Below are positions 1 to 64,000 of a DNA stretch of 64,000 bases, in pieces. Positions within the stretch are counted from its first letter, which is position 1. Each line of letters opens with the position of its first letter. Under the pieces are notes generated by a model, which saw only the letters and a program-made list of their open reading frames with translations, searched no databases and was not told where the DNA came from. The stretch is from an uncultured virus (IMG/VR IMGVR_UViG_3300034022_000723) (taxonomy: Duplodnaviria; Heunggongvirae; Uroviricota; Caudoviricetes), in IMG/VR virus record IMGVR_UViG_3300034022_000723, positions 1 through 64,000 of that record. One strand, written 5' to 3'. The position numbers and the translations under genes were made by a program.

Positions 1-520
1 AGTTCAGGTTCTAATGGTACAGATGGTTCATCAGGTTCTAATGGAACAGATGGTTCATCAGGTTCATCAGGTTCTAATGGTACAGACGGATCTTCAGGTT
101 CATCAGGTTCTAATGGAACAGATGGTTCATCAGGTTCATCAGGTTCATCAGGTTCATCAGGTTCTAATGGTACAGATGGTTCTTCAGGTTCATCAGGAAG
201 TAATGGCACCGACGGTTCTTCAGGAACAAGTGGTTCAAATGGTACTGACGGAAGTTCTGGTTCTAACGGAACAGATGGTAGTTCAGGATCAAATGGTACA
301 GATGGTAGTTCAGGAACTAGTGGTTCTAATGGTACGGACGGTAGCTCAGGTTCTAACGGAACAGATGGTAGTTCAGGAACTAGTGGTTCAAACGGAACAG
401 ATGGTAGTTCAGGAACTAGTGGTTCAAACGGAACAGATGGCACTTCAGGTAGTAATGGTACTGATGGTTCTTCAGGAACAAGTGGTTCAAATGGTACAGA
501 TGGTACGTCAGGTACATCAG
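1..520 (+). repeat. Degenerate 9-nt-period coding repeat (Gly-X-Y collagen-like, Ser/Thr/Asn/Asp)
   Basis: Recurring tcaggttctaatggtacagatggt-type units. Confidence 0.9.
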
Positions 521-1341
521 TATCAGTAACAGGTACAAACAACTACATTGGTAAATTTGATTCAACAGGAGCAACAATCACATTAGTAGATTCAAGTATA
601 GTTGATAATGGAACAAATGTAACAGTTAATTCAGATTTAGTTGTAACAGGAAAAACAAATATACAAGGTAATACAAGTGTTACAGGAGCGTTCACAGTTG
701 GTTCAGGTTCATTAACAAGTTTAGGTGGTGATTTATTTGTATCAGGAAACTTACAAGTATTAGGTTCATCAACAAATGTAAGTTTACAATCAAATACAGT
801 AGCAATCGGTGATAATATCATATTAGTAAACGCTTACTCACCATTCCAAAGATACGCAGGTATCAGTGGATATGATTCAGGTTCAGCGGATCAATCAGGT
901 TCATTATTATGGGATTCTCTTAATAACAAATGGTTAACTGTAAACGGTTCAAATAGTTCAAGTAAAATAGTTGGAACAACTGCAGCAACATTAGGAAGTG
1001 AAACAAGTTTAACAAGTGGAACATTCCCAATCGCATCGGCTGATAATACAATTACTGATAGTTTATTAACTTACTCAGGTACAACATTACAATTCAACAC
1101 AGATAAATTCACAGTTGAATCAGCATCAGGAAACACAGTAATAGCGGGTACATTGAAAGTAAGTGGAAATGGTGCAGATGCGGGTACAAACACCTCAACT
1201 GTAACATTCAAAAACTCAACTGATGTATTTGGTGAGATTTCAGCAACATCTTCAAGTGTGGCGGTTACATCAATGTTAGGTTATAAAACATCTGACGGAA
1301 CGTTAACCTTCACCGATACAATAGACGGAGGAACGTTCTAA
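1..1341 (+). CDS. Tail fibre-like protein, 5'-truncated, with (Gly-X-Y)n GSS/GSN/GTD repeats
   Basis: Frame 1 is open from base 1 to TAA at 1339-1341. SSGSNGTDG repeats run to ~520, then beta-strand-like fibre segments similar to 5214..9050 (RYAGISGYDSGS...SGSLLWDSLNN vs RFAGLSVLDSGS...SGSFLFDSLNN). Ends IDGGTF. Confidence 0.8.
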   Translation, partial: SSGSNGTDGSSGSNGTDGSSGSSGSNGTDGSSGSSGSNGTDGSSGSSGSSGSSGSNGTDGSSGSSGSNGTDGSSGTSGSNGTDGSSGSNGTDGSSGSNGTDGSSGTSGSNGTDGSSGSNGTDGSSGTSGSNGTDGSSGTSGSNGTDGTSGSNGTDGSSGTSGSNGTDGTSGTSVSVTGTNNYIGKFDSTGATITLVDSSIVDNGTNVTVNSDLVVTGKTNIQGNTSVTGAFTVGSGSLTSLGGDLFVSGNLQVLGSSTNVSLQSNTVAIGDNIILVNAYSPFQRYAGISGYDSGSADQSGSLLWDSLNNKWLTVNGSNSSSKIVGTTAATLGSETSLTSGTFPIASADNTITDSLLTYSGTTLQFNTDKFTVESASGNTVIAGTLKVSGNGADAGTNTSTVTFKNSTDVFGEISATSSSVAVTSMLGYKTSDGTLTFTDTIDGGTF

Positions 1342-1360
1342 AAGTAGAATAAAAATTAAC

Positions 1361-1390
1361 AAGGAGGACTCAAAAAGTCCTCCTTTTTTT
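1361..1390 (+). terminator. Rho-independent terminator
   Basis: AAGGAGGACT-caaaa-AGTCCTCCTT 10-bp stem followed by a T tract. Confidence 0.85.
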
Positions 1391-1411
1391 ATCCATAAAG
1401 ACAATATAATA

Positions 1412-1419
1412 TATTTATA
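1412..1419 (+). promoter_or_regulatory. TATTTATA motif, putative late/structural-gene promoter
   Basis: Same motif precedes genes at 1426, 3146, 5214, 53109 and (TATTTAT) 63818. Confidence 0.55.
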
Positions 1420-1425
1420 GTTTAT

Positions 1426-3120
1426 ATGGGTATATTATTTAATAAAATTAAGATAGTTCCAAACTCAAATGTAACACCAACTCCTACACCAAGTGTAACT
1501 CCTACAGTTACACCAACAAATACTATTACACCAACTCCTAGTGTTACACCAACGAATACCACAACATCGACACCAACAGTTACACCAACACCTACGGTTA
1601 CACCAACGAGTTCCGTTACGCCAACCAATACAGTTACACCGACACCATCATCAACTCCAAATATAATAACAAATGGATTGGTTATTCAATTAGACGCATA
1701 TAATAATTCAAGTTATCCTGGTACAGGAACAACAGTTTACGATGTAACAAGTGGATATAATCATACATTAATTGGTGCGACTTACACAGTTCTTAATGGT
1801 ATAAAATGTTTTGATTGTACGACAGGGAATAATAGAGTTGATTACAACGCAACAGGACCTACGTTACCAACAACAGGGTACACATATATTACTTGGACAA
1901 GATTGATGACAAGTAATCCTTCATCGTTTAGAACATTACTTTACACAAAAGGATCTACTAAAATCACACCAATTACTATACCTAATGCATCAAACACATT
2001 AGGATATTGGGCAACAGGATTCGTAAGTTCAGGGTATGATGTTTCAGCTTCAAATGGTGTTTGGGTTCAATTTGCGGTAGTTGGAACTAACTCATCTCAA
2101 AAATTCTACATAAATGGTTCACAGGTGGGAAGCACAATCAATGAGGGTTCGGGTGGAAATACACATTGGGGATTGGGTAATAATGATGTTGTTGCTCAAC
2201 CTTGGGGACATGTTGCCAACATGTATTTTTACAACAGACAATTAAATCTTGCTGAAATAACGGAACAATACAATTATTTGGCACCAAGATTTGTGGAACC
2301 AACTCCAACACCTACCGTTACACCTACGCCGACGGTTACGAATACTCCTACACCTACCGTTACACCAACGAACACATCAACTGTTACTCCAACACCTACT
2401 GTAACAACATCGTCAGCAATACAACCTGTGTCAAATTCTTATTTTTATTATGATCCAGGTAATGTTTCAAGTTACGTAAGTGGAACTACATTATATGACT
2501 TATCGGGTAATAATAGAAATGCAACGATAAGTAATAGCCCAACATATACTTCAGGTGTTGGTGGTTATTTCACATTTGATGGTGTAAATGATTATATCAC
2601 AAGTCCAAACTCATATAACGCGGGTAATACTGCACATACACTTGAAATATGGATAAGACCAACTGCGGTTGATGATTGTTTATGGTCAGATACGGGAGAT
2701 CAAACTCCAAATTCGGGTTATCATTATGCGGGTGGTCAAATATTTCAAACCGGGCCAGTTCAATCAATAATTTCTAATATATATAATCAAACTAATGGTG
2801 TTCAAAGAGTGGTTAATGGTGCTGCAACATATCTTAATAATTGGATTCAAGTTGTTAAAACATATAGTGGTACCACATTAACAGGTTATATAAACGGCAC
2901 TGCTGGTACCCCATCTACAATAAATTGGTATCCACCTTGGGTTCAAATTGCAAATTCATGGTATATGCATTTTGGGGCAATAGATACTACAACATATAAT
3001 GCGTCAACTGCCGGTTATTTTGCTGGTCGTTATGGAATAATAAGATTTTATAATAGAGCATTAACATCAACTGAAGTTTTACAAAACTTTAATTCGGATA
3101 AAACAAAATACGGATTATAA
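1426..3120 (+). CDS. Virion adhesin-like protein: Thr-Pro linkers plus two LamG/concanavalin-A-like domains
   Basis: TPTPT runs; two repeats of LDA..SSY.G.GTT.YD.SG / FDGVNDY / YNR.L...E...NY. Confidence 0.75.
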   Translation: MGILFNKIKIVPNSNVTPTPTPSVTPTVTPTNTITPTPSVTPTNTTTSTPTVTPTPTVTPTSSVTPTNTVTPTPSSTPNIITNGLVIQLDAYNNSSYPGTGTTVYDVTSGYNHTLIGATYTVLNGIKCFDCTTGNNRVDYNATGPTLPTTGYTYITWTRLMTSNPSSFRTLLYTKGSTKITPITIPNASNTLGYWATGFVSSGYDVSASNGVWVQFAVVGTNSSQKFYINGSQVGSTINEGSGGNTHWGLGNNDVVAQPWGHVANMYFYNRQLNLAEITEQYNYLAPRFVEPTPTPTVTPTPTVTNTPTPTVTPTNTSTVTPTPTVTTSSAIQPVSNSYFYYDPGNVSSYVSGTTLYDLSGNNRNATISNSPTYTSGVGGYFTFDGVNDYITSPNSYNAGNTAHTLEIWIRPTAVDDCLWSDTGDQTPNSGYHYAGGQIFQTGPVQSIISNIYNQTNGVQRVVNGAATYLNNWIQVVKTYSGTTLTGYINGTAGTPSTINWYPPWVQIANSWYMHFGAIDTTTYNASTAGYFAGRYGIIRFYNRALTSTEVLQNFNSDKTKYGL

Positions 3121-3145
3121 AAAATAAAAGTATTTATATAACATA

Positions 3146-5086
3146 ATGGCAACAACAAGACCCTTCGCATACAACACAGGATCCACCATAGATGGAACAA
3201 CACAAATTGGAAACATCGCAATAGGTGTTTCAGAACAAGATTATTCACAAAATCCAGGTGGGGTTAAATGGTGGATGGGACCTGATGAAGAGTTAGGTTA
3301 TGTTATTGCCAACCAAGTACCAACGGGAAATCATCCAACACCGACAGATGAGGATTCATATATTAATTTCTGGAGATCAACAGATTTAACAGAACAATCT
3401 TTATTAGAGTTATTAAACGTTTTACCAATAACAGATGGTTTAGAACCATTTACAAATGCAACTGATGCTAAAACTTGGTTAAATGATAATGGTCATTTCA
3501 CATCATATGGTGAAGGTGCACCACCTCCAACCCCAACACCAACTATTACACCAACTGCAACAGTCACACCAACTCCAACATCTAGTGAAATAATTCCTGA
3601 TACACCTACACCAACACCTACCAATACTACAACACCAACACCAACTAATACTCCAACAGAAACACCTACGAATACACCAACTCCAACTCCAACTGATTCG
3701 AGTTCAATAACTACATACACAATTTCAGGATGTACTAATCTAAATGTTTTAGTTGTCGATTTAGGACCAGGATTTATAGTTCTTGGAGATGTAAACTATT
3801 ACACATTCACAGGAGCAACACCAAGTGGGTGTTATTCAGTCATTGGTAAGATAAATGCTCCGATAGACGACGCGTTTACCACATCATTTGGAACTGGTGG
3901 ATGTAATGATTGTGAGAGTACTTATATAACTCCAACCCCAACTCCTACGAATACCGAAACTCCTACTCCTACTCCTACAGAAACTGAAGTATTAACACCA
4001 ACTCCTACGAATACCGAAACTCCTACTCCTACTCCAACAAATACACCAACAAATACGGTAACACCAAGTATCACACCAACTAACACACCTACCAATACAC
4101 CAACACCAACAATAACACCGACAGCAACATCAATGACGACTAATGTAATTGTTGCTGCGGGTGCTGTAAACGTATTAAGTTATTCATATGATGGTGGTGA
4201 TAATTGGACAAATTCATCTAATGGTGCCACATTTATAACCCAACCGGCACTTGCCGTTGCAACTGATGGAAATATATTTGTTGCAGGAGGAACTGCAGGT
4301 GGAGGTAATTCAAATGCTTTACTTTGGTCTTCTGATGGAAATACATGGTCGGGATCAACAAATGGTTCATCCATGTTTACAACAAATGTTAGAGGTATAG
4401 GATATGGAGGAGATAAATGGGTTGCGGTCGGTATTTCATCAGGCGCCGCCAAATTTGCATATTCAACAGATGGTATAACTTGGACAGCGGCATCAAATTC
4501 GAATGTAATTGGTAGTGTACCAAATACTGTGGCATATAATGGAAGTAGATGGGTTGCGGTAGGTTCATCACCTGCTGGTGGTACTGGAAATAGAACAACA
4601 ATAGCATATTCAGATGATGGTATATCTTGGACGGCATCCGCAAACAGTGGTACAATATTTACAGGATCATGTAATAATGTAGTTTGGGGTGGTGATAAAT
4701 GGGTTGCAGTTGGTACAGGTGCAAATAGAATCGCATATTCATCAGACGGCATAACATGGACAGGTTCAACAAGTGGAAATAGCAGAATCTCAGGTACTGG
4801 TTATGGTATATCATATAATGGTTCACAATGGGTTGCCGCAGGACAAGGTACAAACGCATTGGCATATTCATCTGATGGTATAACATGGTCGGGATCTACA
4901 AACGGAAACACAATATTCTCATTCTCGGCGTTAAGTGTAACTTGGGCCGGTACTAAATGGGTTGCGGGCGGTGTAGGAGGACCAAATCAATTGGCAACAT
5001 CAACCGACGGTTTAACTTGGTCAGCAACAACAAATGGTAATACCATAATGAACAATAGAGTTAACTCAATAGCCGCAAAATATTAA
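3146..5086 (+). CDS. Virion protein with Thr-Pro linkers and C-terminal Asp-box (BNR-like) repeat domain
   Basis: TPTPT runs; ~7 repeats of AYS.DGITW..S.N / KWVA.G. Confidence 0.7.
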
Positions 5087-5104
5087 CAATAAATAAAAAC
5101 ATTC

Positions 5105-5133
5105 AAGGAGACCGTAAAAAAGTCTCCTTTTTT
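5105..5133 (+). terminator. Rho-independent terminator
   Basis: AAGGAGAC-cgtaaaaaa-GTCTCCTT stem plus T tract; resembles the 1361 terminator. Confidence 0.8.
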
Positions 5134-5213
5134 ATTTATTAAATGTATTTATAATAAGACCTACATAGGTCGTTAACCGTGATATATATCACAAGGATTT
5201 AGAACACATATAT

Positions 5214-8200
5214 ATGAGTCAAATAGTAAAACTACGTAGAAGTTCCACTGGTGGGAATAGGCCTACCAATTCCCAATTACAATTAGGAGAATTAGCAATA
5301 AACACAACCGATGGTAAATTATATTTTGCCAAATCAGGATCATTATCAGCCTCAATAGAGGAAGTTTTAACTACAAATACTCAAAACACAGGTTCATTAA
5401 ATCTAAGTGGAAGTTTCAATTTACTTGGAACAGAAAATATTACGGGTTCATTAAATGTTACAGGTTCTTTAAAAGTTTTAGGTAACACATCATTAACATC
5501 ATTAGTCGTTTCGGGTTCTGACCCTGTTGCAAATGTTCAAGCATTCGTACCTGATAGTTCAGTTTACAATCCTGCAAGTTTCAACACTCCAGATAGAGTT
5601 GCTGCAGGTATTCGTTTTAATTGGAGCGGTGAGAATTGGACGATAGGTGCTGCAAGAGGTGCAACAACCGATGTTGATGGTTTAGTTTTCAGTAGAAATG
5701 GTAACAGACAAATGTTACTTGATGAGAATAATAATTTAGTTCTATCAGGTTCAATTAATTTAACAGGTTCATTTAATATAAACGGAACTGAATATACCTC
5801 AACTACAAGTGGTACATCAGGAAGTAACGGAACCAACGGTTCTTCAGGAACTAGTGGTAGTAATGGTACAAATGGTTCATCAGGATCTTCTGGAACATCA
5901 GGGTCAAATGGAACCAACGGTTCATCAGGAACTTCAGGCTCTAACGGAACGAATGGTTCTTCAGGTTCTAACGGAACTAACGGTTCATCAGGTTCTAATG
6001 GAACAGACGGGTCTTCAGGAACTAGTGGTAGTAATGGAACAAACGGTAGTTCTGGAACTAGTGGGTCTAACGGAACCAACGGTTCATCAGGAACATCAGG
6101 AGATAGTTTATTTGCTTTAACAGGTTCAGTTTGGGAAACCACAAATAACGCAAAAGTAAATGGTGATTTAACAATTACAGGAACACTTACAGCAAAAGAA
6201 ATTCACACAGCATTAGTTACATCTTCGGTATTGTATGAATCAGGTTCTACCGCATTTGGTAATACATTTGACGATAATCACAATTTTACTGGATCAGTAA
6301 AGATTACTGGATCATTATATGTTAATGGTGCAGTTGTGGGTACAGGTAAGTTAGACGAAACGGCATTTAACACATATACAGGTTCAAATACATCTACATT
6401 TGCAGGAACATCATCATTTGCAACATACGCCTTAACCGCCTCATATGTTGAAAATCCATTTATTGTTTCAGGTTCAACAATGAAGACAACAGTTACAGTT
6501 GCGGCAACCACATGGTCATTAAATCATGGTATGAATGAAAGATACCCATCAATTACAGTATTTGATAGTGATGGTTATGTTGTTATACCAACAGGAATTA
6601 GAGCGATAGATTCTAATAATATTGAAGTATATTTTTCAATTGCACAAACAGGTACAGTGATTGCCACATTAGGTGGTGTCGGTGCAACAGGTGCTAGTGG
6701 TATTGGTGGTTATACAGAAACATACACATCGGCAACAACATGGTCTGTTGCTCACAATTTAGACATTGATTATCCAGGTGTAACAGTTTGGGATAGTAAT
6801 AGAAAAGTTATAATCCCAAGTGAGATAACATCAATAGATTCAAACAATTTACAAATAACATTCCCAATTGCACAAGCGGGTGAAGTTCATATAGTTAGAG
6901 GTGGACATCAAGTAGAAGGTGCTCAAGATTTATCTGCTGTTGGGACAATAACACCATCAGCAAATGGTCTATATAATTTAGGTAGTTCATTAAAACAATT
7001 TAATAACGTTTATATTTCAGGTAGTCTATTAGTTAATGGAACACCACTCACAGGTGGATCAAGTACATCAGGTTTAGCAACTACAGGATCAAACACATTT
7101 AAAGGAGACCAAACATTTAGTGGATCATTAATACCTTTTGGTAGTGGGTCATATGATTTAGGTACGGTAACGAATCCGTTTAGACACTTATACTTATCAA
7201 GTGCATCTTTATACATTGACGGACAAAAAGTATTAGGTTCGACAAATCAAGAATTACAGATTACAACCGACAACGGTCAATCAATTAAAATTTTAGAACA
7301 AGGTACAGATACAATTACATTTCAAACAGCGGATGGAGATATCCAATTGAAATCATCTGGCGGAGGTAATATATTAATTGACCCAACGACAGGTTCGGTT
7401 GACATTAGAGGAAATGTTATAGTTCAAGACGGATTTAAAATATTAAGTTCAGGTGGTAATAGTGTTGTTTTTGCTGATGATATTATAGTATCAGGTTCAG
7501 CAAATTTCACAAACGGAATTACTGTTAATGGTACAACATTTAGTTCAATGACATCAGGAACATCAGGTTCTAATGGAACCAACGGTTCTTCGGGGACAAG
7601 TGGAAGTAACGGATCATCAGGGTCTAACGGCACAAACGGAACTAGTGGAACAAATGGTACATCAGGTAGTAATGGAACAAATGGTACATCAGGTAGTAAT
7701 GGAACAAATGGTACATCAGGTAGTAATGGAACAAACGGTAGTTCAGGTTCAAGTGGTTCTAACGGAACAAATGGTAGTTCAGGTTCTAACGGAACAAATG
7801 GTTCTTCAGGAACTTCAGTTACAGTTTCTGGTACTGACAATGTTTTGGGTAAGTTCTCGTCTAACAGTATGGTTAATTCAAACATAACCGATAATGCTTC
7901 ATTAGTTAATATTAATTCAAACACAACAATTACTGGTTCATTAACAATTACACAAAACTTAAATGTTTTAGGGTCATCATCAATAATTTATGTGACAGCG
8001 TCTCAACTAAGAGTAAATGACAATGTCATTACGGTTAACGCTTCATCTCCTGGTGTAAGATTTGCTGGTTTGTCAGTGTTAGATAGTGGTTCATCACCAT
8101 TAGTTTCAGGTTCATTCTTATTTGACTCATTAAACAATCAGTTTGTTTATGTTCACACAAATCAATCAACCGTAACGTCTTCGGTAGTTATGGTAGGTGC

Positions 8201-9050
8201 TCAAACTTACAATAGTTTAGGAAATGAGATTTTACCAACAACTAATAGAGTATTAAAATCATTAGGTCAAGAACATCTTGGTGATAGTAATATTTCAGAT
8301 GACGGTACAACTGTTAAAATTAGTACAAATACAGAAGTTACAGGTTCATTAAGTGTAACAAGTTTAAATATTAACGGAACATCATATACTGCGGCAACAT
8401 CAGGAACTTCAGGTTCTAACGGTACAAATGGTTCTTCAGGAACTAGTGGTAGTAACGGTACAAATGGTAGTTCAGGTTCTAATGGAACTAATGGTAGTTC
8501 AGGTTCATCAGGTTCTAATGGAACGAATGGTACTTCGGGTTCTAACGGAACGAACGGTAGTTCAGGAACAAGTGGTAGTAATGGAACCAACGGTTCATCA
8601 GGTTCTAGTGGTACAACAACAATCACAAATGCGGTAGATAATAGAGTAATGACAAGTGTCGGTGGTGTTACGTTAAATGCGGAAGCGAATTTAACATTTG
8701 ATGGTTCAACATTAACGGTAACAGGTGCAGTATCAACAACCGGTAACTTAACAGTAGGTGGAACATTAACAGAAAACTCATCAGTAAGATATAAGGATAA
8801 CATTGAAACTTTAAAATATGGTTTAGATAATGTTCTTAAAATGAGAGGTGTTTCATACATTAAAAAAGATACAGGTGTTAAAGAGATTGGTTTAATAGCG
8901 GAAGAGTTAAATGAAATTGCACCTGAATTGGTAAATAAAAATGAAGAAGGATTACCTGATTCCGTTTCTTACGGTAGAGTAGTTTCATATTTGATTGAAG
9001 CAATAAAAGATTTAAAGAAAGAAATTGAAGAACTTAAATCAAATAAATAA
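5214..9050 (+). CDS. Long tail fibre protein with three Gly-X-Y repeat blocks and C-terminal peptidase S74 (intramolecular chaperone) domain
   Basis: N-term LRRS...LQLGELAINTTDGKLY; GTSGSNGTNGSS blocks; C-term SSVRYKDNIE..L..LDNV.KMRGVSY...IGLIAEE...PELV...VSY...LIEAIK.L..EIEELK. Confidence 0.85.
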   Translation: MSQIVKLRRSSTGGNRPTNSQLQLGELAINTTDGKLYFAKSGSLSASIEEVLTTNTQNTGSLNLSGSFNLLGTENITGSLNVTGSLKVLGNTSLTSLVVSGSDPVANVQAFVPDSSVYNPASFNTPDRVAAGIRFNWSGENWTIGAARGATTDVDGLVFSRNGNRQMLLDENNNLVLSGSINLTGSFNINGTEYTSTTSGTSGSNGTNGSSGTSGSNGTNGSSGSSGTSGSNGTNGSSGTSGSNGTNGSSGSNGTNGSSGSNGTDGSSGTSGSNGTNGSSGTSGSNGTNGSSGTSGDSLFALTGSVWETTNNAKVNGDLTITGTLTAKEIHTALVTSSVLYESGSTAFGNTFDDNHNFTGSVKITGSLYVNGAVVGTGKLDETAFNTYTGSNTSTFAGTSSFATYALTASYVENPFIVSGSTMKTTVTVAATTWSLNHGMNERYPSITVFDSDGYVVIPTGIRAIDSNNIEVYFSIAQTGTVIATLGGVGATGASGIGGYTETYTSATTWSVAHNLDIDYPGVTVWDSNRKVIIPSEITSIDSNNLQITFPIAQAGEVHIVRGGHQVEGAQDLSAVGTITPSANGLYNLGSSLKQFNNVYISGSLLVNGTPLTGGSSTSGLATTGSNTFKGDQTFSGSLIPFGSGSYDLGTVTNPFRHLYLSSASLYIDGQKVLGSTNQELQITTDNGQSIKILEQGTDTITFQTADGDIQLKSSGGGNILIDPTTGSVDIRGNVIVQDGFKILSSGGNSVVFADDIIVSGSANFTNGITVNGTTFSSMTSGTSGSNGTNGSSGTSGSNGSSGSNGTNGTSGTNGTSGSNGTNGTSGSNGTNGTSGSNGTNGSSGSSGSNGTNGSSGSNGTNGSSGTSVTVSGTDNVLGKFSSNSMVNSNITDNASLVNINSNTTITGSLTITQNLNVLGSSSIIYVTASQLRVNDNVITVNASSPGVRFAGLSVLDSGSSPLVSGSFLFDSLNNQFVYVHTNQSTVTSSVVMVGAQTYNSLGNEILPTTNRVLKSLGQEHLGDSNISDDGTTVKISTNTEVTGSLSVTSLNINGTSYTAATSGTSGSNGTNGSSGTSGSNGTNGSSGSNGTNGSSGSSGSNGTNGTSGSNGTNGSSGTSGSNGTNGSSGSSGTTTITNAVDNRVMTSVGGVTLNAEANLTFDGSTLTVTGAVSTTGNLTVGGTLTENSSVRYKDNIETLKYGLDNVLKMRGVSYIKKDTGVKEIGLIAEELNEIAPELVNKNEEGLPDSVSYGRVVSYLIEAIKDLKKEIEELKSNK

Positions 9051-9520
9051 TGGCGACATTAATAGGTACAACTGCAACAACATACAATGCAACATCTACG
9101 TCAAATGCAAGTAGTACAATTTGTTCTAATCCAATGGCTTTACAACAATGGGGTGGAAATGTTTCTGTAATATCACCATATTATACCGCCACACCATATA
9201 CAGATGTTCTTTGTAATAATAGTAATTGGCAATGGGTAACAGGTTATATTAGTTTTTTATCATATCAAAGTTATAACGGTACTCAAAATGTTTGGTTTGC
9301 ATTATCACAATATGGTTTACAAATTACATCAGGACCAACTAACGACCAACTAATAACATTCTCATATTACCAAGACCCAAGTGATGGTAGTAAAAGTTGG
9401 TTAAGATTTACAAATCAATATAACGTATCGTGGGGAAATGCCACATGTTTAGTTAATATAACATTATTTGCTCCAAATGCTAACGCAATAACGTCACCAA
9501 TTTTAACAAGATACGTATAA
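9050..9520 (+). CDS. Small fibre-associated protein, paralog 1
   Basis: Shares LSQYGL / WLRFTN / ILTR motifs with the next two ORFs; coupled by TAATG. Confidence 0.65.
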   Translation: MATLIGTTATTYNATSTSNASSTICSNPMALQQWGGNVSVISPYYTATPYTDVLCNNSNWQWVTGYISFLSYQSYNGTQNVWFALSQYGLQITSGPTNDQLITFSYYQDPSDGSKSWLRFTNQYNVSWGNATCLVNITLFAPNANAITSPILTRYV

Positions 9521-9987
9521 TGGCAACTTTACAAAATACAACAGTAAATGGTATTTTAACCACATCTACGAGTTTCACATCACCACGTATATTAAATAAT
9601 ACAAGTTATAATCATATGATGAGGGAGTATAGTGGAACAGTCTTTATCCCAACAACGGTTAATAGTGCAACAAATTATGTTGACCTATTTGGTAATACGG
9701 GAGTTCATAATCGTATGTATGGGTTTTGTAGTTGGGTTTGCTATCAATCTCAAATACATTGTGGTAGTTTTTATTGGCAATTATCTGAATATGGTTTTAA
9801 TATACAAACATTAACAAGTACAGGTACGTGGTCTGCCGCTAGACATAATCCATCATATGGGACAAATTATTGTAGATTCTACAATACGATAGGTTCTGAA
9901 TGGGGTAATGGTACATATCTCTTTGTATTAAATGTACAAGGACCCGGTGATTTCACATCATCATATTTAACACAACGAGTAAGATAA
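9520..9987 (+). CDS. Small fibre-associated protein, paralog 2
   Basis: LSEYGF / YCRFYN / YLTQRVR. Confidence 0.65.
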   Translation: MATLQNTTVNGILTTSTSFTSPRILNNTSYNHMMREYSGTVFIPTTVNSATNYVDLFGNTGVHNRMYGFCSWVCYQSQIHCGSFYWQLSEYGFNIQTLTSTGTWSAARHNPSYGTNYCRFYNTIGSEWGNGTYLFVLNVQGPGDFTSSYLTQRVR

Positions 9988-10427
9988 TGGCAAATTTAAT
10001 AGCAACAACATCTTCTGAATTAACTGCAACTTCAATAACATCACCAAAAATGTTAATGAGTAATACATATGGGGCAATGAATGAATGGACAGGAACGGCG
10101 GCGATTAATAATGGTTCTTCCGTTGATTTAATATGTAATGTTAGTGGATACGCAAGAACAATTGGACTTTGTAATTTTTTTAATTTTACAACGGGAACAT
10201 GGAGATATGGAATATTTGAGTTTGATGTATCAAGATATGGATTACAACACACACCAATTTTATCGTGGGGAGATTATTCAGTTTCTCATTATCAAGAAGG
10301 TAATGTTGATAGAAATTGGTTAAGATTTACCAATACATCAGGACAAAATGGATTAACTGTTTATTTTAATATAAGAATATTAAATTCATCGGGATATGAA
10401 TCGTCAATATTAACAAGAGTAAAATAA
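9987..10427 (+). CDS. Small fibre-associated protein, paralog 3
   Basis: VSRYGL / WLRFTN / ILTRVK. Confidence 0.65.
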   Translation: MANLIATTSSELTATSITSPKMLMSNTYGAMNEWTGTAAINNGSSVDLICNVSGYARTIGLCNFFNFTTGTWRYGIFEFDVSRYGLQHTPILSWGDYSVSHYQEGNVDRNWLRFTNTSGQNGLTVYFNIRILNSSGYESSILTRVK

Positions 10428-10436
10428 TTATATAAT

Positions 10437-10703
10437 ATGATACACGAATTAGATAAAGGAGAACCATTATTAAGTCCAGTTGATGGAACACCACTTACAG
10501 AAGACCAAAGATATGGTTTCTATGTTGGTTTAGCAGAACATTACTCAACACAATATCAAAGAGATAGACAACAAATATACCCATCATTAGGTAATCAATT
10601 AGATATGTTGTGGCATGAATTAAATGTGAGTGGAAGTTTAACAAGTAATGGTGAATGGTTTAATAAAATAAAAGAGGTTAAAGAAAACAATCCAAAACCT
10701 TAA
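10437..10703 (+). CDS. Small phage protein, tail fibre assembly chaperone-like
   Basis: YQRDR..YPSLGNQLDMLWH...W..KIKEVKE.NPKP pattern typical of small proteins next to phage fibre genes. Confidence 0.55.
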   Translation: MIHELDKGEPLLSPVDGTPLTEDQRYGFYVGLAEHYSTQYQRDRQQIYPSLGNQLDMLWHELNVSGSLTSNGEWFNKIKEVKENNPKP

Positions 10704-10705
10704 TA

Positions 10706-11569
10706 ATGTCAAATCTTACAAATCTTACCATAAACGACACTGGTTATATACAATTACCATCGGGAACAACAGCACAAAGACCTGTGTCACCATTGACTGG
10801 ATATGTTAGATTTAATACAACTATGGGTTTAGTTGAATATTACAACGGTAGTTATTGGATAGATCAAACAACCGGTAGAATTGCGGAAGGTGGTATTGTA
10901 ACATCAAACTTATTACTTCATTTAGATAGTGGTAAACCAACGAGTTATCGCGGTGGTAATGTGTGGTATGATGTTAGTTCACAATGTGCACATGGGATAT
11001 TTGTAAACAGTCCAACATATACACCAGCTGATGGTTCGGGAGGTACCGTTTCATTTGACGGAACTAATGATTATATTAGAATTTCTACATTAAATACATT
11101 ACCAACAACACAAATAACTATGGAAGGTTGGATTAAACCAACAAGAACAGTAAGTACGGGAACTGTGAGAGGTGGTGTGGTTTCTGCAACAAATACGACA
11201 TATTTAGGTATATTTAATTCCGCAGATGGTGGTAGTACACACTCTTTACATTGGGCAAATACTACCGATAGTAGTAGACCATATAGTGCAGTTGGTAATA
11301 TCCCCAATAATGTTTGGTCACACATTGTAGGTACATGGGATGGTTCAACGAGTAAAGCATATGTGAATGGTACCGAAGTATGGTCTGCGGCACAGACAGG
11401 GACAATTGCCGCCGCCACATATGTAGTTGGAACATATGGAAGTGGATTGACAGATGGGTTGCATAATTTTCAAGGACAAATTGCAATTGCAAGAATATAT
11501 AGTATAGGATTAAGTGGAGCTCAAGTTTTACAAAATTATAACGCGCAAAGAAATAGATTTAATATTTAA
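10706..11569 (+). CDS. LamG-like lectin-domain virion protein
   Basis: N-term LPSGTTAQRP...GYVRFNTT module; LHLDSG..SY, FDGTNDY, WSHIVGTWDG, QNYNA. Confidence 0.75.
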   Translation: MSNLTNLTINDTGYIQLPSGTTAQRPVSPLTGYVRFNTTMGLVEYYNGSYWIDQTTGRIAEGGIVTSNLLLHLDSGKPTSYRGGNVWYDVSSQCAHGIFVNSPTYTPADGSGGTVSFDGTNDYIRISTLNTLPTTQITMEGWIKPTRTVSTGTVRGGVVSATNTTYLGIFNSADGGSTHSLHWANTTDSSRPYSAVGNIPNNVWSHIVGTWDGSTSKAYVNGTEVWSAAQTGTIAAATYVVGTYGSGLTDGLHNFQGQIAIARIYSIGLSGAQVLQNYNAQRNRFNI

Positions 11570-11574
11570 ATATA

Positions 11575-12282
11575 ATGGCAAGTTTAAAAAATTTAACAAT
11601 TAACGACACTGGATTTATTGGATTACCAACAGGTAGTACAGCTGAAAGACCATCTCCGTCTAATGGATATGTTAGATATAATACTACTTTAGGTAGACCT
11701 GAAGTTTATATTAATAATTGGTTAAATCCTTATGCTAGAACGGAAAGTTATTTACATTATTACGAAGGTAGAGATGCGAATTTATATACAGGAAATTGGA
11801 ATAATAGTACAACATTCTCAATGTTAAACTTTGGCGAATTAGGACATGTCACCGCACATGGTTGGTCGACAGGTCCTGCAACATATACATTAACATTGAG
11901 TTCAATTCCAACACATACACAAGTTCGTTATATGGTATTTTGGCATTTAGTGGACTCATTGGATACCGAAACAAGTAATTTATATTTAATGAATTCATCA
12001 GGAACAGAAACTGAATTTTGGAGATTTACAAAAATTTATAATGCCGCACCATCAACATCAGTTTTACAATCAGGGGCGTCCGCAACTTGGAGTAATCCAA
12101 AAACATACACTTATAGACCTTGGGGAAATGGTACTTATGGAAATGATGGATATGTGATATTTGATAGTGGATATTATGACCACACATCAACATCATTTAC
12201 AGCAAGACATGTATGTGGAGCAGATCAGGCACAAGCAGATGAAGCACATTATCTTTCACATGTTCAATTATGGATAAAATAA
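11575..12282 (+). CDS. Virion protein with shared N-terminal module and unknown head
   Basis: LPTGSTAERP...GYVRYNTT module shared with neighbours. Confidence 0.65.
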   Translation: MASLKNLTINDTGFIGLPTGSTAERPSPSNGYVRYNTTLGRPEVYINNWLNPYARTESYLHYYEGRDANLYTGNWNNSTTFSMLNFGELGHVTAHGWSTGPATYTLTLSSIPTHTQVRYMVFWHLVDSLDTETSNLYLMNSSGTETEFWRFTKIYNAAPSTSVLQSGASATWSNPKTYTYRPWGNGTYGNDGYVIFDSGYYDHTSTSFTARHVCGADQAQADEAHYLSHVQLWIK

Positions 12283-12288
12283 AAAATT

Positions 12289-13950
12289 ATGGCAACACTT
12301 AAAAATACAACAATAACAAGTTCTACCGGATATTTAGGACTACCATCGGGAACTGGAACACAAAGACCATCACCAACAACTGGTATGATACGATATAATT
12401 CAAGTCGTACCGAAGTTGAAGTGTATGATGGTACTAAGTGGATGAGCGCACAAAAAAGAAAAGAAAATTATAGCACATCTGGTTTAGTTTGTTATATAGA
12501 TGCTGGTGATCCACAATGTTATAGTGGTAATGGTAGTACATTAACAGATTTATCAGGAAATTCAAATAATTTAACTCTACCTGGTTCAGGTGTTTCATTT
12601 AATACGACCGGAGGAGGTTCTTTATATTTTGATGGAACCGCAAGAGCAAACGTTGCACATCATAGTTCATTGGATTTTACGAGTACCCAACAATATACTG
12701 CGTTAATTTGGGTAAATCCATCATTAGGTGGTGGAACTTGGCACGGATTAATTAGTAAAGGAGATTCACAACAATACGCCGCAACATTGAGAAGTGCATT
12801 CGGATATATTCATTATGAAACAAATTACTCATTGGCAGCGATAGATACACCCAATAATTCAATAATAGGAAGTAAGTGGCAACAAGTTGTCATTAGAAGT
12901 GACGGGTCATCAAAAGCAACATTTATTGATACAATACGATGTGCATATGTAACAGGTGCCGTTAGTTCAACTACAAATACTGAAACATTGAGATTTGGTG
13001 AAGGTAATACGGGAGAATTACTTATTGGTTATTTAGGAGCAGTTATGATTTATAACCGAGCATTAAGTGATGAAGAAATTGGAAATATATTTAATGAACA
13101 AAGAGGTAGATACGGAGTAGATACACCATTAGGTTCAGCATTTAATCCGGCCGATTCGGCACAAACAATAAAAACCTTAAATTCAAATGCACCAAATGGG
13201 GTATATTATATAAATTTACCTAACATTGGCCCAAGAAAAACATTTTGTATTATGGATAGTGCATATGATGGAGGAGGTTGGATGATGGTAATGAAAGCCA
13301 CAAGAGGAACTACTTTTAATTATGGGGCAAGTTATTGGACAACACAAAATGTATTAAATCAAAATAACTTAAATCAAGATGATGGTGATGCTAAATATGA
13401 CGCATTCAATTATTTTGAAGGTACAGATTTAATGGCTAGATGGCCCGATATTCCAACTACTGGTGGTAGTATTGCGGGAACAGGAAATTGGATATGGATG
13501 GAAAAAGGGTTTAATGGTGGTAGAGCTAGTACGCGAACAAATTTAGTAGATTTTTTTACTAATGCAGGAACATACGAAAGTGGTGATGGTGGTACTTATG
13601 GTGGATATTTTTTAAGAGATGCAAAAACTTTTACTGGTTGGGCAAGTGGAGTATTTTCAAGTCAGGTGGATATTAGATTTTATGGATTTAATTTTAGAAA
13701 TAACCCATTATATTTTGGTACAACGGATGCAAAAGTTAGATGGGGGTTTGGTTGGAATGAAAATGGTGAAGGATTATACACATCTCCAGCTACTTTGGCA
13801 GTAGGACCATATAGAGGTTCGGATGATGTAAGTGGTGGTATTGGTATGGATAGTAGATATGGAAACTATTCTGGTGGAGATATGATTGGGTGTTGTCAAG
13901 ATACTACCGGTATCAATAGAAGTGCAAGAGTGGAAGTCTATATTAGATAA
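12289..13950 (+). CDS. Virion protein: N-module + LamG + fibrinogen-C-like domain
   Basis: LPSGTGTQRP; YIDAG..CYSG.G; YNRALS; PNGVYYI...FCIMD..YDGGGWMMVMK. Confidence 0.7.
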   Translation: MATLKNTTITSSTGYLGLPSGTGTQRPSPTTGMIRYNSSRTEVEVYDGTKWMSAQKRKENYSTSGLVCYIDAGDPQCYSGNGSTLTDLSGNSNNLTLPGSGVSFNTTGGGSLYFDGTARANVAHHSSLDFTSTQQYTALIWVNPSLGGGTWHGLISKGDSQQYAATLRSAFGYIHYETNYSLAAIDTPNNSIIGSKWQQVVIRSDGSSKATFIDTIRCAYVTGAVSSTTNTETLRFGEGNTGELLIGYLGAVMIYNRALSDEEIGNIFNEQRGRYGVDTPLGSAFNPADSAQTIKTLNSNAPNGVYYINLPNIGPRKTFCIMDSAYDGGGWMMVMKATRGTTFNYGASYWTTQNVLNQNNLNQDDGDAKYDAFNYFEGTDLMARWPDIPTTGGSIAGTGNWIWMEKGFNGGRASTRTNLVDFFTNAGTYESGDGGTYGGYFLRDAKTFTGWASGVFSSQVDIRFYGFNFRNNPLYFGTTDAKVRWGFGWNENGEGLYTSPATLAVGPYRGSDDVSGGIGMDSRYGNYSGGDMIGCCQDTTGINRSARVEVYIR

Positions 13951-13978
13951 TAATATTTTAATTATTGAAATATTTTTC

Positions 13979-13985
13979 TTATATT
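13979..13985 (+). promoter_or_regulatory. TTATATT motif, putative promoter class for enzyme genes
   Basis: Recurs at 22883, 28735, 35336, 43694, 52034, 60741 and on the - strand at 35268-35274, each shortly before an ATG. Confidence 0.5.
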
Positions 13986-13991
13986 ATAGGT

Positions 13992-14672
13992 ATGAATAAT
14001 ATCGGTATAGGAGTAATGTGTTTCGGTGACGTTTCCTATTTTAATAGTACAAAAGAAAAAGTTACCAATTTAAAAGATATTGGAATTGATTGTTATGTCT
14101 TAACCGATGACACAGAACAATTTACAACTAAAACTATATACTATGGTAGACACCTTAAGTCATATCATGATAAGATAATATTAGTTAAAGAAATATTAAA
14201 ATATCATAACATAGCAATATTAATTGATGCCGACACCATCATCAATGACTATTCAATTATTAACGATTTAAAAAACCACAAATTCAAAGACGGAATCACA
14301 TACATTGATAATCTATTATCAAATAAAGTTAATAAAGAGTTTATCGGTGAAATCAATTTAACTGCACCAGATTGGGATGAATATAAGAAGTACGTTGATA
14401 AATTATTACCAACATTTACAGAGTTAGAAACAATTAACGAATATTTCATTGTCTTTAATAATCAAGGACTTAAAGATGATTTCTTTTTACAATATGAAAA
14501 GTTGCAAGTGGTGAGAGAAAGTTGTGATATCAGAAGAATTAAAGAAATATACGCAGGTGGAGAAGGATTCTCAATACATATTGCATCAAAACTATCAAAT
14601 GTGTATATACAAAAAGATAATGAATTGTTTAATATGTTAAAAGATAATGTTATAAATGTAATAAAACAATAA
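13992..14672 (+). CDS. Glycosyltransferase-like protein (GT-A, DxD)
   Basis: CYVLTDD...SYHDK...ILIDADT; ATG at 13992 preferred over TTG 13965. Confidence 0.5.
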   Translation: MNNIGIGVMCFGDVSYFNSTKEKVTNLKDIGIDCYVLTDDTEQFTTKTIYYGRHLKSYHDKIILVKEILKYHNIAILIDADTIINDYSIINDLKNHKFKDGITYIDNLLSNKVNKEFIGEINLTAPDWDEYKKYVDKLLPTFTELETINEYFIVFNNQGLKDDFFLQYEKLQVVRESCDIRRIKEIYAGGEGFSIHIASKLSNVYIQKDNELFNMLKDNVINVIKQ

Positions 14673-14675
14673 GTT

Positions 14676-15401
14676 ATGATTACCAATCAAGATTTTATTA
14701 AAGAAAAAATTACAACCAATTATGGTGAACCTGTACCTTATAGATGGACACATGGTGCCACCGAAGAACATTTAGGTGATGGTATTATAGTTTATTCGTT
14801 AATACAACATATGAGAGCCAAGAACTGCGCATGTATCGGTTCTGGTGGTGGATATATACCTCGTATTATAACACAAGCAAGATTAGATTTACATAAACAA
14901 GGAATATTTGAAGGTAACGACACTTTAAATTGGGGTGATATTGGTGTAACCTATCTGGTTGACGCTTGTAATGGGGTAGGAGGACCTAACGACCTTGAGG
15001 ATGAGTATTCATACTACCGACATACGTTTCAACCCAGATTGATTAAATCAACATCAGAAGATGCATATTATAATTTCTTTGTTTTACAAGATATTAAATT
15101 AGATTTTATCTTTATAGATGGTGACCATTCATATGAAGGAGTTAAGAAAGATTTTGAATTATATTCAACACTATTAACCGATAAAGGTATTATTGTTATT
15201 CACGATACAGATTCAGATTACGAGGAATCATTAATAGTTTCAGAGGACGCAAAAAAAGACCACCATAGATTTGACGGTCCATCAAAATTTATTAAAGAAT
15301 TAGAAAAAAATCCACTTTATAATTTGATTAATTTATTTAATTTTCGTATATTACCTAACAAACCAGCATCAAGCGGTATAACGGTAATTAATAAAAAATA
15401 A
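14676..15401 (+). CDS. Class I SAM-dependent methyltransferase (Methyltransf_24-like)
   Basis: IGSGGG; LDFIFIDGDHSYEGVKKDF; GIIVIHD. Confidence 0.8.
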   Translation: MITNQDFIKEKITTNYGEPVPYRWTHGATEEHLGDGIIVYSLIQHMRAKNCACIGSGGGYIPRIITQARLDLHKQGIFEGNDTLNWGDIGVTYLVDACNGVGGPNDLEDEYSYYRHTFQPRLIKSTSEDAYYNFFVLQDIKLDFIFIDGDHSYEGVKKDFELYSTLLTDKGIIVIHDTDSDYEESLIVSEDAKKDHHRFDGPSKFIKELEKNPLYNLINLFNFRILPNKPASSGITVINKK

Positions 15402-16258
15402 TGGTTAGGTTATTAACAGTTATAGGTCACGGAGTTAATTTACTTCCACATTTCATCAAACATTATAAAAGATATGTTGATGAGATTAACATTGCAATTT
15501 ATAAAACAGATTTATACCCAACATTAGAAGAAGATATAAATGAAATTATTAAAGACCATGACAATGTGAAGATTGTTAAGGTCATTGAAGATAGAGTTTT
15601 TGATTGGGAGAAAGTAACCGCATTATATAACTTCATTAAGGATCAAATACCATTTGATTGGTGGGTGATTGCCGACATTGATGAATTTCATTTATATCCT
15701 GATGATGATATTGTTTCATTAATTAACGATTGTGAAGAATTTGGATGGGATATTGTTCGAGGTGGTTTTATTGATAGAATTGGAGAAGATGGTGAGTTTG
15801 TTGAATTAAAAGATGATGTATCAATATGGGAACAATTTCCAAATGCCGGTTTTTTTAGATATCATATGAGTAAAGCGTGTCCAAATAAAATATGTTTAAT
15901 TAGAGGTGGAATACAAATTACTTCAGGTCAACACTATGCAAATATTGATGGACACACCACATGGAAATGGCAAGGTTGGGGTCATCCATCAATTGCACCA
16001 ATACCATCCTATTCAGTTCAAGTACATCATTTTAAATGGGATAAAACTTCCATAGATAGAGTGAAAGCGGTTGCAGAATTAAAAGAAGATTATTCTTATT
16101 CAGATGAGTATTTTAAAATGTTCACTGAATTGTTAAAAACAAAATATAAAATAAATCTAAATAAAAGAGAATATATGTTTGAATTGGGATTAATATATCC
16201 CGAATATAACAGATATAAAAGTTGGAATAAATTAATAAATAAAATAACATCAATATGA
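15401..16258 (+). CDS. Glycosyltransferase family 2-like protein
   Basis: LLPHFIKHY; DWWVIADIDEF; GQH; VHHFKW. Confidence 0.65.
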   Translation: MVRLLTVIGHGVNLLPHFIKHYKRYVDEINIAIYKTDLYPTLEEDINEIIKDHDNVKIVKVIEDRVFDWEKVTALYNFIKDQIPFDWWVIADIDEFHLYPDDDIVSLINDCEEFGWDIVRGGFIDRIGEDGEFVELKDDVSIWEQFPNAGFFRYHMSKACPNKICLIRGGIQITSGQHYANIDGHTTWKWQGWGHPSIAPIPSYSVQVHHFKWDKTSIDRVKAVAELKEDYSYSDEYFKMFTELLKTKYKINLNKREYMFELGLIYPEYNRYKSWNKLINKITSI

Positions 16259-16485
16259 GTGTAAAACCATCAAATGACGAGTTAATGGCTCTCGAAACAA
16301 GAAAAGTAAAAGCCTTAGAAAAAATTGCAAATTCATTAGATTCTTTAACCGTTTGGTTTGAAGAAATCGATAAAGATGAGTGGGGTAACAGAGCCCAATA
16401 TTATCTAGCGGAATTTCATAACAAATTTGTAAAAGAAGGTTTCGTTGAGGACAGTAAAGTAACAACTAAGAGTGGAAAAAAGTAA
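16255..16485 (+). CDS. Hypothetical protein
   Basis: 76-aa ORF coupled by ATGA overlap. Confidence 0.55.
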   Translation: MSVKPSNDELMALETRKVKALEKIANSLDSLTVWFEEIDKDEWGNRAQYYLAEFHNKFVKEGFVEDSKVTTKSGKK

Positions 16486-17923
16486 AAAATTAGGAGTCGT
16501 TGTTCCATATAGAAATAGAAGAAGTCATTTAAAAGAATTTAGTAGACGATTTGTTAGATATATGGAAAAATTTGATATCAATTATGAATTAATTGTTATT
16601 AACCAAGACGATGCTAAATTATTTAATAGGGGAACATTATTAAATATCGGATTTAAGTATGCTGAAGAATTAAATTGTGATTATGTCGTATTTCATGATA
16701 TTGACATGATGCCAATACATGTTGATTATTCATATTCAGAGGTCCCGTTACATTTATCAACACATTTTTTAAATAATGAAGAGTATGATAAAAAATTAAC
16801 CTTCGAAGAATATTTTGGAGGAGTTGTAATGTTCCCAATGGAACATTTTCGTCAAATAGATGGGTATTCCAATAAGTATTGGGGTTGGGGTTATGAGGAC
16901 ACTGACTTACTTTATAGATGTGAAAAAAAAGGTATACCATTAAATGATTTAGATATTCAGAATGTGGGGACATCACCATCAAAAGTATTAAAACTTAATG
17001 GTATAAATGCATATGTTAAGGCAAGAAATGAATTTAAACTTAATCAAAATATGACATTTTTCGTTTCGTTTTATCCTACTGATTTAATATTAGACCATAC
17101 AAAAGACTCTGACGATTTTACTATATTTTCAATTCCAGGATACGATTTTTCAATTACGTATAATTCATTTCGTAGATATAATTTCTGCACTTTTGATAAA
17201 GACAATAATGCGGTTTATGTTAATTCAAATATAATAACAAATTATAAAACGAATATATGTGTTGTGTTAGACAACATTAACGACGTTATTAAAGTATATC
17301 AAGACGGAAAACTGATTGGGAAAGAAGTATTTTATAAAAAAATACGTTCATACGATAATGAAAAATATTTTTATTTAGGTGTAGGTAACCCAAAAAGAAA
17401 TGACACACCTAATTCTCAATATCCTAATTATTTTAATGGTTATATTTCAACATTCGCAGTATACAATTGTAATTTAAATGACAATGAAATTTTAGAAATA
17501 TCTAAAAATGAAAATAATAATTTAAAGGAAAATTTTGGTGATTATATATCATCACAAGACCTACAACTATATTATGACCCTAATTTTACTGAAGGTTATA
17601 AATTAAAAGATTTATCGGATAATTTAAATAACGGTAAAATTTTTAATTGTGAAATTGTTGATTTAGAATTTGAAAAATATAAAAGAATAAAAATACCACA
17701 TAGAAGAGAATCGACATTTGCATTATTACCACACAAAGAAAATGGGTTTTATAAAAACAAATGGAAATTCAAAGCAACCAGATGGAATCAATTAAGATTT
17801 TATAATGAAGTTAGATTAAATGACGAGTTATTGGAAAATGACGGATTATCAACATTGGAATTTGCTGAACATTCAAAAATTCAGATAAGTGAAAACATAA
17901 CACACGTTAACGTAGCAATATGA
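16472..17923 (+). CDS. GT7 (beta-1,4-galactosyltransferase-like) glycosyltransferase with inserted LamG-like domain
   Basis: VVPYRNR; FNRGTLLNIG; FHDIDM; YFGGV; GYSNKYWGWGYEDTDL. Confidence 0.8.
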   Translation: MEKSKKLGVVVPYRNRRSHLKEFSRRFVRYMEKFDINYELIVINQDDAKLFNRGTLLNIGFKYAEELNCDYVVFHDIDMMPIHVDYSYSEVPLHLSTHFLNNEEYDKKLTFEEYFGGVVMFPMEHFRQIDGYSNKYWGWGYEDTDLLYRCEKKGIPLNDLDIQNVGTSPSKVLKLNGINAYVKARNEFKLNQNMTFFVSFYPTDLILDHTKDSDDFTIFSIPGYDFSITYNSFRRYNFCTFDKDNNAVYVNSNIITNYKTNICVVLDNINDVIKVYQDGKLIGKEVFYKKIRSYDNEKYFYLGVGNPKRNDTPNSQYPNYFNGYISTFAVYNCNLNDNEILEISKNENNNLKENFGDYISSQDLQLYYDPNFTEGYKLKDLSDNLNNGKIFNCEIVDLEFEKYKRIKIPHRRESTFALLPHKENGFYKNKWKFKATRWNQLRFYNEVRLNDELLENDGLSTLEFAEHSKIQISENITHVNVAI

Positions 17924-19338
17924 GTCATAAATTAGGTATTTGTATACCATATAGAGATAGAAAAGAACACATTGATAAATTAATACCACATCTATCAAAA
18001 CATTTAACAGATAATGGAATTGACCATACGTTTTATGTTGGTCACCAAGTAGACGAAAAGTTATTCAATAGAGGTGCAATGAAAAATATTGCAGCACATT
18101 ACGCGTTTGAAGACGGATGTGACTATGTTGCATGGCACGATGTTGATATGTTACCACAAGTAGATGCTGATTATTCGTATCCTGAAGAACATCCAACACA
18201 CATTGCAACAAAGTTATCAAAATATAATTACGGGTTAGGTTATGATCAATACTTTGGAGGTGTCGTTTTATTCACAAAAGAACAAGCATATAAAACCAAT
18301 GGATATTCAAATGAATATTGGGATTGGGGTCAGGAAGATGATGACTTATTTTGGAGATGTTATTTAGAAGGATATACAACGAATAATGTTTTTAAAACTT
18401 ATAAAAATAAAACAACGGCAACTTTTAATGGAATAAATAACTTTATAATTATACCGTCTAATAAAGAATTAGATAGTTGTTTGGATAATGACCATACAAT
18501 ATCAATATTATTTAATGCTGAACAACAACCAGAAAAGGTACCGATTTGGCTTGTTGGGGACGAAGAAAAGAAATTCATTGAGTACCCATTAATAAGAAAA
18601 TTAGATTCTTGGACTTGGGGATTATCGTTTAATAATTCACGTTCAGTTAATATGGTTATGTATGATAAAGATAGTAATCACTATTACAACTATGCAAAAA
18701 GATATGAAAATCAATGGACATGGGTGACAATGTCATATAATAGTAAAAGAAAGGAGATGTCATTATATATAAACGATGAATTAATTAATAATCAAAACGG
18801 AACTAAACAAAACACACCATTTAAAATTGAGAAAAAATTAAAACCATATAATAATCTACAACCATTTATAATTGGATTTTGTTCACACGTTAATACATTT
18901 TTTAAAGGTAAAATTGCGGAAATTAGAATTTTTAATAAATCAATAAATGATATCAATGAAGCGTTACATGATTCAGATGGATTGTTATTACAAATGGATT
19001 TTAAAAAGGGAGTTGTAGAAAATATTAATAAAGAAGAATGTGAATTTAATGTTAACATTTCAAAAGAAAATATTAATGTGGTTGAAAATGTGATTCCATT
19101 CAGAAAGGAAGGTAATTTTGACTGTATACCCCATATAGATGAGGGTTATGTTAAAGGAAAATGGGCTAAGGGGGAAACTACCGCTAGAAACGAAAAAAGA
19201 TTTGTTATGGAGATGCAACAGGGTTTAATTAAACATAATGAAGATGGATTAAACAATATATTAAATGTTTTGAATGTTGAAAATATTGATGTATCTTTAT
19301 ATGAAAATACTAAATTTATAAATGTTACAATGAAATGA
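17920..19338 (+). CDS. GT7 glycosyltransferase with inserted LamG-like domain, paralog
   Basis: IPYRDR; FNRGAMKN; WHDVDM; YFGGV; GYSNEYWDWGQEDDDL. Confidence 0.8.
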   Translation: MSHKLGICIPYRDRKEHIDKLIPHLSKHLTDNGIDHTFYVGHQVDEKLFNRGAMKNIAAHYAFEDGCDYVAWHDVDMLPQVDADYSYPEEHPTHIATKLSKYNYGLGYDQYFGGVVLFTKEQAYKTNGYSNEYWDWGQEDDDLFWRCYLEGYTTNNVFKTYKNKTTATFNGINNFIIIPSNKELDSCLDNDHTISILFNAEQQPEKVPIWLVGDEEKKFIEYPLIRKLDSWTWGLSFNNSRSVNMVMYDKDSNHYYNYAKRYENQWTWVTMSYNSKRKEMSLYINDELINNQNGTKQNTPFKIEKKLKPYNNLQPFIIGFCSHVNTFFKGKIAEIRIFNKSINDINEALHDSDGLLLQMDFKKGVVENINKEECEFNVNISKENINVVENVIPFRKEGNFDCIPHIDEGYVKGKWAKGETTARNEKRFVMEMQQGLIKHNEDGLNNILNVLNVENIDVSLYENTKFINVTMK

Positions 19339-22136
19339 AAGTAGAAAATCAAAAACCTTGGTTATTTGAAATTAATAATCTTGATAGTAATAAGATAAAT
19401 CCGTTTTTATCTGATAGTTCCTATTTAACAATTGAATTTAAAGTTGAAAATTTTTACGATAATGAAAAATTAGGATTTTTAGGTATGCCAGGTAAAAACT
19501 TTGGAATTAGTTATGATTTTGAAGTTGAGACTTTTGTATTTGAATTTTGGACAAAAGGGTTGAACGGTAGAGATAATTTTCACTGCCATAAAGATTTCCA
19601 TATTAATAGAATTGATGTTGAAAATGGTCTTGTTTTAACTATACATTACGATAAAGAAAAAAATATATTAGAATTATATCATGACTTTAATATATTTTTC
19701 GATGTAGAATTAGACGACCCTTTAATTGAAGATTACTATACCCAACCACTTTATTTTGGTTGTCATAACCCCGATGCTGATAATCACAAACACAAATGTT
19801 TTACAGAATTAGATTTAAAACATTTTAGTATTTTTAATGGAGAGGCGAATATAGAAGATGTTGAAAAATTTTATAATAGTAAAAATCTTAATGATAATTT
19901 GTTATGTTACTTTGATTTAAAGGAAAAATATTTAGTTCATAAAGAAGACTATAATTATTTTCTAATACAAAATCAAAAAGATAAACTAATAAACATTTCA
20001 TTTAGTGAATTAAATGTCAGTGTTGCGGATAGAATAAAATTAAAAAGAAAAAGGGTACCTGGATTAAAAATTGAACATAAAAAACCATTTAAATTAAAAA
20101 CCAATTTAGAATCTAATTTATTAACAAATAGAGATTTTTCATTAAATATTATTTTTAAAATAGAACGTCATTTTACTCAAGATGAGAAAATTGGATTTTT
20201 TGGAATACCAGGTAAAAACTTTGGTATTAGCTTTGATTATGAAGTCGAGAAGTTTGTTTTTGAATATTGGACACAAAAAGATGAAGAAAATAAAGAATTT
20301 CATTGCCACAAAAACTATAAAATAAATCGTAACGATTTACATAATGGAATTACTATTAGTTTAATTTATAAAAAGAATGAATATTTCGAATTGTATCATA
20401 ATTTTAAATTAATTGACACAATTGAAGTTAAAGATAATTTAATATCTGAATACAATACGGAATCAATTTATTTCGGTTGCCATAATCCAAGTTCTTTATT
20501 AGAAAATCATAAATGTTTTACTGAAATGGAATTAAATCATTTTAGTATTTATGATGGAATTATGAATATTGTTGATTTAGAAAAACTAACAAAAACAGAT
20601 AATTCTTTAACTTATTTTAATTTTAAAAAAACTGATAATATTGATGAAATTTTTGACAATTTAAATAAAGAAACATCAATCGAACTTGTTGATTTATTAA
20701 CATTTAAGACAATGGTAGATTTTAATCTTGTTAAAGAAAAATTAAATAAAGTTGGTTGTGGTTTTTGTTTGGCTAAATGGACACAAGTGACTATGCATTT
20801 ACATAATGGAACAACACATAGTTGTCACCATCCTGAACCACATAAAATAGGGTTAGATGAAATTAAAAGAAACCCAACCGCATTACACAATAGTAATGTA
20901 AAGAAGAGAGCTAGGAAAGAAATGTTGGAAAACAAAAGACCAAGTGAATGTAATTATTGTTGGAATGTAGAAGATCATTCCGATTCATTTTCTGATAGAT
21001 TTTTTAAATCTGCGGAACCATGGTCTGAACCTCACTTTGACGAAATTGCCAACTTACATTGGAGAGATAACTACAACCCAAAATATGTTGAAGTTAATTT
21101 TTCTAACACATGTAATTTTAAATGTGCGTATTGTGGACCTGAATATTCGACCAAATGGATGGAAGAGATTAACGAACACGGAGGATATATGTTAGATACA
21201 CATGAATTTAATGGTCTCAGAAGGATGGAGGAAAGAAATACTAAACCATATAAACAAACAGATGAAAATCCATATGTGGAAGCGTTTTGGGAATGGTTCC
21301 CTGAATTATATTCAACTTTAGATACTTTTAGAATTACCGGTGGAGAACCTCTATTATCAAAAGACACATGGAAAGTATTAGATTTCATATTGGAAACTGA
21401 CACACCTAACGAAAATTTAAAATTATCAATCAATAGCAATTTAGGTGTATCAGATGAGTTGATTGATAAATTAATTTTAAAATTAGAAAAAATAATTGCT
21501 GAAGGTAGAGTTAAGGAGGTAATATTGTTTACATCATGTGAAGGATACGGTAAACAAGCCGAATACACAAGATTTGGATTGGAGTTTGATAGACTATTCT
21601 CAAACATAGATAAAATTTTAACGGTATTGGACAAAGTAACCATTGTAGTAATGTCAACTTTTAATATGTTTAGTATATTTTCATACGAAAAACTAATTAA
21701 AAAAATACATAGTTTTAAACTTAAACATTTCAATACATCAAGATATTGGAACTCGGCAGTTATTTTAGATACATCATATTTGAGACATCCTTCATTTATG
21801 AGTTTTAGAGTATTGAAAGATTATATTGATGTTGAGTACTTTAATAGGTGGTTAAAGTACATGAAATTTAATTCAACATATAGAAGTATTAATTTCTATG
21901 AACAACAAACTATTGAAGACGTCGGATTTTCAACCCAAGAGATTGAAAAAATTTCAAGAATAAAAGACATCTTCATTACAGATTACGATACTGACATTAA
22001 AGAATTTGATAGTAGTAAAAGAGATTTTATTAAATTCATTGATGAATATGAAAAAAGAAGAGGAGTAAATTGTGAGGAGTATTATCCCGAATTAATTAAT
22101 TTTATAAAGCAAATAAGAAATGATAATAAATTATAA
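19335..22136 (+). CDS. Radical SAM protein (twitch-type) with two N-terminal LamG-like repeats
   Basis: Two repeats with G.PGKNFGIS.DYEVE.FVFE.W / YFGCHNP; FCLAKW...SCHH; CNFKCAYC; FRITGGEP. Confidence 0.8.
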   Translation: MKVENQKPWLFEINNLDSNKINPFLSDSSYLTIEFKVENFYDNEKLGFLGMPGKNFGISYDFEVETFVFEFWTKGLNGRDNFHCHKDFHINRIDVENGLVLTIHYDKEKNILELYHDFNIFFDVELDDPLIEDYYTQPLYFGCHNPDADNHKHKCFTELDLKHFSIFNGEANIEDVEKFYNSKNLNDNLLCYFDLKEKYLVHKEDYNYFLIQNQKDKLINISFSELNVSVADRIKLKRKRVPGLKIEHKKPFKLKTNLESNLLTNRDFSLNIIFKIERHFTQDEKIGFFGIPGKNFGISFDYEVEKFVFEYWTQKDEENKEFHCHKNYKINRNDLHNGITISLIYKKNEYFELYHNFKLIDTIEVKDNLISEYNTESIYFGCHNPSSLLENHKCFTEMELNHFSIYDGIMNIVDLEKLTKTDNSLTYFNFKKTDNIDEIFDNLNKETSIELVDLLTFKTMVDFNLVKEKLNKVGCGFCLAKWTQVTMHLHNGTTHSCHHPEPHKIGLDEIKRNPTALHNSNVKKRARKEMLENKRPSECNYCWNVEDHSDSFSDRFFKSAEPWSEPHFDEIANLHWRDNYNPKYVEVNFSNTCNFKCAYCGPEYSTKWMEEINEHGGYMLDTHEFNGLRRMEERNTKPYKQTDENPYVEAFWEWFPELYSTLDTFRITGGEPLLSKDTWKVLDFILETDTPNENLKLSINSNLGVSDELIDKLILKLEKIIAEGRVKEVILFTSCEGYGKQAEYTRFGLEFDRLFSNIDKILTVLDKVTIVVMSTFNMFSIFSYEKLIKKIHSFKLKHFNTSRYWNSAVILDTSYLRHPSFMSFRVLKDYIDVEYFNRWLKYMKFNSTYRSINFYEQQTIEDVGFSTQEIEKISRIKDIFITDYDTDIKEFDSSKRDFIKFIDEYEKRRGVNCEEYYPELINFIKQIRNDNKL

Positions 22137-22857
22137 ACAACCTTATTGGGTTAAGTTTCAATGGGATATGTCAACCCATCATGATAATCAATATGTAACC
22201 GAATATAACAAAACAAATAATAAAATATTAGATGAATTCTTATTAAATGATAATTACATTATTACATGTGATTTTAAAATAACAGAAGAATTTATTACCG
22301 ATGAAATTTGTATGATATATGGTAAACCTGGTAAAAATATTGGGTTATCATATAATAAAACTACAAATACTATGGCATTTGAGTTTTGGAATAAAACCGA
22401 AATAGAGGAATCTTTTAATTTTATTCCATTTAAAGACATAAAAAAAGAGGACATCCATAAAGGGGTAATTATAACTGTCATAAAAAAAGAAAATGAAATT
22501 ATAGTTTATAAAAATTTTGAAGAAAATAATAGAATTAGTTTTGAGGGTAACTTAATTGATGATTATAAAAATCCAGGTTTATTTTTAGGATGTTCCAGCC
22601 CTGAATGCGATTTTGAAAATGCTAGATATTATTGTCAAGTGGATGTTAATCATTTTTCAACTATAGTTAACCATAGTGATATTAATTTTTCTAAATTAAT
22701 TTATCAAAGTGAAACTGATGTTATATTAGAGGAAGAATTTTATAACGACATTCTTTTTCTTCATAATTTTAACAATATCAATAATTTAGGTATAATTTAT
22801 GATGAGTCTAAAAATACAAATTTTTTAGAAAGAGTACCTAAGGAATATATTAAATAA
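22120..22857 (+). CDS. Stand-alone LamG-like protein paralogous to the N-terminal repeats of the preceding gene
   Basis: YGKPGKNIGLSY...MAFEFW; LFLGC. Confidence 0.6.
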   Translation: MIINYKQPYWVKFQWDMSTHHDNQYVTEYNKTNNKILDEFLLNDNYIITCDFKITEEFITDEICMIYGKPGKNIGLSYNKTTNTMAFEFWNKTEIEESFNFIPFKDIKKEDIHKGVIITVIKKENEIIVYKNFEENNRISFEGNLIDDYKNPGLFLGCSSPECDFENARYYCQVDVNHFSTIVNHSDINFSKLIYQSETDVILEEEFYNDILFLHNFNNINNLGIIYDESKNTNFLERVPKEYIK

Positions 22858-22905
22858 CGTTTCAGATTATCAATAAAAAATATTATATTATAAAAAATAG
22901 AAAAC

Positions 22906-24354
22906 ATGTCAGAAGAATTGTCAAATTGGAGAGATGAACATTTAAATAAGATAAGTTGTAGTTTTTGTGCGGCAAAATGGTTAAATGTTAGTTTACATTT
23001 AGGTCATGGGTTTACAAATTCATGTCACCTACCATTACCACATCCAATAGATGTTGAAGCAATTAAAACCAACCCTGCGGCATTACATAATACTGATTTC
23101 AAAAAAGAAATTCGTAAAATGATGTTAGAGGGTGTTAAACCGGCTGAATGTTCTTATTGTTGGAAAATTGAGGATATCGGTAGAAATAATATTTCAGATA
23201 GAGTATATAAGAGTCAAATATATAGTTCAGAAGATATTGCGGCATTAAAAGAACTACCTTGGGATGCGGACATTGTACCACAAACTATTGAGGTATCATT
23301 TGATAGAACTTGTAATTTTGCTTGTTCATATTGTAATTCGGGATACTCAACAACATGGGGTAAAGACATAAAAGATAACGGTCCATATCAGAAATTCAAA
23401 ACAACAAGTGCGGGGGCATATTATGCTGACGGATCTTGGTCAGAGATTTATGGTAAGTACAATGAGAATAATCCATATGTGGATGCCTTTTTAAAATGGT
23501 GGCCTGAGTTATCACAAAAATTAATGGAAATACGTGTAACTGGTGGGGAACCATCACAATCTCGTAATTTCTGGCAGTTTATGGATACAATGAAACAATA
23601 CCCATCCCCTAATTTACGACTTGCAGTCAATTCTAACCTAGGTCTTAATGAAATGACTGTGAATAGGTTAATTAGTATATCTCACGAATTAGACATCAAA
23701 GAGTTTGATTTATACACAAGTTGTGAGGCTTATGGTGCACAAGCAGAATATATTAGAGATGGTTTAAATTATGAACTATGGAGAAGTAATTTAGTTAAAG
23801 TAATTGAGAGTGCTAAAATTAGACAAGTTGTTATTATGATGACAATTAATAGTTTGTGTTTATTTAGTATTACCGAATTTTTAGATGATATGTTGAAATT
23901 AAAAGAAAAATACGGAACACATAAACCAATTGTAGATTTTAACATATTAAGATGGCCAGCATTTATGTCACCACTTACATTACCAGATGACGTCAAACAT
24001 GATTTACATGGTAAGTTATCAATGTGGTGGAGAAAACATAAAAAAAATCCATTAATTAATATGAATGAAGGGGCTCAAATTCAAAGATTAATTGATTACA
24101 TTGAAGTTGTTAATAGAGGTCATAACACAAGTGAAATGGACATGTCAATGCAATATCACGATTTTAAGAGTTTTTATGTTCAATATGATATTCGTAGAAA
24201 TAAGAATTTTGTCGCAACATTTCCTGAGTTGGAAGATTGGTATAATTCATTGGTGGTTGACAATACAATTGGTGATGTTAAAGTTACTGACGGTAGAATA
24301 ACACATTTTGAACCTGGTGTTTATATTTCGGATAAAGAAAATTATAATAAGTAG
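22906..24354 (+). CDS. Radical SAM protein (twitch-type)
   Basis: FCAAKW...SCH; ECSYCW; CNFACSYC; IRVTGGEP. Confidence 0.85.
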   Translation: MSEELSNWRDEHLNKISCSFCAAKWLNVSLHLGHGFTNSCHLPLPHPIDVEAIKTNPAALHNTDFKKEIRKMMLEGVKPAECSYCWKIEDIGRNNISDRVYKSQIYSSEDIAALKELPWDADIVPQTIEVSFDRTCNFACSYCNSGYSTTWGKDIKDNGPYQKFKTTSAGAYYADGSWSEIYGKYNENNPYVDAFLKWWPELSQKLMEIRVTGGEPSQSRNFWQFMDTMKQYPSPNLRLAVNSNLGLNEMTVNRLISISHELDIKEFDLYTSCEAYGAQAEYIRDGLNYELWRSNLVKVIESAKIRQVVIMMTINSLCLFSITEFLDDMLKLKEKYGTHKPIVDFNILRWPAFMSPLTLPDDVKHDLHGKLSMWWRKHKKNPLINMNEGAQIQRLIDYIEVVNRGHNTSEMDMSMQYHDFKSFYVQYDIRRNKNFVATFPELEDWYNSLVVDNTIGDVKVTDGRITHFEPGVYISDKENYNK

Positions 24355-24360
24355 CCTATA

Positions 24361-25125
24361 ATGAAAAAAATATTGGGTATTTGTGGTGATAGTTTTATGG
24401 CGTCAATTTCTAAAGACGATAATAATTTAGAAAATGGACATGGAAAACATTTTACAGATATTCTTAAAGAAATGTTAGGTTGTGAAATTATGACATACGC
24501 GAAGGGAGGTGTCAGTAATCAATGTATAAGATTACAGATTGATGAAGTTATAAAACATAACCCCCATCATATTATTATTGGTACAACTAGTCCTGATAGA
24601 ATTGAAATACCCTTAAATGATTTAAAAGTAAATAATTACTTTGAAAAATGGAAAAATCATTATTTTAAATCTAATAACGGATTATCGAATATTTCATATA
24701 AAAATAGTTTAGAAGAGAGCGGTAAAAATATAATATTTAACAACAGTACCCCAACCATGTTAAGTAACTCAATTAATAATATATTATATGAGAATATTGT
24801 AAACGAAGAGATGAAAAAAATTGTAAATAATTATTTTCAATTTCTTTACGACATGGAATGGAAAAAACAACAAGATACGTGGATAATTTCAGAAGGTGCG
24901 TATAAATTATTATCAAATAATATTGATTTTCATTTAATAACACCTATATTAGATGATAAATATTTTTATTTTTGTAAAGATAATGTTATTAAAAATTTAG
25001 ATGAACTAAATCCATGGACATATTATAATGAGAATAAAGAAACCAAAAATCCATTTCACGTATCAAATGAGGATAGTGAAATTTTAGCTAATAAATGGTT
25101 TGATTTATTAAAAGATAAATTTTAA
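24361..25125 (+). CDS. SGNH/GDSL-like hydrolase or acyltransferase
   Basis: GICGDSF; GGVSN; C-terminal His. Confidence 0.55.
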   Translation: MKKILGICGDSFMASISKDDNNLENGHGKHFTDILKEMLGCEIMTYAKGGVSNQCIRLQIDEVIKHNPHHIIIGTTSPDRIEIPLNDLKVNNYFEKWKNHYFKSNNGLSNISYKNSLEESGKNIIFNNSTPTMLSNSINNILYENIVNEEMKKIVNNYFQFLYDMEWKKQQDTWIISEGAYKLLSNNIDFHLITPILDDKYFYFCKDNVIKNLDELNPWTYYNENKETKNPFHVSNEDSEILANKWFDLLKDKF

Positions 25126-25128
25126 AAT

Positions 25129-26229
25129 ATGATATACAAAAGAACATTAAGATGGTCAGAACCATACGGTGGTTGGGAAAATAATGATACTGGTTTATGT
25201 AATAGAATATTTCATTGGGAAGTGGCCTATGATATAAATAGACGTAATGATTGTGAATTCAGAATTATGTTAGATAAAACTGATTGGCCTGAACTCACCT
25301 TAATAAGTTTACCAGAAACCTCAACATTTATTTCATATGAGTATGATAAAAGGGTTAAAGATTTAAATTTTTTAACGGTTTTAGATGTTGAAAATTTTAA
25401 TGTAAGATTATCGTCAAAAATAGATAAAGATAAGTTAAGGTTAATATATGATGATGGGAAATCATTGTCAGATGATGACCATTGGTACTGTGATTTTGGT
25501 TATCAACATATTCATTCATTATATAAAAGAACATTAAAGGAAAGGCCGTTGAAATATGTTAGGTTGAAAGATCAATTTATTGAAGATTTACTTAGAAGAA
25601 ATACTTATGATGTTGTAGGTATTCATATTAGAAGAAATAGTGGAGTGAATTGTTCCGAGGAAGATATTTTTAATTTACCTGTTGAAATAAGAAAAGATTT
25701 TTCAAAAATGAAAAATATAAAACCAAAGGTAAATAAATATTATGACTTTGTCGAAGATGAAAAATACTTCAATATTATTGATAATATTCTTAAAATTAAT
25801 CCAGACCAAAAATTTTATTTAAGTACAGATTTACCATATGAATTTTTCTCATATTATAAAGATAAATATGGTGACTCTATTATAACCAGATTCGATATTG
25901 TCCCAATAATAAAAGAGTATTTATTAAATTCGGAAATGAATATTAATGATTTAATTAGAGGAAATGTTATTGAAAATATCGTTGATTTATTTTCATTAAG
26001 TTATTGTAAATTTTTAATTAAATCAGACCAATCAACATGGAGCGAATTTGCAGAGTATTATAGAAATCAACCGGCAGTCTCTGTAAATGATGACTGGGAA
26101 ACAAAAATAAAAGATAAATTTCTCAATCCAAATTGGCTACAACCAGACGGTTATTATTTTGGGCATGAAAATTTAGATTACAGAACTTTATCAAAATTAA
26201 TTCCTGATAATCTTAAAGATGGATTTTAA
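25129..26229 (+). CDS. Fucosyltransferase-like (GT11/GT23-like) glycosyltransferase
   Basis: GLCNRIF; VGIHIRR; FYLSTD; DLFSLSYC...STWSEFA. Confidence 0.65.
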   Translation: MIYKRTLRWSEPYGGWENNDTGLCNRIFHWEVAYDINRRNDCEFRIMLDKTDWPELTLISLPETSTFISYEYDKRVKDLNFLTVLDVENFNVRLSSKIDKDKLRLIYDDGKSLSDDDHWYCDFGYQHIHSLYKRTLKERPLKYVRLKDQFIEDLLRRNTYDVVGIHIRRNSGVNCSEEDIFNLPVEIRKDFSKMKNIKPKVNKYYDFVEDEKYFNIIDNILKINPDQKFYLSTDLPYEFFSYYKDKYGDSIITRFDIVPIIKEYLLNSEMNINDLIRGNVIENIVDLFSLSYCKFLIKSDQSTWSEFAEYYRNQPAVSVNDDWETKIKDKFLNPNWLQPDGYYFGHENLDYRTLSKLIPDNLKDGF

Positions 26230-26821
26230 CACTGTAATAGAATTTGAAAAAAAAATTGCGGAGTTCTTCGGATCTCCGTTTGCCGTTGCGGTCGATAGTT
26301 GTACACATGGAATTGAATTATGTTTACGTTATAATAATGTAAAATCAATTAATGTTCCTAAACAAACTTACATCTCAATTCCGTTTTTAGCTAAAAAATT
26401 AAATTTAGGATTAGAATGGAGAACTCAAAATTGGAAAGATTTTTATTATCTTTCATATAGTGTTATCGATGCCGCAGTTTTATGGAAACCAAATAGTTAT
26501 ATTCCTAAAACTTTCATGTCAATTAGTTTTCAATATCAAAAACATTTATCATTGGGAAGAGGTGGCATGATATTAACCGACAATCAAGAAGCTGCTATTA
26601 AATTAAAAAAAATGTCATATGACGGTAGATTACCAAATATACCGTGGAAAGAACAAAATATAGATATGGTTGGATATCATTATTATATGACACCTGAAAT
26701 TGCGGAAGAAGGTTTAACTAAATTACCAACAGCAATATTAAATAAACCAAAAGAATGGACAATTAATGATTGGCCAGATTTGACAAAATTAGAAATTTTT
26801 AGAAAAAATGATATCAGTTAA
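26219..26821 (+). CDS. Short DegT/DnrJ/EryC1/StrS-family PLP aminotransferase
   Basis: FEKKIAEFFG..FAVAVDSCTHG; IDAA; SFQYQKHL..GRGGMI. Confidence 0.75.
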   Translation: MDFNTVIEFEKKIAEFFGSPFAVAVDSCTHGIELCLRYNNVKSINVPKQTYISIPFLAKKLNLGLEWRTQNWKDFYYLSYSVIDAAVLWKPNSYIPKTFMSISFQYQKHLSLGRGGMILTDNQEAAIKLKKMSYDGRLPNIPWKEQNIDMVGYHYYMTPEIAEEGLTKLPTAILNKPKEWTINDWPDLTKLEIFRKNDIS

Positions 26822-27818
26822 TAATGAATGGGGTAAATTAAAGGAGGTGTTTGTAGGTACAATCGACAACGCTAATATGCCAAAACATGGTATAGATTTA
26901 CATGCAATTAATTATGCCGATAAAGACAGAATCCCATATATAGAACAAGGTAATTTTGACGATAAGGTGTATGAAGAAACATATGAGGATTTAGAAAATT
27001 TAGTAAAAGTATTAAAAGACCTTGATATTAAAGTTAGAAGACCCGAAGTTATTAATACTGAAAATGTAATAAGTAATGGTTTTTGGAAAACAGACCAATA
27101 TTACACTTTCTGTCCAAGAGATACTGTTACAGTTATTGGAAATACAATATTGGAAGCCCCTATGACATTAAGGTCAAGACAATATGAAACATATTGTTTT
27201 AGAAATCAATTTATTGAATACATGAACGAAGGGGCAAAGTGGATATCCGCACCAAAACCAATCTTGAATGATGACAGTTACCAAAGAGATGATTTATCTA
27301 AATTAACATTAACCGAGAGAGAACCTGTGTTTGATGCTGCTAATATTTTGAGGTCAAATAAAGATATTTTATATCTTGTTAGTAATACTGGTAACAAGTT
27401 AGGTGGAAAATGGTTACAAAACCTATTAGGAGACCAATACAAGGTACATATCCTTGAAAACATGTATTCATATAGCCACTTGGATTCAACCATCGCATTA
27501 CTCCGTGAGGGTCTTTGTTTGTTAAATCCAGAAAGAGTAAATGAAAATAATATGCCTGAGATGTTAAAATCTTGGGATAAAATATGGTCACCACCAATGG
27601 TGGACATCGGTTACCATAAAGTTGAACGAGCTTCAGTATGGGTTGGTATTAATTTGTTATCAATAGATGAAAATACAGTTATTGTGGACAATAGACAAAC
27701 TGAACTGATTAAAGAATTAAAAAAATACAATATTGAGGCATTGGATTGTAAATTAAGACATTCAAGAACGCTTGGAGGGTCTTTTCATTGTGTCACGGCC
27801 GATATGATAAGAGAATAA
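26808..27818 (+). CDS. Amidinotransferase (glycine/inosamine-phosphate amidinotransferase family)
   Basis: NEWGKLKEV; CPRD; FDAAN; HLDST; GGSFHC. Confidence 0.85.
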   Translation: MISVNNEWGKLKEVFVGTIDNANMPKHGIDLHAINYADKDRIPYIEQGNFDDKVYEETYEDLENLVKVLKDLDIKVRRPEVINTENVISNGFWKTDQYYTFCPRDTVTVIGNTILEAPMTLRSRQYETYCFRNQFIEYMNEGAKWISAPKPILNDDSYQRDDLSKLTLTEREPVFDAANILRSNKDILYLVSNTGNKLGGKWLQNLLGDQYKVHILENMYSYSHLDSTIALLREGLCLLNPERVNENNMPEMLKSWDKIWSPPMVDIGYHKVERASVWVGINLLSIDENTVIVDNRQTELIKELKKYNIEALDCKLRHSRTLGGSFHCVTADMIRE

Positions 27819-27819
27819 T

Positions 27820-28731
27820 ATGAATATTTTACTAATAGGAGGAGGAGGTTATTTAGGTATACCATTATCTAAGAAACTAACAAAAAAAGGGCACAATGTA
27901 GTCGTATTTGATAAGTTCAAATATAATACACAAGATTTAATAGAATGTAAAAAAATACACGGAGACGTAGGTGGAATAACACTTAGATCTGATTTTCATT
28001 ACCCATCTTTTGATATGATATTTTATTTATCACAACCTAGATTAAATGAATTAGATACAGAAAAACAAGTTGAAACTGAAGTTAGTTATTTTAATACATT
28101 CATAAACTCATTTAATTGGTCTGGGATATATAGAACACCCAAGGTATATTTTATTAGTAGTTGTAGTGTCTACGGTAAGACGGAAGACATTGTAAATGAA
28201 AATTCAGAGGTTATACCAACGTCACTCTATTCAAAAATGAAAATAGAGTGTGAGAAAATTATTACCGAAAATAAAAATTCAAATTTTAAAATATTAAGAT
28301 TATCAACACTTTACGGTAATTTTGATTATAATACATCTGCCACTAAAATATGGAGAAATGACGTTTTTATTAATAATATAATAAATGATGTAATTGACAA
28401 AAAACCAATTGAAATATACGACCCTTTAGCTAAAAGACCACATTTACATGTTATTGATTGTGTTAAAATTATAACCACTTTAGTAAACATACAATTTAAC
28501 GAACCAATTTTAAATATTGGAGTCAATGAATTGAATATAAATAAATTAGAACTGATTAATATTATAAAAAAAATAAAATCATTTGAATACTTTGAAAATT
28601 TTACAAATGACAGTAGAGATTATGGAGTTGATTTTAGTTTATTAAAAAAATATGTAGATTTTGAACACATTAACTATGAAGAAGGTATTCGTAATTATTT
28701 CAATATTATGTCTTTTAAATCCCAAAAATAA
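27820..28731 (+). CDS. NAD-dependent epimerase/dehydratase (extended SDR)
   Basis: GGGGYLG; SSCSVYG; YSKMK. Confidence 0.8.
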   Translation: MNILLIGGGGYLGIPLSKKLTKKGHNVVVFDKFKYNTQDLIECKKIHGDVGGITLRSDFHYPSFDMIFYLSQPRLNELDTEKQVETEVSYFNTFINSFNWSGIYRTPKVYFISSCSVYGKTEDIVNENSEVIPTSLYSKMKIECEKIITENKNSNFKILRLSTLYGNFDYNTSATKIWRNDVFINNIINDVIDKKPIEIYDPLAKRPHLHVIDCVKIITTLVNIQFNEPILNIGVNELNINKLELINIIKKIKSFEYFENFTNDSRDYGVDFSLLKKYVDFEHINYEEGIRNYFNIMSFKSQK

Positions 28732-28758
28732 TACTTATATTGAAGAATAACTTGTAAT

Positions 28759-30048
28759 ATGAAATTTATATTTGAAGACGGAAAAAATTTTTTAAATTTT
28801 ACCAATTGTGAAGATGTAAACCCATCTGGGATTCGTAGATTTGGTGTGTCCCCATTATTAAATGCAAGTCATTTATTTTACGTATCGAATGAAATAAACA
28901 CAACACATACTTTTCACGATAGTAATGAAGATATAAAAAAATATATAATTTCATGTGGGGTAAACCATAGTCCAGAGGATTGGACTGGTTATTACGAAAA
29001 TGTTAAAAGTCTATTCTCACATCTTAATGAAAAATATTTAAGGGATTTACAAAATGAAGACGCTATCCTATTAATTGACCAAAGTTTTGAAGGATATCAA
29101 ACAGAATGGTTATGGGATTGGTTTCATAAAGAATGTAGAGAATGGAAAATATCACCAAAACAGGTTGTTTATGTGACTGGTAATATGGTGGTTGAAGAAT
29201 TTTACACAAAATGGGCGAATGATAATGAAATCATTGAAAGGATTAAAGTAATTGGATATCCACATTTTGAGTTGGATTTAGGTATAACAGTTTTACATAT
29301 GCCACATAGAAATGAAAGTTTACCAACGTGGGAGAATCATATAAAATATAAAACAGATAATATTGATAACATAAAATCATTTGCTTGTCTTAATAAAAGA
29401 CTAAGACCACATAGAATATGGTTTTATAAGTATATGTTTGAAGCCGGTATTTTAGATAAAGGTCTCGTTAGTATGAATAAATTTGAAAAAAGTAATTGGT
29501 ACTTTGAAGGTAAAACTATAGAACCCGACTATGTTGAAAATTTAACTGAAAACTTACCATTATTAGTTTATGGAAAAAGAAATGATGAAATGGACGATAA
29601 TCATTACATAAGAAGGTTTAATGATCAAATTTGTTTGGATACGTTTGTAACAGTTATTAGTGAAGCACATTGTGGTGATAGTAATAATACAATGTTTATT
29701 AGTGAAAAAACATATAAAGTAATAGCGTGTAGACAACCGTTTATTATAATGGGTAATAAAGATACCCTAAAAAAATTAAGAGAAACTGGTTATCGAACGT
29801 TTGATGGATTTATTGACGAAAGTTATGACTCATTACCGACTTTTGAAAGAATGGAAGCAATTGTAGAATCCATAAAAAAAATAATAAACATAGAAGATAA
29901 ATTAAGTTGGTTTAAGTCTATGGAAGAAATTGTAGAACACAATTATAGAACTTTTATGGATAAACTAATAAATAGACCAATTGAATTTCTTGAGTTAGAA
30001 AGATACTCAAATGAAGTTTTTAAAATACCTAAAATAAAATTAATATAA
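28759..30048 (+). CDS. 'TEK-family' putative glycosyltransferase-like protein
   Basis: CLNKRLRPHR; VISE; FISEKTYK; PFIIMG; GYRTF...IDESYD, shared with five other genes here. Confidence 0.5.
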   Translation: MKFIFEDGKNFLNFTNCEDVNPSGIRRFGVSPLLNASHLFYVSNEINTTHTFHDSNEDIKKYIISCGVNHSPEDWTGYYENVKSLFSHLNEKYLRDLQNEDAILLIDQSFEGYQTEWLWDWFHKECREWKISPKQVVYVTGNMVVEEFYTKWANDNEIIERIKVIGYPHFELDLGITVLHMPHRNESLPTWENHIKYKTDNIDNIKSFACLNKRLRPHRIWFYKYMFEAGILDKGLVSMNKFEKSNWYFEGKTIEPDYVENLTENLPLLVYGKRNDEMDDNHYIRRFNDQICLDTFVTVISEAHCGDSNNTMFISEKTYKVIACRQPFIIMGNKDTLKKLRETGYRTFDGFIDESYDSLPTFERMEAIVESIKKIINIEDKLSWFKSMEEIVEHNYRTFMDKLINRPIEFLELERYSNEVFKIPKIKLI

Positions 30049-30998
30049 TGTATTATTGGCAAGAAAAAAATTTAAAAATTGATAAAAACTCAAAAATATT
30101 AATTGGGTTAGGGGATAGTTTCACCCAAGGGCAGGGAGCTTGCTCAATAGATTTGTGGGAAAAATATGATTGGGACATTAATAAAATGAATTTAAATGAG
30201 AACGTAGATGTTTTAGAATCCAATTATAAAAATTCATGGGTTAATAAGATTTGTGAAAATTATTTAACTGATTTTACCCCCATAAATTTTGGCATGTTAG
30301 GGAGAGGTAACAGGGCGGCGGCAAATGAATTGTATTTACATCCAGAGTTAAATTTAGAAATGGCAAAAGAAAAAATTGTTGTTTTTATGTTAAGTGGAAG
30401 AGAAAGGTTTGATTTTGTACATAAAGAATATGCTGAACATGTTCATTTTAAAACAATATGGCCTTCAATTAATGATGACAATCCAGAAAAAGATTTTTTT
30501 GGTGGATATTTAAATTATGCACATAGTGATAAATCTTCAGTAATAGAATTATTGTTAAATATATCATTAGTAAAAAATTGGTGTATTGTTAATAATGCTA
30601 AATTAGTATTAACAAGTGGTTTTGAAAATGATATAAATAGAAAATCATTAATTGATAATATAAAAGGTGTTTCACATGATGATAACACAATGTACAGGGA
30701 ACCAAAAAGAGTTAATGGTTTAGTTGATATAATAGATTGGAATACGTTTTTATACCCAAATGGGAGTTTATGTGTAACTGATTTATTGTTATCTTTAGAA
30801 AAGAGAGACGATTTATTAGATTTAATATTGAGCATGGATAATTTTAGGAAATTATCTGTTTCAATTGATAAAATAAGTGATTATGGTTATATTACAAAAT
30901 GTTCACACCCATCATATAAAGGTCATGAAGTAATATCGGAAATCATATATAAACACATAATAACAATGGGAGATTCCTTAATACCAAAAAATAAATAA
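30048..30998 (+). CDS. SGNH/GDSL-like protein
   Basis: GLGDSFTQG; GRGN; SHPSYKGH. Confidence 0.65.
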   Translation: MYYWQEKNLKIDKNSKILIGLGDSFTQGQGACSIDLWEKYDWDINKMNLNENVDVLESNYKNSWVNKICENYLTDFTPINFGMLGRGNRAAANELYLHPELNLEMAKEKIVVFMLSGRERFDFVHKEYAEHVHFKTIWPSINDDNPEKDFFGGYLNYAHSDKSSVIELLLNISLVKNWCIVNNAKLVLTSGFENDINRKSLIDNIKGVSHDDNTMYREPKRVNGLVDIIDWNTFLYPNGSLCVTDLLLSLEKRDDLLDLILSMDNFRKLSVSIDKISDYGYITKCSHPSYKGHEVISEIIYKHIITMGDSLIPKNK

Positions 30999-31004
30999 TA
31001 TAAA

Positions 31005-31445
31005 ATGAAAAACAACGAAAGAAAGTATTTGCCGACTTTGGCAGAATTAGTAGATAGGTTAAGTATATCACAATTAAAGGAAGTTTTTATAACTGAACAT
31101 AAAGAGGAATACTCACAAGAAATAAGAGACATTCAACATGACGTTCAATTATTTTTAAATGAACATCCTAACACTATAAATGCAGAAACCATCAGAGCAA
31201 TAGTTGTTTTAGCACAAACCAATTTACATATTTGGCATAACGAATCTAATTATCGTAAAGGTATAAAAGATGGAAATAATTTAGAATTAACACATGGGTT
31301 AAATGGTGTTAGAAATACCGCAAAGAATAAAATACAAGAAGTTGTGGGAGGTAGAAAAGATTATAAACTTGATTGTTTGGCGGCTGAATTTCAAAATTGG
31401 GGAATAAGTTGGAGTAAAACCGACATAACAGAAGAAGAAGGTTAA
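31005..31445 (+). CDS. Hypothetical helical protein
   Basis: 146-aa ORF in the operon; LAELVDRLSI N-terminus. Confidence 0.6.
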   Translation: MKNNERKYLPTLAELVDRLSISQLKEVFITEHKEEYSQEIRDIQHDVQLFLNEHPNTINAETIRAIVVLAQTNLHIWHNESNYRKGIKDGNNLELTHGLNGVRNTAKNKIQEVVGGRKDYKLDCLAAEFQNWGISWSKTDITEEEG

Positions 31446-31455
31446 ATGTAATTTT

Positions 31456-32067
31456 ATGTACACTAAAAACAAAAGCGATTTATTGGAAATTGGTTACACA
31501 GTAATTGACAATTTTTTACCGACCGATGTTGCAAAAAAAATACATGATTTATTCGTAAATGAACAAACATGGGAACTTAAACATCAAGTAAGAGAAAATC
31601 ACTTTGAGCACGTTTTTAAAACCGAATCACCTTACTTACCTAAAGGAGACGAAATATACTCAACAAGATATAGTAGGTCCGTTACATTAGAACAAAACGA
31701 AGATATTAAAAATACGTACAATGAATTTTTTGTACCGATGTTAAAGGAAGTATCACCATTTGAATTGAATGAATTTGACATTAGATGTCACAAATCAGAT
31801 AAAGGAGATTACTTCAGAACACACATTGATGATTATGGTGGACACATTAATTTAATATACTATGTAAATGAAAAATGGATGTGGGATTGGGGAGGAATAC
31901 TAAACGTTGTTGATGATAAAGATTTTGAATTTAATAAACAAGTTCTACCTAAATTCAATAGGGTTACATTACTAAATAATAAAGTTTTTAGATCACCTCA
32001 CTTTGTTAGTTCAGTTGAGGAGTATGCACAATTTCCAAGATACTCAATTGTATCATTTAATAAGTAA
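31456..32067 (+). CDS. 2OG-Fe(II) oxygenase
   Basis: THIDD (HxD); WDWGG; PKFNR; PHFV; RYSI. Confidence 0.8.
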   Translation: MYTKNKSDLLEIGYTVIDNFLPTDVAKKIHDLFVNEQTWELKHQVRENHFEHVFKTESPYLPKGDEIYSTRYSRSVTLEQNEDIKNTYNEFFVPMLKEVSPFELNEFDIRCHKSDKGDYFRTHIDDYGGHINLIYYVNEKWMWDWGGILNVVDDKDFEFNKQVLPKFNRVTLLNNKVFRSPHFVSSVEEYAQFPRYSIVSFNK

Positions 32068-32068
32068 T

Positions 32069-32806
32069 ATGAGGTTACATGGATATGGAGATAGTTGGAC
32101 TGAGGGACAAGGAACCACTAATAATAGAAATGAATGGAAAAAACATTCTTGGCTAAAAATAGTGTCAGATAAACTTAATGTAAAATCCATTAATAACGGC
32201 ATTTCAGGAAATTCAAATTTAAATATTTTTAATAAAATTGTTGACGATTTAATTGAAGGTAAGATTGAAAAAAATGATATTGTGGTTATTATGTGGTCAT
32301 CATCTTTAAGGGATTTGGTACCATTTTTACCTAAAAACGAATGGGTTAGCTGGTCAATAAAACACTTAATAGAATATCCCCACAAATTCGTTGAGTCATA
32401 TCAAAGTGAAAATGAAAAATATAATAATTTTTTGTGTTCATTTAAAGAATTATACGTATCCAATTTATTTAATCAAAATTATTATAATATAGTTAACCAA
32501 AACTATATTATTTTTTTACAGAAGATGTTTGATTTTTATGAAGTTAAATATGTAATGTGTGATGCTTTTGAAAGTATGATAATTGAATTAAATAAACATG
32601 ATGATAGGTTAGATATAATTGATAAAAAATATTATTGGAGGTTCGGTAAAAAAACCATAAGAGATTTCTTGAACGATACAAACAGAGAAGATATTTGGGA
32701 ACATAGTGAAAATTATAAAGATAGACCAACCCAACATCCTAATATCCATGGGTATAAATTAATTTCTGATATGTTATATGATTTTATAATAAAAGCACAT
32801 TATTAA
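32069..32806 (+). CDS. SGNH/GDSL-like protein
   Basis: GYGDSWTEG; GNSN; QHPNIHGY; ATG at 32069 preferred. Confidence 0.65.
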   Translation: MRLHGYGDSWTEGQGTTNNRNEWKKHSWLKIVSDKLNVKSINNGISGNSNLNIFNKIVDDLIEGKIEKNDIVVIMWSSSLRDLVPFLPKNEWVSWSIKHLIEYPHKFVESYQSENEKYNNFLCSFKELYVSNLFNQNYYNIVNQNYIIFLQKMFDFYEVKYVMCDAFESMIIELNKHDDRLDIIDKKYYWRFGKKTIRDFLNDTNREDIWEHSENYKDRPTQHPNIHGYKLISDMLYDFIIKAHY

Positions 32807-34068
32807 TTTAATAAATTTTTAATAAAAAGATAATCACTTTTATTTTTGCCTATTTGAATTACTTTGTTTTTATTATCTTCAAATCTTTGTGAATTTTTTG
32901 AATAAAATTCAATTAAAGTCTCTTTATTTTCATGTAATCTTTTTAATTCTTCTGTAATCATTTTAAATCTTTTCTTTTGATCCGGCTCATTATCATAACT
33001 ATGATTAATTACATCATCAAAAAAATCAAAATTATATTTTTCTTTTAATGATTTAATGTGGTGGTGTGTTGCCAAAATAATCGGAAACTGATAGTAAAAA
33101 AATGGTTTAAATGATTTTTCGGTTATATGAATAACATTTCCTAAATCAATAAATTGTGATTCCGTAACAATATTAATATATGCGTTTTTATAATTGTGCG
33201 GTATGTCTGGTGGATAAAGCCTGTTTACATAAATTGGGTTTATAATTGTTATTTCATTATTATCATCAAATTCTAAATCATTTACCTCGGTGTCACTAAT
33301 TTTTATTTTTAAATTATCAATATATTCAATTTCATCATGTAGTGTCTCTAATTCACTATCATCAAATAAAGACAAATAATTTGAATTTTGACATTTTTTA
33401 GAATATAAAGGTATAAAAGACCAATTTGTGTCATCTAATAATTTATTTTTTAACATATAAATCAATAAGCTACATCTATGTATTTTAGGACCTCTATTAA
33501 AACACATAAAAAATTTATTTTTTTCATATACATCAAATGGTATGTCATTTTTTTCAAGGGATAATGCAACTACGATTGGTAAGTACATTATACTATATAC
33601 GTTAATTTCTGACTTATAATTAATGACGTAATGATTTAATTTATAATTGTTATTAACAATGTATATTTGTTTAGGTGAAACACCAATGTTATTTAAAACG
33701 GCAAATCCATTTTCATTATCTGACTCATGATGAGAAAAAAATATAAGATTAAAATTTTTACATATTTTTAAACATTCAATAATTTCTTCAGAAAGGATTA
33801 GTTTATCGTTAATAATTTCATCAATACTTATTGAAGCATGACAAATTACGTAATAAAATTTTTCATTTGAATTGTCATAAACATCTTTAATTTTATGATT
33901 TTTAATTACAATTTTACCTGACTCATCACAATTTGAAAATGAATTAATATACGACTTTATAAAATCTTCAAAATCCCAAAAAATTTTATTCGGATAATGA
34001 CTCTTTCCGTTAAAAATTGGAGCATCACCATCCCAAATATCGTACACTAAATTTAAAATGTTATTCAT
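32803..34068 (-). CDS. 'TEK-family' putative glycosyltransferase-like protein
   Basis: FMCFNRGPKIHR; INIVTES; HITEKSFKPF; FDDVINHSYD. Confidence 0.55.
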   Translation of the reverse strand: MNNILNLVYDIWDGDAPIFNGKSHYPNKIFWDFEDFIKSYINSFSNCDESGKIVIKNHKIKDVYDNSNEKFYYVICHASISIDEIINDKLILSEEIIECLKICKNFNLIFFSHHESDNENGFAVLNNIGVSPKQIYIVNNNYKLNHYVINYKSEINVYSIMYLPIVVALSLEKNDIPFDVYEKNKFFMCFNRGPKIHRCSLLIYMLKNKLLDDTNWSFIPLYSKKCQNSNYLSLFDDSELETLHDEIEYIDNLKIKISDTEVNDLEFDDNNEITIINPIYVNRLYPPDIPHNYKNAYINIVTESQFIDLGNVIHITEKSFKPFFYYQFPIILATHHHIKSLKEKYNFDFFDDVINHSYDNEPDQKKRFKMITEELKRLHENKETLIEFYSKNSQRFEDNKNKVIQIGKNKSDYLFIKNLLN

Positions 34069-34614
34069 TTATAAATTATAAAGTTCAGGATACTCAACTA
34101 TAACATGAATTCCACCCTTTTCATACGCATTTTTATAGTGAAATTCAATTGATTCCCAATCTTTTAAATCGATAAAATTAATATTGGGACACATCGATTT
34201 AAATTCATTAAAATAATTACCTTTATGTTGATGACCTGGATCCAATGGATTATCTGAACCTTTACCCACACGAATAATCATGTTAGGTTTCCATTCACCA
34301 CCACTCATTAAACCAATTTTATCAACATGGTTAACTAATTGATTTGTTGCACATATTAAAAAGTCCCAACGAGGGTAGAATGTAATAACAAACTTACCGA
34401 CCATCGCCATCCCTAATGACATTCCCATTTGTGAATCTTCCATTACAGGAACCTCAATCATTTTTTCTTTAGAAACATTATTTAAAGTAGAACTCATTGG
34501 GTTTCCAGGCCAAATAATTTGTTGACCAATAAAAACTGTATCATTTTGTTGACCTAAATAAGTCATTGAGTTAGTCAATGCATCTTTATAAGGTGTTTGT
34601 TGTTGTGTATTCAT
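34069..34614 (-). CDS. TPP-dependent enzyme, E1-beta/transketolase pyrimidine-binding domain (short)
   Basis: VFIGQ; EVPVMEDSQMGMSLGMA; NQLVNH; GHQH. Confidence 0.75.
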   Translation of the reverse strand: MNTQQQTPYKDALTNSMTYLGQQNDTVFIGQQIIWPGNPMSSTLNNVSKEKMIEVPVMEDSQMGMSLGMAMVGKFVITFYPRWDFLICATNQLVNHVDKIGLMSGGEWKPNMIIRVGKGSDNPLDPGHQHKGNYFNEFKSMCPNINFIDLKDWESIEFHYKNAYEKGGIHVIVEYPELYNL

Positions 34615-34628
34615 CTAATTTTTAATGT

Positions 34629-35261
34629 TTAAAATATAACCCATTTACCTGTACCATAGTGAGGCCATTGCTTTTCGTAGTCATACCAAATAATGTCATT
34701 TGGAACTCCACTTTTAACCCCCCACGTTTCAATTGTTGGGGTATTTGTCGATACTCCATTATCTTCGATGACAAATTTAATAGGTAAATCAAAATTTTTG
34801 GCATACTTGTGGTTTTCCATGAAAATACCTGTTTCATATGTCATGTCACCTAAAAAACACCATACTATGTCATTACTACCATTTCTTTTATTTGCAATTG
34901 CCGCACCAACCGCTATCGGTATAATACCGGCAACAATTCCTGAACTATAAAAATTCTCTTCTTTGTTTATAATCGTTATTGAACGACCTTCCAATATCTC
35001 TTGTTCTAACCATTCCGAAGGAACACCTTTTAATAATGCATGATAATGGGATCTCCAAGTCGAAAAAACCCAATCGGTTTTTTTAATTCGTTTAAAAATT
35101 TCAATTAATTCGTCCTCATTACCACCATTTAAATGTATGGGACCTCTTACTTTACCAGATTCCCAATAGTCGGCCATTTTCCTTTCGAATTGAATAAGTC
35201 CATGTTTATCCCAAAGTGAATTCCTAACAATTGGTAGATTATCGTTTAAATTTTTTACCAT
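34629..35261 (-). CDS. TPP-dependent enzyme, E1-alpha-like subunit
   Basis: GPIHL.GGNE; STWRSHYH; CFLGD...EDN TPP motif. Confidence 0.8.
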   Translation of the reverse strand: MVKNLNDNLPIVRNSLWDKHGLIQFERKMADYWESGKVRGPIHLNGGNEDELIEIFKRIKKTDWVFSTWRSHYHALLKGVPSEWLEQEILEGRSITIINKEENFYSSGIVAGIIPIAVGAAIANKRNGSNDIVWCFLGDMTYETGIFMENHKYAKNFDLPIKFVIEDNGVSTNTPTIETWGVKSGVPNDIIWYDYEKQWPHYGTGKWVIF

Positions 35262-35354
35262 AATACTAATATAATAAAAAATAATTAAATACCGAATAGT
35301 TTTAGTTAATTTATTGTTTTTTTAAATAAATTTTCTTATATTTCATATATCAAT

Positions 35355-36644
35355 ATGGAAAAAATTATTTGTAGTTTAGAAGATTGGGACAGTATTTTTG
35401 ATTATTACAGACCTAACGGATCTTCTAAAACTTGGTATATAAAGGAATCAAAAAAATTGGCAATTCCACATACATTGGGGGAATGGAATGTATTAACGGA
35501 AGATGGTGAAATGTTTGACTTAGAACATTTAAGACATCAAACTACACCTAAAATTTGTAATTTAATTCAATATACACCAAAAAACGAATTAAATGGTTCG
35601 TCACATATATACATTATTAATATATATACGAATACGTTTTTTGAAAATAATTTAGATATTGGGTTTTCATGCATTTCAAAGAATTATATAGATGATATAA
35701 GAAATGGTAAATCTAAAATATTAATGTTTTTTATATATGAAGGTTATTCCGGAATGGAAAATAATGAAGATTTTGAGATAATAGAAAAATGGAGATTAGA
35801 ATCAAATTTACCAAAAAATTCTATCTTTTATGTGTGTGGAAATTTATTGTCAGAAAAAATAGTAATTGAAAGAAATTTAGGGTTTGGAGCAAAAGGGGTT
35901 TCACATTTTGAGCCGTGGAATAAATATAAGGGGAGAATCGTATCTTTTGAACCGACAAATGAAAAATATCTTTTTTTATCCTATAATAGACAATATAGAC
36001 ATCAAAGAATAAGATTTATAATTGATTTATTGGAAAAAAATCTTATATATAAAGGATTAATTAGTATAGATAAAATTTCAGAAATACCTTATGAAGTTTC
36101 AGATAATATAAAATCATTTTTTGATAATGAAACACCAATGACGATTGATACGATGCCTGAATTAAAATATAATTTGGCGGTTAACATAACTGTTGAAGAT
36201 TTTAAAAAAACATTTATTTCAGTAGTTACGGAAACATTAGTTGATGACGGGACACTATTTTTTTCTGAAAAAATTTGGAAACCAATTATGGTAGGTCATC
36301 CATTTATGGTTTACGGTAATCAGTATTCGTTAAAGTATTTAAAATCAATCGGTTTCAAAACGTTTGATAGATGGATAGATGAGAGTTATGATGATGAACC
36401 TGATAGGGATAAAAGATCTAAAATGATTGTTAATGAGTTAGAAAAATTTAGTTTAAAATCTTTAGATGAATTAAAAAAATTGAGAGAAGAAATGTTTGAG
36501 ATATGTGAATTTAATTACAACCATTTCAAAACTTATTATTTTGAAAATTACGGTGAAACCGACGAATCTAAAACAATTAAAGAAGTTTTAATAGGTATTT
36601 GGGAAGATATAAATAAAAATGGTAACAAAAAGAAATTAATATGA
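35355..36644 (+). CDS. 'TEK-family' putative glycosyltransferase-like protein
   Basis: FLSYNRQYRHQR; SVVTET; FFSEKIWKPI; GFKTF..WIDESYD. Confidence 0.55.
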   Translation: MEKIICSLEDWDSIFDYYRPNGSSKTWYIKESKKLAIPHTLGEWNVLTEDGEMFDLEHLRHQTTPKICNLIQYTPKNELNGSSHIYIINIYTNTFFENNLDIGFSCISKNYIDDIRNGKSKILMFFIYEGYSGMENNEDFEIIEKWRLESNLPKNSIFYVCGNLLSEKIVIERNLGFGAKGVSHFEPWNKYKGRIVSFEPTNEKYLFLSYNRQYRHQRIRFIIDLLEKNLIYKGLISIDKISEIPYEVSDNIKSFFDNETPMTIDTMPELKYNLAVNITVEDFKKTFISVVTETLVDDGTLFFSEKIWKPIMVGHPFMVYGNQYSLKYLKSIGFKTFDRWIDESYDDEPDRDKRSKMIVNELEKFSLKSLDELKKLREEMFEICEFNYNHFKTYYFENYGETDESKTIKEVLIGIWEDINKNGNKKKLI

Positions 36645-37780
36645 GAATTGGATTTATTGGAATTGGTAAATTAGGAAAAGAGGCCGCTGAAGTTATGCAG
36701 AGTGCTAATCACGATGTTCTTGGTTACGATGTGATGGAAATTAAGGATAGTACAATATCTATGACAACATCATTAGAAGATGTTTGTAGAGATAGGGAAT
36801 TGATATTCATTGCGGTACCGACCCCACATCACAAAGATTACGATGGGAGTCAACCAACATCACATTTGGAACCAAAAGATTTTGACTATTCAATTGTTAA
36901 GGGTATTTTGAATGAGATAAATCAACATACAACAAAAGAACAGTTAGTTGTTTTAATATCAACAGTTTTACCCGGCACCACAAGACGTGAATTTATACCA
37001 TTGGTTAAAAATTATCGTTTTATATATAATCCATACCTAATTGCAATGGGTACAGTTAAAGAAGATATGGTCAAACCAGAAATGTTAATAATAGGTACGG
37101 AGGACGGGTCAAGAACGGGAGACGCGGAAAAACTAACAGAGTTCTACGGAACATTCATACACCCCGAAACAAGATGTGAAATAGGTACATGGGACGATGC
37201 GGAGGCTATTAAAATATTTTATAACACATTTATTTCTACTAAGTTATCATTAGTGAATATGATAATGGATGTAGCGGAAAAAAATGGTAATATGAATACC
37301 GATATTGTTACTGGTGCATTAGAGAGAAGTTCGTATAGAATTATGGGACCGGCTTATATGAAAGCTGGAATGGGAGATGGTGGAGGATGTCATCCGAGAG
37401 ATAATATTGCGTTGAGGTTTATGGCACAAGAATATGGTTTAACATATGATTTATTTGATGCAGTAATGAAATCAAGAGAGGAACAGGCACATAATATTGC
37501 TAATAAAATGATGGAACTAAAGGATAAATATAATTTACCACTTGTAATTATGGGAGAAAGTTTTAAACCTGGTGTTCCGTATGTGGATGGTTCTTATACG
37601 AGATTAATCGCTCATTATTTAAATTACCCAATGAATTTTGATTTAATAGACGGACCCGCAATATACTTATTAGGGCATAGAGGAACACATAATGATACTG
37701 TTTTCCCTGAAGGTAGTATTGTATTAGACCCATGGAGAGAAAGAAAATACAAAGACACAGTTTATTATGGAGGAAAATAA
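36641..37780 (+). CDS. UDP-glucose/GDP-mannose 6-dehydrogenase family protein
   Basis: GFIGIGKLG; FIAVPTP; STVLPGT; AEAIK..YN; GGGCHPRD. Confidence 0.85.
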   Translation: MRIGFIGIGKLGKEAAEVMQSANHDVLGYDVMEIKDSTISMTTSLEDVCRDRELIFIAVPTPHHKDYDGSQPTSHLEPKDFDYSIVKGILNEINQHTTKEQLVVLISTVLPGTTRREFIPLVKNYRFIYNPYLIAMGTVKEDMVKPEMLIIGTEDGSRTGDAEKLTEFYGTFIHPETRCEIGTWDDAEAIKIFYNTFISTKLSLVNMIMDVAEKNGNMNTDIVTGALERSSYRIMGPAYMKAGMGDGGGCHPRDNIALRFMAQEYGLTYDLFDAVMKSREEQAHNIANKMMELKDKYNLPLVIMGESFKPGVPYVDGSYTRLIAHYLNYPMNFDLIDGPAIYLLGHRGTHNDTVFPEGSIVLDPWRERKYKDTVYYGGK

Positions 37781-38504
37781 AAAAATTTTAATTGCTAGTG
37801 GTTGTAGTTTTACACACCAACCTTGGAGTTGGGCATACAAACTTAAAGAGTTAAATGAATATGACTTATTGAACGTATCAATGCCATGTCAAGGAAATAA
37901 CATTATTGCTCAAAAGGTTTTATATAATGTTAATGAACAATTAAAAACAAAAAAAAGTGAAGAAATAATTGTCGGTATCATGTGGAGTGGTATTGATAGA
38001 CACAATTTCTTTATAGATAATAATTTAAGATTAGAGAATGTAGACGGATGGGAAGAAAACCCAACAAGTATAGTTGAAAACCGTAAAAATTGGGTTATAA
38101 TAAATTCACATTGGAACACACCATTAGCTAAAATGTGGTATCAAAATTTCCATACATATGTAGGTGCAATGATAGAAACGTTACGAAATATTTTATTAGT
38201 ACAATTATATTTAGAAAAAAATAATATAAAATATTTTATGACCACATATATGGATATTTTAAATAAAGAAAACGAAACAACATTAAAACATCCTGAAGTT
38301 GAATATTTATTTAATATGGTAAATTTTGAGAAATTCTTACCGATAAATGGGTGTCATGAATGGGTTAAAATTAATTGTAAAGATAAAGGTTTTAATAAAC
38401 CTGATTTTAATGGATATATAGGAATTCACCCAAATGATTATGGGCATGAAATGTTTACAAAAGAAATAATATTACCATTTTTAAAAAATATAAATGTTAG
38501 ATAA
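37767..38504 (+). CDS. SGNH/GDSL-like protein
   Basis: ASGCSFT; QGN; IMWSG; HPNDYGH. Confidence 0.6.
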   Translation: MEENKKILIASGCSFTHQPWSWAYKLKELNEYDLLNVSMPCQGNNIIAQKVLYNVNEQLKTKKSEEIIVGIMWSGIDRHNFFIDNNLRLENVDGWEENPTSIVENRKNWVIINSHWNTPLAKMWYQNFHTYVGAMIETLRNILLVQLYLEKNNIKYFMTTYMDILNKENETTLKHPEVEYLFNMVNFEKFLPINGCHEWVKINCKDKGFNKPDFNGYIGIHPNDYGHEMFTKEIILPFLKNINVR

Positions 38505-40872
38505 AAGAGTTGGAATCTATAATATATCACATGTTGATGGAAGAGTAGGACAAGGTTTATCTTACATTATTGATGAAATTAAAAGATATAATTTTAACAA
38601 AATATTTTTTTTTAATATCACTGAGGCATCTTTTCGTGCGTTAGATAACGAAGAAAACTTTAAAATTTTTAAAAATTTATTGATTGATAGGAATATTAAA
38701 TTATATATTATTTGTGGTGCCGAATACCAACATCACATACATAAATCGGAATCAATATTTGGTAATAAACGTATAGTTGATTATATAAATATATTACCCT
38801 GGGGAACTTCATTGTTACACTATACAATGTACCATTTAAAATCACAAATATCTAATTTTGAAAATATAATAGATAGAAATAATTTTAATTATCTTTATCT
38901 ATGCTACAATAATAAGTCAAGATATCATAGATGTGAATTAATTGATAACCTATCAAAACATGAACTATTAAACGATGGTTTAGTATCTTGGAGAATGATT
39001 AAATACGATGATTACCAAATTAATTACGAATTTAAATATTGGAACGAAACATTGTTAAATATTGATTTAGAAGACGACGGAAAACAAATATTAAATGAAT
39101 GGACAAAACAAATATTGATACCCAATACATTTTTAACAATTGTAACAGAATCTAGTGATGATTTTCTTTTTGTAACAGAAAAAACCTTTAAGGCGATTTT
39201 ATTAGAACAACCATTTATATGTTTAGGTTATATGAACCAAAATTATATATTAGAAGAATATGGATTTGAATTATATCACGAAATAATTGATTATACATTT
39301 GATAAAAAACCAAATTTAAAGGAAAGAACTGATGGTGTAGTTAATAATTTATTAAATCTTAAAAATAAAAATTTAAATGATTTAAACAATATTATTAAAG
39401 ATAAGATTAAAAGAAATAAAAAAAGAGCGTTAGAAATCATAGAAAAAGATCCTTTTTTACCAAAAGAATTAATTGAATTATTTAAAGAATATACATATGA
39501 GGTACATGATGCAATTAATCAGGATGTAATCCCAAGTTACTTTTTAAATACGATTAAAAATATGATTAAAAAAAATACAATAAATTTAGTGTATGATGAT
39601 TGGTTAGACATTGACAATACAAATTATAACGGTAAAAAACATTTTCCTAATTTACATTTTGGAGATATGCATCATTTAATGTGGTCATATTTAGATAAAG
39701 GACTTTTTTTTGGATATCTACAAAATACATTATCGAGTAATGATAAATTTGAATTAAAAAAATGTAGATTTAATGAAGTATATGAGAGACCCGATGAAAA
39801 TTTTTATTATTTCATAACATTACATGGATTTAATTATGAACAAATTTTTAAACAAGCAAAATTTGAACAATTTTTTAATGAAAATTTAAAAAATGTTTTG
39901 TTAAAATGTGAAAATTTTTACGTGGGATTTGTTACAGAACACGAATCAGATGACGAAAACGGGTTTTTAGAACTTAATAATTTTGTAATTAAAAATAATT
40001 TAAATCCAAAACAATTTTATTTTATTAATAATAACTCATTAATTGATGATATTAAAAAAGAACATAATAGTGATATTAACGTATATAAAATTAATTTTTT
40101 ACCATTCTCATCAACTAGAGTATTAGAAATGGAGGGAGAGTGTTCTTTAATAACAGAAAAAAAAGGTAAATTTTTTATGTGTTTTAATAAAGGACCTAAA
40201 AGACATAGGTATGCGTTGTTATGTTTATTGAAAAAAAATAATTTATTAGAGGATATAAATTGGTCGTTAATACCTGACTATAATCCAAATGCTGAAAATG
40301 AATTTTATAGTCACATATTTAATTCACAAGAAATTGAATCGATAAAAGAAGAAATAAAATATTTTTTAAATATTGGAATTAAAAAAAATGATTATGAAAT
40401 AGATGCAAATTGGATAGATGGTGAGGGTAATTTTGTTAAAAATATTTTACCTGAATGGATGTTAGTCCCGACATTATGTGTGAATCATGAAAATTCTTAT
40501 ATTAACATAACTACGGAATCACAATATTTAGACGAAAATAAAGTTATCCACATAACCGAAAAATCATTTAAACCATTTTATTATTTTCAGTTTCCTTTAA
40601 TATTAGCAACTCATAATCACATAAAAAAGATGAAAGAATTATATGATTATGATTTTTTTGATGATATAATTAATCATGAATATGATAGTGAACCAAATTT
40701 CAAAAAAAGATTATACATGTTTGTAGAAGAAATAAAAAGATTGAATCAAAATAAAGAACAAATAAAAGAATTTTATAGAAATAACCAACAACGTTTTATT
40801 GATAATAAAAACAAAGTTTTAAAGATGTTGTCGGATACTTCAGATTTTACATTTTTTAAAAATTTAATATAA
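38494..40872 (+). CDS. Double-domain 'TEK-family' putative glycosyltransferase-like protein
   Basis: Two copies: CYNNKSRYHR...VTEKTFK and CFNKGPKRHR...ITEKSFKPF. Confidence 0.55.
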   Translation: MLDKRVGIYNISHVDGRVGQGLSYIIDEIKRYNFNKIFFFNITEASFRALDNEENFKIFKNLLIDRNIKLYIICGAEYQHHIHKSESIFGNKRIVDYINILPWGTSLLHYTMYHLKSQISNFENIIDRNNFNYLYLCYNNKSRYHRCELIDNLSKHELLNDGLVSWRMIKYDDYQINYEFKYWNETLLNIDLEDDGKQILNEWTKQILIPNTFLTIVTESSDDFLFVTEKTFKAILLEQPFICLGYMNQNYILEEYGFELYHEIIDYTFDKKPNLKERTDGVVNNLLNLKNKNLNDLNNIIKDKIKRNKKRALEIIEKDPFLPKELIELFKEYTYEVHDAINQDVIPSYFLNTIKNMIKKNTINLVYDDWLDIDNTNYNGKKHFPNLHFGDMHHLMWSYLDKGLFFGYLQNTLSSNDKFELKKCRFNEVYERPDENFYYFITLHGFNYEQIFKQAKFEQFFNENLKNVLLKCENFYVGFVTEHESDDENGFLELNNFVIKNNLNPKQFYFINNNSLIDDIKKEHNSDINVYKINFLPFSSTRVLEMEGECSLITEKKGKFFMCFNKGPKRHRYALLCLLKKNNLLEDINWSLIPDYNPNAENEFYSHIFNSQEIESIKEEIKYFLNIGIKKNDYEIDANWIDGEGNFVKNILPEWMLVPTLCVNHENSYINITTESQYLDENKVIHITEKSFKPFYYFQFPLILATHNHIKKMKELYDYDFFDDIINHEYDSEPNFKKRLYMFVEEIKRLNQNKEQIKEFYRNNQQRFIDNKNKVLKMLSDTSDFTFFKNLI

Positions 40873-40873
40873 T

Positions 40874-41620
40874 ATGGGAACATTATGGACATTTGGATGT
40901 AGCTTTACAGCGGAATATAATCCGGTCGGTGATAAATTTGTTAGAAGTAATTATGATGATTATAAACATTGGAGAGGTGGAACTTTACCGGATGTTTGGC
41001 CAACATTATTGGGAAAAAAGTTAAATTTAGAAGTTAAAAATATGGCATTTGGTGGAGATTCAAACTATGCAATTTTGAATCAATTTTTAGAAGTGGTTGA
41101 TTTAATTAAACAAGGAGATATTGTAATATTTGGGTGGACACATGTTGTAAGATTCCAAGCTGCTAATCCAGGTTCACGAAATGGTTTTAATCAAATTTTA
41201 CCGAGTATAACTAATTATCCCGAAACCGGATTATCAAGTAGGGCCATAGAAGAAATTTTAGTTAATAGATCAAACCCAATTTGGTTAAAAGAAGTTCAAT
41301 TATGGATAAATTTTATAAATTTATTTTGTGAAAAATCAAATATAAACGTATTTCATTGGACAAGTGATATAGATATATTTAATTGTAATAGTGAATTTAT
41401 AAATGATAAAAAATTTATAACACCACCTTGTGAAAATCCATGGGAACACCATCATATGATGCTTGGTTATTTATCTTTACCATTGCAATATAGTGGAAAA
41501 ATGATTGGTAAAATAATAGATGAGACTGACGGGTTAATATCTGATTGTCATTTTGGTGAACATGGCCATAGGGTACAATCTGAATACTTTTATAAACACA
41601 TTATTAAAAATATAATTTAA
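40874..41620 (+). CDS. SGNH/GDSL-like protein
   Basis: TFGCSFT; GDSN; CHFGEHGH. Confidence 0.6.
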   Translation: MGTLWTFGCSFTAEYNPVGDKFVRSNYDDYKHWRGGTLPDVWPTLLGKKLNLEVKNMAFGGDSNYAILNQFLEVVDLIKQGDIVIFGWTHVVRFQAANPGSRNGFNQILPSITNYPETGLSSRAIEEILVNRSNPIWLKEVQLWINFINLFCEKSNINVFHWTSDIDIFNCNSEFINDKKFITPPCENPWEHHHMMLGYLSLPLQYSGKMIGKIIDETDGLISDCHFGEHGHRVQSEYFYKHIIKNII

Positions 41621-41621
41621 T

Positions 41622-42356
41622 ATGAAAATAGGATTTGCTGGATGTTCACATTCCACTAATTCATATGGTTTGTGTTGGTCAACACATATGAAAAAAGATT
41701 TATTGTGTGAAACCATTGATGGATCTAGTCCTGGTGCCAGTAATGAAATGTTTATTGAGAAAGTAAAAAAAATATTGGAGAGTGAAAATAACATTGATTT
41801 TTTTATAATTCAATTAACAGATCCAAGTAGAATGATGATGGGTTTATATGGTAACGACCCACAAGAAGAATATAAAAAATACAATAACGTGGTGTACAGA
41901 CCGTCAAACATTAATTGTCATAGACAAACAAATGGGATTAGTTATTACAATTTATTAATAAATGGAGGAGGAGATCTAAATAAAATATTAGATACTAACT
42001 TTTCAACAGATATTTTAGATTTTCTTCAAGAACATGTGTTAATATCGGATTATAATATGAAAATTAAAATTTTCCATACTTTAATGACATATAAAAGTTT
42101 ATTTGATTATTTTGGTAAAAAAGTTTTATTTTTTAGTTGGAATGTAGATATTAAACAATTGGCAAAAGAAAATGGGTATGGTGATATAATAAAAGAATTT
42201 GATATTATTGACGGCTGTGTGGTAAATTTTACCAAAGAAAAAAAATTAACCCCTTGCGACTCAACTCATTATGACACTGAATCACATAAAATAATCTATA
42301 ATGAATTTATAAAATCAAATATAAATGATTTTATAAAAAAATATAACATAATATGA
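41622..42356 (+). CDS. SGNH/GDSL-like protein
   Basis: FAGCSHS; GASN; DSTHY. Confidence 0.55.
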   Translation: MKIGFAGCSHSTNSYGLCWSTHMKKDLLCETIDGSSPGASNEMFIEKVKKILESENNIDFFIIQLTDPSRMMMGLYGNDPQEEYKKYNNVVYRPSNINCHRQTNGISYYNLLINGGGDLNKILDTNFSTDILDFLQEHVLISDYNMKIKIFHTLMTYKSLFDYFGKKVLFFSWNVDIKQLAKENGYGDIIKEFDIIDGCVVNFTKEKKLTPCDSTHYDTESHKIIYNEFIKSNINDFIKKYNII

Positions 42357-42976
42357 GATTGATAACATTTGGAGATAGTTGGACGGCAGGACATGGAATT
42401 GAAACTGATGTAAAATATAAAGAAGAACCATTTCCCCACATGTTCATTCAAAAATTAAGAGATATGAACTCATGGCCAAGATGGGTTTCAGATAAATTAA
42501 AATGTGAATATGTTAATTTAGGTGTTTGTGGTTATGGTAATGAATACATTTTAAAAGATTTAAAAGAAACAGTTGAGAACGGATTCATTAATAAAGATGA
42601 TATCGTTTTAGTAATGTTATCCTACCCATATCGTTATAAATCAAAAGACATTCACAATGTGGTTGAAATATACCTATTGATGGAAGAATTATTAGAGGGA
42701 TATAAACATTTTTATTTTAATTCATTTTATCCATCATTTAGAGAAGAAGATGTTGACACTAAAAAATTACCAAAATATTTTATAAACCCCGACGGATGTG
42801 TATCCGATACATTAAGAAAGTACGAAATAAAAAATGATATTGGCGTTTGGGAGTATGGGAGTAGAAGTGTTTGGAATGATGAAAATAATTTTTGGGAGGG
42901 AGACTATCATCCAAATTCATTAGGTTATAAACTAATAGGTAAATACATTTATCAAGAAATTAAAAAATTTTTATGA
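42353..42976 (+). CDS. SGNH/GDSL-like protein
   Basis: TFGDSWTAG; GYGN; DYHPNSLGY. Confidence 0.7.
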   Translation: MRLITFGDSWTAGHGIETDVKYKEEPFPHMFIQKLRDMNSWPRWVSDKLKCEYVNLGVCGYGNEYILKDLKETVENGFINKDDIVLVMLSYPYRYKSKDIHNVVEIYLLMEELLEGYKHFYFNSFYPSFREEDVDTKKLPKYFINPDGCVSDTLRKYEIKNDIGVWEYGSRSVWNDENNFWEGDYHPNSLGYKLIGKYIYQEIKKFL

Positions 42977-43683
42977 CCTATTTAGAAATTTGGAATAAGC
43001 ATCTTGAGAACATGAAGAAAAAATTGGTAGATTATGTACCATCATTACCAGTTGATTCTGATTACTTTGCCGTTATTGTTGAACCAAGAATAGATGAAAA
43101 TATTGAGACAATAATAAAGACCGTTATGTATTATTTAGAAGACTCAAGTAAAAAGTGGGGATTACAGATTTTTCATGGAACTAAAAATATTGAACAAATA
43201 TTAAACATTACAAAAAATTGGGATAACGTTTCTTTAATGAATTTAGGTACGGACAATTTAACAAAAAGAGAATATAACGATATGATGATGACTACCGATT
43301 TTTGGAAAAAAGTTAAAGGTAAAAAAATATTATCATTTCAAAACGATTCGATATTAATAAGAGGAGGTATCGATAAGTTTTTAAAATACGATTACATTGG
43401 TGCTCCATGGATAAAACCAAAGGAGGGATATTTTGTGGGTAATGGTGGACTCTCATTAAGAAATAAGGATAAGATGATTGAAATATGTACATTAAATGAT
43501 GACAAATCAAATATACCACTAGAAGACATATTTTTTGTTAAAAATTTAAAAGGAGAAGGGGTTGCCGATATTGAAACCGCATATAATTTTAGTATGGAGG
43601 ACATTTTTTCAGAACATGCAATGGGATTACATAACCCAATTAAAATTGACCCCAATTTATTAGAAAAGGTGTTGTTATTTTAA
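42973..43683 (+). CDS. DUF5672-like glycosyltransferase-related protein
   Basis: FQNDS; YDYIGAPW; VGNGGLSLR; EDIFF. Confidence 0.7.
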   Translation: MTYLEIWNKHLENMKKKLVDYVPSLPVDSDYFAVIVEPRIDENIETIIKTVMYYLEDSSKKWGLQIFHGTKNIEQILNITKNWDNVSLMNLGTDNLTKREYNDMMMTTDFWKKVKGKKILSFQNDSILIRGGIDKFLKYDYIGAPWIKPKEGYFVGNGGLSLRNKDKMIEICTLNDDKSNIPLEDIFFVKNLKGEGVADIETAYNFSMEDIFSEHAMGLHNPIKIDPNLLEKVLLF

Positions 43684-43722
43684 TATTTTTTAGTTATATT
43701 ATGTTATATATAAAACATAATT

Positions 43723-44904
43723 ATGAATTACAAATGGCCTCTTATTAATGACAACGTAAGTCAAAAAGATAGAGAAGTTTTATCTGATTTTATACTATCA
43801 AATCAAAGACTCACAAATGGATTAAAAGTCCGTGAGTTCGAGGATATATGGTCTAAGTGGTTGGGTACCAAACACTCTGTAATGGTTAACTCAGGGGCAT
43901 CAGGTAATTTCCTATCAATTGCATTAGTTAAAGAACTTTACGGTATCGGTGAAGTTATTGTACCACCATTAGGTTGGGTTTCCGATATATCATCTGTTGT
44001 TCAATTAGGAATGACACCCGTGTTTGTTGACATCTCAATGGATAATTTATCAATCACCGCCGAAAATATTGAAAAAGCAATTACACCACAAACAAAGGCG
44101 ATAGTTCTTGTACATTGTTTAGGTTTCAACGCCATTAATGAAAAGATTTTAGAAATTTCCAAGAAATATAATTTAGTATTAATTGAAGATTGTTGTGAAG
44201 CACACGGAGCAACATTTAAGGGTCAGAAAGTGGGTTCATTTGGTGATATATCAATATTCTCTTTTTATTTTGGACATCACATCACAACCATTGAAGGTGG
44301 TATGGTATGTGTTAATGATGATAATGCGAATGACATAGTTCGTTTATTTAGGTCACACGGAATGACAAGAGAAGGGTCACAAGAACTCCAAGATAACTTT
44401 GTTCGTAATTATCCTGAATTAAATCCTCTTTTTACTTTTGCCGTTGCCGGATTCAATGTGAGAAGTACTGAAATAAATGCCGTATTAGGTATTGAACAAA
44501 TGAATAGAATTGATTCAAATGTGGATAAACGTAGACATAATTTTAAGGTATGGTTAGATAATTTAGATAATCATAAATTTTATACCGAATTTGATGTGGA
44601 AGGTAATAGCAATTTTGCGTTACCTCTCATAATGAAAAAGGGATATGAGGATAGGTTTAATATTAATGATGATTTTAGTGGCGTTAGAGATATTTTAGAT
44701 TTATCAGGTGTGGAATATAGATTGGGCACTGCGGGTGGTGGTAATCAAGCATTACAACCATATCTAAAAAAATACGAACATCGTATTGAAGGTGAATTAA
44801 CCAATGTAAATTATGTACATAGTAATTCACTTTATATTGGTAATCATACTGATTTAAATGACGACCAAATAATAAATTTATGTAAAATGTTAAACAATGT
44901 TTAA
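43723..44904 (+). CDS. DegT-family PLP enzyme with catalytic His; GDP-4-keto-6-deoxymannose 3-dehydratase (ColD)-like
   Basis: VNSGASGN; EDCCEAHG; FSFYFGHHITTIEGG, with His where aminotransferases have Lys. Confidence 0.75.
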   Translation: MNYKWPLINDNVSQKDREVLSDFILSNQRLTNGLKVREFEDIWSKWLGTKHSVMVNSGASGNFLSIALVKELYGIGEVIVPPLGWVSDISSVVQLGMTPVFVDISMDNLSITAENIEKAITPQTKAIVLVHCLGFNAINEKILEISKKYNLVLIEDCCEAHGATFKGQKVGSFGDISIFSFYFGHHITTIEGGMVCVNDDNANDIVRLFRSHGMTREGSQELQDNFVRNYPELNPLFTFAVAGFNVRSTEINAVLGIEQMNRIDSNVDKRRHNFKVWLDNLDNHKFYTEFDVEGNSNFALPLIMKKGYEDRFNINDDFSGVRDILDLSGVEYRLGTAGGGNQALQPYLKKYEHRIEGELTNVNYVHSNSLYIGNHTDLNDDQIINLCKMLNNV

Positions 44905-45868
44905 AGATAAAAAAGTTTTAATTACTGGAGGTGGAGGAATGATTGGTAGATCATTGATAAACCAATTAATTGATAAGGAATGTAAAATATATATTGCAGA
45001 TTTAACAACCCCAACAGATTTACCCGAAGGTGTTGAACATTTACAAGTTGATTTAAGATTCTTTGACAATTGTTTGGATATTTGTAAAGGAATGAACTAT
45101 GTTTTTCATTTAGCGGGAGTTAAAGGGTCACCTAAAATGTGTATGGAACAACCCGTGGATTTCATGGTTCCAATGTTACAGTTTAATACAAATATGATTC
45201 AAGCGGCATACGAGGCAAATGTAGATTGGTTTTTATATACCAGTTCAGTCGGTGTTTATTCACCCGCGGAAGTATTTCAAGAAGATAGTGTTTGGTCAAC
45301 ATTTCCATCACCAAATGATAGATTTGCGGGATGGACTAAAAGAATGGGTGAATTACAAACCGAATCGTATAAAATACAATATGGCTTTGATAGATTCTCA
45401 ATTGTGAGACCGGCCAATGTATACGGACCTTACGATAACTTCAACCCAACAAATGCCATGGTTGTACCATCATTAATTAGAAAGGCAAATGAAAATGATA
45501 TATTAGATGTATTTGGAGACGGAACAGCGGTTAGAGATTTTATCTTTGCAGATGATGTCGCAAGAGGTATGGTATTTGCGGTAGAAAATAAAATAACACA
45601 ACCTTTAAATTTAGGTTCAGGTAAAAAACATACAATAGGGGATGTCGTTGATTTAGTTACAAAACATTCAAGTAGAGATAATACGGTAAAATATAACCCA
45701 AGTGGAATTAAAGGCGATGATATTAGATTGTTTGATATGACAAGAGCAAATTCATATGGATTTGAACCACAAACAAGTTTAGAGGAAGGTATTAAGTTAA
45801 CAACGGAATGGTATTTAAATAATAAAGATATTTTAGATAAAAGGTATAACCCATTTGTAAATCATTAA
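44897..45868 (+). CDS. NDP-sugar epimerase/reductase (GDP-L-fucose synthase-like SDR)
   Basis: TGGGGMIG; HLAG; RPANVYGPYDNF; VVPSLIRK; GDG...RDF. Confidence 0.75.
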   Translation: MFKDKKVLITGGGGMIGRSLINQLIDKECKIYIADLTTPTDLPEGVEHLQVDLRFFDNCLDICKGMNYVFHLAGVKGSPKMCMEQPVDFMVPMLQFNTNMIQAAYEANVDWFLYTSSVGVYSPAEVFQEDSVWSTFPSPNDRFAGWTKRMGELQTESYKIQYGFDRFSIVRPANVYGPYDNFNPTNAMVVPSLIRKANENDILDVFGDGTAVRDFIFADDVARGMVFAVENKITQPLNLGSGKKHTIGDVVDLVTKHSSRDNTVKYNPSGIKGDDIRLFDMTRANSYGFEPQTSLEEGIKLTTEWYLNNKDILDKRYNPFVNH

Positions 45869-45869
45869 T

Positions 45870-46820
45870 ATGAGTAATTTTTTAGAAGGAAAAACAGTAG
45901 TAGTAACCGGTGGTTCAGGTTTTATTGGATCACATTTTTTATTGGAGTTAATAGAAAGGGGTGCCGATGTAAGAACACACACACATAATAAACCACTTCA
46001 AGTTAGTGATGATAAAATTAAAGTGATTAAAAACATTGATTTAACAAACTTGAATGATTGTTTAATATTAACACAAGGGGCGGACTATGTAATTCATTGT
46101 GGGGGAAGTATCGCTCACCCATCAACCGTACCAACGGATGTTCAAATATCATTAAATCAATTAACAATTATTGGTAATGTATTGGAAGCATGTGCGAAAA
46201 ATAAAGTTAAAAGATTTTTAGATTTAAATAGTTCCACTGGTTATCCTGATATTCGTAGACCATTAACCGAAGATGAGTTTTGGGTAGATGAACCATATAA
46301 ATCATATTATGGTTATGGTTGGATGAGAAGGTATAGAGAGAAGTTAATGGAACACGTATCAAGATTTTCAGGATTAGAAATTGCTTTGGCGAGATGTACC
46401 GCAATATTTGGACCATATGATAATTTTGATTTAAAAACTTGTCATGTTGTTCCCGCTTTAATTAAAAGACATTTAAGTGGAGAAGACCCGTTTGTGATAT
46501 GGGGAACACCTGATGTTGTAAGAGATTTCTTATATGTTAAAGACGTCGTAAACGGAGCACTATTAATATTGGAGAAAGGTGAATCAATGAGACCATATAA
46601 TTTAGGATATGGTGGTGGAATCACAATAGGTGAGATTGTAGACACTATTTTGAAAGTTACAGGTGAAAGACCAAAAGTTGAATACGATGTCACAAAACCC
46701 ACCACAATCCCATTTAGAGCGGTGAGTATAGATAGAATAAAAAATGAATTAGGATTTGAACCTAATTATACTTTTGAACAAGGAATAAAAGAAACCATTG
46801 ATTGGTACATAAAAAAATGA
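45870..46820 (+). CDS. NDP-sugar epimerase/reductase (GDP-L-fucose synthase-like SDR)
   Basis: TGGSGFIG; FGPYDNF...HVVPALIKR; WG...RDFLYV. Confidence 0.75.
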   Translation: MSNFLEGKTVVVTGGSGFIGSHFLLELIERGADVRTHTHNKPLQVSDDKIKVIKNIDLTNLNDCLILTQGADYVIHCGGSIAHPSTVPTDVQISLNQLTIIGNVLEACAKNKVKRFLDLNSSTGYPDIRRPLTEDEFWVDEPYKSYYGYGWMRRYREKLMEHVSRFSGLEIALARCTAIFGPYDNFDLKTCHVVPALIKRHLSGEDPFVIWGTPDVVRDFLYVKDVVNGALLILEKGESMRPYNLGYGGGITIGEIVDTILKVTGERPKVEYDVTKPTTIPFRAVSIDRIKNELGFEPNYTFEQGIKETIDWYIKK

Positions 46821-47938
46821 ATAATAATTTAAGTATTATATTTCCAAATGATTTAAATCAAAAAAATTTATTATCACTAGTAAATAAAATAATAGAAAAA
46901 AAGTCTAAACATTACATTCTATGGTCGTTAGATGAGGGAATTGAACCGAGTTTTGATGAATATTTACAATGGAACTATTTCATTAATGACAATCATTGTG
47001 AAAATGTTAAAACATTAGAAAAAACACTATTAGAACATAATATAATATTATACGTCCTTACATGTGCGGACGATAGAAGTGAAATCAACAGAAATGTTTT
47101 TTATAGACCAATTGAAAATGTTAAATTTATATTTTGGCCAACATATTATTTACACTACACATATTATGGTTTAAAAGATATTAGAAACAAAAAAAGACAA
47201 GAAGATAAAATTGATAAATTATTTTTGTGTCTAAATGGTAAATATAGGTATCATAGAGCAGTATTAATGGATAAGTTAAGTGAAAACAATTTAATTGATG
47301 AGGGATTAATTTCTTGGAATGCGATTTATGAAAATGAATGTTTAAATAAACATGAATTTAAACATTGGGATGGTAAAATACTTAAAATTGATGACTTTGA
47401 TTTTGAATATAAACAAACGGAATACTCTGAATTAGTTCTCAACAATACGACATATTTCAATTTAGTTACCGAAACTACTGAATGGAATGATTGTCTCATG
47501 ATTACAGAAAAAACGTATAAACCAATATTATATGAACAACCTTTTCTATGTGTAGGTTCCATGTATCAAAATAAAATATTGGAAAAATATAATTTTAAAT
47601 TATATGATGAAATTTTTGAATATGATTTTGATGTTCAAAATAATTTTGATAGTAGAATAGACGGTATTGTTTACAACGTGTCCAAATTGAGACATAAAAA
47701 TTTAAAAGATTTGTATGAAATAACCAAAGAAAAGGTATTTTTTAATAAAAATAATGCATTAAGTATCATTAAAAATGACCCATATATACCAAAAGAAATC
47801 GTAGATATGTTTAAAACATATAATGAAGAATTTAAAGACGGATTAAAAACATTCAATCTAGTGTATAATAATCAATATGTTTTTGAAAATAACGTTAAAT
47901 TAGATATAATTGATGAAATTTTTAAACATAAAATCTAA
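46817..47938 (+). CDS. 'TEK-family' putative glycosyltransferase-like protein
   Basis: FLCLNGKYRYHR; LVTET; ITEKTYKPI; ATG at 46817 preferred. Confidence 0.55.
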   Translation: MNNNLSIIFPNDLNQKNLLSLVNKIIEKKSKHYILWSLDEGIEPSFDEYLQWNYFINDNHCENVKTLEKTLLEHNIILYVLTCADDRSEINRNVFYRPIENVKFIFWPTYYLHYTYYGLKDIRNKKRQEDKIDKLFLCLNGKYRYHRAVLMDKLSENNLIDEGLISWNAIYENECLNKHEFKHWDGKILKIDDFDFEYKQTEYSELVLNNTTYFNLVTETTEWNDCLMITEKTYKPILYEQPFLCVGSMYQNKILEKYNFKLYDEIFEYDFDVQNNFDSRIDGIVYNVSKLRHKNLKDLYEITKEKVFFNKNNALSIIKNDPYIPKEIVDMFKTYNEEFKDGLKTFNLVYNNQYVFENNVKLDIIDEIFKHKI

Positions 47939-47999
47939 ATTTGATTGTTTAAAATGTGAGGAATAATGATTATAATATGAAATAAATTAGAATTAAAAT

Positions 48000-49010
48000 A
48001 TGAAGAACGTATTAATAACTGGGATTTGTGGAATGGTTGGATCACACTTAGCCGATTTTCTATTAGAAAAAACAGATTGGAAAATTTATGGATTTGCAAG
48101 ATGGATTGATTCAATGGATAATTTGGAACATTTAACGGAAAGAATTAATAAGAAAGATAGAGTTGAGTTGATTTATGGTGATTTAAATGATTTATCATCT
48201 TTAATTAATGCGGTTAACATATCTAAACCTGACTATGTGTTCCATTTAGGTGGACAATCTTACCCACAGACAAGTTTTATCGCACCAGTTGAAACTCTAC
48301 AAACAAATATTATAGGTACAACAAACCTATTGGAGGCATTGAAAAACTCAGATTATAAAAATGCTAAAATACATGTTTGTGCGTCAAGTGAAGTATTTGG
48401 TAGGGTACCCAAAGAAAAACTACCAATTGATGAAGAATGTAGTTTTCATCCAGCATCCCCATATGCAATATCTAAAATAGGTACTGATTTGATTGGTAGG
48501 TATTATGGTGAGGCGTTTGGGATGACAGTGATGACAACACGTATGTTTACACATACAGGACCAAGAAGAGGTGATGTATTTTCAGAATCCACATTTGCTA
48601 AACAAGTGGCAATGATTGAAGTTGGTTTACAAGAACCTAAGATTTACGTGGGTAATTTAGAATCACTTAGAACTTATGCGGACGTTAGAGATGCGGTAAA
48701 TGCTTATTACACTTTACTTACAGTAAACCCAATAGGAGGTGAATATTATAATATTGGAGGAACTTATACGTGTAAAATTTCGGACGTACTTAATTTTTTC
48801 TTAGAAAGGTCCACAGTTAAAAATATTGAAGTAATTGTTGATCCGGAAAGATTAAGACCAATTGATGCAGATTTACAGGTACCAAACACTGATAAATTTA
48901 AAAACCATACCGGATGGGAACCATCAATTTCATTTGAACAAACAATGGGTGATTTATTGGAATATTGGAGAAATAAAGTAAAAAACGGTCGTACCTTTTT
49001 AAATAGATAA
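48000..49010 (+). CDS. gmd: GDP-mannose 4,6-dehydratase-like
   Basis: LITGICGMVGSHLA; QSY..TSF; SSEVFG; PASPYAISK; HTGPRRG; GNL...R.YADVRD. Confidence 0.7.
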   Translation: MKNVLITGICGMVGSHLADFLLEKTDWKIYGFARWIDSMDNLEHLTERINKKDRVELIYGDLNDLSSLINAVNISKPDYVFHLGGQSYPQTSFIAPVETLQTNIIGTTNLLEALKNSDYKNAKIHVCASSEVFGRVPKEKLPIDEECSFHPASPYAISKIGTDLIGRYYGEAFGMTVMTTRMFTHTGPRRGDVFSESTFAKQVAMIEVGLQEPKIYVGNLESLRTYADVRDAVNAYYTLLTVNPIGGEYYNIGGTYTCKISDVLNFFLERSTVKNIEVIVDPERLRPIDADLQVPNTDKFKNHTGWEPSISFEQTMGDLLEYWRNKVKNGRTFLNR

Positions 49011-49012
49011 TA

Positions 49013-50221
49013 ATGGAGAAACGTTTTAATGTTGTATGTGATGGTGTGTATTTTACTGAATTTGAAATCAGAAATGAATTAGAATCTTCCCCATCAAGAA
49101 ATGTACATAATTTAAAAATATGTAACATTGATGACGTTTCTGAAACACCAAACGAAAATTTTTATTATATCATAACAAAAATTGGTGAGTATTTAAATTT
49201 CACAAATGAAATTGACATCGTAAAAACTATACCAAATGAAATTAAAAATTGTTTTATTAATAATGAAAATTTTAAAATAATTTTTTTAGAATTAAACGAA
49301 TCAGATTTTGATGAGACAATTGAAATGGTTGATTATAGATTAAAAAAAGAAAACTTAAACCCAAAAAGAGTTTATTACATAAATGCCAATCATAAAATTG
49401 GAAATTTAAAAAATAAAAACAATAGTGATATTAATGTTTACACAATAAATCACGGACAATATGTTAATTGTTTCAGATTATCTTTAACAAATCCTGAATT
49501 TATATTAGAAAAAGAATTTTTATTTATGACACATAATAGATCAATGAAATCCCATAGGTTGGGTTTATTGTGTTTATTAAAAAAATATGATATTTTAGAT
49601 AATGTTGATTGGAGTTTACTTAGAGGGAGTGTGTTAAAAAATATGTTTAATGATGATGACATATTTGCTGAATGGTTTTTTAGTAATGTTTTTAGTGATG
49701 AAATTACAATCAGTTTAAAAAACGAAATAAAATATTTTGCGGATTTGGGGAATAGAAAAAGTAAATATGAACATGATTATGATTTTGATGGTGGAGGACA
49801 TAGATATGATCATGATGATTCATATAAAGTAAAAACATATTCAAATTCATATATTAACATTACCACTGAAACTAATTTTGAGTCTAATAATATAATACAT
49901 ATAACTGAAAAAACGTTTACACCATTTAATTTTTACCAAATACCTGTTTTTGTGGTCACATACCAACATGTTAAATATTTAAGAGATATGTATGGTTTTG
50001 ATATGTTTGATGATTTGGTAAACCATAGTTATGATAATGAAATTGATAATGGTAAAAGGTTATTTATGGTTGCAGATGAAATAAAAAGATTAAATGAAAA
50101 TCCACAATTAATAAAAGATTTTTATAAAAATAATGAAGAAAGATTCATAAAAAATAGAAATATAATTTTTGAAATTCTTAATGATAAAAGAGACTATAAT
50201 TTTTTCCAAAGTTTAATTTAA
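49013..50221 (+). CDS. 'TEK-family' putative glycosyltransferase-like protein
   Basis: FMTHNRSMKSHR; INITTET; HITEKTF; FDDLVNHSYD. Confidence 0.55.
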   Translation: MEKRFNVVCDGVYFTEFEIRNELESSPSRNVHNLKICNIDDVSETPNENFYYIITKIGEYLNFTNEIDIVKTIPNEIKNCFINNENFKIIFLELNESDFDETIEMVDYRLKKENLNPKRVYYINANHKIGNLKNKNNSDINVYTINHGQYVNCFRLSLTNPEFILEKEFLFMTHNRSMKSHRLGLLCLLKKYDILDNVDWSLLRGSVLKNMFNDDDIFAEWFFSNVFSDEITISLKNEIKYFADLGNRKSKYEHDYDFDGGGHRYDHDDSYKVKTYSNSYINITTETNFESNNIIHITEKTFTPFNFYQIPVFVVTYQHVKYLRDMYGFDMFDDLVNHSYDNEIDNGKRLFMVADEIKRLNENPQLIKDFYKNNEERFIKNRNIIFEILNDKRDYNFFQSLI

Positions 50222-50222
50222 T

Positions 50223-51890
50223 ATGTATATAATAGGAATATCCGCATTTTACCACGACTCCTCTGTATGTTTATTCAGAGATAATCAACTAATATTCGCA
50301 TGTGAAGAAGAAAAGTTCACAGGTATTAAACATGATGATTCGTTTCCGGTCAGGGCGTTGGAATATATCTATAAACAATATAAGATTACACCCAAGAATT
50401 TACAAGTGATTTGTTATTATGAAGACCCACAATTAAAATACCAAAGAGTAATAGAAAACATCAAACCTCAATGGTTTAAGAATCCATTATATTCGTTGAA
50501 GTCCTATTTAAAAATACGTAGTAACATAAAAGAAATTGATAAGAGATTGAAAGAAATTTGTCCAACTGTGTTCTATTCAACTCACCACGAAGCGCATCAA
50601 TATTATGCACATTATACATCTCACTTTGAGGAATCCACATGTTTATCGGTAGACGGTGTAGGTGAGGTTGATACGGTATCTTTAGGAGTTGCAGATTACA
50701 ACGGTATCAAATACAGTTCACTTGCAAAGTATCCACATTCTATGGGTCTTTATTACTCTGCATTGACCTCTTATTTAGGGTTTAGACCGAATGAAGGTGA
50801 GTATAAGGTAATGGGATTGGCATCTTATGGTGACCCTCAAAAGTACATTAAAGAGGTACGTGATTTGATTTCATTTAAAAGTGGTAAGTTGGTGTGTAAT
50901 ATGGATGTATTTTGTTGGAATAAGACCGATAAATCTATGTTCAATGAGAAACTTGCGGAACTATTAAGTGTTCCACAAAGATTACCTGAAGAAACATTAG
51001 AACAAACACACAAAGATTTGGCGGCGGCTGTTCAATTAAGATACGAAGAGGTATTGTTTGAGATTATCAAATCAATTAGACACGTAAGTAAAAGTCCAAA
51101 CTTAACATTAAGTGGTGGTTGTGCATATAACGGAACGGCAAATGGTAAAATTATCGATAAGACGCACTTCACCCATCTTTGGATTCCACCGGCACCATCT
51201 GACGCAGGATCAGCAATCGGGGCGGTCGTTCATTATTTGGTTAAAGAACGTAAAATAAGAAGTAAAATCACAAGAAATCCATTTTTAGGTCCCGAATATT
51301 ATATGGATGATATTAGACGAGCAATTGGTACCAACAACTTTAAAAAGTTTGAATCTGAAAATAAATTAAGAACACATATAGCACAAAAATTATTTGAAGG
51401 TAAAGTTGTGGGATGGTTTAATGGTCATATAGAATTCGGATCAAGAGCATTGGGTAATAGATCAATATTGGCAAATCCAACATTACCTAATATGAAAGAC
51501 AGAATTAATAAGGTCATTAAGAAAAGAGAAGGTTTTAGACCGTTTGCTCCAATGGTAACCAAAGAGAAACAGGATCAATTCTTTGAGATGACAGACGATG
51601 TTCCATATATGAATCAAGTTGTTAAGGTAAAGGAAGAATATCGAGATAAGTTACTTGCAGTTACTCATGTGGACGGAAGTGCTAGAGTCCAAACAGTCTA
51701 CAAACACACCGTAATTCATGATTTATTAAGGGAATTTGAAAAATTAAGTGGTTATCCAATTTTACTGAATACCTCATTCAATGTTAAAGATAAGACAATG
51801 GTGTTGACACCGAAAGATGCGGTTGACACTTTCTTTGATACTGATATGGATATATTAGTAATGGGTAATTATGTTATGTATAAAAATTAA
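50223..51890 (+). CDS. O-carbamoyltransferase (NodU/CmcH/TobZ family)
   Basis: GISAFYHDSS; HHEAH; VDGVGE; EGEYKVMGLA; GGCAYN; EFGSRALGNRSILA; KREGFRPFAP; THVDGSARVQ; LNTSFN. Confidence 0.92.
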   Translation: MYIIGISAFYHDSSVCLFRDNQLIFACEEEKFTGIKHDDSFPVRALEYIYKQYKITPKNLQVICYYEDPQLKYQRVIENIKPQWFKNPLYSLKSYLKIRSNIKEIDKRLKEICPTVFYSTHHEAHQYYAHYTSHFEESTCLSVDGVGEVDTVSLGVADYNGIKYSSLAKYPHSMGLYYSALTSYLGFRPNEGEYKVMGLASYGDPQKYIKEVRDLISFKSGKLVCNMDVFCWNKTDKSMFNEKLAELLSVPQRLPEETLEQTHKDLAAAVQLRYEEVLFEIIKSIRHVSKSPNLTLSGGCAYNGTANGKIIDKTHFTHLWIPPAPSDAGSAIGAVVHYLVKERKIRSKITRNPFLGPEYYMDDIRRAIGTNNFKKFESENKLRTHIAQKLFEGKVVGWFNGHIEFGSRALGNRSILANPTLPNMKDRINKVIKKREGFRPFAPMVTKEKQDQFFEMTDDVPYMNQVVKVKEEYRDKLLAVTHVDGSARVQTVYKHTVIHDLLREFEKLSGYPILLNTSFNVKDKTMVLTPKDAVDTFFDTDMDILVMGNYVMYKN

Positions 51891-51893
51891 AAT

Positions 51894-52010
51894 ATGAAAA
51901 AACTAATCAATTGGGTAAAGAAATACTTTGCTGACAAGAAAAGAAAAAAAGAATTTAAAAAGAAATTAGAAGAATTACGTAAAAGAGACCCATTTATTTA
52001 TAACCATTAA
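51894..52010 (+). CDS. 38-aa basic peptide (MKKLINW...RKRDPFIYNH)
   Basis: Read by hand; fills the gap after the carbamoyltransferase. Confidence 0.55.
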   Translation: MKKLINWVKKYFADKKRKKEFKKKLEELRKRDPFIYNH

Positions 52011-52048
52011 TTTGGTTTTTTAAAAAAGTTTCTTTATATTATAGTATT

Positions 52049-52486
52049 ATGTCAATATATTGGTTCACCGGACAACCCGCATCAGGTAAAACTACGTTAG
52101 TAAACAATCTCCTAACTCATTTTGGTAAGGAGAATACTATCATTATAGATGGTGACGATTTGAGGGACATTTTCCAAAATAAGGACTATTCTGAGGTGGG
52201 AAGGAGAAAAAATATTGAAAGAGCACAAGACATTGCTCAATTTTTGAATAAAAAGGGGTTTACGGTCTTGGTATCCTTAGTTTCACCATATAAAGACCAA
52301 AGAGAGGACTTTAAGAATAGAGAAGACGTTGTTGAGGTTTATGTTCACACGACGGAAGATAGGGGTAGAAATCAGTTTCACGTAGAGAACTATGAACCAC
52401 CTACCGAAAACTTTATAGATTTGGATACAACGGATAAAACCGAAGTAGATTCTTATTATGAAATATTAAAAAAATTAACACTATGA
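52049..52486 (+). CDS. cysC: Adenylyl-sulfate (APS) kinase
   Basis: WFTGQPASGKTT; IDGDDLR; YSEVGRRKNI; SLVSPY; YEPP. Confidence 0.85.
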   Translation: MSIYWFTGQPASGKTTLVNNLLTHFGKENTIIIDGDDLRDIFQNKDYSEVGRRKNIERAQDIAQFLNKKGFTVLVSLVSPYKDQREDFKNREDVVEVYVHTTEDRGRNQFHVENYEPPTENFIDLDTTDKTEVDSYYEILKKLTL

Positions 52487-52869
52487 GTAAGAAATATGCA
52501 ATGTATGTGGGCAGATGGCAAAATTGGCACAAGGGTCACGAATGGTTACTTAACCAACAATTAGAAAAGGGAAAGAATGTGTGGGTGGCAATTAGAAATG
52601 TGGAGACAGATGAAAACAACCCAAAAACGGCACAACAAGTTATGATGGATTTAGCTGAAGAATCCTTCTTTAAGGAAAATTCACATAGAATTAACATATC
52701 CATCATCCCTGATATTGAGAGTATCAATTATGGTAGAGGAGTTGGGTATGATGTCATTTACCATGAACCACCTGAAGACGTGGCAAAAATTAGTGGTACA
52801 AGTATAAGAAACGGGTATATTGACTCAAACGGAGATATTATAGAATATCCAGATATGAATGACAAATGA
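52483..52869 (+). CDS. Small HxGH nucleotidyltransferase (cytidylyltransferase-like)
   Basis: GRWQNWHKGH; ISGTSIR. Confidence 0.75.
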   Translation: MSKKYAMYVGRWQNWHKGHEWLLNQQLEKGKNVWVAIRNVETDENNPKTAQQVMMDLAEESFFKENSHRINISIIPDIESINYGRGVGYDVIYHEPPEDVAKISGTSIRNGYIDSNGDIIEYPDMNDK

Positions 52870-53081
52870 TAGTAGAACGTAAACGACATATAGCTAAAAC
52901 CATCTCATATCGTATTGTAAGTACCCTTATTGGGTTTCTAATAATATGGTGGGTAAGTGGATCAATTAAGGTCGGTACGGCTTTCGGAGTGGTAGAACTG
53001 ATATATAAACCCATCCAATATTATCTTCATGAAAGAATTTGGTATAAATGGATAAAATTTGGATTAAAAGATAAAAAATAA
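52866..53081 (+). CDS. DUF2061-like small membrane protein
   Basis: RHIAKTISYR...YYLHERIW. Confidence 0.75.
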   Translation: MIVERKRHIAKTISYRIVSTLIGFLIIWWVSGSIKVGTAFGVVELIYKPIQYYLHERIWYKWIKFGLKDKK

Positions 53082-53108
53082 GTATTTATATACAAATAAC
53101 AAAACAAT

Positions 53109-54638
53109 ATGAGGACAGTATTAATAGGTTCGGACTTTATGTACGACAAAGATGGTAATTTAAAACCAATTGAAATCAATACCGCAGTTGGTTGGCATAA
53201 TAATACAATTGAAGAAACCGACTCACTGTTGGATTTAACAACATTGACTACATTTATAACCGATAATTCTTTTACCAAAGTCGTATATATCGGAAATATT
53301 TCTAATTTAGATGTAGAATTATCAGGTTCATGTACCACATTAGGAATTGAATATGAAAAACATTTGGTATATACAAACTCAATCACCATCCCATTTGTTG
53401 AGGATAACAATCAAACTCTAATTATTAGAAGTGCTTACGACACCACTGCATTGGTAGATGACACATATTGTAGAGATAAAGTTAATTTTTTAAATTTAAT
53501 AAAAGATTCTTCTTTTGGGTCTCAATTTGCTTATTTAGATGAAAACAATTCAATCGTTAGTAATATAACAACAATTAACGATAATGGGGAACATCCAAAT
53601 TTTATTTTAAAAGCAAGATTACCTGATTATGATAAAGAAGTTTATCCTAAATTTTATAAAGTATCTACACAAGAAGAATTAGATAGTCTTATTTCAAATG
53701 TAGTTACTTCTGATTATTTTTTAATGGAGTTTCATTTAAATCAATCTGAATTAATACAAGACCATATAAAAGTTTTTAGAGGATTAAATTTATTATTCCC
53801 ACCAAATTTAGAATCTATATCATTAGGTGGTTATACAAGAGCATGCGATGATAAGATTACAATAAACTCATCATTTAATCCTACTACATTTGAATTAACA
53901 AATGGTCGTGAAAAATATATTGCAGGTAATTATCAATTATTACTACCAAAATTATCAGATACAGACTTGGTATTGATGAGTGATGGTACATACAAGGTTG
54001 CAACCGAATTGGTGGTAGGGGATGTATTAAAAACAATCGATATTCCTAATCCATTTGATGTTGTAGATATGAGCGCAGTTGCAAATTATAGAATATCACA
54101 ATCCGAATTAGAGAGTGGTACAACATACTCAACAAATGCTATTACTAACATAAGACGAGTGAATACATATTCTAAAATTGTTAAAATAACATTTACCGAT
54201 GGTAGTGATTGGTTTGATAACCGACATTCAAATTACCTTTCAATTAGAAATAATGAAGTAAGATTTTTAAAACTAAATGGTGGGGATAACGATGATTCAA
54301 TGGTTATTGGTGACAATATATTATTATTAGATACATTAAATTTTGAAACACCTTTATTTATAATAAAAGAAGTATCAAATATTGAAATGGTTTCTGAATT
54401 TTTTGGTGGGTATGAAATAACCGTAGAAAACGCTCATATATTCTTAACAAAATCAGATGTGGACTCAGATAAATCATATGTTTCAATTGAACATAATGGA
54501 GTGGATTGTACATATGAAAGTTTAAATAATTGTGAGTTCGGTGGTATATGTGGAAAAAACCAGCAGTGTTGTCCACTATCATGGAACGATAGACAATGTC
54601 TAAAAACGATTCAATGTCTCGCATGTAACCAAAAATAA
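53109..54638 (+). CDS. Circularly permuted ATP-grasp-like domain + Hint domain + C-terminal Cys-rich peptide
   Basis: N-term GSDF..D.DGNLK.IEINT; FILKAR; Hint-like LVLMSDGTYK...LVVGD...YEITVE..H.F...EHN; 8-Cys tail. Confidence 0.65.
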   Translation: MRTVLIGSDFMYDKDGNLKPIEINTAVGWHNNTIEETDSLLDLTTLTTFITDNSFTKVVYIGNISNLDVELSGSCTTLGIEYEKHLVYTNSITIPFVEDNNQTLIIRSAYDTTALVDDTYCRDKVNFLNLIKDSSFGSQFAYLDENNSIVSNITTINDNGEHPNFILKARLPDYDKEVYPKFYKVSTQEELDSLISNVVTSDYFLMEFHLNQSELIQDHIKVFRGLNLLFPPNLESISLGGYTRACDDKITINSSFNPTTFELTNGREKYIAGNYQLLLPKLSDTDLVLMSDGTYKVATELVVGDVLKTIDIPNPFDVVDMSAVANYRISQSELESGTTYSTNAITNIRRVNTYSKIVKITFTDGSDWFDNRHSNYLSIRNNEVRFLKLNGGDNDDSMVIGDNILLLDTLNFETPLFIIKEVSNIEMVSEFFGGYEITVENAHIFLTKSDVDSDKSYVSIEHNGVDCTYESLNNCEFGGICGKNQQCCPLSWNDRQCLKTIQCLACNQK

Positions 54639-54657
54639 TAAAATAAAATAATATAAA

Positions 54658-54735
54658 ATGACAATAACAGAAAAACAAACAATTAATAATGTAATGGGTC
54701 AAATTGGTTCACTAATTATTACCGCAAATTCTTAA
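54658..54735 (+). CDS. 25-aa micro-ORF MTITEKQTINNVMGQIGSLIITANS
   Basis: Read by hand; A-rich leader like other genes; fills the intergenic gap. Confidence 0.45.
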   Translation: MTITEKQTINNVMGQIGSLIITANS

Positions 54736-54756
54736 TAAAGAAATAAAATAAGTTAT

Positions 54757-55041
54757 ATGGATTTTGATTTCAAAAAAATCACTAAGGCTTGGTTTGATTC
54801 GTATTTTGGTTCGGATAAACAAAAAGAGATGGCGGTAAAACGTTCATCAATATGTGAAGTGTGCCCATCCCGTGACGTAAAAGTTAAAGGGATTGATTTA
54901 TTAACAGTATGTGGTGAATGCGGGTGCCCAATCAAGAAAAAAATATTTTCAGACGTTTTCAACGATTGTCCATTAAAAAAATGGGAATCAGTTGATTTAG
55001 AATATTTTCCATCAAGAAAAACTAATAAAACTTTATATTAA
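54757..55041 (+). CDS. Small Cys-rich metal-binding protein (DUF6171-like)
   Basis: R..ICEVCP...CGECGC...CPLKKW. Confidence 0.65.
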   Translation: MDFDFKKITKAWFDSYFGSDKQKEMAVKRSSICEVCPSRDVKVKGIDLLTVCGECGCPIKKKIFSDVFNDCPLKKWESVDLEYFPSRKTNKTLY

Positions 55042-55046
55042 ATTGT

Positions 55047-55427
55047 ATGATAACAGAAATCCATACATCAAATAAAATTTATATAAAATTTATTGATACT
55101 AAAAAAGGTTGGGGTGTCTTTTGTAAAGAAAAAATATTAAAAGATGAAATTGTAGAACAATGTTACGGAATAATTGATAATTATAAAACTACACCGTTAA
55201 AAGATTATTGTTTTGTATTAAACACAAAAAATCATCAGAACCACGACGCAATAATGCCAGTGGGGTATGGTGCAATATATAATCATAGTGATACACCAAA
55301 CATAACTTGGCAAAATATAGGTAAAATAGTAGAATTTATAGCCACTCAAGATATTGAAATTGGTGAAGAAATTTGTCATAATTATGGAGAAGGATATTTA
55401 GAAAAATGGGCCCACCGATTTATATAA
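55047..55427 (+). CDS. SET-domain protein methyltransferase
   Basis: KGWGVF; YNHSDTPN; FIATQDIEIGEEICHNYG. Confidence 0.85.
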   Translation: MITEIHTSNKIYIKFIDTKKGWGVFCKEKILKDEIVEQCYGIIDNYKTTPLKDYCFVLNTKNHQNHDAIMPVGYGAIYNHSDTPNITWQNIGKIVEFIATQDIEIGEEICHNYGEGYLEKWAHRFI

Positions 55428-56026
55428 TGAAAATCGCATTAATATATATCGCTAGAACAGGATCAACTTCCTTATTGAAGTATTTTGCAAAATTAAAACC
55501 TAATTATGTTTGTTATAATGAACCATGGTTTCCATGGGCAAAGAAAAATATACATACCGAAAATACGGAGTACAATGAATTAATTAAAAACGATAATTTA
55601 TTTATAAAATCTACATTAACCCATCTACCATGTTCATTAGAAACATTAATTTCTGATTTTGATACTGTTATTTTTTTAATAAGAAAAGACCTTAAATCCC
55701 AAATAGAAAGTCATATTTTAGTGAATAAAGAAATGTCATATTTAAACACCACAAAAAGAAAATATAACATACACAATATAACTGAAAGTGAAATTGAACA
55801 TTATAGTGAGATTACAAATAATCACATACAAAAAATAAAAACCACATCTAATACATATAATGTACCTCTATTTTATTATGAAGATTTATATTATGGTGAT
55901 TTTCAACCGATATTTGATGAATTGGGAATTGTATATAATAAAGAATATTATGATGAATATTTAAATATTTCTAACAAATATAGAATTGGTAATATGGACA
56001 TTAAAAACCATAAAACTTTAATTTAA
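55427..56026 (+). CDS. Sulfotransferase-like protein (P-loop, Stf0-like)
   Basis: ARTGSTSL; NEP; LIRKD...QIES; YYEDL; ATG at 55427 preferred. Confidence 0.65.
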   Translation: MKIALIYIARTGSTSLLKYFAKLKPNYVCYNEPWFPWAKKNIHTENTEYNELIKNDNLFIKSTLTHLPCSLETLISDFDTVIFLIRKDLKSQIESHILVNKEMSYLNTTKRKYNIHNITESEIEHYSEITNNHIQKIKTTSNTYNVPLFYYEDLYYGDFQPIFDELGIVYNKEYYDEYLNISNKYRIGNMDIKNHKTLI

Positions 56027-56503
56027 ATGAATATATGTAAAAATTTATTATCAGACAAAGAGTTATTTTTTTTAAATTCAATATGTTCAAATTTTGTTGA
56101 GACACAATTACCACACAATCGTAATAACTACGTTAGAAAAAACTTAAATATAAAAGAAGAGTTGTTAGAATATCAAAAAAGATGCTCAAAATATTTACCA
56201 GATGGGTATCAATTATATGATTTATGGATTAACAAGGTAACCAATAAAACAAATATTGATGACAATTATCATATTGATGTTGCGGATTTAAGTATCATCA
56301 CCTACATTAATGAAAATTTTGAGGGTGGAGAATTTCAGTATATTTTTAAAAATGAAGAAATAAAAGTAAAACCAATTATAAACCATAGCTTAATTATAAA
56401 TAAAGAAATAGAACATAGAGTTCTTAATGTAACTAATGGAGAAAGATTTAGTTTAATTTCTTTTTATAAAAAAATACAAAAAAAACAAAAAACATTAATT
56501 TAA
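56027..56503 (+). CDS. 2OG-Fe(II) oxygenase
   Basis: YHID; YINENFEGGEF; HRV; GERFSL. Confidence 0.8.
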   Translation: MNICKNLLSDKELFFLNSICSNFVETQLPHNRNNYVRKNLNIKEELLEYQKRCSKYLPDGYQLYDLWINKVTNKTNIDDNYHIDVADLSIITYINENFEGGEFQYIFKNEEIKVKPIINHSLIINKEIEHRVLNVTNGERFSLISFYKKIQKKQKTLI

Positions 56504-57565
56504 ATGAATACATTTAAAAATATAGATTTAAAAAATTATGTTTGTAGTGTTCCATTTAATTCATTAGAAATACATAATAATGTTTGCTTTGTATGTTGTC
56601 CATCTTGGTTACCAAATAAAATAGAACTTAATGAGATTCCTTTAAAAGATGTATATAATAGTGAACCTGTTATTGATATTAGAAATTCTATTTTAGATGG
56701 TTCATTTAAATATTGTAATAAAGAACTTTGCCCATATTTAAGTAAATTGGTAAATTACGGGGTAACATCTGGACCCGTTACTTTAAAAACAAAATTAAAC
56801 CCAAGTTTTTATAATCCTATTATAAAAAATAATACACCGGATTATCTTATAATGAATTTTGACAGGACATGCAATTATAAATGCCCTTCATGTAGAATTG
56901 ATTTAATTGTTGAAAATGGAGAAGGTATACAACGTGTTGAAAAAACAATTGAAGATATAGATAATTATTATTCTGCAAATGTAAAAACACTATACATAAC
57001 TGGTTCAGGTGACCCATTTGTATCGGTGGGGTTTAGAAATTATTTAAGAAATTTTAATCCTAAAAAATATCCAAAATTAATATCAATTCATTTACATACA
57101 AATGCAAGTATGTGGGATAAAAAAATGTGGGATAGTATGCCAAATATTCATAATTATGTAAACACTTGTGAAATCAGTATAGACGCTGGCACTAAAGATA
57201 CTTACGAAAATAAAACAAGAATAGGTGGCAATTGGGAAAATTTAATGAATAATCTTAAATTTATCAATACATTACCAATACGTGTTAAAACATCGTTTGT
57301 TGTTCAAGATAGTAATTATATGGAAATGGAAACATTTTATAATTTAATGTATTCTATATTTAGAAAAAAAGTAGATGTGTTTTTTGGAAAGATAACAAAT
57401 TGGGGAACATTTTCCGAAGGTGAATTTAAATTAAAACAAGTATGGGATGCCGAACATCCAGAACATGAATTATTTAAAAAAGAATTTAATAAAATATGGA
57501 AAAATCAAAATCTATTCCATAATTTATATGAGTTTATTGATAACACTAATAAAACTTTAATATAA
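56504..57565 (+). CDS. Radical SAM protein with N-terminal twitch/SPASM-like Cys cluster
   Basis: CSVPF...VCCPSW; C...CP; CNYKCPSC; GSGDPF. Confidence 0.8.
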   Translation: MNTFKNIDLKNYVCSVPFNSLEIHNNVCFVCCPSWLPNKIELNEIPLKDVYNSEPVIDIRNSILDGSFKYCNKELCPYLSKLVNYGVTSGPVTLKTKLNPSFYNPIIKNNTPDYLIMNFDRTCNYKCPSCRIDLIVENGEGIQRVEKTIEDIDNYYSANVKTLYITGSGDPFVSVGFRNYLRNFNPKKYPKLISIHLHTNASMWDKKMWDSMPNIHNYVNTCEISIDAGTKDTYENKTRIGGNWENLMNNLKFINTLPIRVKTSFVVQDSNYMEMETFYNLMYSIFRKKVDVFFGKITNWGTFSEGEFKLKQVWDAEHPEHELFKKEFNKIWKNQNLFHNLYEFIDNTNKTLI

Positions 57566-57571
57566 TTAAAT

Positions 57572-58087
57572 ATGAAACATAACATAATAAAAATTGACAT
57601 AAATGACATAAATTTAATAAAACAAGTTTATAAAAATGGTGAAGAAAATGGTCATAATGTAGAAACAAATCCATACAATAAAAGAAGGGATAAAAATACT
57701 TATAGTACTGAATTAGTTAAAAGTGAAACGTTTTTTTGTGATACACGTAATAAAGAATTAGTCGATATTGTTAAAAAATATATTAACATAAATGAAACAA
57801 CGGAATATATTGTTAATATGCATTATATTAATTATAAAATAGGTGAGGAAGCAAAAGAGCATATTGATACCGGTGCCTCAATAAGAACATATATAATATT
57901 ATTAAATGATAATTTTAATGGTGGTGAATTTTATCTGGATAATATCCATATCCCTCTAAAATTGGGCGAAATAATTGAATTTGATGCCAATTTATTACAT
58001 AAGGTTACTCCCATAATATCTGGCAATAGAGAAGTATTAGCGATATGGATTTTACCATCGCAAAAAAATAAAAAAACTTTAACATAG
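57572..58087 (+). CDS. 2OG-Fe(II) oxygenase
   Basis: HID; LNDNFNGGEF; HKV; GNREVL. Confidence 0.8.
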   Translation: MKHNIIKIDINDINLIKQVYKNGEENGHNVETNPYNKRRDKNTYSTELVKSETFFCDTRNKELVDIVKKYININETTEYIVNMHYINYKIGEEAKEHIDTGASIRTYIILLNDNFNGGEFYLDNIHIPLKLGEIIEFDANLLHKVTPIISGNREVLAIWILPSQKNKKTLT

Positions 58088-58251
58088 TGATAGTCCTGAT
58101 TTTATCACGTACAAGATGTGGATCTACTACATTATGTAAATGGATATCAAAAGAATTAGATATTGAATTAGATGAAACCCCATATGATAAAAAATATAGA
58201 AAAGACACATATACTTTAACGTATGATTTTAAAAGAAAAAATATTATTTAG
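58087..58251 (+). pseudogene. Internally deleted sulfotransferase remnant (54 codons)
   Basis: GTG start; (M)IVLILSRTRCGSTTLCKWISKELDIELDETPYDKKYRKDTYTLTYDFKRKNII carries the R.GST.L loop and KYR seen in 55427..56026. Confidence 0.55.
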
Positions 58252-58777
58252 TAAAGAGGAGTGTCAGTCCATTTTGAAAAATATTGAAAAATGGGATGAT
58301 ACTATTATAAGCGTACGATTGGGTGGACAATTAACCAACAAAGGAGGTATTATGAAATCGTTTAAAATAAATTGGGACGATAATAATAGTTGGATTAAAA
58401 ATAGAGTTATAAATTGGGTTAATTCTTTGGATGAGGTTTTGTATAAAATAAATCATAATAAAAACTTAAATGCGGGTTATAGAAAATATATCAAAGGTGA
58501 TTATTTTATAAAACATGATGATCATATTTACAATGGGGATAGGAGATTGTATACTATTGGTGTGATGATTCATAAATCGGAAGATTTAATTGGTGGAGAT
58601 TTAAAAATGTATATTAATAATGATGTAGTTAATATTGATTTTAATTTAGGTAATGTATATATATTTGATTCAAATACACCACATTCAGTTGATTTAATTG
58701 AATTGGGAGAAAGAATTACACTTATGTTTTTTATAGTTCAATCTGATACTATTAAAAATATAAAACATATTATATGA
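58223..58777 (+). CDS. 2OG-Fe(II) oxygenase
   Basis: KHDD; GGDL; PHSV; GERITL. Confidence 0.8.
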   Translation: MILKEKILFSKEECQSILKNIEKWDDTIISVRLGGQLTNKGGIMKSFKINWDDNNSWIKNRVINWVNSLDEVLYKINHNKNLNAGYRKYIKGDYFIKHDDHIYNGDRRLYTIGVMIHKSEDLIGGDLKMYINNDVVNIDFNLGNVYIFDSNTPHSVDLIELGERITLMFFIVQSDTIKNIKHII

Positions 58778-59271
58778 TAAAACAAAATAAACTATTTAGT
58801 AAAGAGGAGTGTCAGTCCATTATTTTTTATGGAAGTAATAATATTACCGATTGGGATTATAACGATAGAAAATACCACTCACAACCAATTAATTATTCAT
58901 TAGATACTAAATGGTTATTTGATAAGTTAAAGGATTTTGTTGAAAGAGAAACAACAATTAGGATTAGAACAATAAAAAAAACGATACATTTTCATAAATT
59001 TACAAAAGGTGATTGGTTTGGAAAACATAACGATGTTAGAGATAGAAGATTATACGCCGTGGGAGTTTTATTGAACGATGATTTTGAAGGTGGTGATTTT
59101 AAATTATACAACCCAAATGAAATTATATTAGATAAAGTTATTGGAAATACATATTTATTTGATGTAAGAATAGACCACGAAATAACACCAATTTTAGATG
59201 GAGAACGATATTCTTTATTGTGGTTTTTACAAAACGAACATGTAAAAATAGAAACAAATAAATTAATATAA
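58774..59271 (+). CDS. 2OG-Fe(II) oxygenase
   Basis: KHND; LNDDFEGGDF; HEI; GERYSL. Confidence 0.8.
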   Translation: MIKQNKLFSKEECQSIIFYGSNNITDWDYNDRKYHSQPINYSLDTKWLFDKLKDFVERETTIRIRTIKKTIHFHKFTKGDWFGKHNDVRDRRLYAVGVLLNDDFEGGDFKLYNPNEIILDKVIGNTYLFDVRIDHEITPILDGERYSLLWFLQNEHVKIETNKLI

Positions 59272-59272
59272 T

Positions 59273-59923
59273 ATGGAAAAAATATACTTTGATGATGAGA
59301 CATACATATGGAAAACTAAATTTGATATATCACATATGAAAGATAGTGTATTAGAAGAATGCCTTATTATTATTAAAGATATGGAAGATTTAAAGCCGAC
59401 GGATGCTTTTGGATTCTTTAGTGAATGGAAAGAAAATATAGATTTTAATGGTAATTTTGAATCAACTGCAAAAATACATGAAATAGTTAAAGAAGGAATA
59501 AATGTGTGTATTGAATTGTTTAATGAAAATATAAAATTACCATACAATAAAATAAATACAGAGGCGTGGATAAATGTTGTGAGAGCTAAAAATCCAAAGC
59601 AAAAAGATATTTCTAAGGAAAACGAAATAGTAATGCACAATCATACTGATTTAAATCATATGAGTAAAGTTTTTAGACCTGATTACACATATGTTCACTA
59701 TGTTCAGATGCCTGATAATTTAGAAGGTAACGATGGTGTGTTATACATAGAGGGTAAAGATGGAATTATTTATAATATTCTTCCAAAAGAAAATGATATA
59801 ATAATAATGGAAGGAAGAGTTCCACACGTACCTGCCTCTGCTAGAAAATCTACCAAAGATAGAATAGTTATAGCGGGTAATGTTGGATTTGAAATGATTA
59901 AAAAAACAAATACCTTAATATGA
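59273..59923 (+). CDS. 2OG-Fe(II) oxygenase-like (cupin) protein
   Basis: AWINV; HNH; YVHYV; PHVP; DRIVIAGN. Confidence 0.65.
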   Translation: MEKIYFDDETYIWKTKFDISHMKDSVLEECLIIIKDMEDLKPTDAFGFFSEWKENIDFNGNFESTAKIHEIVKEGINVCIELFNENIKLPYNKINTEAWINVVRAKNPKQKDISKENEIVMHNHTDLNHMSKVFRPDYTYVHYVQMPDNLEGNDGVLYIEGKDGIIYNILPKENDIIIMEGRVPHVPASARKSTKDRIVIAGNVGFEMIKKTNTLI

Positions 59924-60723
59924 GTCCATTAGAATATTGGAAACCTGAGACTTTTGAAATCTCATCATTTAAGTTTAAATTAGATGAACGAAAAAACAAA
60001 ATATTTAAAACATCGGGATCAGATAATACAGGTTTATGTACCTACACCTATAATGAATTAGGATTTAGGGGGGATAGTATAAAAAAAGAAGGATTTAAAG
60101 TAATGTCTTTGGGTTGTTCAATTACGGAAGGAGTTGGTGTAAATGATAATGAAACTTGGCCTGCACAATTTTGTAGTCATATGGAAAATGCGGTAAATTT
60201 TAATTTCGGAACAGGTGGAAGAAGTAATGATTTTATATGTAGATGTTTAATGAGTTATTATGATTTGATTAAACCAGATTTGGTTTTAATAATGTATACA
60301 TTCCCACATAGAAGAGAAATTTATACCGAAGATGGTGGAATTGAACCATTTATTCCAACAACTTCTTGGGGTTATTTAAAGGAGACGGATGACGGTATTA
60401 AAACACAAGAATATTTAACTTATTTACAAAATAATAATGAGGACATAATAAATTGGTATAAAAATCATTTATTAATAAAATATTTTTTAGAATCAAAAAA
60501 ATGTAATTGGATTTGGAATGGTGGAGAATTAAAATCACTTGAATATGATGACCCCAATAGGTTTGATGGAGATTACGGGAAATATTTAGATTTAGGTGTG
60601 GATAATCATCATCCAGGTCCAAACCATAATAAAACATATGCTCATAATTTACATGATTTTATATCAAAAAATTTCCCACAGTACATAAATAATTTACCAA
60701 AAAATATAGAAAATTTGATTTGA
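59920..60723 (+). CDS. SGNH/GDSL-like protein
   Basis: YNELGFR; LGCSITEGVG; GRSN; DNHHPG. Confidence 0.65.
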   Translation: MSPLEYWKPETFEISSFKFKLDERKNKIFKTSGSDNTGLCTYTYNELGFRGDSIKKEGFKVMSLGCSITEGVGVNDNETWPAQFCSHMENAVNFNFGTGGRSNDFICRCLMSYYDLIKPDLVLIMYTFPHRREIYTEDGGIEPFIPTTSWGYLKETDDGIKTQEYLTYLQNNNEDIINWYKNHLLIKYFLESKKCNWIWNGGELKSLEYDDPNRFDGDYGKYLDLGVDNHHPGPNHNKTYAHNLHDFISKNFPQYINNLPKNIENLI

Positions 60724-60754
60724 TTTTTCATTTATTTTCATTATATTATCATTA

Positions 60755-63751
60755 ATGAAAATACTTGCACATACATGTTTTATCGGAGTAACAGGATATG
60801 CTAATCACGCAAAGTCCTTTTTTTGTGCTCTGAACAAATACCACACAGTTAAGGTTAGAAACTCTACCATAGGTGGGGGTTGGAAGGGAATGAACGATAC
60901 ACCTCATGATGATGAACCATATATCACCGATGAGATGAAGGATATGTTAATTCTACAAACCCTAATCAATGGTGATGGTAGTAGATCTCATTTACCTATG
61001 TATGGTTATAAGAATGATTATAAACCTGACGTTCATATTGTATTGGTGGATATGAACAACTATTATTTTCACGAGAATTACGATGGATATAAGATAGCAT
61101 ATAACGTTTGGGAATCAACACGTTACCCACAAGATTTCTTTAAAAGATTAATGTATTTTGATGAGGTATGGGTACCGACCCAATGGCAGTTTGATTGTTT
61201 GGTTGAACAAGGATATCCATCATCAAAAATATCAATTGTACCTGAAGGAGTTGATGTGGAGACATTTAAACCGTTAAATAAGACACCAAAGAAAGATAAA
61301 TTTAGATTCTTACACTTTGGTAGATGGGATTATAGAAAAGGAACTACAGAGGTTTTAAGGACATTTGGTGAGGTTTTTAAAGGTAGAACCGATGTGGAGT
61401 TGATTGCGTCAGTTGAAAACCCATACGCATACGACGGAATGAAGACCACAGATGAAAGGGTTAAGTATCATAATATTAATGATGAGAATATTAACTTTAT
61501 TAAGTTCACCCCAAGAGAGGATTATGTGAAGTATCTACAAGAAGGTGACGTGTTCGTTACTTGTGCTCGTAGTGAGGGATGGAACTTACCGTTGATTGAG
61601 GCTATGGCTTGTGGAACACCATCAATTTACTCTAATTGGGGAGGTCAATTAGAATTTGCGGAAGGTAATGGTGTTCCCGTTAAGATAGATGGTTTAAGAC
61701 CTGCAAATGTGGAACATAAAGATTTCCCTGGTGAATATTGTGAACCAGATTGGAAAGATTTGGGAGAACAAATGTTAAATGTAATGAATGATTATAAAAA
61801 GTTTAAATCATTCGCAATAGAAGAATCAAAGGAAATTCATATAGATTTCAATTGGGATAAAATAGCAAAAACAGCATCAGAAATATTAATGGAAAAGAAA
61901 ACAATTAGAGAAGATGATTTTTATAAATCAGGAAAATTCTACACAGATGTAGACGTATTAGAAAATTTAGGGGACATTAAAGATTACCAAGGAGGGACTC
62001 TTGAAGTTGCGGATAAGTTTGGTTGGCCGAGAGCAATTTATCATGAAATTTTTAATTTAAAAGATTATTATAAATTCCCCAATCAAGACAAACGAATATT
62101 TGATGGAGATGTGGTAGTTGATTTAGGAGGAAACTTAGGTATCTTTAATAGATGGGCTTATAGTCAAGGTGCGTCTAAAGTAATTTCATTTGAACCAGAT
62201 AGAAGGTATTTCCAATTACTTTCAAAAAATGCCGACCCACGTTCAATATTATATAATGGTGCAATTGCGGATGAGATGGGTGAATTGGTTTTATCCGAAA
62301 CTGGACATTTAGGTGGATCTACATTATTGGAAACAAATGAAGTAACTAACACTTATGCTGTTAAAACATATACATTAAATCATTTGTTTGAAACAGGTGT
62401 TGTAAATAAAATAGATTTTTTAAAGATGGATATTGAAGGTGCTGAACATCACGCATTTTTAGGTATATCGGATGAAAATCTATTAAAGGTTAGAAACATA
62501 GCAATGGAATATCACCATAATTTATTAGGGTATAATGTTGAACTAAGAGAAAACCTTATCAAAAGAATGGCAGGATTAGGATTTGGTCATTTTACTTTAT
62601 TTTGTGGAGGTAACGACAACTTACAAATGTTATATTTTGAAAGAAAGGTCGCATCAAATAGAAGAACAAATGTACATTTCGTAGATGGTCCATTTGTTGA
62701 AATTAATGAGGATAATGAACACCAGTACAATGTTCAATTTATTGATGGGGATACGGGTGACATTGTCTATGAAACCAACATCAAGAGTAATCATTGGACA
62801 AGAGCATCTAAAAAATATTATGTTAATTGGATTGTTAAGATTAAAGGTATTGATAATAATTTTTATAGAGAGGAGAAATTTAATCCTGAAGGTCAAAGAA
62901 TTATGATATGTTTCGAATCTAAATCTTTGGGGGATAGTTTAGCGTGGATACCATATGTAGAAGAGTTTAGAATTAAAAATAAGTGTCATATTATATGTTC
63001 AACATTTAAAAATGATTTATTTAAAGGGCAATATCCTGAAATTGAATTTGTGGAACCTGGTGTTGGGGTGAATAACATTTATGGTCTATATAGATTAGGT
63101 TTATTTTATGATGATAAAAGAACAATTAGATATGATAATCATCCGTCCAATCCTAAAGTAGAACCATTGGGTAAAATGGCAACGGATATATTGGGTTTAG
63201 AATATAAAGAGATTAGACCTAAATTACCAACTTTTAGTAATAAGAAAAAGAAAAGAGTGTGTATTGCTGTCCATTCAACATCACAATGTAAGTATTGGAA
63301 CAACGCAACAGGATGGCAACAAGTGGTTAATCATCTTAAAAGGAAAGGTTATGAGGTAAGATTATTATCTAGAGAAGAGGATGGATATATGGGTAATAAG
63401 AACCCACAAGGGGTCGTACAACAAAAATCAGGACCAATCGAGAAGGTAATTCAAGTTTTAGAAGAGTCGGAACTTTTTATAGGTATTGGTAGTGGATTAA
63501 GTTGGTTGGCGTGGTCTGTGGGTATTCCTTGTGTCATCATTTCAGGTTTTAGTGAGGAATATAGTGAACCAACAATCGGAGTTTCAAGAATTATTAATAA
63601 AGATGTTTGTCATGGATGTTGGAATGTTTACGATTTTAACCCTGGAGATTGGAACTGGTGCCCTGTAAATAAAGGTACAAAACAACAATTTGAATGTTCC
63701 AAATCAATCACAGGTCAAGATGTCATAAAAGAAATTGATAAATTAATATAA
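60755..63751 (+). CDS. Fusion: GT4 glycosyltransferase + FkbM-type methyltransferase + TibC/Aah-like protein O-heptosyltransferase domain
   Basis: GRWDYRKG...RSEGWNLPLIEAMACG; VDLGGNLG..FEP...LKMDIEGAE; SLGD.LAW.PY...KYWN..GW...FIGIGSGLSWLAW...ISGFS...CHGCWN...WCP...FECSKSI. Confidence 0.8.
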   Translation: MKILAHTCFIGVTGYANHAKSFFCALNKYHTVKVRNSTIGGGWKGMNDTPHDDEPYITDEMKDMLILQTLINGDGSRSHLPMYGYKNDYKPDVHIVLVDMNNYYFHENYDGYKIAYNVWESTRYPQDFFKRLMYFDEVWVPTQWQFDCLVEQGYPSSKISIVPEGVDVETFKPLNKTPKKDKFRFLHFGRWDYRKGTTEVLRTFGEVFKGRTDVELIASVENPYAYDGMKTTDERVKYHNINDENINFIKFTPREDYVKYLQEGDVFVTCARSEGWNLPLIEAMACGTPSIYSNWGGQLEFAEGNGVPVKIDGLRPANVEHKDFPGEYCEPDWKDLGEQMLNVMNDYKKFKSFAIEESKEIHIDFNWDKIAKTASEILMEKKTIREDDFYKSGKFYTDVDVLENLGDIKDYQGGTLEVADKFGWPRAIYHEIFNLKDYYKFPNQDKRIFDGDVVVDLGGNLGIFNRWAYSQGASKVISFEPDRRYFQLLSKNADPRSILYNGAIADEMGELVLSETGHLGGSTLLETNEVTNTYAVKTYTLNHLFETGVVNKIDFLKMDIEGAEHHAFLGISDENLLKVRNIAMEYHHNLLGYNVELRENLIKRMAGLGFGHFTLFCGGNDNLQMLYFERKVASNRRTNVHFVDGPFVEINEDNEHQYNVQFIDGDTGDIVYETNIKSNHWTRASKKYYVNWIVKIKGIDNNFYREEKFNPEGQRIMICFESKSLGDSLAWIPYVEEFRIKNKCHIICSTFKNDLFKGQYPEIEFVEPGVGVNNIYGLYRLGLFYDDKRTIRYDNHPSNPKVEPLGKMATDILGLEYKEIRPKLPTFSNKKKKRVCIAVHSTSQCKYWNNATGWQQVVNHLKRKGYEVRLLSREEDGYMGNKNPQGVVQQKSGPIEKVIQVLEESELFIGIGSGLSWLAWSVGIPCVIISGFSEEYSEPTIGVSRIINKDVCHGCWNVYDFNPGDWNWCPVNKGTKQQFECSKSITGQDVIKEIDKLI

Positions 63752-63817
63752 AAATTTATAGATTTATTTCACAAATGTGATTTATAAAGTATTTATTAGG
63801 GTATAACAATATAACCT

Positions 63818-64000
63818 ATGAAAATATTTGACGCAAACATCTCGGGATCACTTAATGTATCGGGCGCAGCTCGTTTTTTTGGAGATCTTCAGGTAGACGG
63901 AACAATAAATGCCACCATAAGTGGTACCACATCAAACGCTTCGGCCCTAAACACAACAGGTTCCGCTCGTTTTGCAACCACAGGTAGTAACCTATTCACC
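63818..64000 (+). CDS. Tail fibre-like protein, 3'-truncated
   Basis: MKIFDANISGSLNVSG...FATTGSNLFT shares SGSLNV and ATTGSN.F motifs with 5214..9050; preceded by GTATTTAT. Confidence 0.65.
   Translation, partial: MKIFDANISGSLNVSGAARFFGDLQVDGTINATISGTTSNASALNTTGSARFATTGSNLFT

Follow-up and report, generated by a model that had tools for sequence, protein, structure and literature searches.

The Hint domains closest to the one described here are the type A BILs, exemplified by BIL2 of the Tetrahymena BUBL1 locus (6tmm/6y75) and by a Clostridium BIL (2lwy). According to PMC4031507, cleavage products dominate in type A BILs, and the mechanism proposed for them has the amine freed by Asn cyclisation attack an activated acyl group. 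Circularly permuted ATP-grasp ligases form a second group of relatives, comprising YgiC/YjfC of E. coli, the glutathionylspermidine and trypanothione synthetases, the eukaryotic glutathione synthetase, Cp1B, and 3k1t, a putative gamma-glutamylcysteine synthetase. YgiC is annotated as a peptide--spermidine ligase, and the GspS, YgiC, and glutathione synthetase enzymes activate the C-terminal carboxylate of the peptide itself. The graspetide, RimK, TTL, and R2K ligases are unpermuted single chains acting on separate substrates. In graspetide pathways, the substrate is a separate leader-core precursor with Ser/Thr/Lys to Asp/Glu crosslink motifs, in which Asp and Glu are the acyl donors. Borosins (OphMA) and other enzyme-core RiPPs gather the modifying enzyme and a C-terminal variable core in one chain, encoded amid tailoring genes (PMC7878506). 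Polymorphic toxins with a pretoxin HINT (PMC3113570) possess a conserved N-terminal part, a Hint domain, and a variable cargo thought to be released by autoproteolysis.

The stretch of DNA analysed here (the window, 64000 bases) corresponds to bases 1-64000 of a 116,519-base virus record, the completeness of which is estimated at 35%. Its source is most likely a T4-like jumbo phage, because the complete contig of a gene-family relative (335,630 bases) also matches the Gp23 major capsid protein (E=1.8e-63), and because Atlas neighbours are 96-100% viral, Uroviricota being the commonest. Shine-Dalgarno-like words precede only 10 of the 131 genes called in the whole record, and upstream regions are A-rich, which suggests a host of Bacteroidota type. 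The sequencing runs containing the stretch are mostly lake and freshwater metagenomes. In the RNA run X20, three short contigs with 0, 1, and 10 differences cover the gene at a depth of ~3; they are not taken as expression, since DNA may be present. A promoter scan stayed at chance level (18 found versus 17.6 expected).

The ORF at positions 53109-54638 (+ strand) encodes a 509-aa protein made of three parts: aa 1-280 form a circularly permuted ATP-grasp domain, aa 281-463 a Hint domain, and the last 46 aa a tail with eight Cys. An earlier note on this DNA had described the same ORF, coordinates, tail, and Cys pattern, and this three-part fusion is real. The AlphaFold2 model of the protein has a pLDDT of 91.1 and a pTM of 0.86. 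No match at cut-off is found in Pfam, PHROGs, or NCBIfam; weak Polbeta and Rib matches, below cut-off, were rejected. Scoring of 8000 candidates yields 746 homologs at E<=0.001, which collapse to 285 representatives upon clustering at 50%, and two other IMG/VR contigs hold identical copies of the gene; the fusion is therefore not a product of chance. No relatives were found among 50,697 deposited phage records, and a GTDB scan returned two marginal partial matches in Microbispora (E=1e-3, aa 244-325), which were not counted as homologs and were left out of the locus analysis. The system is widespread and apparently restricted to viruses. One locus, L042, lies on a contig labelled as part of a giant-virus MAG, the family being otherwise on phage contigs, and may be misbinned. 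Viral scans with the long-cargo homologs P0209 and P0183 found no loci. Residue conservation is given below for an alignment of 147 sequences (the query, 48 close homologs, and 98 representatives) that leaves out fragments and the five longest proteins.

The first part (positions 53109-53948, + strand) is predicted, from fold models and invariant residues, to be the body of an ATP-grasp amide ligase. It begins at a G-x-D strand and an E-x-N hairpin, and it lacks the C-domain helix. Seven residues are conserved together (D9, E22, N24, R107, D117, K168, and R224): E22, N24, R107, D117, and R224, as well as P180, are invariant in the 147 homologs, D9 is found in 142 (the other five being gaps), and K168 in 146. 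Among them are residues matching the ATP-grasp ligand set (D, E-x-N, lid Lys, and Arg), which we take to be metal and ATP ligands; the register to RimK and YgiC is weak, as hhalign pairs D9/E22/N24 with RimK D248/E260/N262 and YgiC D102/E115/N117 at non-significant probabilities (0.2% and 0.5%). Structurally, the stretch 1-275 of the model superimposes on YgiC (Z 8.7, rmsd 4.6, 200 aligned) as well as on glutathionylspermidine synthetase and eukaryotic glutathione synthetases; this bears out the circular permutation that the earlier note had read from the early D...E-x-N motif. For the model of a Hint-less homolog, the 50 structural matches listed are all ATP-grasp by title, save two microtubule-complex chains, with moderate Z values, the best being 10.5 (3k1t). 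Foldseek also supports the ATP-grasp fold (E about 3e-5), and the ligase body further aligns to RimK, LysX/ArgX, TTL, and the RiPP ligase 7mgv (Z 5.2). The GSP_synth and CP_ATPgrasp Pfam families give no profile match above cut-off for the 509-aa protein or the homologs P0311, P0150, and P0267, and the PF03738 profile finds nothing in the whole 116.5-kb record.

The missing helix is encoded separately, as a 25-aa micro-ORF (positions 54658-54735, + strand) predicted to complete the ligase in trans. The gene is present in 187 of the 190 loci examined, corresponding to 124 distinct sequences, and an ORF of 24-50 aa follows in all 124. As a control, 365 of 1165 other genes have some small downstream ORF, and none of these 365 reaches 10 bits on either micro-ORF profile. 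The micro-ORFs belong to three types (34, 74, and 16 loci), and their dN/dS is 0.12-0.21. Among 374 proteins searched, four Hint-less ligase homologs end in a matching, fused helix (P0283, E=5e-12; P0150, 6e-6; P0311, 0.0015; P0267, 0.0097). Each of the four is a one-member cluster, so that the change may have been either a split or a fusion; P0283, from a contig of 1 kb, may have arisen by deletion or be a chimera. In the P0311 model, the helix spans residues 295-314 with a pLDDT of about 94, and including it moves the end of the alignment from 216 to 241 in RimK, from 198 to 223 in LysX, and from 245 to 302 in TTL. RimK residue 241 closes the helix just before the G-V-D strand, the point at which the phage chain starts; the phage ligase is thus a permutation cut between helix and strand, with the Hint domain, the cargo, and the stop codon lying between the ligase body and the helix. 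In complex modelling, the natural ligase-helix pair of L042 scores 0.91 against 0.01 for the best control, a mark attained by 116/157 solved complexes and 2/215 mismatched pairs, although this pair is a relative's and not the window's 25-aa one and, being the halves of a split gene, may owe its score to a resemblance to solved ATP-grasp structures. At least 87% of contacts recur between runs, and the partner pLDDT is 73 or higher. Since the helix is fused in four Hint-less homologs and aligns to that of RimK, the micro-ORF is, on these models, the C-domain helix of a split enzyme. It tracks the ligase and not the peptide (97% versus 87% identity in the 16 closest pairs). Two other roles were rejected: that of an immunity protein, the micro-ORF being conserved with the ligase, fused in Hint-less homologs, and aligned as a helix, and that of a leader peptide, in favour of the split helix.

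The second part (aa 281-463, positions 53949-54497, + strand) is a Hint domain without N-terminal nucleophile or block-B His that retains the terminal His-Asn. A profile of the 147 homologs matches the KlbA intein 2jmz (E=1.5e-8), and the model of this segment superimposes best on BIL2 (6tmm; Z 14.8, rmsd 2.9, 145 aligned), as a beta-fold of the Hint superfamily with its termini in intein register. Several inteins align to residues 281 to 463 from chain position 1 to the last Asn; Lys281 therefore corresponds to intein position 1 and Asn463 to the terminal Asn, with Gly464 at +1, as the earlier note had placed them. Position 1 is Lys in 65 of the 147 homologs, His in 29, Ser/Thr in 12, and Cys in none. 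At the B10 and F4 positions, assigned by motif register, His is found in 0/147 (B10, aa 374, Ser here), and Cys and Asp in 0/147 and 7/147 (F4, aa 436), while F13 is His in 66/147. At +1, 14/147 have Pro and 1/147 Cys. By the definitions given in PMC4031507, class 1 inteins have Cys/Ser1, a block-B Thr/His, and Cys/Ser/Thr at +1, where the phage protein has K281, S374, and G464; class 2 inteins combine Cys+1, B10 His, and F4 Asp, the first two being found in 1/147 and 0/147; and class 3 inteins have a Cys at F4, found in 0/147. The absence of these residues excludes class 1, 2, and 3 splicing, in agreement with the claim of the earlier note, and the residues for Asn cyclisation alone remain. 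His462 is found in 144 of the 147 homologs, and Asn463, the sole invariant residue of the entire Hint, in all of them, down to about 23% identity. From this conservation, the Hint domain likely performs Asn463 cyclisation only, freeing the cargo with an amine on Gly464. Both the conservation boundary and the cargo swaps fall exactly at Asn463. However, His-Asn may be conserved for another reason, since it is kept near chain ends, in 19 homologs (P0346-P0364) that stop 1-7 residues past it, and in 8/9 of the second Hint domains found in some cargoes. Of note, in the clade of P0346-P0364, P0207, P0235, P0237, and P0248, the 1-7 residues after His-Asn are mostly basic, and in the related P0253, P0168, and P0223, cores of only 3, 7, and 8 residues stand between two Hint domains.

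The third part, the cargo (46 aa, positions 54498-54635, + strand), begins with the Gly after His462-Asn463 and displays a C-C-C-CC-C-C-C pattern. Variability is confined to it: in the 120 closest homologs, the ligase is 62.5% and the Hint domain 57.4% identical to that of the query, against 20.9% for the tail and 8.0% for its non-Cys positions, so that a homolog check upholds the suggestion of a hypervariable tail on a conserved ligase and Hint (~21% versus 57-63%). For 16 pairs whose ligases are at least 90% identical, dN/dS amounts to 0.10 in the ligase, 0.07 in the Hint domain, 0.33 in the tail, and 0.12 in the micro-ORF. Synonymous divergence is doubled in the tail (pS 0.234 versus 0.114), and pooled counting (tail dN/dS 0.20-0.33) does not reveal positive selection; the tail changes fast under purifying selection, perhaps with swapping. 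In one natural variant contig, at least 12 of 30 differences fall inside the 138-base tail. No template repeat for retroelement diversification is present in the 116.5-kb record, itself about 35% of a complete genome. An even Cys count is seen in 288 of the 293 distinct tails (20-68 aa), 130 of these having six Cys, for which reason disulfides, probably four in the window's cargo, fit better than 4-Cys Zn sites. The tail is modelled with low confidence (pLDDT about 48-59).

Cargoes also differ in kind. By motif, the 147 sequences comprise 112 with a peptide only, 14 with a long cargo, 9 with a peptide and an S74 chaperone, 8 with a peptide and a second Hint, and 4 nearly empty; P0223, counted among the 14 long cargoes, is a further second-Hint form. 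Five homologs of 1129-1667 aa carry large cargoes, with BACON matches in 3/5. The D/E/N/R/D/K/R set of the ligase is invariant in these five and, as read by eye, its motifs are retained in the homologs with cargoes of 1-7 residues. In the nine homologs with a core between two Hint domains, the second Hint has both Cys1 and a His motif in block B (unambiguously T-x-x-H in 6/9), and in the nine S74 homologs, the chaperone begins directly after the core. Such add-ons appear to come and go, since the second-Hint forms are scattered on the ligase tree (8 rows require 7 changes, no fewer than in shuffles). In clade B, the core begins with S/G/A/T in 60/74 and ends in K-[LIVFA] in 52/71, an ending that resembles the x-x-L-I tail of the island enzymes described below; in clade A, that of the window, K-[LIVFA] is found in 1/34, and the C-terminal residue is not conserved. 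Asp and Glu are scarce in the cargoes (2.6% and 2.1%).

The most constant neighbour, in 113/124 loci, is a 94-aa protein with a CxxC..CxxCGC..CP motif (positions 54757-55041, + strand). It matches phrog_13558, of unknown function (E=1.9e-6), and has viral Atlas neighbours, with one DUF6171 lead at 0.89 concerning 30% of the cluster's members. A run of tailoring-type enzymes (positions 55047-63751, + strand), delineated by library matches, motifs, and synteny, then comprises SET, sulfotransferase-like, several 2OG-Fe(II) oxygenase, twitch radical SAM, SGNH-like (weak), and glycosyl/methyltransferase genes; the sulfotransferase-like ones, without library match, are presumably such by their motif. 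Upstream lies a trio (positions 52049-53081, + strand) of an APS kinase, a 128-aa cytidylyltransferase-like protein (weak), and a DUF2061 protein, found in 44, 51, and 49 of the 124 loci and travelling together; this optional part of the island is a probable supply of activated sulfate. Across the 124 loci, 2OG oxygenases occur in 112, two sulfotransferase-like families in 107 and 80, radical SAM enzymes in 38, and a Trp halogenase in 44 (e.g., L040:5438-6667), the latter in 42/74 clade-B loci, whose cargoes all contain Trp, and 0/34 clade-A loci. A coupling between halogenase and Trp was tried and rejected, the Trp content of clade-B cargoes being the same with and without a halogenase in the locus (2.74 and 2.78; the loci are truncated).

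Island enzymes share a C-terminal signature. Across loci, nearly all of them end in x-x-L-I (e.g., 224/237 oxygenases), the APS-kinase trio and unrelated neighbours being mostly devoid of it. In the record, a [LIVFM][LIV]-COOH tail is found in 9/11 genes at 54750-63800 and 7/26 of the upstream island, and is rare elsewhere (0/25 genes at 1-28700, 1/69 beyond 63800); KTLI, NKLI, and KSLI are examples from the island at 28759-63751. This tail could serve as a signal for docking, targeting, or degradation, or else as a substrate of the ligase. By their synteny, the island enzymes may be linked to the peptide, and since the island also holds sugar-pathway genes, some may act on glycans or fibres instead. 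Fibre-like genes at 1426-13950 and from 63818, with Pro/Thr and Gly/Ser/Thr/Asn repeats, are possible substrates of the island glycosyl- and sulfotransferases, and one of them (5214-9050) ends in an S74 chaperone. The same island holds a carbamoyltransferase (50223-51890, Pfam) and, by eye, an amidinotransferase-like gene (26808-27818), and two further large CxxxCxxC proteins at 19335-24354 resemble radical SAM enzymes by eye. Inspection by eye revealed neither a signal peptide nor an exporter, and no thiol oxidase was recognised among the 30 + 15 neighbour representatives scanned (about 94 families listed).

Taken together, the locus may encode protease-free peptide tagging by a jumbo phage, a pathway that would lack any described parallel. 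A split ligase would free its own tag and weld it to a phage protein or close it into a ring, and hydroxylases, halogenases, and sulfo-, methyl-, and glycosyltransferases recruited by docking tails would decorate the tag; we give this general scheme an even chance. Its favoured version, put forward tentatively, is a ligase that delivers a tag. First, the 509-aa precursor would bind the 25-aa helix, completing the ATP-grasp C domain, as models and natural fusions suggest. The Hint domain, unable to form the N-terminal thioester, would then cyclise Asn463 only, leaving a cargo with a new alpha-amine at Gly464. The ligase would activate an outside carboxylate as acyl-phosphate and join it to this amine, ATP chemistry taking the place of the thioester step lost from type A BIL splicing. 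The most likely acceptor would be a protein of the phage itself, for instance one on the virion surface; the x-x-L-I tails of island proteins are a second candidate. Finally, judging from synteny, hydroxylases and sulfotransferase-like, methyl-, glycosyl-, and radical SAM enzymes might decorate the cargo or its carrier, yielding a swappable disulfide-rich surface tag.

Tag delivery is preferred because it alone fits cargoes of 1-1200 residues borne by ligases that keep their catalytic residues, and because the S74 (9/147 by motif, and in the fibre-like gene of the window) and BACON add-ons, domains associated with virion-surface proteins, point to such proteins. It is also consistent with the loss of N-side Hint chemistry while Asn463 is kept in 147/147, and with a split helix that would complete the ligase by synteny, fusions, and the complex model; the mechanism proposed for type A BILs (PMC4031507) offers a precedent for the attack of the freed amine on an activated acyl group. 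Against it, cleavage and ligation are predictions and no acceptor was found; His-Asn persists where almost nothing follows and in second Hint domains; the non-canonical block F (F4 Asp in 7/147, F13 His in 66/147) could slow Asn cyclisation; and the +1 residue is in 14 homologs Pro, a poor nucleophile. Furthermore, the chemistry of the fold neighbours favours the cargo as acyl donor, the four Hint-less homologs indicate that the ligase can do without a cargo in cis, and the Trp content of clade-B cargoes is indifferent to the halogenase.

This donor chemistry would suit a fused RiPP precursor, in which the Hint domain frees the N-terminus and the ligase either cyclises the peptide head to tail, as in cyclotides, or attaches an amine (a polyamine, for example) as a cap to its C-terminus, the latter being free natively or after removal of the second Hint or S74. 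The nine double-Hint and nine S74 homologs, in which both add-ons would unmask the C-terminus, the regular ends of clade-B cores, and the enzyme-core precedent of borosins (PMC7878506) argue for this reading. It is nevertheless unlikely, being inapplicable to cargoes of 500-1200 or 1-3 aa, whose ligases keep their catalytic residues, and finding no conserved C-terminal residue in the window's own clade. An equally improbable reading is that the Hint domain releases a free disulfide-rich effector against the host, a rival phage, or grazers, the ligase being only a carrier with its own role as a RimK/R2K-like protein modifier or an island small-molecule ligase. In polymorphic toxins, the Hint is proposed to release variable C-terminal domains (PMC3113570), and the R2K ATP-grasp ligases carried by jumbo phages have host proteins as their predicted targets of modification (PMC7824862); the raised synonymous divergence of the tail fits cassette swapping, and Hint-less and nearly cargo-less ligases exist. 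Nevertheless, a free effector would leave the ligase-cargo fusion in all 124 distinct locus genes unexplained, and it is at odds with a next ORF that tracks the ligase in place of a variable immunity gene, and with the lack of a visible signal peptide or exporter. The idea that no cleavage occurs, the Hint being a structural or docking domain and the tethered Cys tail a Zn/redox sensor or substrate-recognition module, is slightly less likely still: loss of block B, degeneracy of block F, His-Asn near chain ends, the fixed ligase-Hint arrangement suggested by the pTM, and the metal binding of Cys-rich peptides in a reducing cytoplasm are in its favour, but Asn463 is the sole invariant Hint residue, cargoes swap precisely there, and the even Cys counts fit disulfides.

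The system is real and falls outside every family tested. The earlier note did not recognise the architecture as described; the full-text literature searched, to which most subscription journals are external, and Pfam, PHROGs, and NCBIfam do not show it either, although the supplements of PMC7824862 and PMC11118758 could list members. The anatomy, permutation, loss of Hint residues, and tail variability of that note stand, and its functional proposal of a self-releasing precursor is retained in conditional form. Each part has known relatives; the arrangement is new, as its logic would be. If tag delivery or ring closure holds, it would constitute a new class of virus-run ribosomal peptide pathway and a new use of Hint chemistry, with ATP in place of the intein thioester step. 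The enzyme would join proteins at the expense of ATP, with an apparent tolerance of many N-terminal residues and cargo sizes, and would be a natural split enzyme, which may be switched on by a 25-residue helix. At least 293 distinct disulfide-type mini-protein sequences are on offer, and viruses would be the makers of natural mini-protein scaffolds, heavily modified and numbering in the hundreds. The pathway would also be a possible reason for the islands of 2OG oxygenases, halogenases, and sulfotransferase-like genes in freshwater jumbo phages.

Compared with borosins, the N-terminal domain is an ATP-grasp and not the alpha-N-methyltransferase that defines them when fused to the core; in addition, release would rely on the Hint domain and not on a separate protease, the core is disulfide-rich, and the bearer is a phage. 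Polymorphic toxins have a trafficking domain where the phage protein has an enzyme; its cargo lacks any known toxin domain, and the downstream ORF is the conserved ligase helix and not a cognate variable immunity gene. Graspetide, RimK, TTL, and R2K ligases likewise apply ATP-grasp chemistry to ribosomal peptides or proteins; set against the graspetide features listed above, no separate precursor of that kind was seen, and the tails are poor in Asp/Glu. Type A BILs, including 6tmm/6y75 and 2lwy, are the top structural matches of the phage Hint and share its C-terminal His-Asn without +1 nucleophile. They keep the N-terminal thioester step, whereas the phage Hint has Cys1 in 0/147, lacks the block-B His, and is preceded by a fused ATP-grasp. 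The permuted ATP-grasp ligases share with the phage ligase a D..E-x-N hairpin that precedes the pre-ATP-grasp domain (Z 7-10.5), at about 10% sequence identity; 3k1t is colinear through the final helix (rmsd 4.5, 249 aligned). The phage chain is cut between this helix and the G-x-D strand, and the alignments to YgiC and GspS end short of the helix, at model residue 294-296. The Arg of the YgiC R-x-D motif corresponds to Gly7 in the phage ligase, where R224 is invariant. Unlike its permuted relatives, the phage ligase has its helix in a separate gene and its body fused to a Hint domain and a cargo.

Follow-up and report, generated by a model that had tools for sequence, protein, structure and literature searches.

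Short address signals at the C-terminus of proteins occur in both eukaryotic and bacterial cells. In encapsulin cargo-loading peptides and PTS1, unrelated cargo shares a short terminal address, and the class I PDZ-binding motif is x-[S/T]-x-hydrophobic-COOH. Ligases of the glutathione synthetase (GS) type use the C-terminal carboxylate of a peptide as substrate, RimK and LysX/ArgX the C-terminal residue of a protein; borosins are enzyme-core fusions, and the NRPS X-domain recruits P450s. The tripeptide of the CIA targeting complex, which serves eukaryotic Fe-S delivery, is [LIM]-[DES]-[WF]-COO- (PMC10245660), and in type A BIL domains a freed amine attacks an activated acyl group (PMC4031507). 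No description of a C-terminal address signal on a phage enzyme island was found in the literature searched.

In the uncultured large freshwater phage studied here, about ten unrelated modifying enzymes share one short C-terminal tail (Table 1). The window, i.e., the whole stretch of DNA analysed, comprises 64,000 nucleotides. Comparison of relatives gives as consensus a Lys/Asn-rich linker followed by [K/N]-[T/S/K]-[L/I]-[I/L]-COOH, and the aligned sequences indicate that this tag has been kept by evolution across many related phages. The ten endings quoted in the original prediction for 54757-63751, all in frame with the stop, and the six quoted upstream are present in the sequence as written. 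After by-eye removal of four overlapping ORFs, the source genome has 148 ORFs (11 in 54757-63751, 41 in 13992-54756, and 96 elsewhere). K-T-L-[I/T/Y]-stop is found in 5/11, 0/41, and 0/96 of these, respectively, with an internal frequency of 0.00006 per position, and [L/I]-I-stop in 8/11, 6/41, and 0/96 (internal 0.0127), the comparison of 8/11 with 6/137 for the rest of the genome giving a Fisher p of 9e-8; the motif frequency is not that of the AT-rich background. The tag is lacking in structural genes, as stated in the original prediction (1/99 additional genes in the longer G001 record), and, judging from relative tails, in the neighboring PAPS-supply and carbamoyltransferase genes. Among the upstream endings, 28759 (1/1 relative tails) and 35355 (3/5) may be tags, while 38494/49013 (4/9), 40874 (8/16), and 41622 (0/1) are inconsistent in relatives, and membership of several of them in the tagged set appears doubtful. 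The DKLI ending of the glycosyltransferase fusion is probably coincidental, as had been suspected, only 4/8 relative tails being tagged.

Table 1. Features of the tagged locus; x/y, relative tails scored as tagged (ending in two hydrophobic residues).
Feature	Coordinates	Strand	Evidence
APS kinase, adenylyltransferase-like, and DUF2061 genes; untagged neighbors, internal control	52049..53081	+	3/40, 0/58, 1/45
Hub gene, 509 aa, untagged; candidate tag reader	53109..54638	+	0/44
Hub residues 1-276, circularly permuted ATP-grasp amide ligase, glutathione/glutathionylspermidine synthetase type	53109..53936	+	Fold and motif
Hub residues 277-463, Hint domain ending in His-Asn	53937..54497	+	BIL2 6tmm match
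Hypervariable Cys-rich peptide after His-Asn of hub	54498..54635	+	Relatives compared
Unannotated 25-aa amphipathic-helix ORF	54658..54735	+	Translation; position behind hub
Small Cys-rich protein, weakly DUF6171-like; linker and tag KTLY (55027-55038)	54757..55041	+	122/132
SET-domain protein, degenerate tag HRFI (55413-55424)	55047..55427	+	PF00856 E 4e-13; 6/6 distinct tails
Sulfotransferase-like protein, tag KTLI (56012-56023)	55427..56026	+	Atlas neighbors, sulfotransferase families on 11-77% of members; 6/6
2OG-Fe(II) oxygenase, tag KTLI (56489-56500)	56027..56503	+	PF13640; 29/30
Radical SAM enzyme, twitch type, below family cut-off, tag KTLI (57551-57562)	56504..57565	+	Best homologues
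2OG-Fe(II) oxygenase, deviant tag KTLT (58073-58084)	57572..58087	+	21/25
Internally deleted remnant (54 codons) of 186-aa sulfotransferase-like gene, ending KNII	58087..58251	+	
2OG-Fe(II) oxygenase, tag KHII (58763-58774)	58223..58777	+	30/30
2OG-Fe(II) oxygenase, tag NKLI (59257-59268)	58774..59271	+	65/65
Probable 2OG-Fe(II) oxygenase-like protein (phrog_274), tag NTLI (59909-59920)	59273..59923	+	41/42
SGNH-like protein, tag ENLI (60709-60720); closes cassette	59920..60723	+	Weak GDSL/DUF6071 matches; 28/44
Glycosyltransferase-methyltransferase-GT9 fusion, ending DKLI; probably outside tagged set	60755..63751	+	4/8

Three features had escaped the original prediction, namely the SET gene 55047 (HRFI), the 25-aa ORF at 54658-54735, and the deleted gene remnant 58087-58251, which retains the tag; the KNII ending of this remnant is encoded where it and the following gene overlap by 28 nt. 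The start of the sulfotransferase-like gene is placed at 55427 because of the overlap with the upstream stop. In the structure model of the small Cys-rich protein 54757, residues 84-94 are coil, with pLDDT down to 51, and short untagged paralogues of this protein exist in relatives. Among the 120 best homologues of the radical SAM enzyme 56504, 120 end in Ile and 105 in KTLI. Over 314 cassette proteins, the terminal residue is Ile/Leu in 89%, position -3 is Thr/Ser in 56%, Lys in 18%, and Asn in 11%, and conservation is highest at the penultimate Leu/Ile. The tag is strictly terminal: the same proteins contain 92 internal strict matches, only two of them near the end and both part of hydrophobic endings. 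The proposed swappable set of tailoring enzymes bearing a selected tag is supported across relatives; one 156-aa oxygenase subfamily within the cassette always lacks the tag. Considering that iron binding is common among the clients (2OG oxygenases, radical SAM) and that a C-terminal tripeptide is a known precedent (PMC10245660), the tag could serve as a cofactor-loading signal for Fe or Fe-S delivery, as in the eukaryotic CIA system. This is only remotely probable, however, as the tag is also carried by sulfotransferase-like, SGNH-like, and SET proteins, is unlike [LIM]-[DES]-[WF], and is missing from an oxygenase subfamily. The phage tag was also considered as a CIA tripeptide proper and rejected, its consensus being [KN]-[TSK]-[LI]-[IL] and its clients including non-Fe-S enzymes.

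The tag is a selected C-terminal signal acting as a peptide. A cause at the DNA level, whether AT-rich composition, the sequence context around the following start codon, or recombination sites where genes end, would fit a genome of 30% GC with A/T-rich start contexts, a final ATA favored by ATGA overlaps, and one family whose tag comes from the 28-nt overlap with the next gene. Codon and spacing tests nevertheless largely refute such a cause, which is scarcely credible: information amounts to 0.80, 1.47, and 1.21 bits at second codon positions vs. 0.11, 0.25, and 0.37 at third positions, and to at most 0.49 bits once sequences are aligned on the next ATG. Both Ser codon families are used (TCN 40, AGY 21), and also in relatives of the phrog_274 protein 59273 (Ser at -3 encoded 26 times by AGY and 24 times by TCN), as are both families of Leu codons (TTR 170, CTN 42). 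Tag counts are 62/76 vs. 22/293 for uncoupled genes and 64/68 vs. 11/54 for ATGA-coupled genes, and the next-ATG offsets along the tagged run are -4, -1, 0, 0, 1, 5, 6, 23, 28, 31, and -4. The original claim of a protein-level signal, indifferent to the spacing of the next start, therefore holds, and no tracking of the next start codon was observed.

The tag is linked to the hub gene 53109. Strict tags are carried by 21/36, 27/39, and 23/40 genes at +1 to +3 from the hub vs. 0/41 at -14 to -11 and 1/59 at +13 to +16, and are found within four genes of the hub in 123/137 hub lineages (85% clusters; 359/1019 neighbors). This linkage is set by position, not by family, and persists as genomic contexts change. 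At loci retrieved via the small Cys protein, distinct tails are tagged in 49/51 cases with a hub nearby vs. 1/4 without, and three contigs (L201, L301, L305) each harbor, next to the hub, a long paralogue with the tag and, in addition, a short untagged one. A single hub can have as many as a dozen tagged proteins around it, and tagged neighbors total 837 in 100 clusters, some of them being chance endings. Over 137 loci there is no conserved neighbor besides the hub, the helix ORF, and tagged enzymes, the first two being the sole pair shared by every clade examined. Different families agree in carrying a locus-specific Phe variant of the tag when hubs are clustered at 85% or 70% (p 0.015 and 0.02) but not at 60% or 50% (p 0.11 and 0.45). 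As no informative complete genome was found among relatives that encodes the enzymes and lacks a hub, hub linkage is indistinguishable from joint inheritance.

Clustering around the hub could reflect co-regulation and co-transfer of one functional island, the tag being read by another partner, either a virion or scaffold protein with its gene elsewhere or a protein of the host, for instance a tail-specific protease or a membrane/PDZ protein. This is less likely than reading by the hub, but it would accommodate the dispersed tags of the complete record G002, where 7/12 strict tags lie outside the cassette, and the occurrence of one consensus beside hubs only 25-30% identical; moreover, PDZ and TPR proteins are present in hosts (search controls), and the tag matches x-[S/T]-x-hydrophobic where position -3 is Thr/Ser. 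On the other hand, this residue is present in just 56% of cassette proteins, core and structural genes lack the tag, the complex score described below drops to 0.00 when the hub is replaced, and no PDZ or TPR genes were found in two complete phage records. The phage-encoded PDZ reader that had been envisaged was not found in G000, G001, G002, and G003, with PF00595 in 0/4 of these records and PF17820 in 0/3 (two records complete, controls positive); PF00515, the one TPR model used, was found in 0/3. A host PDZ protein could still be the reader.

The hub has 481 relatives at 50% clustering, and in its AF2 model (pLDDT 90.2, pTM 0.86) both a ligase and a Hint fold can be assigned, with the ligase residues intact. 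The N-domain matches YgiC 7uka (Z 8.7, rmsd 4.2 over 192), GspS 2io7 (Z 8.3), and GS, with Z of 8.0-8.7 over about 200 residues, as a permuted ATP-grasp fold with the metal-binding D and E-x-N, and human and yeast GS with E of about 1e-5. Its conserved residues are D9, E22, N24, R107, K168, and R224, and E-x-N-[TS] is found in 137/137 full hubs; Gly occupies the position of the GS Arg in R-x-D. The Hint domain matches BIL2 6tmm (Z 15.1, rmsd 3.2 over 151), with H462 and N463 in at least 90% of 104 alignment rows and a variable +1 residue. Residue 281, aligned in the model to intein residue 1, is Lys instead of Cys1, and Cys/Ser is not conserved there in relatives, so that no N-terminal thioester would form and cleavage would be C-terminal only. 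In relatives, the C-terminal module consists of other Cys peptides, a peptide with an S74 chaperone, BACON adhesins, or 0-6 residues. S74 chaperones in 8/10 hand-picked hub tails (three above cut-off) and BACON in 3/13 (two above cut-off) link the released module to fiber or adhesin biology. With regard to RiPP clusters, a variable Cys-rich core does lie behind His-Asn, yet hubs with 0-6 residues there keep tagged enzymes beside them, and the Cys-rich peptide is thus not the sole substrate.

The helix ORF lies immediately 3' of 130/137 hubs and is probably a subunit of the ligase domain. Natural ligase-helix fusions exist (P0194, P0256, P0275), and a hub-helix partnership is strongly suggested. 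Five Hint-less ligase paralogues from two clades (P0244, P0273, P0274, P0276, P0197) carry the tag or a closely similar ending at the C-terminus, and three others end in a clade-matched helix. These fusions and tagged paralogues, the same-contig tagged and untagged paralogues, and the weak complex prediction are first described here.

The reading preferred here, although tentatively, is that the tag is a docking motif read by the hub. Of the partners originally proposed, 53109 is the best candidate reader, whereas 54757 belongs to the tagged clients and, where the hub has no Cys peptide, is either absent or lacks the tag. For the relative L045, the C-terminal 32 residues of the small Cys protein with hub 1-454 and the helix ORF gave a complex score of 0.54 vs. 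0.00 for the best control, above a mark passed by 116/157 solved complexes and 2/215 mismatches (at 0.60 or below, by 18 solved complexes and both mismatches); contact agreement between runs was at least 35% and partner pLDDT at least 36. This prediction, which resolves no interface and whose partner includes part of a domain besides the tag, lends weak support to tag-hub binding. In the docking model, the free-carboxylate tag on its flexible Lys/Asn-rich linker would dock interchangeable 2OG oxygenases, sulfotransferases, SGNH, SET, radical SAM, and small Cys proteins on the ligase-Hint-helix complex. The Hint domain would cleave after Asn463, freeing an amine on the variable module, the ATP-grasp domain would couple it to a carboxylate acceptor, probably on a virion fiber, and the docked enzymes might modify module or acceptor and so vary the host-facing surface; cleavage, ligation, substrate, and virion role are all inferred. 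Tags far from the hub in G002, tagged neighbors beside hubs with 0-6 residues after the Hint, the untagged 156-aa oxygenase subfamily, and the loss of Phe-variant concordance at 60% and 50% clustering count against docking.

Alternatively, the tag could be an acyl donor, the helix-completed ATP-grasp domain phosphorylating the terminal carboxylate of a tagged enzyme and joining it to the Hint-freed or another amine, giving covalent conjugates. The strictly terminal tag, the structural likeness to RimK and LysX/ArgX (4iwx, 3vpb, 5k2m; Z 5.6-5.8), and a Hint domain that has lost its own activating Cys, whose step the ligase could take over, are in line with this. It is rather unlikely, given that each hub offers one amine to up to a dozen tagged proteins, that modules bearing S74 or BACON look fiber-bound rather than enzyme-bound, that the donor could equally be the helix ORF or a virion protein, and that the L045 prediction gives no site information. 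If conjugation were true, a four-residue tail would suffice to attach a protein covalently to a part of the virion, an adhesin, or a variable peptide, and protein conjugation would gain a new chemistry whose handle is four residues long; should the hub be the reader of the tag, it would be a plug-in platform decorating a variable surface module. The tag is found on about a hundred sequence families that surround a single undescribed ligase-Hint protein, in hundreds of lineages of aquatic phages. It groups the many orphan oxygenases and sulfotransferases encoded by large phages in one pathway open to testing, with a candidate reader amenable to expression and assay.

Compared with known systems, the tag partly resembles class I PDZ ligands in its four terminal residues, free carboxylate, hydrophobic end, frequent Thr/Ser two residues earlier, and flexible tail, but its penultimate Leu/Ile is most conserved and Lys/Asn are common at the Thr/Ser position. 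Like encapsulin peptides and PTS1, it is a short terminal address on unrelated proteins; it has only four residues, and no shell gene was seen among the conserved neighbors of the 137 loci and no PF00515 TPR gene in the three records searched. As with the CIA tripeptide, one short terminal signal would bring unrelated enzymes to a common complex, but the residues differ, and some phage clients are non-metal enzymes, with genes that lie next to that of the candidate reader. The hub Hint shares with type A BIL domains and Tetrahymena BIL2 (6tmm, 6y75) the fold, the terminal His-Asn, and the lack of a fixed +1 nucleophile (PMC4031507); it differs in lacking Cys/Ser at position 1 and in sitting behind an ATP-grasp ligase, and no tagged client set was found in the BIL literature consulted. 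While the hub shares the fold and a D...E-x-N metal motif near the N-terminus with YgiC 7uka, GspS 2io7, GS 2hgs, RimK, and LysX/ArgX, it is only 9-14% identical to them, lacks their first 90-300 residues, is fused to Hint, and probably requires a separate helix. As in borosins and the NRPS X-domain, an enzyme and a variable core lie in one chain and several oxygenases would be recruited to one platform, but the phage hub would differ in its Hint release, its fused ligase, and recruitment via the clients' own C-termini.

The endings quoted in the original prediction for the run of genes at 54757-63751 are present in the sequence as given, and the tag can be written as [K/N]-[T/S/K]-[L/I]-[I/L]-COOH after a Lys/Asn-rich linker (strict form [KN][TSK][LI][IL]). 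Among 148 ORFs of the phage's own genome, 4 overlapping ORFs having been removed by eye, K-T-L-[I/T/Y]-stop is found in 5/11 genes of the run and in 0/137 elsewhere, which bears out the proposed enrichment, and [L/I]-I-stop in 8/11 versus 6/137 (p 9e-8). The source record of this DNA is 116.5 kb long and 35% complete; a 212-kb record of the same phage, G001 (the record of locus L002), is classed by IMG/VR as a provirus, while its fetched ends read as phage genes and a host flank is not recognised. In G001 the strict motif occurs on only 1/99 further genes, mostly core and structural, in agreement with the claim that structural genes are untagged.

Tails of relatives separate the cassette, i.e., the tailoring enzymes up to the SGNH-like gene, from its neighbours (see table). 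The suspicion that the ending of the glycosyltransferase fusion is coincidental is supported, only 4/8 of its relatives ending in two hydrophobic residues, and the endings at 38494/49013 (4/9), 40874 (8/16) and 41622 (0/1), which had been regarded as similar, are doubtful as well. Conversely, an SGNH gene near 32066, 21 kb off the cassette, is untagged, yet 31/31 of its relatives have such tails. Within the cassette, a subfamily of 156-aa oxygenases is never tagged.

Features of the window and their relatives; counts are distinct relative tails ending in two hydrophobic residues
Position	Feature	Tails
9050-13950	Six short virion-type genes beside a tail-fibre gene	
28759-30048, 35355-36644	Glycan-island paralogues, first family	
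32803-34068, 38494-40872, 49013-50221	Glycan-island paralogues, second family	
52049-53081	APS kinase, untagged	3/40
52049-53081	128-aa adenylyltransferase-like, untagged	0/58
52049-53081	DUF2061, untagged	1/45
	Carbamoyltransferase, untagged neighbour	1/31
53109-54638 (+)	Hub, untagged	0/44
54658-54735 (+)	Helix ORF, 25 aa, unannotated	
54757-55041 (+)	Small Cys protein	122/132
55047	SET-domain protein	6/6
55427	Sulfotransferase-like	6/6
56027	2OG oxygenase	29/30
56504	Radical SAM	40/41
57572	2OG oxygenase	21/25
58087-58251	Sulfotransferase-like remnant	
58223	2OG oxygenase	30/30
58774	2OG oxygenase	65/65
59273	2OG oxygenase-like	41/42
59920-60723	SGNH-like	28/44

In 95 related loci, with one protein kept per 90% cluster, the strict ending is carried by 162/314 proteins of 15 cassette families versus 16/565 of all others, and a two-hydrophobic ending by 270/314 versus 62/565, these families having been chosen after their tails were viewed. 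Information aligned on the stop is highest at second codon positions (0.80, 1.47, and 1.21 bits) and low at third positions (0.11, 0.25, and 0.37 bits); aligned on the following ATG it does not exceed 0.49 bits, so the tag does not track the start codon. In the 15 families, Ser at -3 is encoded by TCN 40 times and AGY 21 times, and Leu at -2 by TTR 170 times and CTN 42 times; the single family of 59273 uses both types of Ser codon (AGY 26, TCN 24). The tag is kept in uncoupled genes (62/76 vs 22/293) as in ATGA-coupled ones (64/68 vs 11/54), and is strictly terminal, only 2 of 92 internal matches lying near an end. The preceding residues, rich in Lys, Asn and Thr, form a coil with falling confidence in one structure model. 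A DNA-linked exception is one sulfotransferase-like family, in which the tail is encoded by the 28 nt that the gene shares with the following one. The sulfotransferase-like remnant of the window is internally deleted but retains both ends: its start, a GTG, overlaps the stop of the gene before it, and its tag is encoded in the overlap with 58223. DNA-level causes of the tag are nearly excluded. Promoter scans stayed at background, and RNA data, which came to 25 short pieces derived mainly from relatives in a single run that had 0.05 of the words, gave no evidence.

Tagged genes flank relatives of the hub, a 509-aa protein with an ATP-grasp ligase, a Hint domain and a hypervariable tail, across changing genomic contexts. 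Counted by position, and hence free of the family-selection bias, strict tags are found in 21/36 genes at +1 from the hub, 27/39 at +2 and 23/40 at +3, versus 0/41 at -14 to -11 and 1/59 at +13 to +16. A profile search retrieved hub relatives in 481 clusters at 50% identity; in IMG/VR loci, a strict tag lies no more than four genes away in 123/137 hub lineages, and 359/1019 neighbours are tagged. The three genes at 52049-53081, which lie upstream of the hub in many relatives, probably supply PAPS.

No significant Pfam, PHROGs, NCBIfam or PDB sequence match to the hub was found, nor any solved relative by sequence. Its model (pLDDT 90.2) has two domains: residues 1-276 match synthetases of glutathione and glutathionylspermidine over about 200 residues (Z 8.0-8.7, rmsd 4.2-5.1), with E-x-N-[TS] conserved in 137/137 hubs, and residues 277-463 form a Hint domain (BIL2 match, Z 15.1) that ends in His-Asn. 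Because Lys replaces intein Cys1, this Hint is predicted only to cut off the part downstream of it. A study of type A BILs reports that these cleave by cyclisation of Asn and that the amine thereby released is able to attack an acyl group that has been activated (PMC4031507). The segment after His-Asn is hypervariable and comprises Cys-rich peptides, a peptide with an S74 chaperone (8/10 hub tails picked by eye, 3 above cut-off), BACON proteins (3/13 tails, 2 above cut-off), second Hints, or only 0-6 residues. In one hub clade (P0230, P0233, P0238, P0245, P0246, L210) the products reach 1100-1670 aa, some with BACON, and the part set free would be a large protein resembling adhesins; at L216, L217, L218, L138, and L260, the hub is followed by one or two extra Hint domains in which position 1 is Cys.

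A helix ORF of 24-52 residues lies behind 130/137 hubs, and no pair other than hub and helix is shared by every clade examined. In three hub clades, a ligase domain ends in its own clade's helix (P0194, P0256, and P0275; E 9e-7, 6e-4, and 2e-7 among 390 tails, next best 0.87), each being a rare record; these natural fusions argue that helix and ligase domain would form one unit. Five Hint-less ligase paralogues from two clades (P0244, P0273, P0274, P0276, P0197) carry the tag, or a variant close to it, at their C-terminus, with E-x-N altered in four of them, and may be decoys or second ligases; a search for their genomic context led to four loci, which are ordinary hubs by identity.

As a reader of the tag, the small Cys protein, put forward as a candidate partner, is rejected, since it is missing or untagged beside hubs without a Cys peptide. 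It accompanies 107/120 hubs having a Cys tail; among the 17 without, a family member occurs in 8 loci, being short and untagged in 7, while in the eighth a hub with a Cys tail had been overlooked by the His-Asn rule. In L201, L301 and L305 a tagged paralogue, longer by a linker of 15-24 residues, shares its contig with an untagged one, and in loci found via this protein tagged tails number 49/51 with a nearby hub and 1/4 without. Its fold gave a best Z of 3.8 and no Foldseek match at E 0.001. A complex predicted for the hub of a relative, L045 (residues 1-454), its helix and the C-terminal 32 residues of its small Cys protein scored 0.54 (best control 0.00), with contact agreement of at least 35%, partner pLDDT of at least 36 and no interface output; this weakly suggests that the tail contacts hub and helix, the mark being reached by 116/157 solved complexes and 2/215 mismatches, but at scores up to 0.60 by only 18 solved complexes and both mismatches.

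The reading that we tentatively prefer is that tagged enzymes would dock through their tails onto the complex of ligase-Hint protein and helix. The Hint would release the module C-terminal to it, the ligase would join this module to an acceptor, probably a fibre, and the docked enzymes would decorate the module or its acceptor. Tagged enzymes persist beside hubs having almost no peptide, so substrates other than the Cys-rich peptide must be possible. Against docking on the hub, 7/12 strict tags of the complete genome G002 are not in the cassette, and several of these belong to proteins that on visual inspection look SGNH- or sulfotransferase-like; the complete G003 has a hub with little besides the small Cys protein. 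Phe-type variants are grouped by locus in different families (39 pairs vs 20.9). With 31/100 families retained, this grouping has p 0.015 when hubs are clustered at 85% and p 0.02 at 70%, but co-variation of such a dialect with hub clade fades under stronger kinship correction (p 0.11, 0.45). No complete genome lacking a hub was found; records behind L399 and L401-L403 contain no hub but are 6-28% complete, hence uninformative on hub-less tags. Recognition of the tag by another reader, of phage or host, is a somewhat less likely alternative; within the phage, neither the PDZ-type reader originally considered nor a TPR reader is upheld, no gene of either kind occurring in the records searched. 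Less probable still, the tagged carboxylate would itself be the ligase substrate; RimK and LysX/ArgX, which act on C-terminal residues of proteins, are weaker fold matches of the ligase domain, and such covalent use, if true, would be categorically new.

The window (GC 30%) has tail-fibre genes on its left side and a long glycan and tailoring island, and no G-rich signal precedes its start codons, as in Bacteroidota. The six virion-type genes have near-identical N-termini (MA[TNS]L...T), possibly an N-terminal counterpart signal or a shared domain; the two glycan-island families, without Pfam match, comprise 400-430-aa proteins, one of them doubled. Cultured phages yielded neither hub nor radical SAM relatives, and distant 2OG relatives in 26 records, of which three read lack the K/N-T/S-L-I tail (one ends QWIV). 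A pattern scan of cellular genomes did not find the hub. Two short contigs in GTDB MAGs (L375, L377), reached via the small Cys protein and containing hub sequence and its gene, are probably binned phage DNA, and the only copy of this protein from an isolate (Pedobacter, L376) lacks a tag and is short.

No description of such a tag-hub system was found in the openly accessible articles covered, nor is one mentioned in the accessible part of a jumbo-phage review (PMC7824862). The tag would work much as PDZ ligands do, although by the membership tests applied it is probably not one of them. It would also work like the CIA tripeptide (PMC10245660), of which it is not an instance by these tests.
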